Shown here: positions 1-64,000 of the stretch, piece by piece
Numbering within the stretch: position 1 is the stretch's first letter
Layout of the letters: the number at the start of each line of letters is the position of its first letter
The notes under the pieces: model-generated
The model's database searches: none
What the model saw: the letters and a program-made list of their open reading frames with translations, nothing else
What the model was told of the DNA's origin: nothing
Made by a program: the position numbers and the translations under genes
Origin: Oikopleura dioica
Lineage: Eukaryota > Animalia > Chordata
Direction of reading: 5' to 3'
Assembly (NCBI GenBank): GCA_907165135.1
Contig: OU015568.1
Span: 2,542,001-2,606,000 of the forward strand
Length of the DNA: 64,000 bases

Positions 1-610
1 ACTCTTTCTTATGAAACTTAAATTTTCGCCCAGTTCTGACGGATGAATTCATTCAAAAAATACAACTTTTTTCATCCTTTTTTCCGAAAAATCGAAGAGA
101 GTTTTTTCGGTCAAGAAATTTTCTTGAATGATTTTTTGCCTGAACTTTTTGATGCATGAGCGCCGATAATAAAAAAAAGGATCGGCGAAGAAATCGGCCG
201 GAAGGTTGACACCTCGTGATGAGGGTTATAAAGCCGCGCTGATTGAAATTATAGCACTTCATTTTCGCTTCCGAAAAAGGTTAACTGATTTTTCATCAAG
301 ATTTCCGGTTTTTTCTGCCCTTATAAAAAATCACGATGATGAAAGAGACAAGTTAGTGTGTCGATTGTTTATTGTCATTTTTATAAGCTTGAAGCGAATA
401 AGCCAGTAGTCAAAAGATACAGTTGAGTATGAACAGTAGAATTTCGTTTTTGAAGAAATATCAGTTTTATTTATTTATTAGCTTTAAATATACATTCTTT
501 TTATTTATTATTATGTTGAACTTGATGAATATTTTTGAAGCTAAGGCACAGTAGAAGTTGATTAGATTCTAGATCTTTACAGTTATTAATTTTACAATTA
601 TCCTTTTAAA

Positions 611-3600
611 TTAGAATGCGTACGATTTAACATGAGATGCCTCTAATTCTGGACTGCTTGCATCTTCGGGCAGTTTTCTCATTTTTGGTGAACGTATTGA
701 GGAAACACGCAAACTTCCTTCTCGGATCATTTGACCGGGCTTGTTGTCAGATGCAGCTGGTAAAAGGGTTTCAAACTTGTCGAGAAAAGAAGCCATTCCC
801 TATCAAAATGAAGCTTTCTCTCGCAGAACAAATTTTTCTGCCGAAAATCTGTCATAAATCAAGTCAAAAATGAGAAAAAATTGAAACCCGTGGCGAAAGC
901 GAAGGAACTTTGAGTCTTGTGCATCGATCTTCTGGAATGTCTTCTCGTCGATCCTCTTGAAAAATTCGATTCTTCAACCTCCAGCTTCTGCTTTTTAATC
1001 GTCGCCTTTTCTTTTATCTGAGCGTCCAAAGCCTTTAGAACTCGTTACACACTCTTTCTTTGGGTTGCATTACCTTATCTTGCACAGATTTGTAGTACGA
1101 AAGCTGGACGAATCTCCAAGCCAAGACGAAGATCAAATAGATCGCCAGAACGAGGAAAATCACGAGCCATGGAGAAATGACTCCCCAGACATGAGGAGAG
1201 ACGCCAATGAGTTTGAATGTGTCGATTGAGAGAGCGTAAGCACCTGAAGTTGACGATCTTTATTTCGAAAATTATTCTTCCATACCTTTGGAGTAGTACA
1301 TTCCAGAGAAAACAAAGTATGCGACCGCAGAGCCCAAAATCGCTGAAAAATCAAAACAAAGTCAAAAAATCAATTCCTTACCAGCAACATTCAAGATTGT
1401 CCAATTCTTCGTATCAAAGCACATTTGAAGCGTCATCACGAGAACAATTCCCGTTTGCATCGTGACTTGAAAAACGTTGATGTCCATTGGGTCACCGGCT
1501 GGTTCTTCCATTTCTTCGAGGCAGAAATACGAGACAAAGAAGAAAAAGACAGAGATGGCAAGTCCCCGGCCAAGGATGAACCAGAATCGTGACATGTTGA
1601 AAAGAGAATCATTTTGGCCTTGAAAGAAGAAAGTTAACAGAAAACCATATTTATGAAAAATTTTTTTTATACTCAGTCTTTTTTAAAAAACGAAAATCTG
1701 AGTCTTTATGTTTAACTTGAACCAGGTTTATCGAAATCATTCCATTTATTTCTCTTATGAATCTTTATTCTCGCAAAAGTCAAAAATAAACCTATTTCTT
1801 ACCAAGAGTATAAAGCTTCGGATTCTTGAGCGAGCTTCGTTCATTAACATCTTTGTCCATAATCGCCAAGATCAGCACCGGAATGGACGTATACACGACA
1901 TTATACGAAGCAATCATCATATCTTCATACACACTTTGAGCAGACCACAAGCAAAAGATTCCAAACCAAAATTGACAGAAAGTGAAAGCAAAGTTTTTGA
2001 CCAAAAAGTAGTCAAGAAAGATGGCCATTCGATAGTACGAGTAGCGGCCGTGGATGAGAAGGAGTCGCTCCAAATAGCGAAATTGACCAAAGGAGAAATC
2101 GGATGCGAGGACAGCTTGGGTTCCTTCAAGACCGGTTATTCCTGTCATCGGGTTAAAAAACGATTAATGGGAGATTTCAAAACAACCTCTAAAAATAATT
2201 TTGCTATTTTCAACAAACATTTTTCCATGATTTCAACCCACAATCCTATTCCCAAATGCGCTTCTTTAATCATCGACACATCATTCGCTCCATCTCCAAT
2301 CGCCAAAGTGATGCATTTTTCTGCCTCTTTCACCATCGCTACAACTTGAGCCTTTTGAAGCGGAGTGACTCGGCAGCAAATGACACTTTTGCATTTTCTG
2401 GAAACATCGAGGAATAAATCATGATGGTCCGAAATCGCGAATCCGAGGGCTTGGCCGGTTATGACCAGGCCATAATCGCCGTGTCCAGAGTCCAGTTCTT
2501 TCTTCATTTGATCGAGGGTTGTTTTCACTTCTTCTGTGGTCTCCTCCGAGACTTCGAAGACGTTTGTCATTTCATTCGCAAGCAAATTGCATGAATAACC
2601 AATGTTTATTGCAGTTTCCAATTTATCCCCCGTCAGGACCCAAAGTTTAATTCCCGCCAGAAGAATTTGCTTGATAGTCTCAGGAACGCCATCTTGTAGC
2701 TTATCCTCAATGGCAGTAACACCAGCAAGGATCAGATCAGACTCGAGCTCTTCATGAACAACAGAGATTTTTTCATCACGATTTTCCATAGATGTTGCAG
2801 CTTCGTGATACTTTTCGTGCCAGTTTTGCCACTCGTTTTCGCTCAAATTTTTGTACCCGAGGCAAAGAGTTCTCAACCCATCTTCAGCAAATCGAGTCAG
2901 GGCTTCATCAGTCCCTTTTCGGACATTTTCATTCGTCGATTTCGTCAGATTTGAGAGAACAGTACTGTCAGCTCCTTTTGTGTAAACAATAATTTGACCG
3001 CCACCATTTCCTTCTCGGATAACAACGGACATTCGCTTCCTTACATTGTCGAAATCCGCGATATGGAGCACCTCGTACGTCATTGTTTCATCCAGCCGAG
3101 AAACCTGAATTGTATCAGTAGTTCTGTTCGTGAAGACAAAGCCAAAAGCGCGTGCTGCTGAAACTAAGGCTCCCTCATCTGGTGATTGTGCTTGATAAAC
3201 CATGCTTTTTGGACTACCCACTCCGTCAAGATCCACTTCTGTATACTCCGGCATAACAGTATGATTCAAGGCCAGTATTTTCAAAAAGCGGTCGACGTGC
3301 TCGTTTCCTTTTTTAAAATCATCGATCAAGCTCTGATCCGTGAAAGTAAACTCGCCATTATGATGCCTGTTCCATGAAAAATCAACTGGCCGTGAACCAT
3401 TACCGTAGATTCGCCCGCCGATATAAGCTTTTTTAAACTCCATGATATTCTGCGTCAGTGTTCCGGTTTTGTCTGAAAAGATGTAGCTCACTTGACCAAG
3501 CTCTTCGTTAAGTGTTGTTGATCGAGCACTTGCGGGAGTGTCGTTCTTCTCGTAGTACATTCCTCGGTCCCAGTTGATGAACATACTTTGTCCGAGCCGG

Positions 3601-4760
3601 ATCATTTCTACAGAGACATACAGGGAGATCGGGACCAAAGTGTTGAGCAAAATTGTATAGGACCAAAAAATAAGCGCTCCAGATTTCCAAGGCGTCCAAG
3701 CTAGGCTACTCCAGTCTTCTACCTCCATCCAATCATCGTTGATTTCATTATCCCAGGGGTTGAATTGTCGGAAATAAATCCCAATGTTGAATTCGCTCAC
3801 GATATGGCCGATAGTAGCGCCAAAGGCGAACAAAACAAGAATGGCAAAAATAATAATAACGAGGCGATTCATGAGGAGATCCATGTTAGTCCGCTTGAAC
3901 CGGGCATTTCCGCCATTCTTCATCAATTTCGAGTCTGGTCCCGCGTAAACTACGACGCCAATTGCTGAAGGAGTATTTCGCAGAATCGTTCCGCGAAGGA
4001 GGACGTTGTCGTTTGAAACTTGGACCTTGCCACTTTTTGAATTAAAAGTTCCGTCGAATTTGGGGAGGCGGTCATTTGGCAGCTCAACATCCATACTTGT
4101 TCCGTCCGTGTTTTTGACTAGTTTCGCAAAATCTTGATTCTCCCAGTCGTCGAAATCGATCGTCTCGGTCGTTTCCTTCAGCGCCGTTTTTATTTTCAGA
4201 TTGGTTTCTCCATCCAATTCAGCTGTTTCTAGAAACGCCACTGCATCCTCATTTTCCGAGGCCAGCAGAACCACATCTGCAGGCACTCCTTCATCCTTTT
4301 TGAGCAAGAGAAGATTGCCAGTCATGACGTCTTTCCAAGGAATGATTTCTAGCTGGCCATTTTTGAGAATTTTCAGGACTTTCTTATTGTTTAAAAATCT
4401 ATCTTGGCGATGGCGCTGCAAATCATCGTATCCGTCTTTAATCATGGTCACTTTGAAGGGCTTAACCTTTCTCACCACTCGGTTTTGAAAGACATGATTT
4501 AGTGCTAGCATTATCTCGTAATTACTAATTAGTCAAATTGTTGTTAGAAGATTAAGCCAAGACCTAGAAGTACGAGAATGAGGGGGATGGCAGTGCCGGC
4601 TGGATTGACGGAAGAAATGATTGGAATGCATTGAAGAACAACCATGACGAGAAAATAAATATTGGCGAAGCGGTGGAATTGGATGAAGAGGTTGAGGGGG
4701 ATGAAGGTGAGGATGTTGTATTTTGAGGTCTTTTTTTTGTGATCAAAAGTAGTTTCTTTT
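611..4760 (-). CDS. P4-type ATPase / phospholipid flippase, ATP8B-like (multi-exon; N-terminal exons may extend to ~5600)
   Basis: Exon 4564-4760 encodes TSKYNILTFIPLNLFIQFHRFANIYF. The long exon has LDGETNLK, PISLYVS, SDKTGTLTQN, SPDEGAL, LTGDKLETA, CCRVTPLQKA and IGDGANDVSMI, followed by SDFSFGQFRYLERLLLIHG. A C-terminal RRHSRRS..SFAFA motif is present and the stop is at 611. Confidence 0.95.
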
Positions 4761-6348
4761 TAGATTCGGCAAATCAAAATGATCCGAAAATCTTCAGAGC
4801 CAATCAGATTCTGATGATTTAGAGGATAAATTGAAATCTGATTGGCTCGCTACTGATTCAATTAAATCTTATTAAATTAAATAAATTAAAAAAATCCCTT
4901 TTTCCTCAAAAATCCTGGAAAAGACAATTATTAATCACTAGGGTAGGCCAAAAAAGGGTGAAGTCTTCAAATCTCATTCAAACTTTCAGAGGTCATTGAA
5001 GGGGCGCTATTAAAAGAGAATTTCAAAAAAAATCTCGAAAAAAATTTTTGGGAATTTTTTTTCCGCCCAAAAAAATTGAAAAATCAGTTTTTTCGTAAAA
5101 TTTTTTTCTGAGATATATTTTTCACTCCTTTTTATTGCAGATTCTTGTAGATCTTGACAAGGCGGTCATTTTGATACCCGAATCATGTTAAAGGGATAAG
5201 CGGAAAGATCCGAAATCTGTAATTGAAAACTGTATATTTCATATGTTACGTAATCCGAAATTTCTAGAATTACTGAAAGTACAGTAAATCTCTGTTCAAA
5301 ATTGTGGAGAATCAAATTCTGAGTAATTTGATGCTAATTTTAAGTCAATCGCCTCGTCGAGATCTATCAGAAACTGCAATAAAATTCGCTGAAATGAGAC
5401 TTCACTTTTTTCTTGGCCGACCCTATTAATCACCTCCCTTAATTTCATTGATTTCATGATCTTTGTTCGCGTAATTACTCCACAGCTTCTTTTTGCTCCC
5501 TTGCCAAAATTTCGGAATCTGCGAAGGTCCACTCCATCTCTCTGAATCAATCACAACCCTTCTCGTTTTTGAGCTCACTTTCGTCTGCATATCTTCTTTG
5601 CTAAAAAGGAAACTACAGTTTTTTGTTTTCGTTTTTATGGAAAGTCGTTCATCGAATGATGAATTTTGTTCCCATAGCAGCGTAAACGTAAAAATTTGCT
5701 TTTGCTTTTTTGTAGGAAAATGACTGAGAAGTTTATTCTGATGAATAGAGAAAAATTGATTTTATGAGCGTCAGAACGAAAAATTTAATACTTTCAAATC
5801 CTTTTCATATTTTTACGTCGAGAATCGTACATAATTTACGCAAAAATAGAGTTACGTTTTTGAACTATGAATTAAATTTTTAAGATTTTTAAAAGGAAAA
5901 ACAGAGTTTCGCTAGAAACGATTTTTACGAGTATTTAATTTATGAATTATCTTTCGATCATTTTTTATTGTCTCTGATCATTTAAAAATGAATCGTACCG
6001 TTTTTCTTCTGACATCGTAATTTTCTTAGTGTTTTTTCTTCATCATTCTATTCTGATTTTCTCCAACAGGGTGAATCTCTCAATCGGTAAATGAAACCAC
6101 CTCGATTTTCTGGCTTTTTCACTGCTTGACGAAATTCTCCAAATATTTGCTTCCGTCAAATACTCCCTTTCCGCGTCTCGTTATCAAAGCGCAAATATAC
6201 GAATAGCTTTTCGTAAGACCGATTCGTCAGAAAACTATCGAAAACGAAAAAATGTCTCTCAAAGCGTTTTTTCTTTGTAATTCTTGCGTTTGTAAAATAT
6301 CACGCTCATTTGGCTCGGTGTAGTGCGCCCCGGACGTCGATTTATTAT

Positions 6349-8561
6349 TCAGGCATTTTTACGACGACGCAGGACAAAAGGGGAGATCTGGGACGCAAAA
6401 TTGCTTTCATAAAAATATTTGGGGAGACAAAACTCTGATTCAATAAAGCAATTAAGGATACAGAGCGGCCGCCACTGCTTCACTGATTTTGTGAAAACAA
6501 AACCGTCAGAATTAGATTTTGGACTTGGCTTGGTGAAGATGAATGATTTGCAAGCTATAAAACTCGAGAATTTAGGGATAGTTCTTACAAATTGAGAACT
6601 ATTGATGAATAAAAGGCATTTTGGTAAATTCATGTTACTTGTTGTTGTTGTCGTCGTTGTAGTTGTGGTCGTTGTCGTTGTTGTAGTCGTTGTGGTAGTC
6701 GTTGTGGTCGTTGTTGTTGTAAAGAGACAGGTATCCTGATCTTTGTCGAAAATCTGTCCAAACGAGCAAAATCGACAAGTCCCTTCATTATTGCAAAAAC
6801 AGCTTCGAACTCCTTGTCCGAAAATTCCATCACACTCATTTTGACAATCTGAGTCATAGCAATTCGGAGTTGTTGTCGTTGTTGTCGTTGAAGTTGTAGT
6901 TGTTACAAAAACTAAATGTTCAAAAGCTTCGATATGTACAGAGTTACTTACTTCCCATATCGCCTGTTGTTGTCGTTGTCGTTGTTGTGGATGTAGTTGT
7001 TGTTGGAACAGGCGTAGTTGTTGTTGTTGCTAGAGCAAAAGGTAAGAACGATCGACAATGAGAAAAAACCTTCGCCAGAGCAAACATCCTGAGCATGATT
7101 CCAGCTCTCCCCTCCGGGACAAAGAGCACAATCCCCTTTTGAGTCACAGTAACAACTCGCGATATTCACCCCGAACGTCATGTCACACTCTTGTTGGCAC
7201 TGAATGTCCAGGCAGAACTTCGCCGTCGTTGTTGTCGTTGTCGTCGTTGTTGTAGTTGTCGTTGTGCTTGAGCAAGAATCGAGATCCTTGATGAAGAAAT
7301 CGCCAAAAGCGCAGAATCTACAGTCTCCTTCGTAGTTGCAGAAGCAGCTTCGGACTTCTGGGCCGAATATTCCGTCGCATTCAGCTTGGCAATCGGAGTC
7401 GTAGCAGTTTGGGGTGGTTGTTGTTGTCTTTTTAGTGGCTCAGAGAATTGGTTTTGCTGCATTTTTGGGAAGAGAGTGTTTATTGTTCGGAGCCCTACTC
7501 GTAGTTGTCGTTGTGAAAGGAACAAACGTTGTTGTCGTGGAAATCGTCGTCGTCGTTGTTGAAGTCGTCGTTGGATAGAACTGATAACCAAGCGAGGTAG
7601 TGAGCGTTTCCTGAGATAATCCAGTAATTAACCTGTTTTAATAAGCGGCATCAGCGATAAGTGATCAACTTACCCGGTCGGCAGAAACCCACAAAAGGAA
7701 GTCCGTTGCGGTGTAAGAATCTGCACCTTCTACGACCACTTATCAAATGATTATGAAACCTGATTCCACAGATTAAATTCTCAAAAATCTCAATTACTCC
7801 AGAATTGATAGAGAAAGAAATGTTTAATCAAATTCCTGAGCCATCTTCGTTCTCAGTCACCGTCGTTCCAGAAACAATCGAAATCAGCTCTCCTTGAACA
7901 TCGGTGATGAAAATGTTCAATCCGCCCTCGCCATCGTCAAAAATATAGCAAATACTCCCATCCGGCGCTTTGTACTCGCCGACGATTGTAGAAAGAAGCG
8001 GATCTTGCAAGAGTTACACTGTCGAAAAAAATCCCGGGAAATGATGATTATGTAATAAAAGGCTTTTGCTCAAGGTGACGAGGCTTCAAAAAACCAGCCG
8101 CTTACCGAATGTTTCCGGAACGAGGCTACTCATTATGGTCTTTTGGAGATCAGTTCATTTTTGCGAAGCAAGTTATTTTTATCAAATTCGAAATCGGGTA
8201 TTGATTGAAGAAAATTTTTCGCTTAAGAAAAATTAAAAACCATAAGTTTTCTTAAAATTTTCCGGTTTTGCAAAAATTATCATCTGGCAAAAGTGACAGA
8301 CACAGAAAAGTTATCGGACTGTATTTGCCCGAAGGTTTAATCTTATTTTTAGAATATTATAAATGATAAATCATGCAAACTCTTTCCTGAGCTTTTATAA
8401 GATTCCAGCGCTCCCAAACTAAATCCGAATTTTCTCAAAATCTTCAAATTCTTCGAGCTTCCGGAAAGTCTCTCAACAGCACCAACGTTCTCATTCTTCT
8501 GAAAGAGCTGCTCATCCCCTCTGCCAAGAGCAGCAAGAAGCAACAAAAAGAAGAATTTCAG
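6349..8561 (-). CDS. Secreted mucin-like protein with Thr-rich tracts and three 8-Cys modules (orphan)
   Basis: Signal peptide MSLKFFFLLLLAALGRG. Exons join in frame through GT-AG, GA-AG (7739-7835) and GC-AG (7030-7075) introns. Poly-Thr (ACA/ACG) tracts alternate with CYDSDCQxECDGIFG..VRSCFCN.EG.CRFC-type modules. The 3' exons are less certain. Confidence 0.8.
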
Positions 8562-9563
8562 ACTCATGGTCAAGAAACAGCCGAATTCTGATTTTGTCTA
8601 TTTGATGATTTGATTAAATTCGTTGACTTTTGGATCCGTGAAAATTAGGTTGTTCTCGCCGAAATGGAGTTTCTATCGCTTTTTCAATTATATAACAAAG
8701 AAAATAAGGGCTACATAAAACAAGGCTCGGCCCTTAAAATAACTTTGAAGAAAAGCCGCATTTAGCGGCTGTTTCAAAATTGAAGCCGCAAGGAATTTTT
8801 TTTCTTAATCTTTTGCGGCTTTGATTTTGAAAAAGCCGCTGCGCGGCTTTTCTTTAAAGCTGTCTGAAGGCCCTGAATCAGCTTGCCGAGCCTAGGTATC
8901 AAGAAAATAAATAAATTTATTGAAGAAAAAACGAAACGGAAGCCTTGATTTCCGACAATCGAAAAAGCGCCCGTTCCAAAACGTGCACAGGAAGATTGAA
9001 TTTGTTTGGAAAGCGCGAGCGCCGGGGAAATTCGAATTAACAAGATGAGGATTAATTCCGTTTTGATGACTCACTGATTTTTATGGATAAAAATCAAACA
9101 CAGTTACCCCTCGTTTTGAAGTTGGAAAGCCTGTGAAGTAGGGTATCTTCCGATAAGTAACGCGAATCAAAGCAAATGTCCGAAAATGTTACCAATTAGT
9201 TTGAAAACTTCAGATCCGCGCGTTTTCACGCTAAATTGAAGAAACATGTGTTGGATTAAAAATTTATACCAGGTGCTTCACGTTTTCAGAAGCTCAGTTT
9301 TTAAAGGTTGAACTTTTGAGGATTTTTGAGCGAAAAAATTTCGCTTCTCGTCAAAATTTTTTTATTGCTTATTTTTCGGTGAAAATGCCTAAAAGTTCAG
9401 ACTTTTTTCTGTTATATTTTTGAAATAAGGATTAAGACTTATCATTGACGACTAGAAATTATTTCTGTCGCTCAATCTTTATCGGGGCGTGATAAAGAAA
9501 TTGACGGCTTTTTTATTTCCAAGCTTAGTTTGTTTTTGCCTCAAAAGATACGATGGGGATCAA

Positions 9564-12090
9564 ATGAAAGAGCTGAAAATTTTAACTGGATTTCTTTTTT
9601 TCATAACTATCGTATTCTTCTTTTTAACTGAGACTCTCAGTCTGAGAGAACAGATAGACACTATATTCAAACAAACGTTTTAATCATTAGATCGGGCGAA
9701 AAAGAGAAACAAATTATAAAATCGCTGCCAGCAGAAAATGTTCTCCTAGCGACAGGATACAGAACCGGCTCTTCTTTTTTCGCAGAGCTTTTTAATCAAA
9801 ATGATGACGTTTTTTACGTAAGTTTTTTTCGTACAACATTTACTGGAATCTAAATTCATTTTCAGCTTTTTGAGCCAGATCACAACGTGGTATCAAAAAA
9901 GGGATGGATGAGTTAGGGTCCGACACGATCGGAGGACTCGATTTTTCAAAGGGCAAAATAAACAACACCCCCAAAGAAAATCATAGGATAACCTAGGTTA
10001 TCGAATACGGCGAAAAATATGCCGGCACTTAAAGCCCGGCAAATCTTCTAAATCGCCGATTTCTCTCGGTTTTTTGGGTTTCTAGGTCGTTCACAATTCC
10101 AGGCCCGTTCCTTGATTTTTAACTTTAAGGGGGAGTATCACGCTTTTACGAAAGTCGGATGTCTAATAATATCTTTCCAGATTTTTATAGCTTAGGCCTT
10201 AATTAACAAAAAAGGTATTCAATATTTTTCTTATTTTTCAGAAAAAATACCCGAAAAACGACATTGAAAGTTGCCTACTCGCGCCTATTGACATTTGTCT
10301 GCGACACTGTGGGTGAAAAAATTGTGTTCAGAGTACTTTATTTTTACATTTTTATGCATTTTAAATGAATATTCTCACATAAAAACATCAGAAAATCTTC
10401 ATTGAAGCATTTTTCAATACCGATTGAATTCATGAAAAACTTTATTTTTGGAAGTATTTTTTCAAAAAAATTTTTGTTAAGAATTTTTTGAGTACACAAA
10501 ATTTCCTTCAAAACAGCCTTAGATAAGGGGATGAACTTTCTAAAACCACTGAGAATTCCAGGATCCGACTTGATTTTCTTAGAAAAATTTTAATCCTACG
10601 ACAGCCCAAAATCGCGATTTTTGAAAAACGGGGTTGACTCTCAGCTCTCTACTGCCAAAACCGGTTGAGTAAATTAAAATCTGAGAAAAACAGCACTAGA
10701 TATTGGTCAGATCTATCGACCTTAGGCAGAATTTTACCGATATCTGAGGTGTGCTGGAAATCAGAGCAAGTCTCCGACCCCCCTTTAGCCCAAAATCCGT
10801 GATACTCCCCCTTAAGGGGCTTGACAAAGGCGTTTAACTCTGAGGTGATCAATCTCAGTTTTGTCCCCAACCCCACCCACACCCATTTACATAAAAATTA
10901 AAATTGTCCCTATTTCTAGGTTTGTTATGGTTATTATCCTACAATTAATTTTTTTTAATAACGAGATTTATTCAATAACAATAACATTTATTAAAAAACT
11001 TGATTTTTGGTGACTCGACCTCACCACCTCTTGCTTGTCAAGCGAGAGCGCTAACATTTGAGCCACCAAGGGAATCATTCGGGCAGTATTTAAAATCGCT
11101 CGGCGGAGCTGACCAATCAGAGCGCACTTGGCTCTCCGTTTAAATTTTCATTAAAGCCCTGAAAAGGGCTGAATGGGGGGCTTTTGGGAGAATCAGTGAA
11201 CGGAATTGAATTCCTTAGGGTCGAATTAGTGGAATCGTGAAGTTTCATTGAAATTAAATTTTTGGTCCTAATCATGCCGGACCCTAGGATGAGTCCTGAT
11301 GTTCAAGAAGACTGGGCTTCTTTTATTCTCGATCTTTTCCAGTGCAATTTTTCAAATCCTGACTTGTTGAATATCAATCCAAACAGGACCAATATCGTCT
11401 TTGAGAAGAAGGACCGAGTTCTCAAACGACCAATCTGCGACTCGAACAAAAACTGTCGGCATATTGAAATAAATGAAGCCGAATATCTTTGCAAGAAAAA
11501 GAAGAGGGTAATCAAAACAATTAAGCCAGCAAATATAGAAATTTTATTGAAAGAAGCAGAACGGAGAAATGTTGATTTAAGGGTCCTCCTCTATTTTCGG
11601 CAAGTCTTTCAGCATTCAACCTCTAGAATTTTCTTTTAGAGACCCTCGATCAGTGTTCCTTAGCCGTGAAAAAGTTGGCAAGGTTTCAGACTACTTTTTG
11701 AACATCAATCAATATTGCACCGAAAAACTGAAGCAGCAGAAATTCTACGAAGAAAATTTTCGTCTTCATTCTCCAAAATTGATGTCTCTGAAATTCGAAG
11801 ATCTGGCAATAGAACCAGAAAAAAACGCGAGAAATATTTATAAGTTCTTAAAATGGCGATTTCCTGAGAACTTGCATAAGTGGATCAAAAAGAACACGTC
11901 GACAAAATCAGATTTTATGATTGTCTGAAAACAATTCTAGCGCTTTTTTCTAGAGCATTCTGGAACCTTTGGAACTTCGAGAAACTCGGCAGATGTTGTG
12001 TTCAAATGGAAAAGCGAAATTGGAAAAGAACAAAAATTTTTGATTGATACAATTTGTAAAGATTACCTGAGTGCTTTAAATTATTCCTGA
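9564..12090 (+). CDS. Golgi carbohydrate sulfotransferase (CHST / Gal-GlcNAc-6-O-sulfotransferase family), type II membrane protein
   Basis: N-terminal hydrophobic anchor. 5'-PSB-like LLATGYRTGSSFFAELFNQNDDVFY|LFEP, 3'-PB-like LLYFR|DPRSVFLSR, then LKFEDLAIEP and FGTSRNSADVVFKWK. Stop at 12088-12090. Confidence 0.9.
9914..11286. mobile_element. Non-autonomous hAT-like DNA transposon inserted in a CHST coding exon
   Basis: Left end TAGGGTCCGACACGATC and right end (reverse complement) TAGGGTCCGGCATGATT match at 14/17. Flanked by a perfect 8-bp direct repeat GGATGAGT at 9906-9913 and 11287-11294. No transposase ORF. Confidence 0.88.
10129..10811. mobile_element. TTAA-flanked MITE (GG..CC termini, Kolobok-like) nested in the hAT-like element
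   Basis: Perfect 14-bp TIR GGGGGAGTATCACG / CGTGATACTCCCCC. TTAA at 10125-10128 and 10812-10815. Confidence 0.85.
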
Positions 12091-12878
12091 CTTTATAAAA
12101 ATCGGAATCATCAAGCGTTTAGAAATCCATTTGTCGGCGGATTTATGCCAAATAAATCTGCCAAAGCTTCAAATATTTCAATATCAAGCGCCGCTGGGTG
12201 GATTATTCTTCCCAGACTTGAGTTCTATTGATTTGATAAAGATGGATTTGAACACGTACTCTACCCTTAACTCTTTTCGCTTCAGGTCTGTTTTTATTTG
12301 CTTGCCTTTGAACTGCAGGGTCATGTTTTTGTCATGTTTTTCTTTGACCGCTCACGTTTAAGGTCAATTTCTCTGAGCAAGGAATTTTTACATGACCAAA
12401 TAACGGGTTTAATCGTCAACGATTCCCCAGTCTACGAGTTTAATAGCAACTTTTTCCTCGAAAGCTGTTGTTTTCTTCACTTCCGCGGCTATTCATTTGA
12501 AAAAGAGCGATGTTTTTCTTTCGACGAATTTAGCTGTTTGAAATGGTGCCTCGGTCTGATCTTCTTGAATGCCGTACTAGCACCTGAGTTCATGATTATG
12601 AGCGATTATGATGCTGCCCAGAATTTTTTCGCGAAAGCTGAACTGGAAACAGAATAACCAGCATCGTTTTCACGGAATTGATGAATTGAACTTTTCGAAA
12701 AAAATAAATAGTATATTTAGAAAAATCTTCATTTTCGATAAGATCATTCAAACAATCTTTTTGAATTTTATTTTGCACATTATTCATGAGTCACATCTCT
12801 TTAAATTTACAGGTCTACAAATTTTATTCAAAGACTAACATAACACGCTACTCTAAATTTGCGAACGAGACCCTCTAA

Positions 12879-14145
12879 ATGAGTTTTTGGCAAGAGAAAA
12901 TAGACGAACTCGGTACTAATACTGATCCAATGGCGCTTCTTGAGATGGTCAATTCAAATTTGGCTTTAATTGAAGATCGGTCAGAAGAAATTGACTGTAA
13001 AATGACTGAATATCAAATTTCTTGGCTGTGTTTCCAATCAGATAGAGGTAAAAGTTTAACCGTTAAACATTGAAAAATCAATTTTCGGCGAATTCGTCTC
13101 TTGATCTCAATATATTTTAGTTCTGAAGGAAAAGTGCAAAGATTTCCCTAGCAAATCTCCGAGGATCGATAAAAATCTCGCTCTACAACTTGAAAAATAC
13201 GAGGATTTTCATTTTGTCTACTGTAATCAGGAAGAGTTCCAGTTGAAGAGGTCATCAATCGAGCGAGTTATTTCGGAACAAGTCAATGCAGCTAAAAACA
13301 TCAATGGCAATCATCCTTATATTTCTAATTCAATGATTAATTCTGCACAAGAATTTGCTGAGTCTAAAGATCAAAGAGATGACTTCGATAAATACGTCAC
13401 CAATATCGCCTTCCTTGAAAAAAACCATCCGACTGAGATGCTTAATCTTCTTAGATACCGATACGTCCGACTTTGGCTTGAATTTAAAAATTCTCTTATC
13501 TCTTCAAGAAAAAATGAGAACTATTATCAACAGCAACTTCAAAAACTAACGAAAGAGAAAGAACTTCAGCAAAAAAATCAAGAAAAATTGCGAGAACTTC
13601 AGCAAGAAAATGAAGAAAAATGGCAAGAATTTCAGCAAAAAAATCAAGAAAAATTTCAAGCAACAGTTGAGGAAAACAAAAAGAAATTGATAAATCTCAA
13701 AAATGAAATCAACTTTCTCAATATTGCGGTTGAAAAAAGAAACAATACTATAAAAGTACAAAAAGCGGAAATTGAAAATTTTAGGAGGGCTGCAGAAAAG
13801 TATCAATCCGACAAAAATGAACTCAAACGGACACGTAAAAGTTTGGATGAAGAAAGATTGAAATCAAAAACAGTACAGAAGAAAACTGATTACCTCGAAA
13901 AAGAACAGAATGAGCGAATTAAATCTCTTGAAGGGGAAGTTGAATATCTAAGACGCGAGAAACCTGATGAATGCTCAATTTGTTGCTCAAATTATGATAC
14001 AAAGGATCATCGCAAATGCTGTCTGGCAAAATGTGGTCATCAGTTTTGCATCAAATGTTTGAAAGATGTTCTCGGAAAAAATAATGCAGACTGTCCAACT
14101 TGTCGCTCAGATTTCTCTGAAAAGCACATTATCAAACTCTTTTAA
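12879..14145 (+). CDS. Coiled-coil protein with C-terminal RING-HC finger (putative E3 ligase), 2 exons
   Basis: The 12879 exon splices in frame (acceptor 13120) into ORF 13243-14145. It has a Q/E/K-rich coiled coil and CSICC...KCGHQFCIKC...CPTCR. Confidence 0.85.
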
Positions 14146-15965
14146 TGTTGTGTTCTCAAATAAAATAGTCAGAAAACTCTTTTTGATATTCACGATAATA
14201 TAAAGAAACAGAGATGCCTTAGATAACTTTAGGTAGTGCCGGGCGGCGGGATCAGTCAATTCAGCCAAATTCGGAAATCGTATTTTCGATAAAAATGGAA
14301 TTATGGGCGCACACCCTGTGGTTGGCAAGAGGAATAAAGATGCGCAAAGCTGCACTTAAACGCGCAACTTTTTTTTGAAAAGAACGTAGCAATTTATTTT
14401 TATCCGACGTAGAGTTTTTTGAACACTAGATATTGATGACAGCATTTTTCATAATTTCAGGAATAATTTTTACGACCTTAAAATTGTAGCTAAAAATACA
14501 GCTTAATTTTTGTCTACATAACATCACATTTGTCGTCATTTTTCAAAGTGCCCTGGCGCCAATTCTCACAAATTTTAGTTTGACCAAAGAAATTTTCCAA
14601 AAATGCTATTTCTAGTTTTTTTTGCTATTTTTAAACATTTTCAAGAGCGTGACGCAATTTTTGAAGGCTTAAAACTTTTTAAAAGTTCATTTCAAAACTT
14701 GTTTCATTTTTTCGTGAAACATTTTTTCTAAGCGCGAAGTTACTTTGATCAAAATTTCGAAACATGCGTTTAGAAGTTTTAAAAAAATGATGTTCGTAAT
14801 CGACAGAAAAAATCTTGAAATCTTGAATTTTGATTAATTGCGCGAATTACCGAACGGTTGCTTCAAATCAGGATACGTACAAGTCATTGAGAAAACACAG
14901 TACTCGTACTTGTAAAAATTTTGCAATGGTCAGTTAAATGAAGCCGAGTTTCATTTCCGAAACAATATTTTTAGAATTTAATGCTCTTGTGGGGAGATTT
15001 CTTGCGTTGAGAAAATATGTTGTGTTTTTTACTTCAAAAAATTTAATGACGCCTGCATTTAGCAACCTGTGTAGAAAACCTGCGTAAAGATTTTTTATTC
15101 ATTAGTTGCTGAAAACTGACTAGAAAGCCGAGTCGCGGCTTTTTTACAATCAAAGCCGCAGGGCGGCTTTGCAAAAATCACTTTTTCAAATTTGTTCTTT
15201 GGTGACCCTGACTCAGGTTTTCTAGACAGGTTGCCGAGCAGACTGACGGCGACCTAAAACGCGGACTTACTGATGTCTACTTATCTTAATTTTATTCGTG
15301 TTTTACTTACTACTGGGAAATCCAGAAGTTCAACTCTGACGCCATTTTTGAGAATCTTTGCGAGTCGAATCTCCGAATTCGGGATCTGGTATTGCATGTT
15401 GGAAAGGGTTAAGGGCTTAGATATTGATGCTTCCTTCTCCAAATTGATATCATCTTGTTTTGGGATTGAACTGCTGGTTCTGTGGTTTTCTATTAAAATG
15501 GAATTGATCAAATAGAAAAATATATAAATTTTTAATATAAAATTTAAACATTTTATTAATATTGTTGAATTGCTCACAGCTTTCCGCAATCAGTAGAGGT
15601 GACTTCTGACAAAGATATGAGACAATTTAAACTGAAAAGAAAGATTGCAAAAAGCCTTTTTTGATGCAAGATTGAATCTGATACTATCATTGGCATCACT
15701 GATTAGTCCCTTATAAACACCGAAATTTCTTATCAGAAGACAGAAATTCGCTTGAGTAGCGCTTATCAAATTTTCATGAAAACTCGCGCGCTCAGAGTTC
15801 TAGCGCCCTCCCGCCGCGCGCTCCATCATCGAGCCCCGCGCGCGTATAAAAACGTATTCAATGCTCTCCTCAATCATCAAACTATCGATAAGATAGAAAC
15901 ACTCAAACAAGCTCCTCAAGGAACTTCCAAGTGAAAAAACCTCTTTGTCCTCTTTTATTTCAAAA

Positions 15966-17080
15966 ATGAAACTTTCGACTTTCTTCGCTACCGTCGCCGT
16001 CGCTTTTGCTGATGTTGTCGACGATGACGTTTGCATCTCGAATGGACAGGAAGTTCCCTGTGATGCTCCCCAAGTTGCTCCTATTGTAAGTTTCAGAGAC
16101 CATAATTTAGTGCAGAAATAGTTTTTCCGGATTTTTCGTATGACTAACAAATTGACACTCAACTGACACTGACAAAAACATGGTCAATAGAAGAACTAAT
16201 ACTAGTTAATTATATGAAATAAAATTGGAATATAAATTTTGAAGTAAAAACAAAAGGTCTCATTCACTCAAAATTCTCTAGGTCCGATCCGGCCGACAAG
16301 AAGTCGATCGAAGTATTGACCAAGAGCGTCGCTACTCCGACCTCAAAGCCATGGCTGAAAAGCTCTGGGCTAAGAACGGGCTCAAGGGAGACGATGCTTT
16401 TGACGAGCGAAAATACTGGGCTTACGGCTGCCACTGCTATCTCCTCGGTAAGAAAGAACTTCCTCGTTATTTTTCTTCAATTTTACTTCCTAGGAGACAG
16501 ACCAATGACCGAGATGGGTATGGGCCGACCTAAGGACGCCCTTGACGCCAAGTGCAAGGCGTACAAGGAGTGCCAGCGATGCGTCCGAAAGAACCACGGA
16601 GACGAGTGCATCGGCGAGTTTGTCCAGTACACCTGGAAATGGTCCGGAAGACAGGTGAGCTACTCGACAAATTGATCGTAGATTTTCAATACTCATTTTA
16701 GAACGAGTTGGTTGGACGAGATGACGCTGGATCTTGCCCTCGAGAGCTCTTTGAGTGCGACAAGAAATTCGTCGAAGATATTCTTGCGGAAAAGGACGTC
16801 TTCGACAACCAATACCACGCTTTCTGGTCCGGCGGAGATGGCGAGAGCTTCTTCGATAATCGAGACCCAGCCAACTGCTATTCCGCTGGAGGAGTTCCAG
16901 GTAAAGAATCCCCGCTTCTACCATCTCTTACATCGTTTAGTCGAGCACCAATGCTGCGGAGGCCACGACCAGCCCTTCTTCTGGATGAACAAGAACAAAA
17001 ACACTTGCTGCGCTACTCGAGATGGCAATTCCGGAAACGTCAAACCATCTGGCTTCTCTTGCCCCCACGGAACCTTTTGA
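15966..17080 (+). CDS. Secreted Cys-rich protein with a secretory phospholipase A2-like fold, catalytic residues absent
   Basis: Signal peptide MKLSTFFATVAVAFA and five exons joined in frame. It contains YGCHCYLLG..GMGRPKDALDAKCKAYKECQRC, CPRELFECDKKF and a C-terminal CCGG...CC tail. Confidence 0.8.
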
Positions 17081-18740
17081 AGCTTCTTCAAGTTAAATAA
17101 TAACGACCTGTAAATTTTTATACGATACTTTTTCCTTCGCCATTTTTTGTGCCCGATTATATAATAAACAATACTGCAGTAAATCTGTCTTTTCGCTTAC
17201 TAAAAATTTTGAGTCAAAAACAATTTGATCGTTTGAATTAATTGATTCAAATTCTTGCAGAGGTGTTTCGATTTGCTTGGTTAATTTCAGTGCATTCAAT
17301 CTTCAACGCTCTTATTGAGCATTTTTTTTCATTCAAGAGCGCTTCAGGCTAAGGAATGAAAGAACCTCGTGATTCATGAGCTGATGAATCTGTTGCTGGC
17401 TCTCTGAGCAGCTCCGAACGCTGATTTACGAGAGAGTCTCAGACCTTGCCCGCCGCCAGAGAAGGAAAAACAACCAAAGTTGTAAAAAACAAATCATTTT
17501 ACCGGAGAGAAAAAGTGAATTTCAATCGTAGTAGTCCAGATACTCATGTAAGTAAATATATAATAACAAACTCATTGAAGAAAAATAGTAAAAAGTATTC
17601 AAGCTTTCCTTCAAAAATGCATCTTATGGTTTTTATAAAGAAATTGTATCCAATAAAGTATGTCGGTTTCCAGGCATTTCTTAAAAAAAAATAGATTCGA
17701 AATAAAAAAAAAAATTGACATAAAAAGTCTCTTAGAGAAGGAAAAAACAAGAATCGCTGTCATGCAATCAGCTTATTTTAATTGCATTAGCATTGTCAAT
17801 CATCTCCTAATCACTACCAACGTGTTTTACTAGTCTGACTGCTTCCTCCCCGTCACAAAAACAAGAGTCACCGCATTCAGTGATGAACTTATGAATATAT
17901 TAAAAGCAGCTTTCTTCATTTTAGCCGTCTCATTTTCACCCTCAATAATTCACAAGGTCCGTCTTTAGAGCATTTTCTCTCAATCTTTTTAATCCAGTTT
18001 CTTTTGTTTTGCGCGTGTCAAGAGTCTTGACTCAAGACGAGAAAATAACAAATTGAGGTGGCGGTCGAGAATTTTTTGTAAAGATTGATGAGGTCAAAAA
18101 TTTTTCAAATAAAAATATAAAGTTGGATAAAAGCCAAGGCACAAGGGTGTAAAACTAATTGTAAATAAGCAGGAAGCGGTTGTAATGTTGCCATTACCGC
18201 GATTGTCATAACCCTTGTAAAAGAGAGAGAACGGCGACGATGAATTTGAAAATTTTCCAAATGATATTTGTTTTCGCCTAGGGGAACTTTGCGCGTTTGC
18301 CCAGGTTAAGGGCCCAGTACATAATTGACCTTGAATCAAGGGGATCCTCACGGGCTTTTCCATCCTTTTTTCCCAAAAAAGACCGGAGAGAACTCAAAGA
18401 AAACGGTAAAAATCGCTGTTGATGCCCTTAAAACTGCTGATTTTGTGTCATATTTTCCCGAAAAAGTAAGCCGTAAATACGCGTAAATCAAAAATCAGTT
18501 GTTTGATTTTGACAAGTCGTAATGAATGTTTGCAGAGATCAAACGAGGCCACAACTGGCTAATATTTTTCCAATTGACAAACTTCTTTGTAGATTTCGAC
18601 AGGAAGATTAACTTGAACCAGAGGGAGCCGAGGAGAATCGCCCCGGCGCGCGTGCCCTAAGAAAAGAAGTCATTATTATCGAAACAGCGTTGAATACATT
18701 TTTTGGAAGAAAAAAACGAAGAGAAGGGAAACAGCTTAAG

Positions 18741-21700
18741 ATGAGCGATCAAGTTAAAATATCAGGTACAAAACTTATTCGGAAAAAGGACAATTTTCGA
18801 TATTTTTTGCAGAAAGAGGATGAAAAAAATAGCAATCATCATTTAAAATCTGGTCAACTAATGAGTTATTTGTTTGTTTAGAAATCAAACCCTAACCCTA
18901 ACCCTAACCCTAACCCTGACCATGACTCTAAGCAAAACCCTAAAAAATCTTCTAGGAACACTGATGGAACGACAAAAAGCGCTTGAAAAATCGCAACAAA
19001 GCTGGAAAAACAGCCAACAAAAGGTAAAGGCCCTTCTTAGAAACGCCCTTCAGCTGTCCATTTAATAGAATGATCTGAGAAAAAGAACATTCGATGCATT
19101 ATTCAAAAGATTTCCGCAAAGCACTTCAAAACTTTTTTGCCCCGCGTTAGAGATTATGAGCTGGGTCAACATTTGCTCAGATTTGACGAGCGCCGGAAAT
19201 CGCACAATCAAAATGACATGTTCAGAAGACAGTAATACTCCACTGTTATTCGGAACATGGGGAATATTAAACTTCTGGGAAAAGTTCAGCTTTGCAAATA
19301 TCGAAAATGCCGGCAAATTTATCAAAAGACAAAATTATCGAAAAATTCACTAGAATTTTAAGGCAAATATCGTTCCACAAAACAAATTGTCTGACAGACT
19401 CGCTGGTCTTCAGAAAAATGCAACTTGGCAGAAAAAATCTTCATCTGATCCCCTTCCCGTGTCATCTGGAAAACTCTCAGATCGACTCGCCCAATGCCAG
19501 GAGAATGCGAAATACAAAGAAAAGAAGATGGAGGTACAGAGTGCGGGCAATTTGAATAAAAAGCTTGACTTGCTAAATGCGGCGGAAAGCAATTGGAAGA
19601 AAAAGGTCGAACATAAAGATCATCAAAGCTTGTCGACTTCCGCAAAGGTGAGATCTTTGATTTGACAATCAAAAAATAAAAACAATAACTCTTTCGTATA
19701 AATTATAAATTGGTCGAAAATTTCATCAGTAACAAGAGTGAATTCAAATTTTTAAGTGAAAGAAATTAGTCGGCTACATCCTCAATTTATAAAATTCATT
19801 ATTCAGGCACAAAAATCCGGAAACAAATTCTCCAAAACCCCGTCTCGAACAACCTCTCTACCAGTCAAATCCGTCATCAAGCCGCAAACCATCAAGTTAT
19901 CCAAAAACTCCGAGGCGCGTTCAAAATCATTGTCAGAGGACATTTCCGACCTTGAAAAGCTGGCAACACGAAAGGGAGAAGATTCCGTCTCGCTGAAAGT
20001 AACAAGAAATCAGAAAATTCCGAAGTTCGACGAAAGCATTCTTGATGAAATTCTCTCGCCTTCGTTCAAAGAAAATGTTCAACCGGCGAAGGATGCGGAG
20101 GACTTTTCTTTCATTCCTCAATCACCTCCTCCGAAAATCACCCGGCTTTCAAAGCCAAGAAGAAAGCGCCCCGCTCGGGAGCAAAACCGCAATCCTCTGA
20201 GATCCGCGCCGATTGGAGAGGATAACTACACGGAAGAAAAGACTAATTTGTCGGAGAAAATGTCCGGGAAGGTCTTTACGAATTCCGCCCTTGCTGGTTT
20301 AGCGGCGAAAGAAGACATCAACGCCGTCAAATTGAAATCCAAAAATGATCGGTTACTCGCTGATGATTCGCCATACAAACACCCGATGCTGATAAAACTC
20401 AAGGGGAGAAAGCGAGCTTTTCCGTTTGTCGTTCCTTGCTCGATCTCATCCCTCACCAATGATGACTCATTCATCCTCATCACTCAAAGTACCGTCTTCG
20501 TTTTCCTTTCCGAGTTCTCCAACATCGTAGAAAAAGCAAAAGCGAAAGATTTTGCCCGGTTTGTTTGCCAGACATCAGATTTGGGCACGAAAAATCCAGT
20601 TTACAAGCTTGTCAGTGCAAAAACCAACGAGTTCTGGAAAATCCTCGGTGGAAAAATGGAAGACATAGAAGAGGTCAAATACGACCCAGATATGGCAGAT
20701 GATGATTTTGAGGCAGAGTGCTTTTCGAATTCAAGAGTTTGGGAAGTGATAAAAGCTGAAAATGAAGATTCAGCGATGCTTAAACCGGTTGAAAACCAAT
20801 GGGGAAGAAGTCCGAGCCAAAAGGACCTGGAGAGCGAAAAGATCTTCGTCTTCGAATTTGGTGCCGAAATTTACACCTGGATCGGGGCAAAAGCTCAGTA
20901 TCGACTTAGAACAAAGGCGAAAGAGCTTGTCAATTATCTGATCGCTAATTATTACGGTGAATCTGATCTAGAATCGATGATCATTGGCCGAGTTACCGAA
21001 CATAGGGAGACCTCGTTGTTCTCCGAAAAATTCGTCGACTGGATTCGACCGAACCAAGAAAATGTCCTTTTACCTATCGCAGAACGAAACAAACTCAACA
21101 TTCAAATCATCGACTACAAACCCGTGACCCCAGATCTCGACACAGAAACTCCCGACTATCCCCTGACCGAAGGGAAATTCAACGTCTCCGGCGGAGATGG
21201 CGAAATCGTCGGCGATGATGGACGAATCATGAAAATTTCAACGATCAGTTATGAAAAACTCACCCCGATGAATGGAAAATTAAAGACGATCAGCAAGAGT
21301 ACTTTGACTTCTGAAGATGTTGTTCTCGTAATATGGAAGTTTTCAATCGCTGGGACGGGCAAATGGTTTGGAAAACAAATGAAGAGCGTGAGAAATCAGC
21401 AAGATCTGCCAAAGGGAAGCCAAAAGGAAGTACTGTTCCTCTGGGGCGGAACTGAAGCATCGGAACTCCTGCTTGGAGAAGCTGCTCTTCTTGCGCAGGA
21501 TTTGGGACTCGGAGTGACTCACAATCTCAAGCCGGGGATGGAACCGAAGGCGTTTTTGAAAGCTTGGAGTGGAAGACTAACGATTGAGAAATCAGCAAAC
21601 TCTGGCGACAAATTATACACGAACTGTGATTCCTTGACTATGGAGGTCACTTGCGACAAGGAATCAGTGAGACACGGAATGAACTTCTTCTACCGAAAAG

Positions 21701-22177
21701 AAGGAGGGAGAAGAGTTCAAATGGGAAGTGGTGGGCCAAGCTGGTTCTCGGAAACGCCGAAAGAGCCTGTTGAAAAAGTTGAAAAATTATGGTCAGCGGA
21801 GAATTTCAAAGATCGAATTGGTAAGAAATGAGTCCTGATTTACCTCCTCCTTATAATTTTTTTAAGTTGCGATTGAGCTGCCCTCAAGAAAAATCTGGAA
21901 GAACTACCCATACGAGCTTTCTCAACTTACATCCCTCAGCCTCTTAATGACCAATATCAGAATCTACATCATCTCCGACACGCCAAAAACAGAGGGCTCC
22001 CATGCACAGGACTTTCAAAAGCGAGTCGAGTGTGTTCGTGAAATTGCGAAGAACATCTCAAATGGTAAATTATTCTTTATTAAATTTTCCATGAAAAAGT
22101 TTTTAGGAAAAACAATCAAAAAAATTGAAAAATCGACTTTACCTCATCGTTTCAAATGCCTTTTTCCTCCTGTATAA
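18741..22177 (+). CDS. Supervillin-like / gelsolin-villin family actin-binding protein
   Basis: Repeated N-terminal (D/E)R(L/Q)xxLxxxxxxWKx motifs. Gelsolin-like segment LIKLKGRKR...SSLTNDDSFIL...FSNIVEKAKA, then KIFVFEFGAEIYTWIG and SALFSEKF-like TSLFSEKFVDW. Start and last exons were inferred manually. Confidence 0.8.
18888..18917. repeat. Interstitial telomere-type repeat (AACCCT)5, i.e. TTAGGG on the minus strand
   Basis: Five perfect AACCCT units followed by degenerate units. Lies in the inferred first intron of the supervillin-like gene. Confidence 0.85.
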
Positions 22178-22410
22178 GACCTATTATTAAACTATTGCTT
22201 GAAATATAAAGACCACGAAAAAATAAACAAAAATCAAAAATTATCTTTCAAAAACCGGACTTGCTTCGAGCAACTTCGCGGGGATTTTCCACTTTCGATC
22301 TCTCGCTTCTCATTTTTCTCAAGGGTTCAACCGGTTCAAGCTCAACCGCTCAGCATAAAAAAGAGTCTGCGGCGCGGTAGAATATCAGTTTTAAGAGAAG
22401 TTCTGAGACA

Positions 22411-22829
22411 ATGAAATTTCGCTTGATAGAAGGTAAGAAATAAAAGTGTCGCTCTTTTGTTTTAATGCCGAATTCGACTTGACCTTTAGGGTCAATAGTT
22501 AAGACAATGAAAGAACTGAAGAAAGGGTAAAATAAATAGACGAATATTTCTGAGTTTTATCAGAAAAATTAATGAATTGATGCATCATAAAACAAGAGGA
22601 AATGCGCTTTATACTGAAATTATTCTTCAAAGATAAAAAATCAAAAAAGCTGTCTTCTGATCCAGGTTATATATTTTTTGGGTTTCATTTGTGTAAAAAT
22701 GTAGGTCAAATTCAAATTCACTTATCACGCCTTCTGGCTCAAATATTGTCTCAGTTGATCGAGATTTCTTTGAATTGGTCAAAACAAAGTTTGTCATTTC
22801 AGAAACAAATTCAAGACAGTGCTAAATAA
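22411..22829 (+). CDS. Possible small spliced hypothetical gene
   Basis: ATG mini-exon with a gtaag donor at 22433, plus further short GT-AG-bounded open segments. No recognisable motif. Confidence 0.25.
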
Positions 22830-22901
22830 CACGCCATTCAACACATAGTAGAATTTTCAGCTTTCAATTTTATTCAATTCGAAATTTGCTTATAAACGAT
22901 T

Positions 22902-25081
22902 ATGGAAGAGGAAAATAGATTGAAAGATAAAATGAAAATTTCAGAGTTCGATGATATTTGGAATGTTCTGCCTCATTTCAGGAAAGTGGTTACAAAAAAA
23001 TATTCTCGTGAAGACTTACAATCTTTTCAACCTCTTTAAAAGCGGATATCAGCTGTGGATCACTGCTGTTGCCGGATATATCAGCATGGTTGGAGGCCTA
23101 TGCGCTCTGTTTCCCGTATTCGGACAATGGACTCCACCATATCATTGCAAAAGTCCTCTTGACGATCAGTTCTCTTCCTTGACTTTCGCCGAAATTTCAA
23201 CTCTCCATCAAAGTAATTATAGTCTCAATCCATTCTCCCATCATTTCATTAGATGTTCTTGGACTGGATTCATGCGAAACCGCAAAATTTTCAGTCACAC
23301 AGAATTGCACACATTCGACCAATTTTTCCGATATTGAGGGCTGCTTGAAAAAGGAGATCAGTAACTCGACGATCGAATCATATGATTGTCAGCCAGACGA
23401 TTTTCTTTACAACATGGAAGCGATCGGTCAACCAATTGATAAAGATAACATGCTATTTAGATCTGTAAGTTCTTTCTATTTAATAAGGACGAACAATTTT
23501 GATAGGGGAATCGTGGCAAACGACTGTCTCAGAATTCAACACCGTCTGTTCGCGACAGTGGCTGGGCTCTCTGATGACTTCTGCCGGAATAATTGGCCAA
23601 TGGCTCGGAGCGATTTTCGCAGGAATTTATGCTGACAGATTTGGGCGAAGAAATGCCGTTTTTGTCTTTTCTTCCTTGATGGCCGCGCTGTCCATTTTTC
23701 AAGGAGTTCTCAACAACGAATACGGTTTCATTATTTGTCGAGTCTTAGTGATGGCCTGCAGCGTAAGTCAATACAGTAATCACACTTGTAAACATCTCAA
23801 TTCAGCAAATAGCTTACATCGCAGCCTTGACATACGGGGTCGAGCTGACAGGACCGTCAAAGAGGTCGATTCCCGGAAGCCTGATCAATGTCTATTTCTC
23901 CGTCGGCTACTCTGGAATTTCTCTGATCGCTTGGTTCATTCCCGACTGGCAAGGATTGTCAGTCGCAATCGGCATTTTTGCTGCAATCCAAGTTTTCTTA
24001 TGTAATTTTTCCACCTCTGCACACTATTTAATTATTTTAGGTTTTTTCATTCCCGAGTCGCCTCGATTTCTCGCAATCAAAAATGAAATTGAAAAAGCCG
24101 GAGATGTTCTCAAAACCATCGCTTCTAAGACGAACACAAAACTTGATGAGAACATCGTTGATGAACTAAGTGGATTAACAAAATTTGAAAAAGAGAAAGA
24201 AAAATCTGAAAAAACGACGTCGGATCTCTTCAAGACAACTCCCATCAGACTTGGTTTAACTTTTTGAAAATACAATTTTTTAATTATTTTTCAGTGACGC
24301 TGAATATTGGTTTTTCATTTATTGTCGTCACAATTGTTTACTACGGGCTCGCTTACAATGTTTCATCCCTTTCGTAAGACGGACTCTTTTTATCATTTTT
24401 GACTTGATTTCAGAGGCGATATTTATGTGAATAATGTTATTAATGGACTTGTCGAGTGTTTCGGCTATTTTGTAAGCATCCCTCTTATCGACCGATTTGG
24501 CCGAAGATCTACAACAGGAATGGTCATGTTAAACAGTCTTTACTCTATTTTCTTTGATTTTATTTGACCATAAAAAGCAACAATGATGTACATTGGTTCC
24601 ACCTCTTTGTTTCTATTCATGCTTACAGATCAACTCGGATTTGACTCTGTAACAATTCAAGAATGCGGAAAATGGCTAGCGTTTATTGGAAAATTCTGCG
24701 TCTCCGGTGCTTTTAACAATATCTTCATCTTCGCGTCTGAGCTTTATCCGACTGAAATCAGAACCGTCGGCGTTGGATTTTGCTCGATGGTTGGTCGCGT
24801 TTCCGGGGCGCTGAGTCCGTTCTTACTAGGAATCGGTTTTATGCTTCGGGGTCAAATAAGCACTCAAAGCATTATAAAACCTTGACAAAGCTCTTCAAAA
24901 TAAGCCCGGATTCGGCTGGTTCCCTTACACGCTTTTTGCTGTTTCCGGCTTTTCTTCAGCGACTCTTCTTTTAAAACTGCCAGAAACCAACAATGTGAAT
25001 CTAACTGAGACACTCGAAGAAGCTGAGGAGTTTTACAGGTCATCTTCTTCAAAGAAATGCTCAGAAGGACGTCTTTTATGA
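22902..25081 (+). CDS. SLC22-family organic cation/anion transporter (MFS)
   Basis: Cys-containing large first loop, TTVSEFNTVCSRQW, ADRFGRRN, YGVELTGPSKR, IPESPRFL, DRFGRR, ASELYPTEIRTVGVG and LPETNN. Confidence 0.93.
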
Positions 25082-25630
25082 TTTTTTTCGTTTGATGGAA
25101 TGAGATTCAGTTTCAAATATTATCTTTCCTGCATTAGTTTAAAATAAATTATCTAAGAGAAAAATATGATTGTATTCAAACAGAAAGCTCTTAATTGAAG
25201 TTACCTTTGATTAGATGTTTGCGTACTGATGACTATTTGATGAAGAATTGTGGCAGACGGAAATTGCTCGGAAATAATACTCATTTAGGCGGGGCCGGAG
25301 TCAACAGATCGATCATTTTTTTATTAATTTCTATGAAAATGGGTTTTCTAAATATAGTTATTTGCTTGATGAAAATAAATAGCGTTATCATTATCATAAA
25401 ATGATATGAATTCTTAGCGAAATATTATTTCTAGTAGCAAAATAAGGGATTTTTAAAGTGACAAAGCATCCTCTCAGAATAAATTAACGAAAGGTAAGGA
25501 AATAAAAAAAAATAACGGGGTCACAAGTACCTTGCTTTTTTATGACGTGCTCCATTAACTCAGACTTCATCGAACCAAATCAGAGCACAGCTATTTTCTG
25601 AACGCAAAAGAGATTTGACTTTATGGAAGG

Positions 25631-25796
25631 ATGGAGCCAACAGTTATCGGATTGATTTCAGCTGGAGCACTTGCAGTTCTTGTGCTTTTGATCGTTTTTG
25701 TAAGATACAAGTTTCCGGAGAAATTTTCGCTAACAACGAACAGAAAAATGAGTTATCAAAATACAAATCCGAGGCAGAAAACATTCATGGTCAACA
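25631..25796 (+). CDS. Exon encoding an N-terminal transmembrane segment (MEPTVIGLISAGALAVLVLLIVFVRYK); downstream exons unresolved
   Basis: ATG, a 20-aa hydrophobic stretch, basic residues, then a gtaagt donor. Confidence 0.5.
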
Positions 25797-26172
25797 GTAA
25801 GTAGAAGGCATCTTGAATGATAAATTAAAAATAAAATCATATTGATAATGAATCCTTTTTCCAAAATCTGTTTGGTAAAAACGATAATGTAAAATTCTTG
25901 ATTAATATTTTTCGCAAATTTTTGAAGAGTCCGCTCGACAAATATTCCAAAAAGATACTTTAAAAACGATAAAATCATCAGATTTTCCCAATAAAACCAC
26001 CGCAAACCACCTTTTTTATATATCCACAGAGAAGAAAATCGAAATAAAAATAACGACCAACAGCTAAACTCGCAAATTAAAATCAACTGACGACGGGCGG
26101 ATCAAACGACTCTGATAGAGTTATGGCCTGAGAAAACCACAAAAAATGAAATAACTTATCATTGTTGTCCAG

Positions 26173-26667
26173 TTTGTTGACGAACCAGCATTTGAACCCG
26201 TCAAAATTAGCGGTGAACTTTTCTCTAACTCAGCATTTTAGGAAACAGGCCTGAAAATATGAGCAGAAACCAGCTTCTAGAGCTCGCAAGAGCAAGAGCT
26301 AGGATGGAGTTCAATATATCGCACAGAAGCTCGATGGTAGCCGAGCTGATGGAGACGAGGCCAGAGGTTTCCGAGCGACTCGAGCCAGTCTTTTTTTGTT
26401 TTCGATGAAAGCATAAAAGAATGCGCCGTCTGTACATATGAGGTAAAGAAGAATCAACGGGGGTTGCCTTAATCAAATTTTCAGTTCAACATGACGGATC
26501 ATCTGCCTTCAATTCTCACTGTATGTGGCCATCAAATTTGCGACCCATGCGTTGACAGATGTCTGCGAGACTATGCCCGATGTCCAGTCTGCAGGTTAGA
26601 ACCAAAGGACCTCATTGACTCCGCACGGAGATATAAAGCTGCCAAGCGAGCATTTTTATCGTCTTGA
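26173..26667 (+). CDS. Small RING-HC finger protein (5' end unresolved)
   Basis: Spliced ECAVCTYE|FNMTDHLPSILTVCGHQICDPC...CPVCR. Stop at 26665-26667. Confidence 0.8.
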
Positions 26668-27114
26668 CCAATTTATCTCCCAATGACTTTTCTTTTTACG
26701 ATTTTTCATCCGCAAATAAATGCTTACATGGTCTCTTTTTCGACCTACATTTCGATCGCCCGTAAAAGACTCAGAAAAGCCACCATTGAAAGTCAAGACA
26801 AATGAATACTTCTCAAAAGCTGCGAATAACAACTGTCTTTTAGTAGCCCACTTTTCGAAGGAGACGTTTTGCGACACTACGATTTGTTTCAAGAAAAGCC
26901 GAAGGAACTACCAGGACTCGTTTAAACTCGATTTTCAACACTGTAAAGTTTACACCGGTAAAAATCATTCTGAAAATCATTCTGTAAACAAAATCGTGAT
27001 TCTTCAACGTTCAATTTTATTCCAACCGTTCAAAATAAAAAATACAATCTACAAAATATTTGAATATTTACTTCTTTTATTACAACAAAAAATTGAAAGG
27101 TCAGGCGAAAAAAA

Positions 27115-27977
27115 TTAAACATAATCGGGACTTTTCTGAGATGGAGCGGAGTAATTTGAGGTCGCATAGCCAGGATCTAGATTTTATTTATAAATGAGGG
27201 TTTATTTTTGATCTTTCTCTTACGGAATTGTTCTCGTTCTTCGTCCTCTTCATCGCCAGAGCCTGAGCAGCATCCCATGAACATAATGATCGCTACTCCA
27301 ATAAAAATGGCACTCGCGCACCAGCCGACGTAAATTGCTGCTCCAAGGGTCCACTGAGTTCCCTAGCCAACTCATCAGTATTTTTAAAATTGCCAGTATC
27401 TTACCGCGTTGATGGAGATGGATCCCTGGTGCATTTGGAAGTCCTTCCATCTTTTAATGATCATGTGAGCGGCCCAAGAAGTTGCAGCGAGAATCATGAT
27501 TCCGGCGATTGATAAAAGGCCAGCAGCGCCCCCGGCGGCTTGAACCTTTGCTATCTAGAAAAGATGAATTTCAGCGAAATAGACGTGGAAAACCTTTGTT
27601 GGTGCAATATTGATAGCATCGGAAGAGGCAGTGCCAGCGACAAAACCGATAATAGCGCAAATAAGACCAATGATGACAAGAACTCTGAAACCAATGATTC
27701 CATACTGGGCCAACGCAGCGATTCCAAATTGTGACAGCTTTTGGCAATGGCCCTAAAGATATTTGTTTGAGAACCCAGTTCTGCTGAGCAAACTTACATT
27801 ATCAGCGTTAACAGCTTTCTCGCAATATTTCCAGAGCCCAAGCGATTTCTGCACGCCTGTCTGTATTCCGTTATTATTCTGGACACTTATCGCCCAGTGC
27901 GGAGTCGCAAGGCAATAGACTGTCATGCAAAGAGCAACGAAACTCAAAGCAATTCCAATCGTTCGTATGGCTCCCAT
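27115..27977 (-). CDS. Claudin
   Basis: Four hydrophobic segments, W...GLWKYC...C in the first extracellular loop, WTLGAAIYVGW in TM4, and a C-terminal PDZ-binding -DYV. Confidence 0.9.
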
Positions 27978-28337
27978 CTCTCAAAACTAGCAAATGAAGA
28001 TCTCTTTCTTTTTGGAAAAATTCGAGTTGTGCGAACAAAGGCGAAATTGAAAAATTTAATTTAAAGCTGCTTGAGGTCAAGATTTTATACAATGCAGTTG
28101 GTGACTCGGCGCGTAAATTATCGACCAAATATAGTAATGCAAATATGGTGATCATTGCAAATGCCACGAAATTCCAAATTTTTTCTATTTGTCTTACAAA
28201 CGATGAATAGGAAAGATCAAACGTAGTAATGGATGGAAGGATAGTAATGGGAAAATGAATGGTCGAGGTCAGTGAACTCAGACTTTAGAATCACAGAAAT
28301 AAAGATCAGCTTGGAAAACTATTCAGTCATTGTTGAT

Positions 28338-31045
28338 TTAATTTGCAGAGGAAGTAACTTTTGGAATAAGAGTAAGGGTGTATGCTTCTTCCAAGAGATA
28401 CCATTCTTCATATTGAATTTCACCCGATACAAGGTCAGAAGGATCAAAGAATGGTTTGAATTTTGAGATCCGAATTACTAATTTATCGTTAACGTGACCT
28501 GAATTAAAAGATATAACCTGGAGAGTCAATTAAAAACTGATTGTTTTGGAGAACGTATTCATTGTTTTCGACTCGATCCATTGTCATCTGATGATAAAAA
28601 ACATTTCTATGTGGAGATTCTTTTTCTGGGTCGAATACATAAGCAGCCGTTGCAGTTACTGGTCGAGCAAATGTGAAGTTTTTATTCAATATAACTTAGT
28701 TCTATTGAGTCACTTTTTATTTTTTAGGCTACCTTTCTCATAAATGCATGTTGACTCAATCGGTTTCGGATTTGCAGGGCCGCCAAGAAGTCTTATTATA
28801 TCCCAGCCACTTTCCATCAGATAAGTTTTTTGACAAAGACGCTGGAGTAGAATTTCAATTTGACAAAGAGCAACGGACTGAATATCCTGTTCTTCTTCAT
28901 TCGGGTTTAAATTTAGCCCAACCATACTTCGAGGATAAACAACCATTAAAATAGTTGACAGAATATCTTCAAACGAATGAGTTTCATATTTATCAATAAA
29001 ACAAAGATCATTTTTCATCGCGTGACGAAGAAGCGAACAAACAGAAATCGGAACACAAAGTTGACTATTTTTCTGGTCTATGATATTTTTGGTTAGATTT
29101 TTCATATCTCCATGAATGTGTTTTGTGAAGTTTTGCTTCAAATTCGACATTTGTAAGGATTTTGTCAAATTTGGATCGTCAAGACAGAATGACGAATCGG
29201 CATCTTCAAGTGAAATGATTTTTTTAATTTCGGCAAAAATGTCGAAATGCCAATTCTTGATTTCATTTATTGAAAAACCGTTGCAGCCCTGAATTCAAGA
29301 TATCTGAATCAAAAAACAGACCTGCTCTAAGTACAAGTATTTTAAACTTACTTTCACGATTAAGTCAATTCGACTTCTCTCTTCATCACTTATTGGCTTA
29401 TATAGCAGAGTCCATGTTGTTCTCCAGCTACAGAAAAGAAAATACCAGAAATTTTCTACATTGTACCCAGCTCCAGTTGTAAATTGACCTTGATAAGAAA
29501 ACCCAGGCGACCCAGCAGCTATGAACGTCAAACAATTTATAATAACTTCTTAACCTTACGACGACAAAATGAAATTTCACCCGCCGACGACAAATGTGCC
29601 ATATATGGCACATGTGCGAAATAATCTGTTTTGATGTTCAAAAATTGACATTTTATGTTATCTTTCTGAATTTAAGACATTTCAGGCTTTATGGCATCAT
29701 TTGACATCAAATAACATGTGGTCGGTGTCAGCAATGATTATGGCCCTTTTGTGAGAGAGAATTACGCACAATGCTTTTGCGGCAGGAAAAAGTCCCACCG
29801 ACGACAAATATGCCAAATATGGCACATCGCAATACATTCTTGTGCCATATATGGCACACGACTAGCGAAGCTAAATTCGCCTTTTTGACATATTTGTAGC
29901 GAACCTAACCCAACCAAAGGTCTACCAAGTGAAAGTTTAGCGAAAAGTAGGGCCTTAAAGGGGGGTCGGTGAAATTCCTTCACCACGATAAATATGAGTT
30001 ACGGGCATCTGAAAGCCTTTGTGCCATATATGGCACACTTGTCGTCGTAAGGTTAACTTACATAGTGAGTTATTCCATCGATATTTTGAACCACTGCGCG
30101 TGTAGCCCATTTTTCTGTAGCCAATGTTACCGGTTTGTTCGCTAACGAGGCCGAAATCAATTATTTTTGGAGTTTCATCAAGCATGAGAATATTTTCCAA
30201 TTTTAAATCGAAATGATACATTCCAATACTGCGCAAATAATTAAGACCCATTAAAATCCCCCAGCCAATATTTTTACGCGTCTCAAGTGTGATCGTTTCG
30301 TATCTCAACAGGACTCTCAAGTCAACTTCGGCTCTTTCCATAATTGTGATCCACCCGAGACAGTCCGATTTTTGTTCATCCTTTTTGTGGTAGAGTTCTA
30401 TATTTGAATAGTTATGTATCACGTTTCTATGGATCGGAATCGAAATAACATTTTCTTTTCTCTTTTCTTTTTCAGCGCGAGCAAAATCTTAGAATATTGA
30501 AAAATTTAATGAGCCTTGAATTTCAGACCTTTCGAAAGATGAATATTGTATGCAATCATTTTAGAATCAAAGAACTCTGTAAAAAGAAAAGGGTCAAAAG
30601 GCTGAACCCTCACAGCTGTTCTTAAATGGCCGAAATCGACACCAAAAATGATCGCTTCTCCTCCAGAAGATAAAATCTCAAAGTCTTCCGATAGCTCCCA
30701 CTGGCCCCCTTCTTCTTGTATTTCCCATCGACTGATATCTTTGCCCAACAAAGTTTTATCAGCTTCCAATATCATCTTTTGAGTAATGTTTATTTGAAAA
30801 TTTTCCAGCTCTTGTCGCCCAAGATGAAGAATATATCCACGATCACCATCAAAGCAAAAATAATTCCAGTGAAAAGCATTGTCGTCATCGTCAAAATCCA
30901 TTCGTTCGATAGCTGAGATCAACCTACATTTCTGCGTCCTCGTTGTTGTTCTTTTGAGTTTTGGCAAAAATCCACCGAGCCATTGTTCTATTTTATGTTT
31001 CGCTAATTCAGGCGTAAAGGTCTCGTTTTTCTTTGTTGATTTCAT
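28338..31045 (-). CDS. Divergent protein kinase with a C-terminal papain-like (Cys-His-Asn) domain
   Basis: Kinase motifs LSSGGEAII, TAVRV, WITIMERAE, HFDLKLENILM, KIIDFGL and SAGSPGF. The C-terminal part has DQKNSQLCVPIS and FYHQMTMDRVENNEYVLQN. Confidence 0.85.
29554..30052. mobile_element. piggyBac-like MITE inside a kinase intron
   Basis: Perfect 14-bp TIR CCTTACGACGACAA / TTGTCGTCGTAAGG. TTAA at 29550-29553 and 30053-30056. Internal repeats of the palindrome GTGCCATATATGGCAC. Confidence 0.88.
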
Positions 31046-31406
31046 TTTAATGATTTGGTTCACAAAACGAGCTCTCTACGATTCTTCAAAGTTAAATGAG
31101 AAATCCGAATGTTAACCAGTTTAAATTTGTTTGACCTGAAATATTTACACAGACATAATAAAAATCACGCTAACTTAAAATTTTATGTTTGAATTGACGC
31201 ATTTTTAGGTCCGTGTAGACACAAAAGTCTTCAGATAAAGTTTAAACGCATCACACTTCTGTTTAAATTATTCGCCTTGAAAGCGTTAAAAGTTCATCTC
31301 TTGCCGAATCTTGACCTAACATTTTATTGCCGAGAAAAAAAATATTGACTTCACACATTTAATTTACTGCAAAAATTACACCTTCTATGTCAAAGTGAAA
31401 ATTAAA

Positions 31407-33948
31407 ATGAGATGGCTACTACTTCATTTTAATTTATTCCTTTTATCCTTCGCGGATTATTGCGATCCAGAGAAATGCCCCAATCTAGGTTCTTTACTTT
31501 CTTGTGGCGTGGTTCTAAGTGAGGTCGAGGTTGATGGAGAACTAAAGCCGAAATGCGGCTATTTTACGACAGGCTTCAGAGCGCGTTTCAATGAAATTCG
31601 CGATTTTTGCCAGACGATTTCGGAAGAAACAATCAACCCGATGGATGATTCGCCTGGGGCTGGAACTGGAAACATCGTCTCCTTCAAAAACCTGCAAGAA
31701 AACGAACGAGTGTATTATCATGTTCGAAACGTAACTGGAATAGCCCCTGATTATACCGTCTTTCCATATGGCTACCCGTATATTGGCTTGAGAAAAAACT
31801 GCGAGGACTGTCCTCATTTCTGGCAAGATGGCTCTGTTTTCAGCTTTACGAACTGGTACGACAATGAGCCCAGAATGGTTGAGTACTACAATTGTGGGCA
31901 AATTCAAGGACAGAGATTCAAAATAATATTTTCCGAAAATTTTTTTTAAGAGAAATGTTAAAAAAATTTTCAATTTTCAATAATTTTTTAATCTTCGATA
32001 GTGAGTGGTAATTTTAATGGAAGATGGCGAAACACTATTTGTTCTGGAAATTACCCTGGCTATTGCGAATATTTCCCAAAAGGTCGCCCTGAGCCGCTGA
32101 AAGTACCAAATTTCCCCGATTCCATCCCATTCGGAGGGTGCAAGCCTGGGTGGTGGCGATTCGGTGGCTTTTGCTACAAAGAGTTCGGCATTTCTTCAAA
32201 TTTTTGGGATCCAAGTAGCTTCAAAAATTTCGCAGATGCAAATGCTAGCTGCAATGCGGAGTGGGAAGGCGCAACTTTGGCTCGAGTTCCAACAAGTCAG
32301 CACAACTCGGTCGTGGCTTCCCTTCTTGGTCCATTAAAAAGTGGGTATTCGCCATGGATCGGCATTTCTACTTTTACTTATGCAGAGTACAATTTCGCCC
32401 AAATCAACGGAGACAGGTTGATCTACTCCAATTGGATGCCTCACCACCCAAATCACCTTCAAAATGGACTCGAAGACTGTGTCGAATTAAAATGGTCGAC
32501 TGAATTTTCATATTTCGGTGTCTCTCGCCTCGGGCAATGGGAAAATCGCCCCTGTACAGAGGAAAAACCTTACGTCTGCTCACATGAAGAAAGTGGAGAA
32601 TTTCAAACATACGAGTATCCTGATGATTATGTATACCCGGAAGCAGGAGTGGAATGTGCAGAGAGCTGGTTGCCAAAAGAATATGGCTGCTACAAAATCT
32701 TCTTGGAAGAGAAGAGCTTCAATGATGCGAATAAATACTGTAGTGATGAGGTGAAGCAGCGAATGCCAAATGCAAACGGAAGTCTCGTTACATTCTGGGA
32801 TGACTACGAGCAGAACCTCGCTTTCTCATTCTTTCGGGACGATACTGTACCCGCTCGAGATGAAATAAAATTAGAAACTACTTTCTCAAAAGGAATCTGG
32901 GTTGGGATGACGAAACAACGACAGGGCTACTTTCGCGACTGGCGCTGGGTGGATTTTTGGCCTATCGAGGGAACTCAGTGGGCCATCGGCAGACCTGAAA
33001 AAGGCAATTCAACGAGCAGAAAGGAATGTGCGTATTTGACAAAAGACAACACTGTTTACGACGAAGATTGTAATGAAAAGATGCCGTTCATTTGCAAAGC
33101 CGCATTTGGCAACAATTCATATCACTGGGGTGGCGTTTCGGAGGCTCTTGGAGAAAAACTAGGATGTGATGATGGATGGTCGAATTTTGGCGATCATTGT
33201 TTCAAAGGATTTACAGTAAGCTCGGAGAAGGTTTTCTATTTCACAAATTTTATAGGAGCAGATGACGTGGCAAGACGCTAGAAAATCATGCGTTGCTCAA
33301 GGTGCAGATTTGCCTTCTATTCATTCGAGATATTCTAACAACAGAATTCAGCAAATTTACAGGTAAAACACATTGATGGAGTATGAGATTCTTATTTTAG
33401 AAACTTGACAATTCTTGACGAAAACGAGTCTGGCCCCTGGATTGGTCTTATCACTTACCCAAGCTACACCTGGGTCGACAACACCGGCCTGTCTTACGTA
33501 AACTGGGCATATGGAGAGCCAAATAACATCAATGGGGGAGAAGCGTGTGGCCAAATGTACCAAACAGGATCATGGAACGATGAGAATTGCGATTACCAGC
33601 ATCCTTACATTTGCCAAAAAATAGCTACTTATGAAAACTGCGTTTATGCAAAAGCCTCGACGAATGGGTTTCCTGAACAAGTGGGACCGGCTGGAATCAA
33701 CGAAGTCGAGTGCGTCTTTGAGTACAATGCCTGTTGGGATCCCTTCAATCCGGTAAAATGTTTCAAGGAACGGTTTGAGAAAAAAAAAAATTTTATGAAA
33801 GAATTCTCGTTCAAACTTCAAAAAGCCAGTAAAACAAAAAGAATCGCTTCATCCTGGAATCACCGCAGGAGCGGCAGTTGGAGCAACTCTCGCTGTTCTC
33901 GCCGCAGTTGGTGGAGGATACTACTATTACAAGAATTTCTACTACTGA
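31407..33948 (+). CDS. Type I membrane receptor with four C-type lectin domains (mannose-receptor-like)
   Basis: Signal peptide and four CTLDs with WIGL/WIGI/WVGM cores and W-x(3-4)-P loops. The fourth has NWAYGEPNN...WND..C. A Cys segment and a TM (ITAGAAVGATLAVLAAVGGG) follow, then a short Tyr-rich tail. Confidence 0.9.
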
Positions 33949-34034
33949 AATACAGAGAATAAAAAATCGAAAGCTTTTTATGATTTTATTGAGATACAAA
34001 TGATCAAAAACAGCCCGACCCCTTTTGACATAAA

Positions 34035-34295
34035 ATCGCGGCGAGGCCGTTGCCACCGGCTGAGACAGAACCCCACCGGACCAAGGCTTCTATGTGGACA
34101 TTCGATTGGCACATCGCCCGAGCCCGTCCGGGTCCTCACAGATCACCAGGGGACCTGGGTCTGACCCGGTCCTTATGTTTGTTTATGTTGTTGAGAACCG
34201 GGCTGTGATCGAATAGCGCCCGCATTGTGAGTTTTGGCCCAGCGGGAGACCCGGCGCCAGGACCGATGGACGTTGTGCGCCTCAAGCCCCGATTT
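34035..34295. ncRNA. Candidate structured non-coding RNA (unidentified)
   Basis: GC-rich island between two convergent 3' ends, with several complementary stems and T-runs at both ends. No unambiguous family motif. Confidence 0.3.
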
Positions 34296-34539
34296 GCATG
34301 TTTTTTGGCCATCTCGAGCTGTTTTTGCTGTAAAAAAGGACATTTTCTGAAGCAACAATAGCTTGGCTTGAGTTTTCGGATGCTGACAAAGTTCAAAAAT
34401 GAGCACCGAAAACAACTTTTTAGCCGAGTTTTTGTTCCTTCCAAAAATGAAGCATTCAAGGTGGCAAGAGTAGCAGGGTAAGAATGCACTTTTACGAATA
34501 GATACACATACAGAGTTGGGAACAGTTCGGGGAAGTGAT

Positions 34540-35130
34540 TTATTCCTTCTCCTTCATGAGCTCCTTGATGAAGTTCTCGTAGTGGATCTGGCCGTCGGCG
34601 TCCTCAGCACCCTCGAAGATGATTTCGACTTCTTCGACAGTGAGCTTCTCACCAAGAGTGGCGAGAATATGTCGGACCTCAGCGCCCTAGGGAAGCAATA
34701 AATCTAAAGAAATCAAGGAATAGTACAAACCATAACGGTGCCGTTGCCCTCCTTGTCGAAGACTCGGAGACCCTCGACGAAATCCTCGAAGGTACCGTCC
34801 TGCTGCTTCTCAGCGCAGAATTTGACGTGGTTGACGAACTCGTCGAAGTTGCAGGTCTATGAATTCTCGTTAGGGATGAAAAACGATGGTAAGGTTTACC
34901 TTGGTGTTCATTTCTTCCTTCTTAGGGTTGCCAAGAGCTTCGGCAACGTTGGCATTGGTGGGCTTGAAGCCGAGGCCTCGGATGAGATCTCCGACCTGGT
35001 TGAAGTAGAGCTTGCCCTCGCCGGTTCGATCGTAAAGCTCGAAACCGTCCTTGATATCTTCAATCTGATCCTCGGTGAAGTCAACCTAGTAATTGTTTAG
35101 TCCCTCGAAATTATCTCTTTTACTTACCAT
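34540..35130 (-). CDS. Myosin essential (alkali) light chain, MYL6/MLC1-like
   Basis: ATG-only first exon plus three exons give [23 protein letters not shown]...[11 protein letters not shown]...[35 protein letters not shown]. Confidence 0.95.
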
Positions 35131-35506
35131 TTTCTGTGCTGAGTACTGCTGTGCCTTTGTTTGCGCTCAACGGACTACTGAACTAAAAAGCAAAAACGCC
35201 TTTGAGGAGAGAGATGAGAGAGACAGTCAACTGCCCAAATTTGGAAAGGGAGAGTGGATTATCAGGCGCTTTATCACGCCACTGACAAAATTACTAATCG
35301 ACTTTGGGTTCCTATTTTTGGACTGTAGATCACAGGGCGTATTTGGGGATCAACTTTAAATTGACTACAGGAAATGATGCGGTTCTTCTGTATCGAATGA
35401 TATTTTCTGGCCGGAAATTATTCAATTAATTTAGCAAAAAAAGAGTTTTATGTAAAAAATGACCAAAAATGAAAGAAGAATACAAAGAATAGAAAGAATT
35501 TTCTTA

Positions 35507-37098
35507 GTAGACGAAGAAGATGGCGCAGAAAAGGCTCCATATCCTTTTCATTTCAAAATCGAATGGCCTTGGTACAGGCGCCTACAGGTAAGGAACAGTT
35601 GAAGAATGGCTGAAGAAAAATTTATAGTTTTTTATTGCTTGTTTCACTTTGATACCCTTTCGTGTTATTGGAACGGTCTTATATTGAAATTAACTTGCAT
35701 TTATTTCTATCAAGACCTTGCATAGTTATTATCCTGACGCTTCCTTTTCTATTGGTTTCTTCAAAAATACTCAATTTATCTGATCAGAAAGGTTATTACA
35801 CGAAACCATATCAGATATTTTTCTACAGCTTTTTGCTAAAGGCATGGCTAGATATTCGATGAAATATAAGCTTTCAAAACCATTTGAAGCTCAAATTTTG
35901 ATCAGCCAAACACAAGATAGGTAAATTTATTCTCTTTATTCTCGGCGCTGCAATAAGTCACAAAGGCAGTCCTGCTTCTCGCGACGAAGCGCCAATAATT
36001 GTTCTTGCTCCCCACAGTTTAATTCTCGATTCATGGTTTGCAATTTACCATGGTTTTATCACAGGAGTAGCGCCAAATTCGGTCGCCCAGAGTGGAGTTA
36101 GAGCAATTCCTATTCTTGGCTCAGTTATGAAAAGCTGTGGGGCCATTTTTGTCGACCGCGAAAATCGCAAATCACGCTCAAAAACTGTTCACGAAATCAT
36201 CGAACGAGTGCAATCGGAACAGCCTGTTCCACAGATTAGTTTATTCCCGGAAGGAACTGTTACAAACGGCGAAAGTCTCGTTCAATTTAAAGTTGGCGCG
36301 TTTATTCCAAAAGGTAAAAATCCTTATTACTCCCGAAAGTATCTTTTACCTTTCCAAGTTCCTGTCCAGCCAGTATCGATCACCTTTGAGGGATGGAACA
36401 CGGCTGCCTGGGGGCATGAAGGTCTTGGCTGGTATGTTTTTTATACTCTTGGGAATTTTCGAATCAAGGTACTTCAAAAGTATATGATTTTTTGCAATTG
36501 CTTATTCTTTCAGTTGACCTATGACTACCTTCCGGTGGTCCCGCCGCTAGAAAGTGAGGATCCAATTTCCTTCTCCCGGCGAGTTCGATTAATCTTTAGT
36601 GAGCACACGGGCCTTTCATTATCAAATCTTTCTTATGAAAACGTCCGTATTCATGCGGAGCTAGAGAAGCTTGGACTGCCATTTGACTCGATGGACGTGA
36701 ATTTGGGCAAATTGATGAAATGCTTAGACTACAAGGTCAGACCCAATCAATAGATAAATGATCTAATAACCTTTAAAGATCGAAGATGTTCATGTCCGAC
36801 TTCAAGAATTCGCCAAACTTCGTGGTCCAGAAAAGAATGTCATAACCTCAAGCTCATTGGACAAAGCAGTCAATGGAAAATGCGATCATAGTATCACATA
36901 CTTGAAAAGGAAATGCCTCAAGACTTTCATGATAAAAAAGTCTACGAAAATTCTGAGACTCGCCAAAGATTTTACAACCTCCTTGAACGACACAATGGTC
37001 AAGTCGATGCTGTTTGTTATGTCAGAAATCATAAGTTCTATTTTGCAGACTTAGAAGAGCGAATTTACTGGAAAAATCGACTGAGTTCTAGCGAATAA
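35507..37098 (+). CDS. Lysophosphatidylcholine acyltransferase (LPCAT1/2-like); start codon unresolved
   Basis: EAPIIVLAPHSLILD (HX4D), AIFVDR, LFPEGTVTNG..L..FKVGAFIP and PVQPV, with an N-terminal TM and a degenerate EF-hand-type C-terminus. Confidence 0.9.
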
Positions 37099-37171
37099 AA
37101 TGAGAATAAATAGATTCGATTCTTTGTTTAGTTATTTACATGATTAAAAAAGTTGAAATTGGAAGTTTTTT

Positions 37172-40100
37172 TTATACAGAATGGATCTTTTTACAGGCTC
37201 CGCGTCCAAAGTTTCGATTGTTTTGCATGATGAAATTCATCAAATTGAAGAATTTGTGATTCCAAGCCGCGTCACAGTGGTTTTTAAGATGGTCGAAAAG
37301 CTGTTCGATTCGCTGGATTTTCTGGCACTGCGGCTCGTTTTCCGGGAAATGGAGCAGATGACAAGGGATAGCGTCGATTTTGGCCTGGTGGCAGTTCCAG
37401 TGCGGCACAGTTAGATCCCTTATTTTCTCCATTTCCTCGATAATCGCAGCGAAATAGCTTTGAATTTTGATCGAGTATTTTGGAAACTTAAATTTTTTTC
37501 GAAATATCGGTCAAAATTGACAAATTCCAAGTCGAAAATTTGCACAATCCAGATTCTTCGTATTTTGAAAAGTGGGAGTTTTGAAAACTTCTAGCGGCAA
37601 AATTCCCTTCTGGATGACATGAAACACCATCGCCTTGAAATCCAGGTTCACAGACGCATTTGAAGCTGCCGGGAGTATTGATGCATTTTGCATTTTCGCA
37701 GCAGTTGTCAGTTCCAATAGAGCACTCATCTATGTCTTCACATTCGCTGAAATTTTTGAAGACTTGAATTTTCATGACAATTATTATTTACCCCGATGAG
37801 CTAAGAGCATGTCTATGTTGATTGCAAATGCAAGTCCCATCGTCGCAAGTTGAGCTGGAAGGGCACTTATGGCAGGCTTTTTCGGTTATCATTCTTTCTA
37901 ACTTGAGAGCTTAGATTCTAAGCCTAAGAAACCATAACTATTGTATATTTATGAATAATTTCCGTTTTTTTAGGATTAAACTTCCGAATTTAGCTTTTGA
38001 TGGTGAGCCTTAGCGTGACGCCCTTGAGTTTGCTTTGATTTGTCACGTGACTAAATTAAAAAAAAGGATAACTTCTCTTTCGGTTTTCTACAGAAGAATC
38101 CATCGCCTACATAATCATCTTGGCACTTACACCTTTGAGCACTAAAATAATGATAGGAGGATCAACTGGGGCGCAAATAGAATCTAATAATAACCTATTT
38201 TTGCAAGTCGCAAATTTATGGCAGCTAGCGCAGGGGTCGAATTTGACGCAGTGATATCCGTCGCCATGGTATCCATCGACGCACTCGCAGGTTGGATCTC
38301 CACCGAGGGATATTTTGCACTGCGCGTTTTCGGAGCAATTGTGGCGAGCGCAAGGCTCGTTTTGGAGACAGATGGTAAATCCGTCGCCGAAGTAGTCTTG
38401 ATTGCATTCGCAGGTGCATTCTCGAGAGCCAGAGATGAATGAGATTGTCTTTTTCATATTTAAGACCAAGTGATAAAAACGAGTGCTATCAAGCAAAAGA
38501 AAAGACCATAAAACAACCAATTACCAAAAATATAAGAATATTTATCGATTGTGTCGTTTTTGAAATTGATTTTCGATAATAGCAATTGATATTTATCATA
38601 AATTCCCTAACGAATTAACAAACTATTTAAAAAATAATTTTAAACCAGCTCCCTTATCCAAACATTTCCTGGTGAGCATTCTCCGCACATTTTAACCCTG
38701 CACAGGGATCCAAAGATCTGGGCTTCTGACAAACAAAACCATTTCCAACGAATCCGTCATTGCAGACGCAATCATAATCATCTTGCGCTAAAACGTTTTC
38801 TTTCTCGACACATTTGGCTTCTTCATCGCAATTGTGATTTTTGCAAGGATCCAGTTTTTCGCAAGAAAAGCCATCTCCAAAGAAGCCTAGGTTACAGGAG
38901 CAACTGTAGTTGACATCGTGGCCGAAGATGGAAGAGGTACATTTCGCGTTTTTCGAGCAGCCTCCGTTTCTAACAAGACAGGGGTCTTTCGGAACGCATC
39001 TTTCTAATTTTCCGACTAAATTTCGGTCGTCGATGAAGCCATCTCTGCAAATGCATTTTGCGCGATTTTGGTTTCCAGTTACGCAATCAGAAAAAGTAGG
39101 ACATTCGACAGTCGCGCATGAATCAATTTGTACACATTCTATGTGCCCATTGCCAGTGAAGCCTGGAATGCACTCGCAATCGTAGCCATACTTGAGATCG
39201 ACGCAGTTGGAGTTGTCAACACACTTGTGTTCGCCGGTGAGGCACTCGTTAACTGGGCAGATGACTGAGTCGTGGAAACGGGTGATCCAGTCGTCCCATT
39301 TTATTCTAGAAAAAAATCATAAATCTTAAAGAGAAGAAAGTGAAGAAATCGTAGCACTGTATCTTGAGTTACCTGTAATTCATATCGCAGGTTTCAAAAA
39401 CCTGCCTCGTCAGCTTTGTCACGTGAGAGAAAAGATCCTCTGGCGTCATTCTCTTGGCTCTGAAGACATTCAGAAACTCGCAAGAAATCTCGACTGCGCT
39501 TGGGCTGCATGTGACCCAGGAGCGCTCAGTTGAAATATTCGATAATAGCTGAAGTTCTGAGGAGAGGATTTCGAGGTGTTCTCTTGCGTCTTGTGGGGAG
39601 CAAAGATCTTGAATCTTCGATGTCACGTCAGAAAGAGAGCAAAGCTCGAATGCTTCGATTGCGCACTTTTCTCCATCGTTTCCCAAGTCGCAATTCTTTT
39701 TCATGCGGCAAGAAAAACCATCTCCGTCAAAACCACTTTCACATTCGCAGTCAAAACCGTCAGCCAAATCGATGCATTTTGCGTTTTCGGAGCAAGTATG
39801 CAATCCTTGAGCGCATTCATTAATGCTCTGTCTGCAAACTCGCCCGTTTCCATGAAACCCTTCTTCAGTCTTGCAGTCACATTTGTATCCATTTATCAAA
39901 TCAATGCATTTCGCATTTGCATCACATTCATGAGTGCCCAAAATGCATTCGTTCACCGGCGCCGCGCAGTGATAGCCATTTCCGAAAAATCCGCTTTTGC
40001 AAGAGCAATCGTATCCTCCTTGGCGGTCTTCGCATGTCGCGTTCTCGTGGCATCGATGAGAACCGTCCTTACACTCGTCGATTTCCTTCTCGCATTTGAC

Positions 40101-43100
40101 GCCATTGCCGAAATATCCTTTCTTGCATGTGCATGCGAAATTGTCGCCGATGTCCTTGCAAAGAGCATTTTCGGAGCAAGGGTTTGCATCACAGGGCTTG
40201 GGTTCTAGAATTGCATGATAAAGATAAATGAAAACCATAAAAAGTTATTTTTGTTCGAGAGTTTGGGCTAAAGAGAATTAAGTTCATTCGAGATTCCTCT
40301 TAAATATAATCATCCATTGCTCTAGCAAAAAGTGCGCAGTTGCGGTGACGAAGAGTTACCTGGCTTACAAGCTGACTTCAATAATTTTTTCTTCAATCTT
40401 GAAAACTTCGCGTTCCAAAACTTATTGCATTTATCTCCGACACTCTGCAAAAGTGTTCCTAGTCGTTGACTCCATTCGCAAGCATCTTCATCCAACGAGT
40501 GGTCCACCAGCTTGCACCCCACATTTCCCGCTTCCACAGAACAAGAAGATGTCCTAAACAAACTGATCTCCCCAAGCCGTGTTAGTTCCGCGGTGATCGC
40601 TTTCCAGGTAAAAACTGCTTCTTGCGGCGCATGAGCGGATTCAAACGCGACTTTTTCAAAATCACCGTTTGTGAACTCGCCATAGTGAGCCAAGTTGCAA
40701 GTTCCTTTATCAGATCTATACGAATGTTGGCATTTCGTTCCGTCCCCATAAACATCTCTGTACTGTTCCTTGCAGACGCACTTGAACCCGTCCAAAAGAT
40801 CGATACAATTTGCATTCCCGGAGCAATTGTGCTGTGAGAGGGCACATTCGTTGACTTTTGCCAAGCAGGTGCCATTTTGGCTAGGAAAGTAGCCTGAATT
40901 GCAAGTGCAAAGAGCAAGGGACGAGTCGCATGATGTGTTTGGCTCGGTGCATTTGATTGTATCGCAAGGATCTTTAAAAAGTCAAAAATAAGGGCAAAAT
41001 TCTAGCTTAGAGAAAACTCAAAGTTTATACAACTTTATGGTTGACTGCGCATGTTTTGGGCCGGGATAGGAATTTTCCTCCTTTTAGACCAACATTGCTG
41101 AAGATGATAAAATAAGAGACGTAAAATCCTCATTTCTTTGGCAAAATGAAGTCACTGGTTAAAATGAAGAGAAAGGAAGACACTTCGTAGTTTATTTCGA
41201 ACGAAATAAAAAAATGATTATTTTCAACTTTGACAATTTAATATTGTCAATTTTCATTAAAATTTACAACATTTTACTAAATAAAAACAAAATATTGACC
41301 ATTCCTATTTGTTTACATCCCCTCAATGTATTTTCATCGGGTATGAATCCGTCCAAGCATTTGCATCGATATCCTTCGCACAAGTTTTCGCACTCCGTAT
41401 TCTTTCCGCAAGCATAGGGATTTTTATCGCACTGATTTTCATCGCATTCTGGGACGCATTTTCCAGCTTCTTTTTTGAAGCCTTTTTTACATTTGCACTC
41501 AAAGCCAGAGCATTTATTGATGCAGATGGAGTTTTTTGGACAGGCATTTTTCTTGCGACACTTTTATTGGTTAAAAATTTTTGAATAATGAGCCCTTTAG
41601 AACAGAGAACTATCATTTGAAAATCAGTAAAATTAATATTTCAACCAGGACTGATTTGCATCACAACATTTCCCTTTGAGCAAACTTGTCCCTTTCGGAC
41701 ATGAGCACTCGAAGCCGACGCATAGTTGTGTGCATACTTGTCCTCCTTTGCATGGATTTTTTGCACACTGCTTTTCGTCACACTCTTGAACGCACTCCTT
41801 TGTTAGAGGGTCTTTGATAAACCCGTCGTTACAGGAGCAAGAAATTTCAGCGCAGTCGGCGCTGCAAGAAGAATTTGGAGGGCAAGAGTAGGCGTCGCAC
41901 GAAGCCGTGCAGATTTCTTCGCATTTTCCGTCCTTCATCTTATATCCTTCTTCGCACTCACATGATACATCATTGCAATTAGCTTTGCAAGTTGAGTTCG
42001 CAGGACAAGATTGAGGAGTGCAACTTGCCGTGCAAATTTCGACACACTCACCGTATGCCATTTTGTATCCGGGTCTGCATTTGCAGGTTATTTCGTTGCA
42101 TTTTTCTTCGCAGTCGGAGTTCAAAGGGCAGGACGTTTCGCTACAAGATGCACTGCAAATTGGCACGCATTTGCCATTTTTCATTTCGAATCCATCATCA
42201 CAAGTGCATTCGACTTTTGTGCAGTTTTGCGTGCAGGTCGAGTTTTCTGGACACGAATATTCATTGCATTCAGCATCGCATATTCTTTCACATTTTCCAT
42301 CTTTCATTTCAAATCCTTCGTTACATTCACAAGAAATCTTCGTGCATCCTTTTTTGCAAGTCGAGTTCTCCGGACAGCTATCGCTCTTGCATACTGCGTT
42401 GCAGACGGGCACGCATTGGTTAAGATAATTCTTCCGGAAACCTTCCTCGCAGATGCATTTGAATCCAGGGCAAGTCTTTTTACAGATACTGTATTCTCCG
42501 CAAACTGATTGGCTCATTTTGCATGGGTCGTGCATCAGATCGCATTCTGGAACACATTTTCCTTGATGAAGCAAAAATCCTTTTGGACACTTGCAGACGT
42601 ATCCTTTACACTTGTTGAAGCATTTGCCGGTATCACCACAGATGTCTTCGTCCTCGCACTGATCACCATCGCATTCGGGAACACACTGGCCATTGAACCA
42701 GTAGTATCCCGGGTAACATTCGCATTTGTACTCGTTGCATAAGTTTGTGCATTTTGAATTTCCAGGACATGGATTGCTAGATTTGCATTGATCTTCATCG
42801 CATTTTTCAACGCAAAAGCCGTACTTATCCTTTTCTTGCCCTTTCGGGCAGTTGCATTTTGCCCCGAGGGGTGTGTCTGAACAGATTTCTTCACCAACAC
42901 ATTTGAAGGTTTTTGCTGCACAAGTCGGTACACACTCTTCTTCCACCATTTTGAAGAAGTCTTGGCAAATGCAAGAGAAGCCTTTTTCTGATTTTTGACA
43001 GACTCGCCCCTCAGGGCATGTTATTGAGCTACAGGGATCGATAATAACCTCATACGGAGTTTTTGCAGGGGATGTTCCTAGCGCCAAAGGATAAGCCTCT

Positions 43101-43690
43101 TCAAGACTAGTTGAATATGGACTGGATTGAAATTCAGCAGACGCCAAAGAATCTCCATTAGTTCCCAACCAGAAGTCATCCTTGTTTTGATACTTTGATG
43201 GCCCAAGAATGATGGATTCAATTTCCAATAGGATGCTGTACCAAGAGGAACAGAAATCGGAGTCTTTGCATTTGCAGCAAATTTCGTCGATGATTTCGCC
43301 AAGTCGGATAATGGAGTCTTCGTTTGTCAGGTCATAGAAATCGAGAAGCTTGCATGATATACGTGGGGGACTTTTAGACGGCTCATAAGTGGAGACCAGT
43401 GAGTCTGAAGATGATCGGAAAATTGAGTCAAGTTAAAAGGAACCTGAAAATATTTATTACTCACACGAAAACTATCTTTCTGGTGTCCGGTTATAAAAAA
43501 ATGAACCGTTTCCTGAAAGTGTGGCATTGATTTCTAAACTGTCTAAAATCCTCATTAACCGTTGCCATTGACTGAGTCAATTGTTTCCAAAGAGAGACTG
43601 CCTCTTCCGGCCCGTAAAATTGATTATCCGAAGATTGTATCGTCTTGAAGGAACATGTCCCTAGCCTTTTTCCGAAGCCTTTTTTCACGA
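37172..43690 (-). CDS. Large secreted multi-EGF (cbEGF-rich) extracellular protein with four copies of an unnamed Cys/helical domain
   Basis: Many (D/E)x(D/N)EC..G.H.C..NA.C.D...G(Y/F).C.C..G(F/Y).G.G..C repeats, an array of 8-Cys EGF variants in ORF 41633-43228, and no TM. The 5' end may join the CUB exons at 44060-44573. Confidence 0.85.
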
Positions 43691-43829
43691 TGAAGAAATA
43701 AGAATCGATTCTTTAATGATTGATAAGCAAGATGACAATCAACGCTTATACCTTGTAACTGTCATTTTGGATAATTAATTTGAAAACTTTGTCTTATAAA
43801 AAGCAATAGCTATGGCATTTTCGTAGAAG

Positions 43830-44051
43830 ATGAATTTTCTTAAAATCGCTTTTGTTTTGCTATTCGTTCAAGCCGCCAGTAGAGAACCAGGTGAGGTTTT
43901 CTTTTTAATTATTGCTACGTTAAAGCTTAAAGTTGATGTCTGTTATCGAAAATGCATGGCAGCGAATTCCCAATACGGCCAACCTGGGAACAAAGATCTT
44001 CCAGCAAACGAAGATGCATTTATCGAAGAGCTCTTTGGTTATTTAAAATGA
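43830..44051 (+). CDS. Small secreted peptide (~59 aa), 2 exons
   Basis: MNFLKIAFVLLFVQAA signal peptide, a GT-AG intron (gtgagg...ttaaag), then VDVCYRKCMAANSQYG...ELFGYLK. Confidence 0.6.
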   Translation: MNFLKIAFVLLFVQAASREPGEVFFLIIATLKLKVDVCYRKCMAANSQYGQPGNKDLPANEDAFIEELFGYLK

Positions 44052-44059
44052 AAATTTCT

Positions 44060-44573
44060 TCACCATGTTCCTAAATTAAATCCAAAACTGATCGGAATCG
44101 CCTCGTTTCCAGTATTTTGAATGACAACATCGATCTCATCCCCTTCATATCGCTGACCGACCAGCTGATTTTGCTCCTCGACTGAGCGTTTCAGTCGAGA
44201 ATGAGTGGAGTTTCGGCAGAAGGGGCCTTCTTGACGCGTTTTCGAATAAATCCAAAGATGTCCTTTATCGCAGGAAATAGGGAAATCGGCAGTGAAAAAC
44301 TCAACCTCGTCGAATCTGCTTCCGAGAAGACGGTATATACAGGCATCGTTGGGGCTGAAATACAGCCAGTTGTAATTTTCTCTCACCCGATGTATCTTAC
44401 CGAAGATTGATGACTTGAAAGACAGTTTCATTCTTATAACTTCTTCCACAAATTCTCTTCACTCCTGATTTTCTCTTTGTTCTGCTCAGAGTAACTGCAT
44501 TATTTCCGAAAACAATCTCGATGACAAAAAAGTAGACGAGCAAAAATATCCATTCTGAGCTTTTGCTTTTCAT
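44060..44573 (-). CDS. Signal peptide plus CUB-like domain (separate gene or 5' end of the multi-EGF gene)
   Basis: MKSKSSEWIFLLVYFFVIEIVFG signal, ICG..., PNDACIYRL...F..C.KG.L.I....EGPFC, and an RLKR furin-type site. Confidence 0.65.
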
Positions 44574-44959
44574 TTCTTGAGAAAATATAAAAAATATTTA
44601 CAAGTCTTGGTTTGTACGTCTTCTGATATGGAGCTCAACTCTATCAAATGAAGAGGTTGGTTATCGGATTAGAAGATTTTTGATTGTGAAATTTGAAATT
44701 TCGCGGCCTTGACCACCAATGCGTGAGGCGCAATGCCGATAACGTGAACAAGACAATTAAGAGCCTCATTAGCGAGGCCCAGCGCATTCTTTTTTGGTAT
44801 AATCACTTGTCTGAGCGGGGAAAAAATGATGTAATTAGCTTGATTCATGATTTTTTAAAAAATAATAAAAAAACCAAATGACAAGGATACGAAGTATAAT
44901 CAGATTTATTTGCAAAAAGTTATAGTGTTTCTTTTCGTCGACATTTTATAATATTTCTT

Positions 44960-46490
44960 AAATTTTTAATTTATTGAAGACAAACATCAATTTGTGAAAG
45001 TCTTGTGTCAAAGAAAATATGCACAAGGTATGGGGAAGTGAAGAAAGTCGTCCATTGCCATTGATTTGAGACAAACAAATGCAAGGATGCGTATCAAATT
45101 GTGCTGAATATAATTGTTCTAAACAAAATCAAAATTGTTAATAATGATAATTTTGGAAAAGATAAATCTCAGTTAATTTTGTTCTCTTATTTCTAAAATT
45201 ATATATTATAATTAAATTAAATAACTGGAAAGTACATACTATGATCTTGACATTGAATAGAGTTGCTTTCCCTAGCCTTGAATGTCGCTTCTGATCTGTT
45301 GGTAATTTTAAAAATGTTGCAATTGAATAAACTCATAAGATGAGTATGATCTTCTGGAACAGGTGTCTTTAATTGAAGATTGTCATTCAACCAATAGGTT
45401 TTTACATTTTCAATTCTGTATCCTAACCAATATCTCGTTCCTACACAATTGGGGGTTTGTTGAAGTTCCTTCACGCAGTTAGCCTGCTCCATATTTCCTA
45501 ATTATAAATTTAAATGTCCGAATTGGTAAGTTATATCGGCTGATTCTCGTTGCAAATATCTTCTTTTTTACCTAACTGAAGAGGTTTATCATTATTCGTT
45601 ACGCAAAGATCAACACATTCGCCAAAGGTTATTTTCTCGCCGGCTTTGCAGTTGAATCTTTTTTATAATAACATGGCCATTTTTTGTATTCTTACCCACT
45701 AGGAATATCGCATATAAATTGCCTTGGTGTTGTTGTTGTCGGTATTATTGTCGGTGTTGTTGTTGATGTTGTTGTCGATGTTGTCGATGTTGTTGTCGGT
45801 GTTGTTGTAGGCGTTGTTGTTGATGTTGTCGGTGTTGATGTGGGTGTTAATGTGGGTGTTGGTGTCGATGTTTTCGGTGTTGTTGTCGGTGTCGTTGTCG
45901 GTGTTTGTGTCGATGTCGTCGGTTTTGTTGTCGATATTGTCGTCGTTGATGTCCCGGTTGATGCTAGCGTTGGTGCAGTTGTTCCCGTTGTTGGTAAGGA
46001 ATTCGTCGTTGACGACAATGTTTTAGTTTTTGAAGTTACTGTTGTCGTCGATGATGTTGATGATGCAAAAAATGTCTTTGTTGTTCTTAAGTCTAGTAAG
46101 ATTTTAAAATTTTTATGAGAAAACAATTTTTTACCATAACTTTGACTTGTTGTTGTGATTGTTGATGTATTTTCGATAGAACACTCGATTTTGCAAGCTT
46201 TGAATTATTTAAATAATGTTTTTCTATCGGTAAGATCTTACATTCAAACATATCAAGGCAAATTGACTGACAATACTGACTTTCACATAGAAGATTGCAG
46301 GAATTTTTCTCTGATCTACAGGCATTCTGACAATTGTCAGCCTTCTTCAAATACAATGGATTTGTGATGACAATTGTCACCGATAGAAGGACAACTAAAA
46401 ATAATCAAAGAATTGATAGATATCTTTGAAGAGAAGGAATATACCAATTGATATAAGAAGCTTGCGAATCCTTGTGTTTTTATCTCTCAT
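44960..46490 (-). CDS. Signal-anchored protein: Cys-rich helical module, Thr-rich mucin stalk, divergent C-type-lectin-like C-terminus
   Basis: RKLLISIVVLLSVTIVI anchor, CQNACRSEKNSCNLLCESQYCQSICLDMFE, the Thr/Pro ORF 45692-46126, and RYWLGYRIE..YWLND. The 3' exons are uncertain. Confidence 0.7.
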
Positions 46491-47203
46491 TTAATATTAT
46501 AAAAAAATGCAGGCAAAGTTTTCTTCAAAGAGACTGTTTATTCAAGATACGTTCGATATTGATGAGTTGCCGTGATGATATTGTCAATCTTGCTGACTTT
46601 CTTCAAAAATGGTCAAAAAGGAATTGTTTTATTTTTTCGTGATAAATGACAGGTAGATTCGATTCGAATTGCTAGAAGGAGACAAAGCAATCATTGCTCA
46701 GATACTACTTTCAGGAAGAAACCGATATGCAAGTGTACTTGCTTGCTTTTTTCTTTTCGAAAAGAAGCGCTTAAATTCATAAGAAAATAACAATTTATCA
46801 TGTTCATAAGGTCACGATATCCGCATCTGCGCCAAAATCTTCCAATTAGCCTGTCAAGATAAAACACTTTCGCCCGAACAACATAATCTGCCCATAATTC
46901 AAAAATTTTCACCTAATCACTCTCAAATTGCCTCTCTTTCTTGTCTCCAATACATTTCGAAAAAGGATGGCGCGCGCGGGCAAAATCACTTTTTTTCCCT
47001 GAAAAAAAAAGTTGCTTCTGAATACTTTGAAAAGGTGAATCAATTTTGAAAAGTCTGAAAAGGTGAAAAAACAGAGGCCAATCAGAATAGACAAAAGCGC
47101 GCTTAGTACCTAGTTTTGACACTTTGTTCCGAGCCAAGGTCATAAAAATAGAAGCAAAAAAGAGATATCTTAAGAAGAAGACTGAAAACGAAGAAAATAG
47201 TGA

Positions 47204-49940
47204 ATGTGCTGCTTGGATGATAATTACAGAAAAAATGGGGCTTTGGCGGGACTTTTTGTTGTTGGAAACGCGCTGGCGAGTTTTTATCTGATACTGACGT
47301 TCTTGATGATAACGGACAACTTGTGCAAATATTTGCTTTTTGTGTTTTCGAGGTAAGATGCTTTATCCCTTTTTTAATAATTTAAAAAATTATTTTTTAG
47401 AATTTTTATATTTTTTCTTTTTTAACTTTTATTTTGGAATTTTCATTTCAAGATTTTCTTCCTTTTTAATAATTTGAGAAGAAGCATGAAGTCAAAAATT
47501 GGGCTCATGTCAAAGTGAGATATCAAAATTCAAAAGCGTGCCATACAAAATCAATAGCCTCAAGTGTTCTGGCCGGGAACACCCTTATGTTTCTAATTGA
47601 TCGATGAAAAATTGAATTAGTATTGAAGGACAAGCCCCATATTTTTTGGGAAACTAACAAGATTTATCAAAGAATGCACTAAAACTTAGGAAGAAATAAC
47701 TCGGGAATGCTGCTCGCCGTAAAACAGTTCATTCGAGCAATAACTCGGGATAATCAGCTGCTCATTATGGGCAATAATCCGCGCTCCGTCAGTGGACAGA
47801 CATCCGCCGCGATAAAACAACAAAAAGTCGCCATCTTTGCTGATTCGGAATCAGTGATTCCCGAGTTTTGTCATTTTAGCCTCTTATTCAAATAAAAAGG
47901 CCGTTTTCCTTCTTTCGCGCTCCTCGATTTTTATTATATAAACAAAAGTTTTTTTGAAGTTTATGTTTCTTAACCCCTCAATTTAAATTAAGCTTTTCGT
48001 TAATTATGGGTTTTCTGACGCTAATGGCAGTGGTGCGAATGTCAGAGGTGTTACGCCGCGATACGTTTCTTAGACGACTCATTTTGGCATTTATTGGAAT
48101 CGGATTTATTCTCGTGCCCGTGTGTTGCTGGAGACTTTTCAATTTCATGTCGCATATGGAAGAAATAACCGTCGGAGGAAAGGTGGCAAATGATCGATCA
48201 CTTGCTGTTTATGTTGAATTAGGAACTTGGGATCGAAATTATAGAACGGTTTTTCTAGCGCTTGCCCTTTTTATTTTGATCTCTTTGCAGGCCTTCTGAT
48301 CTTCCATGGAATCCTAAGCTGCTTCATCGTCTGCTCAATTCACGAAGCAAAGCAAACGCGCCATTACTTTGAGCGAGAAGCCAAGTACAACTACGTAGAG
48401 AACACTCAAACAGGGAATTCCGAGCGATTTCTGACAGCAGGTAGCGGCGCTTGCTCCCCAAACGGGTCAAATCTAAGCACGGCCGCACTGTCACGCATGA
48501 GACACGGGGGTTATCTGCATGAAAGGGACGGTGACAAAAAGCACCACCACAACCATCATCACCGGCATCAGCGCCATCACCACAAGAGGACTAAGCATGA
48601 ACGGGAGTTTTTGTATGTTCACCAGGGTAGGTAGACTGATGGTGGTGAACCATAAAAGAGCACTTGTAATGTAGGAAATTATCAAGAATATATACTTAAT
48701 TATCTTTTCAAAACTTATTTAGCCGTGAAGGGAGGTCCTCTCGTAGACGACGAAGAGGGTTCCAATGCAAGCTATGATCTTGATGATCCGGAAAGACGAG
48801 GAAGTGACGAGAATGAAGAATATTCCGATGGAATGGTTTCAGAAGAATCTGTCAATAGCGAAAAACATGTAATCGCGATTCTTTCGACAAATAAATCTAT
48901 GCCAATTTTTAAGTTGACAAGGGAAGAAATGCGACAAAGAGGACTTCTAGCGATGAAACAAAAAAGAGGACTTGGCCGCCGAGGGAGTGAGGACTCTGAC
49001 TTTTACGACGAAGAAAAAGAATCGTACGCGTAAGTGAAGTCGGAAATGACTTGTCAGGAGAAAAAAGTCGCCAGATGAACTTATGATTTGAAATAATCAG
49101 GTCAAAGAAACTATTTAAACGCGTCTAGATAGATTGTTTTCTATAATTTATTGTTGTTGAATTCTTTTCTAGCAGCCGAAAACGCAGTTCGGAAGGATCT
49201 TCAGCGCTCCTACTGGTCAATGATAAGACGACCAATGACAAAAGGTAGTGTTTTCCCAAAAAATCTCAAGAAATAAAAAAAAATAAGAAATCTCGCTGCA
49301 AGTCGTCAGGCAGGAATGACAAACTCTCGCGTTTCGGGCTTTTCAACTGGTCGAGGAGGAGGATATCAAGGAAGAGCCCTTCCCCGACCAGAGTCAATTG
49401 AACCGGCAGAGCTCGAGCTTGGCGCTTCTGATGATGAAGCTCGCCATTTAGGTAAAAAATGATGAAAATTCGATTATTGTATATTTTTGCTAGAATTATT
49501 GCCGAGACATTCTCGACCAAGATTTGAGTCCACCAAGTCGCAGCAAAACTAAAAAGTATAAAATACAAAAATTATTTTCGATAATTTTTTGTAAATGAAA
49601 ATTATTAATCGCACAAAAATATTCTCAATCAAATGATCACTTCTTCTATAATTTAGGCCAAATCGACCACAGCGGTAAGAAAAAGCTTGATTTTTCAAAC
49701 GTAACTTAGAAGCGCTTCCTGTAGCTGATTTGAGCCAATTTTTACGGTAAAAATGTGCTGAAAACGATTTTTTCAGAATTCATCGATTTCAAATCCGACT
49801 TTAATCGACGCTCATCAAATCGGACAAGCACGTCGAAAACACTGCCAGATTTAAATCATCCTGTGAGAGAAAAATCAAAACGTAAATCAAAACCTGTAAA
49901 AGCCTCAAAAAGAGTAGAAACGGACGAAGAAAATGAATAG
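47204..49940 (+). CDS. Multi-pass membrane protein (LAPTM-like topology) with His-rich and acidic cytoplasmic tail
   Basis: MCCL start and about four hydrophobic segments. A GA-AG intron 48223-48290 gives an in-frame join to HHHNHHHRHQRHHH. Later exons are D/E/S-rich. Confidence 0.6.
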
Positions 49941-50037
49941 GCTGCAATTTGCTCTTACTGTTAATTTTGCTCCTGCTTGTTAATAAAAGACAGACTACAG
50001 TAAAAACTCATTTATTCAAATATTAAAGAGCTCATTT

Positions 50038-50592
50038 GAAATTTCGTAAACATTGAAATATTCCACTTTGTCAAATCATTTTATTCATTTATTTATTTTT
50101 TTTTGAGAACAAAATTATCGGCTCAGGTCTTCAAGAGAAAAGGGAAAGTGTCGCAGGTAAAATAAACGACGCATAATAAGAGGGCAAGGGCGAGAGTCTC
50201 TGAGACAAGGCGGGGTAAAAATGAAGAGCTACTCGCAAATAGCCAATTTTTTGCTTCATTTTATATATATATTTTTTTATTTTAAGTATTTGAAGTTCAT
50301 GAATAAGGTTTGACGGTCACAGGAGTTGTGAACAGATTCGCTTCATTTTTTTGATGTCTAGTCGTTTGTAGGTTCATATTATTTGTCAATACAGAGATTT
50401 TCTCTAAAACTTTGAAAGCATTAGAAATTTCGTGAACATCGATTTATTCCATTTTGTAAAGTCATTTTATTTATTCATTTTTCTCTTCTTGTGAACAGAA
50501 AGATCAACTCAACGTTGGAAGAGAAAAGGGAAAGTGGCGCTGGCAGAAGACATCATAAAGGGCAAGGGCAAGGGTGAGTGTCTGTGAGACAA
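50038..50592. repeat. Diverged direct duplication of ~170 bp (50038-50208 and 50424-50592)
   Basis: Shared blocks GAAATTTCGT(A/G)AACAT, TCATTTTATT, GAGAAAAGGGAAAGTG and AGGGCAAGGG...TGAGACAA occur in the same order. Confidence 0.75.
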
Positions 50593-51490
50593 AATAGTAA
50601 AGATGATGTTTAGCGAGGTGAAGTTTTAAAGGGAGAAGGTTCAACAGTTTGTTTCATTTTAAAATGTTATGTTTATTTTTGGACGCGCTTGAGCTTTCTA
50701 TTAATAATTATCATCGAATTTCCTAAAATAATTCGTAAAACTTGCGAATTCTTCTTCTTTTTTTATGAACCTACTGTAACATTGAGGTTTTCTCTTGTGC
50801 TTTTTCATTTCATCATGGTTACGGAGATATTTAAGGTCCCTGAAACGGAAGAGCGAGCCATTTAACACTCATAAAATGGCATTTTGCTCACTTTGAATCA
50901 GCCGCTTTGCCAAGCGTAACGCTCATTTTCCCTCTTTTTATGTTTGTCACTCAGCCACTGGCTTACGTTGCAACTTTCCCTTTACGAATCCTGAAAACGC
51001 CGGGTCCGGCATCTTATTTTTGTATAATGAGAAAAATGATAAAATGAAAAGCAAAATTTTCTTAAACAAGCCCGAAGTCACAAAACTTTTGAAGAAATTA
51101 CGATGAAAATGAAGATAAAATGAAGAGCAAAATCATAAATGATTCCTGAGTCGATAATTTTCGGACTGCTTTACTACTGTCAAATAATAAAATGCTGCAA
51201 AATCTCCAAAAGTTCTTAAATCGATCCATTTTCGCTTTTTCTTTTTAAAAAATGAATAAATAAAATACTTGTTGAATACTTTCTTCTTTCCTGACTCAGA
51301 ATTAAAATTCCGATCTTTCAGAAAAAGCAAACCGCAGGTTATGAAACTTTTGGAAGACTTTCAATCTCGAGCCATTATCGAATCATTGTTTCTACAAATA
51401 TTTGAGTCCAGTGCAGCCTTTCAAGCGCATAAAACGAAGGGTTGAAAACGTTGTGTTCGAAGATCCATCCGTAAAGATAAGGCCTGAACG

Positions 51491-52516
51491 ATGCGGCTGG
51501 CAGCGATCTTCGCGGCACCAGCTCTGGGCCAAAATTACTTTTACTCGGACTATGGTCTTTTCGGCTCGTAAGTAGCAAGAGAATCGAAAAGAGATGTTTT
51601 TCTTATCTTTTTTTTCAGCTCAAATAATGGTGCCAAGTTCGGTTCAACCTACACCTCCGCAGAGAACACCAAGCAAGCACAAGGCAACGGTAAATTCTGC
51701 CACTCAACCGCGGACAAGCTGATCTACCGATGGGATCGCTCAAAGTACGGCTACTTCAGCTACTACAACCGAGTTGAGTGCGTCGGCGAAGAGTTCTACT
51801 GCTTCATCGAAGAGCGCGCCCACTTCGGCCAAGTCTACGGAATCAAAGCCGGCTGCGCGCAAATGATGAACCATCCTCAAGTCAAGCGACCCACAACGCC
51901 TGCCCTGCAACAGTGGAACAATCGGGAAGCTGGCCGAGGCCGCGGGTTCAAAAACAGCGGTGACAGCGACACACTCAACGTCTTCTACGGCGTCGGTGGC
52001 TGTATGGCCATGTCAGCGCAAAATCAGCAAGATCATCTTGACAGCAGCGTTGATACCTTCAACAACAACAACTACCACAAGCAATTCGACTGGTATCAGG
52101 CCCAATGCTTGCGGCTTGAAACGAATGCAGATAATTCCAAACAGAAAGATCTCCTTCCTTTTGGCGTCTCTGTCTGCCGAGCCTGCTGCATTGCCGGAGC
52201 TGATGTCGAAACGGACTACAGCGCAAACAACAAGAATCCCTGTAACTTCCTTCCATATGCTAGCTCTGGTGAGCCAGCCATCCCAACATATGGCAACTTC
52301 GATTGCTTCGTGAACGCAAATCAAACAACTGCCTGCGTTACCAACACCGCCGTCGACGACTGCCTTATCTGCAACAAGGAGATCGTCCCATCCCTCGAAA
52401 TGATCAGCTACTCAAGCACTGCTCCCGTCAGTCTTTTCACCGCCGCCGCGAACCATGCTTGCGCCACTTCTCCATGCACCCCTGCTGTCAACAAAGTCAG
52501 AGGACGCGACATCTGA
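51491..52516 (+). CDS. Secreted Cys-rich protein (~324 aa, oikosin-like Cys domain), 2 exons
   Basis: MRLAAIFAAPALG signal. Intron 51568-51618 joins in frame to ORF 51863-52516. Motif C...ECVGEEFYCFIEER..FG.VYGIKAGC...GC...QN...QC...SVCRACC...CN. Strong C-ending codon bias. Confidence 0.85.
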
Positions 52517-53775
52517 TAAGATCGAATCTTCCTTTTTCAAACAACGAGCCTCAAAATTTTTCATGCTTTTCGAGCGACAAAACGACCTGGGGAGGGAGTT
52601 TTGTATTTTTGGAACTGGAGCTTTTTGAGGCGCGTTTTTTGAAGAATATTTGAAAACACTATCTTCTTTTCAATCTATCTCTATCTTTTTCTTTCTTCTT
52701 CACTTTTCTTTCTATCTAGACTTTCAGAATTGTTTTCTTGCTGTTAATAAAAACCATTAAAACAAAAGAATATCTTTTGAAAAGCTATCGATCTCTTAGT
52801 GCATTCGTCATAAATAGTTAATACCACACATGCACGCCCTTAGCTAAGCTCTTAGTCATCTATCCTCTCCTTGTTCAAATTTGGCAGGGGGACTCAGAAA
52901 CAATAACTTTTTGTAAATAATGTGGCGCCAATAATTACGCAAAGATCAAGTTATTTCCGTTCCAGCCGCTGCCAGATTTTGTCGACAAAAATAATACAAG
53001 CTGCCGTTGATAATTGATCTATTTTAAAACAAATTTATTATTGGAAAAAAAGAGAAAAGTTTCACAGAAGAGCGTGAAAAAAGAGAAGAAAATTTAAAAT
53101 TCAATCAAAAAAGAAACGAATTAAAAATGCATAAGGATTATAAACTTATGCTTGATGAAGGAAAGGGTCATTTATTTTTACCAAACGGTACATAAAAAGT
53201 AATAAATTAGTTAACGCCGAAACGCACAGCGACCAATTAATTGGTACAATGCCCTCTAATGTCATTCCGACACATTTGGAAATTTGCATATTTACTCACA
53301 TTTTTGTAATGATAGGGGTTTAATATGGGGATAAAATTGAAGCTCAGCGTCTGAGAATTATTTATCCATATCATTTATACAGTAGACTAATCAGTTTCAT
53401 TGCTTAAAAGGGTTAAAAGGGGCATACCAATTAATTGGTACGATCTGCGTTCAACGTTGAAAAAATTTTATTTTCAATTATTACTCATTATTATGTAATG
53501 AGTTACAGGGAGAGTGGCTGTGCGCTAACTAAAAAACGTTAAAAAGAGAAAGGTTAGAGAAAAAAAATGGTGGAGGCAAGCATTGGTCAGAAATCAACAT
53601 TTACGACAAGGGGAGATGAGTGGTAAAAGTGAAAAAGACAGTTTGTGTTGTGAAATTTTTTCCAGAACATTTTTTTAGTTGTTGATTTCGTTTTACAAAG
53701 CAGTGTTTCAATAAAAAGAATTTACAATATTTCGATAGAAAGGAGGATCAGTTTTTTTAATCGATTTATTTCTGT

Positions 53776-54476
53776 AGAGACGACCAGGGACGTCAGATTT
53801 TATTAATATTAAAAGAGAAGTTATTTTATGACCCTGAAAAAGAATTCGATGTAGAGTTTGATGCTCTATTCGACGCGTTCTGGACAAACGACCATCCGAT
53901 TTGGGAAGAATGCAAAACGATGAACGATCTATCCGAATTCTCCACGACGGCTTTTGAGGGAAACTCTCGCAAGTTCAATTTCAAGGTCAAAATGGGTGTC
54001 CCTTTTTGCCCGTCTCATGCACCTGTCGAGGTTGAACCTTGCAGAATCGAAAGATATTTTTTACAGAAATTTTTAGATTACTCAAACAATGCTTGAAGAA
54101 AATCGAGAAGGGGGAAGTATCATCTGCGAAAATTCCCACAAGACCGACTATCCGTATGCGGATATTTTTGATATCGTTCACAGGTAGATCTTCTTATAAA
54201 AAAGTCAGCTCAAATATCATCTCCTAGGTATGAATTCATCAAAACCGGCGAGACAAAGTCCCGAATGAAATTCTACTCCCGACAAGAATGGCGAAAAAAG
54301 GTCCCTTTCGTGCGGGGCGCTTTGGATGCTCTCGTCAATGTAGGTTAAAATCGACAGATCTTTAACTAACAAAATTCTAGCACAAACAAGGAACCTTCGT
54401 GAAGAACGTCTCAAAAGTCGTCAAAAAGTATACAAACGAAGAAATCAAATCGCTGCTTTTGAAACTGCGTGAATAA
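53776..54476 (+). CDS. VASt (StART-like, Aster/GRAMD1/Lam) domain protein; start unresolved
   Basis: Spliced translation ..SRKFNFKVKMGVPFCPSHAPVE|ITQT...DYPYADIFDIVHR|YEFIKTGETKSRMKFYSRQEWRKKVPFVRG matches the VASt pattern (PY.D.F.V.HRY; V.(F/W)RK). Confidence 0.65.
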
Positions 54477-54496
54477 AAAAGCGATATAGAATTTTT

Positions 54497-57198
54497 TTAT
54501 TTTCCAAAAGAAAAGTCAAGTCGGAATCCACTTGTTTTAATTTTCTTCGAAAGTGGCTTGTTGAATCCAAAACTTCGGCCTGCGCCATAAAGTCGACCAA
54601 AAGCAGGTTCATCCAAATCAGTCTTGAAAAATTAGTTTTTTCAATTTTTGACGAAAGATCTTACCTGGAAAGAATAAGCGGTATCAATTAAATAGCCGCT
54701 AAAAGCAACGGTTCCCAGTCCAGTTTCGGGAATGTTGTTTGCGTGGAGTCTAACGGCGACTTTGTCGTGAGCATTTAGGCTCAAGACACCCGACGTCTGA
54801 AGGAGATCATTCGAAGGTCGGGAAAAGCTGTTAATGTTGATTTGGAGGGGGCTGCCACTGTGCATTGATGAGGGGATTCCATTGACGTAGACAGTGACTT
54901 GGAAGGGAGCGGCTTGGTCGTGCTGGGCCGTGAGGGTGAAGAAATACTCGCCTCTAGAATAATGTGTAAGGATCAATACATTGTATACTTTGAATTTTTT
55001 ACTTGTATGGAGCTGAAAATTCACGACCACTTGCAGCAAAACCGCCGTTGTTTGAAACAATGTTGTTGAACTGAATCACTTTTCCCTGCGAATTCGGAAT
55101 TTCGGGCGCATTTCTCCAGGCAAAGAAAGATTCTCTGAGCCCTTCGAAGTAGCCGAGTCGAGCAAGACTATGAGCTTCGGCAAGGTCCAGATCAGCCTGG
55201 ACAGGAGAAATGAGGTTGACAGCGTCGGCGAGCTCGTTAACTGCTGATGATTTTTGCAGCGTGATTTCCTAAAAAAATAAACAAGCTGAAAAACTATGAA
55301 ATGCACCTACCTCTTCAAATCCAGCAACAATGGCATCCAGATCATTTCGCGCATAAAATCGGGAGTTTGCACTGTCGAGCTGGATTTGCGCCGTAAGCGA
55401 GTCGATTTGTGCCATTTTTGAATTGTAAACCATCTTTTTTATCAAAAATTATTCGATTTGTATAAAATTGATGTACCTGGAACTCATTAGATTTGGCAAC
55501 GACGATGCCCAAATAAGCATTGTATGTTTCCATGTTGACTTCATTAGCAAGGTCGGTTTTCGCTTGATTCTCTTGGAATTTTGACTGGAAAGATTCTTAA
55601 ATAAATTTTTATTTACATCCATTCAAGATAAGTTTACCGATAAAGTAGTCAACAGAAGTGCCGAAATTTTCAGTTAGAATTTCGATTCTTTCTTCCAAAT
55701 CGTTCAAAATATCAGTTCTATTTGCAACCTCTGCATCTCCCTCAGCGATAACGGCTGTCACATTCTGTCTGTAATAATACAGGTATTCCTCTTGAGCAGT
55801 CAGGTCATCAAGCGATTGCTGGAGAAGAGCGTTTGTTTCGATATTTGTTTTGTTGAAGAAATCTAGAGCTTCTGCCCAGCCGACATCGAGCGCGTCAATT
55901 CTCGCTTCTGCTTCTTCAATGAGCGATTCGAACAAAGCGAGGGTTTGGTAGGCCTTTTAAGGTTCCATTTTGGCCATCAAGTCTACAAGATTTAGCTTAG
56001 CCGAATAAGTGAGCCTTTCCTGGGGATTGATACACGCTTCCGCCTCCGGGATTCCGATATATGGCGGGATACATTCACAAGTATAGCTTCCGATGAAATT
56101 AACACATCTCGCATTGCCAGTGCATCCGTCGAAGCCGTACTCTAGGGAAAAAAAGAATGAGCATCGTGCGTGACCACAACCACATCCGGAAGCTTAGCAT
56201 TTAATAGGATTGACTTACCCGTACACTCGTTTCGATCCAGCTCGTAGGAAATCGACCAGTTTCCGCTGGAGAAAATGGCATCCTGACTGGCGCCGTCGTA
56301 CATAACAGTGATGTAAGATTGGGACGGAGCGACGACGTTTATTGGCATGCTATTGTGGCAACCTAATGAACTTTTGAAAAAAACATCTTTTCAAGATACG
56401 AAACCTGATGCGAGAGTTTTCTTTGCTCCCTCCTCCGGAAGTTCTGCGCCTTTACTGCCAACTCCGACATATTTCTTCTGGTAGTGGAGAACATCTCCAG
56501 GAAACATGCTCTGTTTATGCTCTGTCGTAACGACAACGGTTGCCAAATCATTCGCACAAGGCAAGTTTTCGTAAATATCATCCACCGCTTGTCCATGATT
56601 CGCTCCAGTGTATTTCGGTGTTGTTATATTGAGAGCAACGGTGAACTCGAAATTGGTCTGAGGACCGACCCAGAAGACCCAGCAAAAGGGAGCGAGGAGC
56701 AGGTTCGATCTGCTTGTTATTTTAGGCGTTTCGGTCACTTCGAGATACTGGCACCACTGGCGAGTTGGATCGAGGGTTCGATCGGAATCTTGGTCGATTG
56801 ACTTTCATTTGGTTGAATAGTAATAATTATTCGAGGACGAATTATGAAGGATATAATTCAAAAACCAAGGCTGATAGTAGCTAGAATCAGAAGCAGCGGT
56901 CTCCTGAAAATTTTGAATCTGGGGACTTTCCGCTTTCTGTGCATTTCCCTTCCCTTTCGCCTGTTTTCGCTTTCCCCTAAAATTTCATCCACAATTAATC
57001 TCGCAAGTAGGAATCATAATGGAAGCTCGCTATTTTATACCTGAAGAAATCATCCATAACCCCCATCTCCGGGTTCTTTACGCACAATTTCTCCCCATTG
57101 ACGACATCAATCATCATCACACAATCTTCCTGACCATCATTCTCTCCTTCATTCTCTGTGCTAGCCAAAAACGGCAAAAGCGAGGCCAAAACCTTCAT
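54497..57198 (-). CDS. Secreted CUB - cbEGF - coiled coil - globular C1q protein
   Basis: Short signal peptide, CUB-like segment (WCQYL...ITVMY....GNWSISY), DRNEC...CTGNARCVNFIGSYTCEC, a ~250-aa heptad-rich region, and gC1q motifs VIQFNNIVSNNGG...FSAP..GEYFF...FSGYLI. Confidence 0.8.
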
Positions 57199-58656
57199 TT
57201 TCTCGAAAAGTCCTTGTTCTCAATTAACCGATACGAGGCTTTTGCATAAAATCCTTCTAGCGCGATGGACGACGAGCGATGGTATCTGACGGATGAATTA
57301 GGACAAAACATGCAGGTGCGCACTATCCAGAATGTCGTTGATTTCAGTTCGGGGAAATCTTTCTTTTGGTCTTTATGTTGCATCACGAGATTTTTGTGAC
57401 AAATCTTTTATTCAAATCAGTTTAATTTGAAAAGTCTAAATTAAGCCTATTCTGCAGTTTTATATCATAAAGTATGATGAAAATTAGCTGATACAGTCAT
57501 TTTTAAGGGATGATATCAAGCATTAAGCAAGATGATTTATAGCAAACCGTAAATGAAAAGCTCGACAATGGAAAATATCGATATAAAGAAGGAGGCTTCT
57601 ACGAGTTTCTCGTGAAGAAAAGAAACCGGCTATTCGAGGCAATCTTCTTTCCGGCTTCGATGGGCGCCAGTTGCTGCGAAATTTGCTTCTCGGAGGAGTC
57701 AGCAGAGACCAGGCTGCTGGAGGAAGAGTTTCGTGCGATTTGCTTCATGGAGAAAAAGCTACACATCGAGCATGAAGTGGGCATTTCTGAACGGTGGAAT
57801 TTATGGTGATGAAGCGTTATATAATAATCGGATAAGAAGCTTTCACGAGTAATTTTTGTCAATATTTTCGACATTTGAATTCATTACAATCAGCATATTT
57901 AAGGCCCTTATGAAAGAGCGGAAGCGGTAGCTTACCTGTTTTTGTGTTTTTGTCTCTCTTTAAATTTGCCTATCTTTAGTCTTTTCGACTAATTTGTGCT
58001 GTGCCGGAATGTTAAAATAAATTTCAGTTTATATAGGCCCAATCAGCTTTGATCAGCTCTGCGATTTAGTTCCCAAGGCGTGATCCCTTGGCTTTTATAT
58101 TGCGTAAGAGTCATCCCTTTCACCATCCTCACTCCTAGGTTGGACTAGTTACTACTGCTAGAATCGCTTAAAATAGCCTCTGTCTGAACTACAGTACTTA
58201 TTCAATAAGATAAAAAAACGACTTGAAAAATATTTTTGAGGCAAAAATTCATAAGTTGAAAATGTTATGATCATTTTTCATAAGTTTGAAATCATCAAAA
58301 GTCCAGCCATCACAAGACGTCAATTTTCCTTCGTTCACATGTTCCCCCTTGGTCATCGTTAGTTCAGGCTCGAAATTGTCTGCCTGTCGGCTAGACCATC
58401 CCCTGGGTAAATATCCACAAACAAGCATCATTCACGAAAGTTTCATGTCGAGAATGTGATTCAAAGCACATGCCTCTTTATCACACAACTTACAATATTT
58501 TACATAAACCGGCTTAAAATGCTGAGACAAAATCCGTCTGCTAAATTCTGGCGAGTTCGGAGTGCCGCCAAGTTACGACGCAAATCGCTGAGAAAAACGC
58601 ATCTGGGAGGTGCATAAAATGGTTTTTCTTCAGAAAAGGAATTCAGATCTTTAGTC

Positions 58657-59685
58657 ATGAAGTTCACCGCCGCCCTTTTCGCCGCTGCTACCGGTAAATA
58701 TAAATTTTAAAAGAGCATGAAAAAATCTATTCTATTTTGCAAGAATTATATAATTTTCATAACTAAATCACCTTTGAACAGGATTCTAAAATCGCACTGT
58801 TTCACCCCGGAAGGGTAATTAACTTACGCTGGTTCCAACCTTGCGTGATTCTTACTTAGTTTTGGCAATGCCCAAATCAAGTGTGAAGCCACAGAATCTT
58901 ATCCTCCTCCTTTTCTAGCTGCCCCAGCCCAGCTCATCATCGGAGGCAAGAACGCCGTCGACGGTCAGTTCCCATGGCAAGTGACCCTCAAGCGAGCGAC
59001 CGGCTCCCACTTCTGCGGCGGTTCCATTCTCAAGAATGACGTCGTCATGTGCGCCGCTCACTGCAAGCAGTCTTCCAACACCTTCACCGCCGGTGCCGGT
59101 TCCGCCTCGCTCAACGGCCAGCGACAGGTGCTCAACATCCGACAGCAGATTCCCCACCCAAGCTACGACTCCCAGCGAATCGATTGGGATTACATGGTTA
59201 TCAAGACCGCCACTAACTTCAGCTTCGATGACTACGTCAAGCCAATTGCTCTCGTCGCTCCCTTGACTGCTGAGCTCCCCAACAAGACTCCTTGCCGAAC
59301 CTCTGGCTACGGCTACTCCCAGTACATCAACGGCAACCCAGGTATCATCGCCTCCACTCTCCAGTGGACCGATACCGAGTGCATCACCAACGCCGTCTGC
59401 CGACAGACCTGGCTCTTCCAGGTTCGTTTTCCCCTAAAAAATCCAAAACCAGCATAATTCTAGACCCTCACCAGCCGACAGCAGTGCGCTGACTACGCTG
59501 GCGTCACCTCCTGCATGGGTGACTCCGGTGGACCACTCACCTACGTCCAGGACGGCCAGGAAGTCCTCCTCGGAAACGTCTCCTGGGGACACTCCAAGTG
59601 CTCCACCAACGGCTACCCAGCCGCTTACTCCCGAAACGCCGACCCCACCGCCAACCAGTGGATCCGAACCAACGCCGGCCTTTAA
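58657..59685 (+). CDS. Chymotrypsin-like serine protease (S1A), 3 exons
   Basis: Signal peptide, IIGG, HFCGGS, CAAHC, DWDYMVI, GVTSCMGDSGGPL (Ser at the S1 position) and VSWG. Confidence 0.97.
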
Positions 59686-59807
59686 ATTTCTTTCTGTTGA
59701 CGTTTTGCGAAGTTATTCTAATAAAAATTATAATTTTCAAAATTAACATAAGAAATCGAAAAAAAATCATACTTTATTCTTAGGTTAACTTTATTGAATT
59801 TCTTTAA

Positions 59808-60557
59808 GGGTAATGGTATACATCGGCGCGGCGCTGCTCTCTCGATCCGCGCTCCGCCAGAACCTATTTCTCACGGAGCTGTAAAATCCGAACGGATAAA
59901 GATTTTTTCAAAATTCAAAAAGATTCTGAATAATCAAAGTCTTTTCTACTAACACAGCGAAATTGGTAATGATTGTCAGAGAGGAACTATCTGAAAATTG
60001 CCAGTTTCCTTCAAATGACATTTTCTTCGATATTTCTCATCCAATATTTTTGAAAATTACACTGTCTTGTAGAGAATCGTCAGCTCTACAAATCCTGTTT
60101 TTCAGATTTTTGTTTAAAGCTTTTATTAATTTCACATCGCAATTTGTAAAGAGGGCTACTTCTTCTCGCGCCTCTCCGCTCTCTATTTCTCACGCAATGA
60201 CCTCACAGCGCTGACTTCAAGGGTGCATATTAAAATCCGAAGATCTTAAAACAAAAATCTGAAAAACAGGACTTGTAGAGCTGACGATTCTCTACAAGAC
60301 AGTGTAATTTTTAAAAATTTTGGATGAGAAATATCGAAGAAAATGTCATTTGAAAGAAACTAGCAATTTTCAGATAGTTCCACTCTGACAATCATTACCA
60401 ATTTCGCTGTGTTAGTAGAAAAGACTTTGATTATTCAGAATCTTTTTGAATTTTGAAAAAAATCTTTATCCGTTCGGATTTTACAGCTCCGTGAGAAATA
60501 GGTTCTGGCGGAGCGCGGATCGAGAGAGCAGCGCCGCGCCGATGTATACCATTACCC
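59808..60557. mobile_element. Foldback MITE with ~310-bp inverted arms, TTAA TSD, GG..CC termini
   Basis: 59808-~60117 is a near-perfect inverted copy of ~60247-60557, with a ~130-bp spacer. TTAA at 59804-59807 and 60558-60561. Confidence 0.93.
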
Positions 60558-60863
60558 TTAAAGCAGAAAACTACAGATTATTGCCATTTATGCCAATAAC
60601 TTTCAATCCGAAAAGCTCCTTACGCCTTTCCCCTGCGGCCCAGTGACCCCTGAACCCATGTGGTCATCCCCCGACAGCGTGAAAACACAACACGTCGCTT
60701 CTGTCAAAATATCGTGCTCGTCGTAAAAGAGGGACTGCGCTCTAAGTATCCCGCTAAGACCCGCGCGTTTCTTTTTTTCAGAAAATCAAAACTGCCGCCC
60801 CGCCTTGTCCACCCGCCTGCTTTTTTTCGCCTCATTGACAATTCTTCTGATAGAAGAGTTGTT

Positions 60864-61349
60864 ATGTCACTTGCATCGAGAAACGCAGTCGAAACGCTCA
60901 AGCAGATACGCAAAGACCATGAAAAGAAATGTGGATTGACGAGAAATTTTTCCGAAGCTGTCCTCAATGAGGTTTGTTTTCGTCATTTTTTGGGGTCGTG
61001 GAAAGGTGTTATTTAGGTCGAGCAAAGTTCAAAGATTGAATTTACAAGGATCAATACTGTCCCGACCAATTTGAATCGAAGAATGTCTAGGAGTCACGGA
61101 GATTTACAGCAACAGCTTCAGGCTTTTAAAGGTTAATGCTTGATAATCGATCATTTTTGGCTTGCAGTCAAATCATATATAAACACCTTAAAATGACGCC
61201 ATTTCAGAAGAATATATATGCTAGCAGGTTTTAAGAGAATTAATTAAGGGCTTGATCTTCCCGGTACATCTTCTGACACGATGAATCTTCCCCAGAAACA
61301 AGGTGGTTTTCTTTCAACGATATCATCCTGGTTTACGCCTTCTAAATGA
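60864..61349 (+). CDS. Hypothetical small spliced protein
   Basis: MSLASRNAVETLKQIRKDHEKKC exon, an in-frame GT-AG join to VEQSSKIEF..., and a plausible terminal exon ...FTPSK. Middle exons are not resolved. Confidence 0.4.
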
Positions 61350-61793
61350 TTACAAAAAGCAGTCTCTGTGTTAAATATTTCCAGATGCCTCCTTTATATC
61401 CTCTTCCTTCGATTACAATAAACCTCAGCTATGATCTATAAGCTCAGTTTTTTATCTCAATTCTGAGTGCCTTCTTTGGATCCAAAGACGGGACTGGCGG
61501 CCTGACCGATGACCCCCTACTACCCTTACCGTTTGACTATGCCTTAAGTCCGAATAAAAAATGAAAGAAATGAAAATACGTGGAACTGACGTATCGACAT
61601 ATGAAACAATGAACAAAATGCTCTTGCATCTTCTAAGATAGCAGTTATTTATGTAAAAGCTACCACGCAAAAAATACTGAGAGGCAACCGTAATGACAGG
61701 CTCTCAATTAATTGTGATCAAATATTTAAATCGAAGCGATTTATAAAGAGGGCAAGAAACGGCGTTCAACGACAGAAAGAAAAAGGGTCGAAA

Positions 61794-62121
61794 ATGAATT
61801 TTTTTGCTGTTTTTGTTTTTGCACTGGTTGAAGCTCAGAATTCACTTTTCAGGTACTTTTGAAATCAATCCAGTAAGCAACAAGAATTTTCCTGACTTTC
61901 CTCATTCAATATTATTTATTCTTTATAGAGCCAATAATACAATAATAGAATATCGCTCTCAAACTCTCCCATTCAGCAAGAGCCCTTCAAATCTCCGCCG
62001 ACTGCGATACGCAGCAATGGCTGCCGGCCCTACTTCCCTCGGTGACGGAGACCGAGCCCGAATGTGCTCAAATCCCGCCTTCAGAAACCGAATCTACTGT
62101 CGTCAATTCCGTCTTCAATAA
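61794..62121 (+). CDS. Secreted peptide precursor (signal peptide, RRLR site, 2-Cys cationic C-terminal peptide)
   Basis: MNFFAVFVFALVEA signal, a GT-AG intron, and an in-frame exon ending RRLR-YAAMAAGPTSLGDGDRARMCSNPAFRNRIYCRQFRLQ. Confidence 0.65.
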
Positions 62122-62146
62122 AAACTATGGTACTGTTTATTTCTTT

Positions 62147-63928
62147 TCAGCAAGTTTTGACCAGACAAGAATTGTCCCGAAGACAGAAAGAAACAGTACA
62201 GCGTAATTTTTGTGGCTCGTGATTTTTTTCTTGAAACGAAAACGATTTCCATCGTAATGTTTTTTGTCGCAGTGAGTTTTCCAGTTTGCCATTGACGATT
62301 CTAGCGGGGCAGCCATCACGAATAATTTCGAATTCTGCGATGGGAGGCTGTTTACTGTACATTAATGACTGGACGCAAAAATTCGAAATGACGTAAATAA
62401 TTCTCTCATAGGATCATTATTTCCTTGATTCATTATATATACAGCAGCCGGTTTTAAATCTAAATCTGTAGAAATGGAAAAATATGATGCTTTTGAGATT
62501 ATGAAAGCCCCCTTTCCTCCATTTTCAGACTCGACGTAGCAATTTTTCAGACTAAAATCTACAGGAAAATTCTTCCTGACGCTTTGGGCCCACTCCGTTT
62601 CCACTAGAATCTCATCGCCGAAGTGGAGCGGTTCTTCTCCAGACTCGCCGTTTTTGAACTTGAGACTGACTGATTTTTCCCAAGAGTAGATGGTTTGGTC
62701 TGATGAAGCAGAAAGGTCAGAGAGAGAATTGGAGAACATTCGTGAAGATTTTATCGTTGCCTAAAAATGACTTTTTGGCAATTGCCTTGAAGGGAGGAGT
62801 TGCGCGTCTATGACTGGCTCATGAAAGAGATACTGGTTTCTGATTGGCTTGGAGATTCCCCCAACCAAGATGATGGCACCTTCCTGTGATTTAAAATTGC
62901 AAGTTGTAGTCACTTGAGGTTTGAAATCTGACTGGAAAAAGACCTCTTTCTCATCATCAGTTGCTTTGATAACAAGTTGAAATCGAATATGGTCCCCAAC
63001 ATGTTCCGCTTGCATTCCACAGGCTCCGAGAGGAACAGTCAAGAGCCAGCCACTGTCAGTTTCAGTGGTTTTAGAATCCTTTTTGATGATTTCTTCAGCT
63101 TTATTTCAAGCGTCATGACTAGATCTAGTTAGAGCTCATGTAAATCGTGCCTGGCATACAAAATCGAAGTCCACGTCGAAGAGCTCTTTCCGTAGGAATA
63201 TGATCATTTCAGTAGGAGCACATTTAAGCTGGACGCAGCTTGGTTCAGCCAATTCGCATTGCTTGGTCATCGGATTTTTAGCCAGACATATAGTTAGAGC
63301 ACAGATGTTCATGGATTAAGAAGCTTAGCCGCTTAGTCTAAGCGTCATTAAGGCTAGGGTTGTCGATTTGGCCCAAAGCAGGGCTCATAAACTCTGGACG
63401 GCCCTAGCCTTAATACAAAATTCAAAATTTAACTTTTTCAATATTTAGAGCTTAGAGATAAGTTATCTCAGATAACCTTTGTCATCCTAGCAGCTCTGAA
63501 AATTATGGTTTCTCTAACTCTACCCAACAACTCTTCGATGCACCAGCACAAACGTCTTCTTTATCTTCCTCTTCTCTCAGATTCACCTGTTTCTGGCATT
63601 GATGGCCAATAATTTTCTTATTCCCAATAAACCCACTTTTACATCCACAAAAGAAAACAGGCCCCCTCGGAACACAAAAGCCATTTTTCCTGTCGCAAGT
63701 GTTTCTGCCATTTTGACACGGGTGATTCCAAATTTTCTGGCTTCCATGGCTGCCCATAAAGCTTCGAAAAGCAAGCGTCTCTTGTAGAAAAATCAAAAAA
63801 TAGAAAAACATACTCACTGTTCTTTCAAAACGTGAATTGTAAATGCTAGTGAAGCGTTGTTTTACATTGAATATTTTGAGTGTGGGAAAGTCTCTTGCCG
63901 CTGGGGTCAATTTTTGTGGTTGATTCAA
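62147..63928 (-). CDS. EGF plus zona pellucida (ZP) domain protein; 5' end probably incomplete or outside the window
   Basis: EGF (CQNG..C....GFC.......CGCKSGF). ZP-N: LKCAPTEMIIFL...C...WLLTVPLGACG...TTTCNF. ZP-C: LHFGDEILVE..LKNCYV..IIRDGCP..RWKSFSF..LRCTVSFC. Confidence 0.8.
63352..63409. mobile_element. 58-bp TTAA-flanked micro-MITE or inverted repeat in a ZP gene intron
   Basis: TTAA|GGCTAGGGTTGTC ... GACGGCCCTAGCC|TTAA, an 11/13 TIR match. Confidence 0.55.
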
Positions 63929-64000
63929 ATTGAAAACTGAAAATAAATAGGTCGCTTCTGATATGTTTCAATTTTTTTTCACAAAATTTATTTTTTTTTA

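What the first reader, a model, noticed from the sequence alone, without database searches (positions are those of the whole stretch)
9906..11294. hAT-like transposon that appears to have become a precise GA-AG intron (introner-like) in a sulfotransferase exon
Seen: the 1373-bp element (9914-11286) has TAGGG-type TIRs and a perfect 8-bp TSD GGATGAGT, and it interrupts the codons for K-G-W-M-S-P. Removing the element plus one TSD restores the frame exactly (LFEPDHNVVSKKGW|MSPDVQEDW). Among all sliding registers of the direct repeat, only 9907-11287 ends in AG. Its donor GATGAGT comes from the left TSD, and its acceptor is the element's terminal TA plus the first G of the right TSD. The GT..AG combinations available there shift the frame. 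Known: 8-bp TSDs and TAGGG/CAGGG ends are hAT hallmarks, and GA-AG introns are tolerated in Oikopleura. Inference: any insertion of this TA-terminated family at a GGA-starting target would create a harmless intron, which is a mechanism for making new non-canonical introns in a host with a relaxed 5' splice site.
Basis: partly seen in the sequence, partly recalled or inferred. Interest (0 to 1): 0.9.

Follow-up and report, generated by a model that had tools for sequence, protein, structure and literature searches.

The report
Polymorphic transposon inside a sulfotransferase exon
A 1.37-kb hAT-like transposon has recently jumped into a coding exon of a sulfotransferase gene in an Oikopleura-like genome, and uninterrupted copies of the site still exist, but whether the cell splices it out as a new GA-AG intron could not be tested and remains an open, easily testable idea.

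Summary
The structure is real. A 1373-bp element (9914-11286) has 16-nt TIRs (TAGGGTCCG..., 14/16) and a perfect 8-bp TSD, GGATGAGT. It interrupts exon 3 of a 322-codon carbohydrate-sulfotransferase-like gene, and deleting 1381 nt restores the frame exactly.

I found the empty site twice. It occurs in DNA contigs of run X27, from the same study as the best holder of the window. It also occurs in a Tara Oceans metagenome contig that is the 91%-identical orthologue and carries a single GGATGAGC. Paralogues read straight through this position. So this is a recent insertion that is still segregating, not an old intron.

The element is composite: a 683-bp MITE with TTAA duplications is nested inside it. 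A second TAGGGT..CCCTA element with an 8-bp TSD lies at 4939-5425 in non-coding DNA.

The intron claim is untested. No RNA read or transcript-derived protein of this gene could be obtained. An exact GN-AG register arises by chance for 9.5% of random targets. The donor context (tg|GATGAG) does not fit the published Oikopleura GA-donor context (AG|GAA). A GT five bases downstream would shift the frame when paired with the same acceptor.

I give about 0.4 to precise splicing and about 0.5 to a null or leaky allele. Other first-stage notes on this genome report similar exon-borne elements; none has been checked.

The parts
9564..12092 (+). Host gene: a 322-codon carbohydrate-sulfotransferase-like ORF. 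Exons are 9564-9643, 9691-9817, 9866-9906, 11288-11599, 11640-11911 and 11954-12092. The first and last intron boundaries are inferred only.
   Evidence: The model gives an open ORF. It carries the RTGSS (PAPS 5'-PSB-like) and RDPR..SR motifs. Exon 5 hits Pfam Sulfotransfer_1 and Sulfotransfer_3 at E about 1e-4, just under the cut-offs. Homologous exon ORFs were found in marine metagenomes. dN/dS against orthologue L001 is 0.20.
9906..9913 (+). Left copy of the 8-bp target site duplication, GGATGAGT
9914..11286 (+). 1373-bp non-autonomous hAT-like element (composite)
   Evidence: TIRs and TSD. It has no ORF longer than 77 aa. DNA depth at its ends is about 10 times the unique depth, so it belongs to a repeated family. 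It is absent from the empty-site allele and from the orthologue.
9914..9929 (+). Left terminal inverted repeat, TAGGGTCCGACACGAT
   Evidence: (I12)
10129..10811 (+). Nested 683-bp MITE flanked by TTAA (10125-10128 and 10812-10815), with TIR GGGGGAGTATCACG...
   Evidence: Inverted repeat I1. Exact 17-mers on both strands. Very high DNA depth at its termini, 1,250-19,200. Short DNA joints skip it (10120/10122->10812).
11271..11286 (-). Right terminal inverted repeat (reverse complement TAGGGTCCGGCATGAT)
11287..11294 (+). Right copy of the TSD, GGATGAGT
9907..11287 (+). Candidate exact-removal intron, GA..AG, 1381 nt (hypothetical, no RNA evidence)
   Evidence: Register analysis. In the predicted fold of the pre-mRNA, the TIRs pair (9913-9929 with 11271-11287). 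This leaves the donor single-stranded and puts the acceptor AG in the stem.
9912..9917 (+). Competing canonical donor GTTAGG at the TSD/TIR junction. With acceptor 11287 it leaves 5 extra nt and gives ...KGWMR*.
   Evidence: reading of the sequence

Best explanation
Shown: a composite non-autonomous hAT-like transposon inserted recently into exon 3 of a carbohydrate-sulfotransferase-like gene. The host is a compact, Oikopleura-like larvacean genome. The outer element is about 690 bp with TAGGG ends, and it carries a nested 683-bp TTAA MITE. The insertion duplicated the 8-bp target GGATGAGT. The insertion is still polymorphic: an uninterrupted allele co-exists in the same set of samples, and the orthologue of a related lineage is uninterrupted.

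Inferred: the fate of the transcript is unknown. On balance I read the insertion allele as a loss-of-function or at best leaky allele of one member of a multi-copy sulfotransferase family. Such an allele is tolerated because paralogues exist and the insertion is young. Precise GA-AG removal is a serious minority possibility, not the default.
For: - TSD, TIRs and frame restoration are in the sequence.
- Empty site as DNA: X27 has two contigs joining 9905->11287 (skip 1381, 7 ambiguous letters, side 41 nt). The same run also holds reference-identical pieces of the flanks and of the element interior at 12.5-14x.
- Tara contig L001 is the orthologue: 91% nt identity over 425 nt including both flanking introns. 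It carries a single GGATGAGC.
- Paralogues L002, P0006, P0012 and P0014 read through the site.
- There are many paralogues, so losing one copy is plausible.
- The donor tg|GATGAG differs from the published O. dioica GA-donor context AG|GAA (PMC7072748).
- The acceptor CGGACCCTAG lacks the T-rich tract seen at the gene's short introns.
- A GT donor 5 nt downstream gives a frameshift with the same acceptor.
- An exact GN-AG register occurs by chance at 9.5% of targets.
- No indexed RNA run holds the gene's exons, and no reads at 95% likeness or better appeared in two RNA runs.
Against: - The host tolerates non-GT donors. The same gene has a GC-AG intron conserved in L001. It also has two more short introns whose best models are non-GT.
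- GA-AG is frequent in O. dioica (PMC7072748).
- The sister larvacean Fritillaria splices MITE-derived non-canonical introns (Henriet 2019, as summarised in PMC11282704).
- Several unverified first-stage notes report the same TAGGG..CCCTA, 8-bp-TSD family and other MITEs inside coding exons of conserved genes in this genome. That would be odd if all of them were null alleles.
- The insertion haplotype is present in all three samples examined (X25, X26, X27).
- The absence of RNA reads may simply reflect low expression, or RNA runs from another lineage.
Confidence: 0.5

Rival explanations
1. Nascent transposon-born intron. The pre-mRNA of the insertion allele is spliced at G|GATGAGT...CCCTAG|G (9907-11287). 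The donor comes from the left TSD. The acceptor is formed from the element's last A and the first G of the right TSD. This would give the wild-type protein. TIR pairing would bring the two sites together.
For: - The exact register exists and restores the 322-codon ORF.
- The host uses GC-AG, and probably GA-AG, in this very gene.
- GA-AG is common in O. dioica.
- Fritillaria provides a precedent.
- Denoeud 2010 is listed under transposon-insertion intron gains for Oikopleura (PMC3443670 Table 1).
- The predicted fold pairs the TIRs, leaving the donor 7 nt from the stem.
- The insertion allele is seen in three of three DNA samples.
- Unverified first-stage notes describe the same family in other exons.
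Against: - There is no RNA evidence at all.
- The donor context is poor against the published consensus.
- The acceptor is GC-rich and lies in the predicted stem.
- At 1381 nt the intron is about 30 times the usual length in this gene.
- The register has a 9.5% chance expectation.
- Other in-frame and out-of-frame sites compete.
Confidence: 0.4
2. Imprecise but in-frame splicing. The element is removed using other sites. Examples are GA 9910 with AG 11287 (one extra Met), GG 9901 with AG 11287 (minus 2 codons), and GT 9912 with AG 11307 or 11310 (minus 5-6 codons). The result would be a slightly altered protein.
For: One search lists 22 in-frame, stop-free GN..AG combinations within about 40 nt of the insertion. 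The region between the PAPS-binding motif and the QEDWASF block varies in length among paralogues.
Against: No RNA evidence. Most of these donors have no better consensus than the exact one.
Confidence: 0.07
3. The 'empty site' contigs are not alleles. They would come from a close paralogue or from cDNA contamination, and the element would then be fixed and older than it looks.
For: The left arm of the X27 joint contig is 41 nt, which is about the length of exon 3. The contigs were laid at 90% likeness or better.
Against: - X27 also has a contig bridging exon 2, a variant intron and exon 3 (joint 9823->9859). That is genomic DNA, not cDNA.
- X27 has a second haplotype at 12010-12157, in the gene's last exon and the DNA just after it.
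- The joint contigs match the window at 11325, 11333 and 11336, where the expressed paralogue differs.
- The independent orthologue L001 shares the flanking intron sequences and is empty.
Confidence: 0.03

Closest known systems
hAT-superfamily non-autonomous elements (MITE-like), e.g. Ac/Ds-type ends
   Same: It has an 8-bp TSD and short imperfect TIRs of 16 nt. hAT TIRs are 10-25 bp with 8-bp TSDs according to PMC3942097. The terminal TAGGG fits the YARNG motif, which I cite from my own knowledge. It has no coding capacity, it is multi-copy, and an empty-site allele exists.
   Different: No transposase or autonomous partner was seen. The TSD GGATGAGT does not fit the weak nTnnnnAn target preference (own knowledge). 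The element carries a nested TTAA MITE.
MITE-derived non-canonical introns of Fritillaria borealis (Henriet et al. 2019, Curr Biol; summarised in PMC11282704 and PMC13326754)
   Same: The host is a larvacean without a U12 spliceosome. A TIR/TSD-bearing element sits in coding sequence, with candidate splice sites at the element/TSD boundary and a non-GT donor.
   Different: In Fritillaria the introns are mostly AG-AC or AG-AT, they are shown to be spliced, and they are numerous. Here the pair would be GA-AG, splicing is not shown, and only one exonic copy could be examined.
Introners (Micromonas, Aureococcus, dinoflagellates and others; Huff 2016, Gozashti 2022 PMC9860276)
   Same: The idea is the same: a DNA transposon plus its TSD supplies the splice sites, so that an insertion in an exon becomes an intron at once.
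   Different: Introners are defined by many near-identical copies that are verified introns in unrelated genes. That could not be tested here. Oikopleura is not named in the main text of Gozashti 2022.
GA-AG introns of Oikopleura dioica (Denoeud 2010; Frey and Pucker 2020, PMC7072748)
   Same: GA at the start, AG at the end, and a host with about 11-12% non-GT/AG introns (PMC8008620).
   Different: [quoted passage not shown] Typical introns are about 47-49 nt, whereas this one would be 1381 nt.

Membership tests
hAT-like non-autonomous DNA transposon | 8-bp target site duplication | tested here: met
   GGATGAGT on both sides, 8/8. The empty site holds a single copy.
hAT-like non-autonomous DNA transposon | Short TIRs (10-25 bp) starting with YARNG | tested here: met
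   16-nt TIRs, 14/16 matching, starting TAGGG. The length criterion is from PMC3942097. The YARNG motif is from my own knowledge.
hAT-like non-autonomous DNA transposon | Related autonomous copy encoding a hAT transposase | not testable with these tools
   No ORF longer than 77 aa in the element. There is no other copy in the window, and no eukaryotic genome collection could be searched. The metagenome scan for the TIR gave only chance hits.
hAT-like non-autonomous DNA transposon | Repeated family with evidence of mobility | tested here: met
   DNA depth at the element ends is about 10 times the unique depth. A second element with TAGGGTnnGnCA ends and an 8-bp TSD lies at 4939-5425. There is a presence/absence polymorphism.
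Transposon-derived spliceosomal intron (introner-like) | Removed from mature mRNA at defined junctions | tested here: inconclusive
   The single read-laying run gave no read of this gene in RNA runs X4 and X5, only paralogue reads. No RNA run holds the stretch. No transcript-derived protein was found.
Transposon-derived spliceosomal intron (introner-like) | Exact removal restores the reading frame, using splice-like dinucleotides from the element and TSD | tested here: met
   GA..AG register 9907-11287. However, the chance expectation is 9.5%.
Transposon-derived spliceosomal intron (introner-like) | Many related copies acting as introns in unrelated genes | not testable with these tools
   Only the 64-kb window is readable. 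The one other related element there is non-coding. First-stage notes s1-330333, s1-330329 and s1-322901 claim further exonic copies but are unchecked.
Oikopleura GA-AG intron class | Donor context AG|GAA (conserved upstream AG and downstream A) | tested here: not met
   The site reads atg|GATGAG. The consensus is from PMC7072748.
Oikopleura GA-AG intron class | Pyrimidine-rich acceptor ending YAG | tested here: inconclusive
   The acceptor CATGCCGGACCCTAG ends in YAG. It lacks the T-run seen at this gene's other acceptors, TTCATTTTCAG and TTTTCTTTTAG.

The most novel reading that the evidence does not exclude
An active hAT-like family with TAGGG...CCCTA ends and 8-bp TSDs works as an introner in a laboratory chordate. 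When a copy lands in an exon at a target that gives a GN..AG register with the element's terminal A, the relaxed Oikopleura spliceosome removes the element plus one TSD exactly. This locus would then be a new intron caught while still polymorphic, with the intron-less allele in the same population.
Probability: 0.35. Interest if true: 0.8.

Novelty: new member of a known kind. Interest (0 to 1): 0.5.

Why it matters
How new introns arise is an old open question, and cases caught while still polymorphic are rare. This locus offers one in a culturable chordate, with both alleles in the same sample set. The insertion haplotype has C at 11312, 25 nt past the junction, where the empty haplotype in X27 has A. 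One RT-PCR or allele-aware RNA-seq experiment would therefore say whether a fresh transposon insertion in an exon is neutralised at once by splicing. A positive result would extend the MITE-to-intron route known from Fritillaria to Oikopleura and to GN-AG introns. It would also give a mechanism for the excess of lineage-specific non-canonical introns. A negative result would make it an ordinary disruptive insertion allele.

Tried and rejected
1. RNA test. Two bulk RNA-seq runs (X4, X5; 1.5-1.8 Gb read each) gave no reads at 95% likeness or better. They gave only 5-11 partly fitting reads whose loose ends show a paralogue (KNVQGMDKTV-QEDWA...). Read laying is capped at one call, so no further runs could be laid.
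2. Searching for an annotated or transcript-derived full-length protein across the junction. The exon-4 query, the exhaustive HMMER search and the paralogue P0012 as a longer query returned only exon-sized or partial ORFs from marine metagenomes. None came from this allele.
3. Collecting more copies of the family. The window holds no other copy of any part of the element. A metagenome scan for the 16-nt TIR returned 118 loci, and none resembles the element beyond the pattern, so these are chance hits.
4. Looking for a tRNA, SINE or known RNA inside the element: none found.
5. A crude motif survey of short introns in the window to build a local donor profile was too noisy to use.
6. Old intron at this position: rejected by the empty sites.
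7. Chance TIR/TSD: rejected.

Full report
**What is in the sequence.**
The stretch reads ...AAAAAGGGATG-GGATGAGT-[TAGGGTCCGACACGAT ... ATCATGCCGGACCCTA]-GGATGAGT-CCTGATG....
- The 8-bp direct repeat GGATGAGT lies at 9906-9913 and 11287-11294.
- It directly flanks 16-nt inverted termini at 9914-9929 and 11271-11286, 14/16 complementary (pair I12).
- The terminal 12-mer pattern is expected 0.2 times per window by chance and is found three times.
- The element has no ORF above 77 aa, no tRNA and no Rfam match.
- It is composite. A 683-bp MITE (10129-10811) sits inside it, with perfect 17-nt ends GGGGGAGTATCAC... and TTAA on both sides (pair I1). The termini of this MITE reach DNA depths of 1,250-19,200, against about 7-14 for unique sequence.

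**The host gene.**
- Removing 1381 nt joins LFEPDHNVVSKKGW to MSPDVQEDW.
- With the neighbouring exons this gives an open 322-codon ORF. It has a signal-anchor-like N-terminus, an RTGSS PAPS-binding motif and an RDPR..SR motif.
- Exon 5 matches Pfam Sulfotransfer_1 and Sulfotransfer_3 at E about 1e-4, just below the cut-offs for this fragment.
- Related exon-sized ORFs occur in marine metagenomes, so this is a multi-copy family.
- The short introns are 40-48 nt, as in Oikopleura (median 49 bp in PMC8008620).
- Intron 9818-9865 is GT-AG.
- Intron 11600-11639 is GC-AG. Its GC donor is conserved in orthologue L001, and the paralogue L002 has a GT-AG intron at the same position.
- The first intron can be modelled as GA-AG (47 nt), or as GT-AG (65 nt) with a purine-rich acceptor.
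- The last intron has no GT-AG solution that keeps the conserved C-terminal frame. It would be AT-AG (42 nt) or GA-AG (30 nt).
- These two boundaries are inferred from frame and homology only.
- I did not obtain a named hit for the organism. "Oikopleura-like" rests on these features and on the literature.

**It is a recent, segregating insertion.** The one read-laying run placed contigs of two DNA runs from the same study as the best holder, X25.
- X27 has two contigs with a joint 9905->11287 that skips 1381 nt. Seven letters fit on either side, as expected for an 8-bp TSD, and the shorter arm is 41 nt. These contigs carry A at 11312.
- The same run also holds reference-identical pieces of the flanks and of the element's interior at 12.5-14x, so both alleles are present.
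- X27 has a second haplotype elsewhere in the gene (for example 12010-12157, at depths 54.8 and 25.4). It also has a contig bridging exon 2, a variant intron and exon 3. This argues for genomic alleles and against cDNA.
- X26 has a reference-identical contig across the right junction (11260-11426).
- Independently, protein P0001 (90% identical to exon 4) led to a Tara Oceans metagenome contig, L001. It aligns at 91% over 425 nt, including parts of both flanking introns, and reads ...AAAAAGGGATGGATGAGCCCTGAC... with a single copy of the target.
- dN/dS between the two is 0.20, so the gene has been under purifying selection.
- Paralogues L002, P0006, P0012 and P0014 also read straight through.
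The proposed empty-site test is positive.

**Is it an intron?** This is where the evidence stops.
- No indexed RNA run holds the stretch.
- Two 2026 RNA-seq runs gave 11 and 5 reads, all at 90-95% likeness and only partly fitting. Their loose ends show they come from a paralogue.
- No transcript-derived full-length protein of this gene is in the protein collections.
- So neither the junction 9906^11288 nor retention of the element could be observed.

*Arguments from sequence for splicing:*
- The exact register GA..AG exists.
- The gene already relies on at least one non-GT donor.
- GA-AG is unusually common in O. dioica (PMC7072748).
- In the predicted fold of 9890-11310 the TIRs pair (9913-9929 with 11271-11287). 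This places the donor 7 nt from the stem.

*Arguments from sequence against splicing:*
- For an element ending in ...CCCTA, 9.5% of 8-mers sampled from the window give an exact GN-AG register, and 48% give some NN-AG register. The register is thus a 1-in-10 coincidence.
- The donor tg|GATGAG lacks the conserved upstream AG and the downstream A reported for Oikopleura GA donors.
- The acceptor CGGACCCTAG lacks a T-run and lies inside the predicted stem.
- GT at 9912 (ga|GTTAGG), paired with the same acceptor, leaves 5 nt and a stop (...GWMR*).
- There are 22 alternative in-frame GN..AG pairs nearby.
- The intron would be about 30 times the usual length in this gene.

**Context in the genome and the literature.**
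- A second element with the same terminal pattern lies at 4939-5425 in DNA where no reading frame is restored by its removal. Its ends are TAGGGTAGGCCA and TAGGGTCGGCCA, and its TSD is TTAATCAC. The family therefore inserts in non-coding DNA too.
- Other first-stage notes on the same genome describe TAGGG..CCCTA, 8-bp-TSD elements and other MITEs inside coding exons of conserved genes (POLA1, PQLC1, ATAD2, AMACR, HGSNAT). One note describes introns that do not start with G. None has been followed up and I could not read those windows, so they are leads and not support. If they hold up, the splicing reading gains much weight.
- MITE-derived non-canonical introns are established in the larvacean Fritillaria borealis (Henriet 2019, as summarised in PMC11282704 and PMC13326754).
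- Transposon-insertion intron gains are already credited to Oikopleura from Denoeud 2010 (PMC3443670 Table 1). I could not read that paper.
- Introners in protists and algae work on the same principle (PMC9860276).

**Verdict.**
- Family assignment to hAT-like non-autonomous elements passes every testable criterion. The transposase criterion cannot be tested here.
- The headline claim, a transposon that has become a precise GA-AG intron, is neither shown nor refuted.
- I put about 0.4 on precise splicing, about 0.07 on imprecise in-frame splicing, and about 0.5 on a null or leaky allele.
- The locus is a good test case because both alleles and a linked marker at 11312 are at hand.

Noticed in passing
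window 4931-5433: Second hAT-like MITE: 487 bp (4939-5425), perfect 8-bp TSD TTAATCAC, 17-nt TIRs TAGGGTAGGCCAAAAAA and TAGGGTCGGCCAAGAAA. It shares only the terminal TAGGGTnnGnCA pattern with the exon-borne element. It lies to the right of the P4-ATPase-like ORF, and no reading frame is restored by removing it.
   Followed up: partly
window 10125-10815: Nested 683-bp MITE with TTAA duplications and GGGGGAGTATCACG ends. Its termini are extremely abundant in the DNA runs (depth up to about 19,000 against about 10 for unique sequence), while its interior is near single-copy.
   Followed up: partly
window 9644-9690, 11600-11639, 11912-11953: The host gene's short introns are mostly non-GT. GC-AG (40 nt) has its donor conserved in the orthologue. 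The first intron is GA-AG (47 nt) or alternatively GT-AG (65 nt). The last intron has no GT-AG solution that keeps the conserved C-terminal frame, so it would be AT-AG (42 nt) or GA-AG (30 nt). The paralogue L002 lacks the first and last of these introns.
   Followed up: partly
window 2145-4511 (- strand): A 788-aa ORF that looks like a P4-type ATPase (phospholipid flippase), judged from DKTGTLT and GDGANDV motifs read by eye. It is an unusually long exon for this compact genome.
   Followed up: no
window 21286-23169: Another pair of 8-bp direct repeats (ACGATCAG) flanking 12-nt inverted ends CAAGAGTACTTT and CAAGAGGACTTT. It could be a further element or chance.
   Followed up: no
window 11304-11350 (RNA runs X4, X5): The only RNA reads laid come from an expressed paralogue sharing QEDWASFILDLFQCNF. 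It has different flanks: ...KNVQGMDKTV before the shared block and TNPLLILNKK... after it.
   Followed up: no

What the first reader, a model, noticed from the sequence alone, without database searches (positions are those of the whole stretch)
28338..31045. Kinase fused to a papain-like Cys-His-Asn domain
Seen: after an atypical kinase (HFDLKLEN and DFG intact, beta-3 Lys apparently replaced by Arg in TAVRV, APE replaced by AGSPGF) there is a ~300-aa domain. It carries D-Q-K-N-S-Q-L-C-V-P-I-S (~29045-29080) and F-Y-H-Q-M-T-M-D...E-Y-V-L-Q-N (~28545-28600). Known: clan CA/papain enzymes have Gln-x5-Cys followed by a helix, and His on a beta-strand followed by Y-W-x-x-K-N. Inference: this is a cytosolic, signal-less kinase-protease (or deubiquitinase/acyltransferase) fusion, possibly a lineage-specific defence or signalling module. 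I know of no characterised chordate equivalent.
Basis: partly seen in the sequence, partly recalled or inferred. Interest (0 to 1): 0.75.

Follow-up and report, generated by a model that had tools for sequence, protein, structure and literature searches.

The report
Kinase fused to papain-fold protease
This Oikopleura dioica gene joins an unusual protein-kinase domain to a very divergent papain-type cysteine-protease domain in one chain; this copy looks intact and belongs to an undescribed family of about a hundred copies whose function is unknown.

Summary
On the minus strand, 28338-31045 carries a six-exon gene with five GT-AG introns and a 1983-nt reading frame (660 codons).

- **Kinase:** exon 2 passes Pfam Pkinase. 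In paralogues the catalytic Asp, Lys, Asn and DFG are invariant, but the beta-3 Lys is always Arg and APE is lost.
- **C-terminal domain:** it matches no Pfam family or PDB sequence. An AlphaFold model of an intronless paralogue (pLDDT 80, pTM 0.71) gives papain-fold cysteine peptidases as all 50 best structural matches (Der p 1 Z 9.8, cathepsin B, C39 domains).
- **Catalytic residues:** Gln, Cys, His and Asn are near-invariant. Cys opens a long helix and His and Asn sit on a beta-hairpin, as in papain.
- **Fusion:** it is family-wide. At least 86 loci exist in this genome, and some have kinase and Cys motif in one uninterrupted frame.

Named public relatives are all uncharacterised O. dioica proteins. 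Divergent metagenomic relatives keep the architecture with a canonical kinase.

Enzyme activity, the transcript and any defence role remain untested. This scan had already found the same family in four other windows of this genome. Exons were searched apart, never joined.

The parts
30529..31045 (-). Exon 1. It holds the start ATG at 31045-31043, a family-specific N-terminal region of about 125 aa, and the kinase N-lobe: glycine loop SGGEAIIFG at 30667-30641 and beta-3 TAVRV at 30619-30605, with Arg in place of Lys.
   Evidence: GGEA is 24/24 and the Arg 25/25 in paralogues. No Pfam family matches.
30488..30528 (-). Intron 1: 41 nt, GT-AG, phase 1.
30062..30487 (-). Exon 2, the kinase core. 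It holds the IPIHRNVI strand, the hinge DCLGWITIME, the catalytic loop HFDLKLEN at 30215-30192, DFG at 30158-30150, and the activation-segment motif MGYTRSGSKY.
   Evidence: Pfam Pkinase 1.5e-12, 47.9 bits, above the gathering score. The Asp, Lys, Asn and DFG are invariant in 29-31 paralogues.
29519..30061 (-). Intron 2: 543 nt, GT-AG, phase 1, lying inside the kinase activation segment. Its size comes from a transposon insertion.
   Evidence: The matching intron in paralogue L021 is only about 40 nt and is read through in frame.
29554..30052 (.). A 499-bp miniature transposon inside intron 2. Its perfect terminal inverted repeats are CCTTACGACGACAA, it is flanked by TTAA on both sides (29550-29553 and 30053-30056), and it holds the internal palindrome TGTGCCATATATGGCACA three times.
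   Evidence: One search shows an 18-nt arm, TTAA included, that is 100% complementary. One search shows 80 matches in the genome, with full-length copies at 75-79% identity.
29352..29518 (-). Exon 3, the kinase C-lobe. It holds the P+1 loop AGSPGF at 29516-29499, followed by SYQGQ where APE would be, and the helix FCSWRTTWTLLYKPI.
   Evidence: The metagenomic relative reads GTPGFASPEQ at the same place.
29289..29351 (-). Intron 3: 63 nt, GT-AG, phase 0.
28733..29288 (-). Exon 4. It holds the conserved linker CLDDPNLTKS and the helical half of the papain-fold domain: oxyanion Gln at 29075-29073, nucleophile Cys at 29057-29055 in QKNSQLCVP, and the PRS..GLNLNP and GW motifs.
   Evidence: There are 133 matches in the own genome. 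In the model the Cys is the first residue of helix 66-82.
28695..28732 (-). Intron 4: 38 nt, GT-AG, phase 1.
28518..28694 (-). Exon 5, the beta half of the papain-fold domain. It holds RPVTAT, His at 28593-28591 in FYHQMTMD (with Asp at 28578-28576), and Asn at 28545-28543 in EYVLQN.
   Evidence: In the model the His lies in strand 183-195 and the Asn follows strand 200-204.
28478..28517 (-). Intron 5: 40 nt, GT-AG, phase 1. Paralogues have an intron at the same position.
   Evidence: L002, L006 and L009 have 41-45-nt GT-AG introns there, and L003 has a GA-AG one.
28338..28477 (-). Exon 6, the last strands of the domain (IRISKF...WYLLEEAYTLTL), ending in the TAA stop at 28340-28338.
   Evidence: The WYL.P.A motif is conserved.

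Best explanation
The gene at 28338-31045 (minus strand) appears to be an intact member of a family of at least 86 loci in Oikopleura dioica. It encodes a cytosolic protein of about 660 aa with three parts:
- a family-specific N-terminal region;
- a very divergent eukaryotic protein-kinase domain;
- a C-terminal papain-fold thiol hydrolase domain of about 230-285 aa, with the residues Gln, Cys, His and Asn in papain order.

**Shown:** the gene model, the kinase homology, the papain fold (predicted on a paralogue), the near-invariance of the catalytic residues of both domains, and that the fusion is family-wide and lies in one open frame in some paralogues.

**Inferred:**
- The C-terminal domain is an active cysteine peptidase or isopeptidase using Cys/His/Asn with a Gln oxyanion hole (about 0.6).
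- The kinase domain still binds nucleotide. It keeps the catalytic Asp, Lys, Asn and DFG, but has beta-3 Arg for Lys and has lost APE. It therefore acts as a weak or atypical kinase, or as a regulatory or substrate-recruiting pseudokinase that controls the protease in cis (active kinase about 0.4).
- The conserved linker CLDDPNLT(K/Q)S just before the protease core may be a pro-region-like or self-processing segment. Confidence in this is low.

A canonical kinase (Lys, SPE) in divergent metagenomic relatives indicates that the Arg and APE-less state arose secondarily in O. dioica.
For: **Gene model:**

**Kinase:**
- Pfam Pkinase 1.5e-12 on exon 2.
- A profile of the paralogues hits TTK and DAPK at about 1e-11 across the catalytic loop to DFG.
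- Conservation: GGEA 24/24, Arg 25/25, HxD Asp 31/31, Lys 30/30, Asn 30/30, DFG 29/29.

**Protease domain:**
- The second AlphaFold model has pLDDT 80.2 and pTM 0.71, and helix 66-82 starts at the Cys.
- VIA gives 16 hits at Z of 8 or more, and all top 50 are papain-fold enzymes aligned over model residues about 53-283. The best are Der p 1 (Z 9.8, 151 aa, 3.1 A), Der f 1, xylellain, cathepsin B and the PCAT1 C39 domain (Z 8.5).
- The top Foldseek matches are mostly the same fold, although each is weak on its own.
- Protein language-model neighbours are C39-like and Mac-1 clusters.
- Conservation: Q 54/54, C 55/57, H 65/68, N 61/68.

**Family and fusion:**
- Exon 4 has 133 matches in the genome.
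- Every fetched locus with enough flank has the N-terminal, kinase and protease parts in the same order.
- ORFs of 635 and 634 aa run from the N-terminus through the kinase to the Cys motif, and 381- and 404-aa frames run from the activation segment to the C-terminus.
- Metagenomic contigs L049 and L050 carry the same architecture at about 25-30% identity.
Against: - No activity, expression or transcript data exist for this copy.
- The structure is a prediction for a paralogue that is 46-49% identical. It is not the window's own protein, because the exons were not joined.
- The Cys-His distance could not be measured.
- Individual Foldseek E-values are weak (0.016 at best), and no Pfam or PDB sequence match supports the protease domain.
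- A Lys-to-Arg change at beta-3 is the classic kinase-dead substitution, and the APE Glu is lost, so the kinase may be catalytically dead.
- A 499-bp transposon enlarges intron 2 from about 40 to 543 nt and could impair splicing.
- Two of 57 family rows have Ser for the nucleophile Cys.
Confidence: 0.75

Rival explanations
1. The C-terminal domain is a papain-fold enzyme but not a conventional protease. It could be a deubiquitinase or UBL-specific isopeptidase, an acyl- or amidotransferase, a deamidase or a transglutaminase-type enzyme, and it would act on substrates brought in by the kinase-like domain.
For: All these activities share the same fold and the same Cys/His/Asn-or-Asp chemistry. 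UfSP (Z 7.5), ZUFSP (Z 6.6-7.0), Atg4 (Z 6.3), a viral tegument-like DUB, a Josephin clippase and phytochelatin synthase all appear among the structural matches. The protein is cytosolic and lacks a signal peptide, as DUBs do.
Against: The best structural matches are C1 and C39 peptidases at Z 8-9.8. The His...Asn hairpin with H-x-(V/M)...(F/Y)-x-(I/L)-(K/Q)-N-(S/T) is closest to the C1 pattern, most clearly in the divergent members (HAVTLYFEDQNEFVIKNSD). The fold alone cannot decide between these activities.
Confidence: 0.3
2. Both domains are catalytically dead. The protein would be a scaffold or decoy (pseudokinase plus pseudoprotease), and the conserved residues would be kept only for ligand binding or folding.
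For: The beta-3 Lys is Arg in 25/25 paralogues and APE is lost. The sequences are extremely divergent from any known kinase or peptidase. A few members carry Ser for Cys.
Against: The four protease residues and the four kinase catalytic residues are near-invariant across paralogues that are only 35-60% identical. That pattern is hard to explain without catalysis or at least nucleotide or substrate binding.
Confidence: 0.15
3. This particular copy is a non-functional allele or pseudogene. The transposon in intron 2, or unseen regulatory decay, would silence it, as other agents reported for other copies.
For: A 499-bp TTAA-flanked transposon lies in intron 2, within the activation-segment coding region. 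The closest paralogue, L002, has in-frame stops. Earlier notes on this genome describe transposon-broken copies.
Against: The reading frame is complete and all five introns have GT-AG ends and consistent phases. Every conserved motif of both domains is present. The insertion is wholly intronic, and removing it with one TTAA leaves a normal 40-nt intron.
Confidence: 0.15
4. The family is part of a mobile element or is of viral origin rather than a host gene family.
For: The copy number is high, and copies cluster near the ends of large contigs, for example C1 16.1-16.6 Mb and C2 11.6-12.7 Mb.
Against: Copies are only 35-69% identical at the protein level and share intron positions. The neighbours of the window's copy are unrelated; a C-type lectin gene lies next door. 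There is no strong match among predicted viral structures, the best being E 3.5e-3. No terminal repeats surround the gene.
Confidence: 0.03

Closest known systems
Papain family C1 cysteine peptidases (Der p 1, Der f 1, cathepsin B, caricain, xylellain)
   Same: They give the best structural matches: Z 9.3-9.8, about 150 aligned residues, rmsd 3.1-4.0 A. They share the residue order Gln-x5-Cys at a helix N-terminus, then His and Asn on a beta-hairpin about 18 residues apart. The domain size is similar, about 230 aa.
   Different: There is no Pfam Peptidase_C1 match even at E of 10 or less and only 8-14% identity. The sequence shows no signal peptide and no I29-type propeptide. It has QN(S/T) instead of NSW, and its own motifs (PRS..G.NLNP, GW, RP.TVT, WYL.P.A). 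It is cytosolic and fused behind a kinase.
Peptidase C39 / C39-like double-glycine processing domains (PCAT1, ComA)
   Same: The structural match is Z 8.0-8.5 and covers 126 of 135-151 target residues. The protein language-model neighbours are C39-like clusters. The Gln-Cys-His order is shared.
   Different: C39 uses Asp as the third residue, is about 130-150 aa long, and sits at the N-terminus of ABC exporters. There is no Pfam match here.
Plant EDR1/CTR1 Raf-like kinases with an N-terminal EDR1 domain (PF14381)
   Same: This is the one described case of a papain-like-fold domain commonly fused to a protein-kinase domain (PMC10318531), and it acts in disease resistance and ethylene signalling.
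   Different: The domain order is reversed (papain-like domain first, kinase last). The EDR1 domain groups with the C71/C93 transglutaminase-like branch. There is no PF14381 match here. These are plant proteins, not animal ones, with a canonical TKL kinase.
KSR-type pseudokinases (recalled from memory, not tested here)
   Same: The beta-3 Lys is replaced by Arg while the rest of the catalytic machinery is largely kept.
   Different: The kinase branch is unrelated and there is no protease domain. The comparison is by analogy only.

Membership tests
Papain-like cysteine peptidase fold (clan CA type) | A two-lobe fold, with a helical lobe and a beta lobe, and the nucleophile Cys at the N-terminus of the central helix. 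| tested here: met
   The AlphaFold model of paralogue L028 (pLDDT 80.2, pTM 0.71) has helix 66-82 starting at Cys66. All 50 best VIA matches are papain-fold enzymes, with Z up to 9.8 over model residues about 53-283. This is a prediction on a paralogue, not on the window's own protein.
Papain-like cysteine peptidase fold (clan CA type) | The catalytic residues occur in the order Gln (oxyanion), Cys, His, Asn/Asp and are conserved in the family. | tested here: met
   Q 54/54, C 55/57, H 65/68 and N 61/68 in alignment A3. All four are present in the window copy.
Papain-like cysteine peptidase fold (clan CA type) | The Cys and His side chains are juxtaposed in three dimensions. | not testable with these tools
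   Model coordinates are not exposed. Only the secondary-structure placement could be checked: Cys at a helix start, His and Asn on adjacent strands.
Papain-like cysteine peptidase fold (clan CA type) | Thiol-dependent hydrolytic activity. | not testable with these tools
   This needs recombinant protein and activity-based probes.
Peptidase family C1 (Pfam PF00112) | A sequence match to the family model, plus a signal peptide and a propeptide. | tested here: not met
   There is no PF00112 hit at E of 10 or less in the window's exons or in eight family members. No N-terminal hydrophobic segment is present.
Peptidase C39 / C39_2 (PF03412, PF13529) | A sequence match to the family model. | tested here: not met
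   There is no hit. Only structural resemblance (Z 8.0-8.5) and language-model resemblance were found.
Eukaryotic protein kinase superfamily (PF00069) | A Pfam match above the gathering score. | tested here: met
   Exon 2 scores 47.9 bits against a cut-off of 31.7, E 1.5e-12, covering profile positions 75-156.
Eukaryotic protein kinase superfamily (PF00069) | The catalytic-loop Asp, Lys and Asn, and the DFG Asp. | tested here: met
   HFDLKLEN and DFG are present in the window. In paralogues: D 31/31, K 30/30, N 30/30, DFG 29/29.
Eukaryotic protein kinase superfamily (PF00069) | The beta-3 (VAIK) Lys and the APE Glu of active kinases. | tested here: not met
   Arg is found in 25/25 paralogues where the metagenomic relative has Lys. 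The APE position reads SYQGQ where that relative has SPE.
EDR1 domain-kinase fusions (PF14381 + PF07714) | A match to the EDR1 domain model, with the papain-like domain N-terminal to the kinase. | tested here: not met
   There is no PF14381 hit, and the domain order here is kinase first, then protease.

The most novel reading that the evidence does not exclude
The roughly 100 fast-diverging kinase-protease genes could form a lineage-specific intracellular surveillance or conflict system in an animal reported to have a reduced conventional immune gene set. In this reading the degenerate kinase domain serves as a sensor or decoy, in the way PBS1-type kinases are guarded in plants, and it switches on the attached papain-fold protease as the effector.
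Probability: 0.12. Interest if true: 0.85.

Novelty: new variant of a known kind. Interest (0 to 1): 0.58.

Why it matters
Both folds are well known, and a papain-like domain fused to a kinase has a plant precedent. This combination, however, fits no Pfam family and none of the papers searched describes it: a kinase followed by a C1/C39-like Cys-His-Asn domain.

With at least 86 loci in a 64-Mb genome, it is a sizeable gene family of a model chordate that nobody appears to have studied. It offers three things:
- a new branch of papain-fold enzymes;
- a natural series of kinases caught between a canonical state (metagenomic relatives) and an Arg-for-Lys state;
- a testable case of how a kinase-like module and a protease are coupled in one chain.

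If the family turns out to act in defence or genetic conflict, it would bear on how an animal with a stripped-down genome protects itself.

Tried and rejected
- **Word searches:** searches with the C-domain of paralogue L021 and with the second domain of P0137 found nothing beyond the query. The method was too insensitive here.
- **Sequence searches of the C-domain:** Pfam scans found nothing, and a PDB sequence search with the family profile gave one chance-level hit.
- **First AlphaFold model:** built from 62 rows that were mostly single exons, it had pTM 0.50 and gave only weak matches, Z up to 6.1. It was replaced by a model from a 111-row alignment with more rows spanning both halves.
- **Alignment A2:** it mis-placed the C-terminal fragments and ran to 1190 columns, so it was discarded.
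- **Frameshift or 19-nt intron after exon 5:** rejected. Paralogues show a normal intron at that position, and a 40-nt GT-AG intron restores the frame.
- **Fetching 40 more paralogous loci:** The copy count therefore rests.
- **Viral-contig scan with the alignment:** The viral structure library gave nothing strong.
- **N-terminal 125 aa:** no lead from the protein atlas, score 0.77.
- **Transposon or viral origin of the family:** considered and rejected on divergence, shared introns and unrelated neighbours.
- **Joined protein:** the exons of the window's gene were searched apart by reference. The joined 660-aa product was never assembled, searched or folded.
Full report
**What is in the sequence.** Six open stretches on the minus strand between 31045 and 28338 fit together as one gene.
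- Reading the DNA gives exons 31045-30529, 30487-30062, 29518-29352, 29288-28733, 28694-28518 and 28477-28338.
- The introns are 41, 543, 63, 38 and 40 nt, all GT-AG and with consistent phases. The coding length is 1983 nt, or 660 codons plus TAA.
- An apparent frameshift after exon 5 is really a 40-nt intron. Paralogues L002, L006 and L009 have 41-45-nt GT-AG introns at exactly that codon, and L003 has a GA-AG one.
- The joined protein was never assembled, searched or folded.

**Which genome.** The assembly has 64.28 Mb in 19 contigs. A family member annotated as Oidioi.mRNA.OKI2018_I69.chr2 lies on a contig of 16,158,756 bases, which is the length of contig C5 here. The genome is therefore Oikopleura dioica OKI2018_I69. 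It is not human.

**The kinase half.**
- Exon 2 passes Pfam Pkinase at 47.9 bits against a cut-off of 31.7.
- The domain is very divergent. A single paralogue finds only PLK2 in the PDB, at E 4.8e-4. A 61-row family profile finds TTK and DAPK at about 1e-11, and only across the catalytic loop to DFG.
- In that alignment the glycine-loop GGEA (24/24), the HxD Asp (31/31), the catalytic-loop Lys and Asn (30/30) and DFG (29/29) are invariant. The beta-3 residue is Arg in 25/25 paralogues, and the APE Glu is replaced.
- The Arg truly sits at the Lys position. A divergent metagenomic relative reads GGEAIV...AFKIIPLD and GTPGFASPEQ where this gene reads GGEAII...AVRVQPFD and GSPGFSYQGQ.
- The ancestral fusion therefore probably had a canonical kinase, and the O. 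dioica family carries a derived, possibly weakened or dead, version.

**The C-terminal half.** Exons 4-6 match no Pfam family, and neither do eight other family members at E of 10 or less. A family profile finds no PDB sequence. Because the window's exons may not be joined, I used paralogue L028. It is 46-49% identical to the window's exons 4 and 5, and its domain is one uninterrupted 283-codon frame.
- A first model from 62 rows had pTM 0.50 and gave only weak matches. These were already rich in cysteine peptidases.
- A profile search of 1.84 billion representative proteins returned 242 hits. They added rows that span both halves.
- The second model, from 111 rows, reached pLDDT 80.2 and pTM 0.71.
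- Against 48,161 PDB representatives it gave 16 matches at Z of 8 or more, and all 50 rows listed are papain-fold enzymes. They include Der p 1 (Z 9.8, 151 residues, 3.1 A), Der f 1, xylellain, cathepsins B, C and X, caricain, falcipain and the PCAT1 and ComA C39 domains. Lower down come staphopain, IdeS, UfSP, ZUFSP, Atg4, AvrRpt2 and GtgE. The alignments run from about residue 53 to 283 and so include both the Cys helix and the His strand.
- The top Foldseek matches are mostly the same fold, though each E-value is weak. Protein language-model neighbours are C39-like and Mac-1 clusters.
- In the model the conserved Cys is the first residue of a 17-residue helix, and the Gln lies six residues before it. 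The His lies early in strand 183-195, and the Asn follows the next strand, 18 residues after the His. This is the papain arrangement.
- Conservation is Q 54/54, C 55/57, H 65/68 and N 61/68. The window copy has all four: Gln 29075-29073, Cys 29057-29055, His 28593-28591 and Asn 28545-28543.

**The fusion is real and family-wide.**
- Exon 4 alone has 133 matches in this genome. Of these, 86 have E of 5e-25 or better and most cover the greater part of the exon; only three of the 86 contain a stop.
- Every fetched locus with enough flanking DNA has the N-terminal region, kinase and protease parts in the same order.
- In L021 and L022 a single ORF of 635 or 634 codons runs from the N-terminus through the kinase to beyond the Cys motif. 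In L028 and L027 single frames run from the activation segment to the C-terminus.
RNA evidence for this copy is still missing.
- Copies are 35-69% identical and lie on four large contigs. Clusters lie near C1 5.5-6.0, 14.5-15.8 and 16.1-16.6 Mb and near C2 11.6-12.7 Mb.

**Range and prior knowledge.**
- All named public relatives I looked up are O. dioica proteins called "unnamed protein product", "Uncharacterized protein" or "Protein kinase domain-containing protein".
- Two contigs from one marine metagenome assembly (ERZ508537) carry relatives only about 25-30% identical, with the same order of parts. Their His motif looks even more like papain: HAVTLYFEDQNEFVIKNSD and HAVILFDHDDKTYHFKNSS. 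One of them is a tandem kinase-protease-kinase-protease chain. The source organism is unknown. P0106 found no match at E of 1e-8 or less in this genome.
- Literature searches found no description of the family.
- A 2023 classification of papain-like enzymes notes that the plant EDR1 domain (PF14381) is papain-like and often fused to a kinase (PMC10318531). A kinase plus a papain-fold domain is therefore not without precedent. The order, the branch and the lineage differ, and PF14381 does not match here.
- This scan had already flagged the same family in four other windows of this genome, with the same reading. My tests were run independently of those notes.

**How it probably works.**
- The near-invariance of four protease residues and four kinase residues across such divergent paralogues argues that both pockets are under selection.
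- I take the C-terminal domain to be an active thiol hydrolase (about 0.6), most likely a peptidase or isopeptidase.
- The kinase domain is likely a nucleotide-binding regulatory or recruiting module that may keep weak activity (about 0.4).
- The strongly conserved CLDDPNLT(K/Q)S segment just upstream of the structural core lies outside the papain alignment and is modelled with low confidence. It could be a pro-region-like or self-cleavage element, but this is only an inference.
- A defence or conflict role is suggested only by copy number and divergence.

**State of this copy.** The frame and all motifs are intact. Intron 2 lies within the coding region of the activation segment. It holds a 499-bp TTAA-flanked miniature transposon with perfect 14-nt terminal repeats and many relatives in the genome. 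Removing the element with one TTAA leaves a 40-nt intron. The insertion is intronic and need not harm the gene, but its splicing is untested.

Noticed in passing
window 29550-30056: A 499-bp miniature inverted-repeat transposon lies inside intron 2. It is flanked by a TTAA duplication and has terminal repeats CCTTACGACGACAA. The palindrome TGTGCCATATATGGCACA occurs three times inside it, with a fourth degenerate copy. The TTAA target suggests piggyBac-type mobilisation. The genome holds 80 matches, with full-length copies at 75-79% identity.
   Followed up: partly
L049 (ENA ERZ508537 NODE_12221) 55-3455 and L050 (NODE_17814) 152-2412: Marine-metagenome contigs from an unidentified organism carry relatives that are 25-30% identical and have the same kinase-then-protease order. 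Their kinase is canonical (beta-3 Lys, SPE). One gene is a tandem kinase-protease-kinase-protease chain whose first protease copy has lost the His.
   Followed up: partly
window 31395-33281 (+): The neighbouring gene, transcribed divergently about 350 bp from the kinase-protease start codon, encodes tandem C-type lectin domains (Pfam Lectin_C, 1.9e-24). The two genes may share a promoter region.
   Followed up: partly
L003 about 1240-1310 (G000:C4:9241389-9244946): In this paralogue the intron that matches intron 5 appears to have GA-AG ends instead of GT-AG. This fits the non-canonical introns reported for Oikopleura.
   Followed up: no
L022 3016-3486 (G000:C4:3228012-3234485) and public protein P0006 (CBY13560.1): A few family members have Ser in place of the nucleophile Cys (LSVP instead of LCVP). 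This recalls the Ser-type SERA papain-like proteins.
   Followed up: no
G000 contigs C1 16.1-16.6 Mb and C2 (XSR in the public annotation) 11.6-12.7 Mb: Many family copies cluster near the ends of large contigs, including the X-specific region. No copy was found on C3.
   Followed up: no
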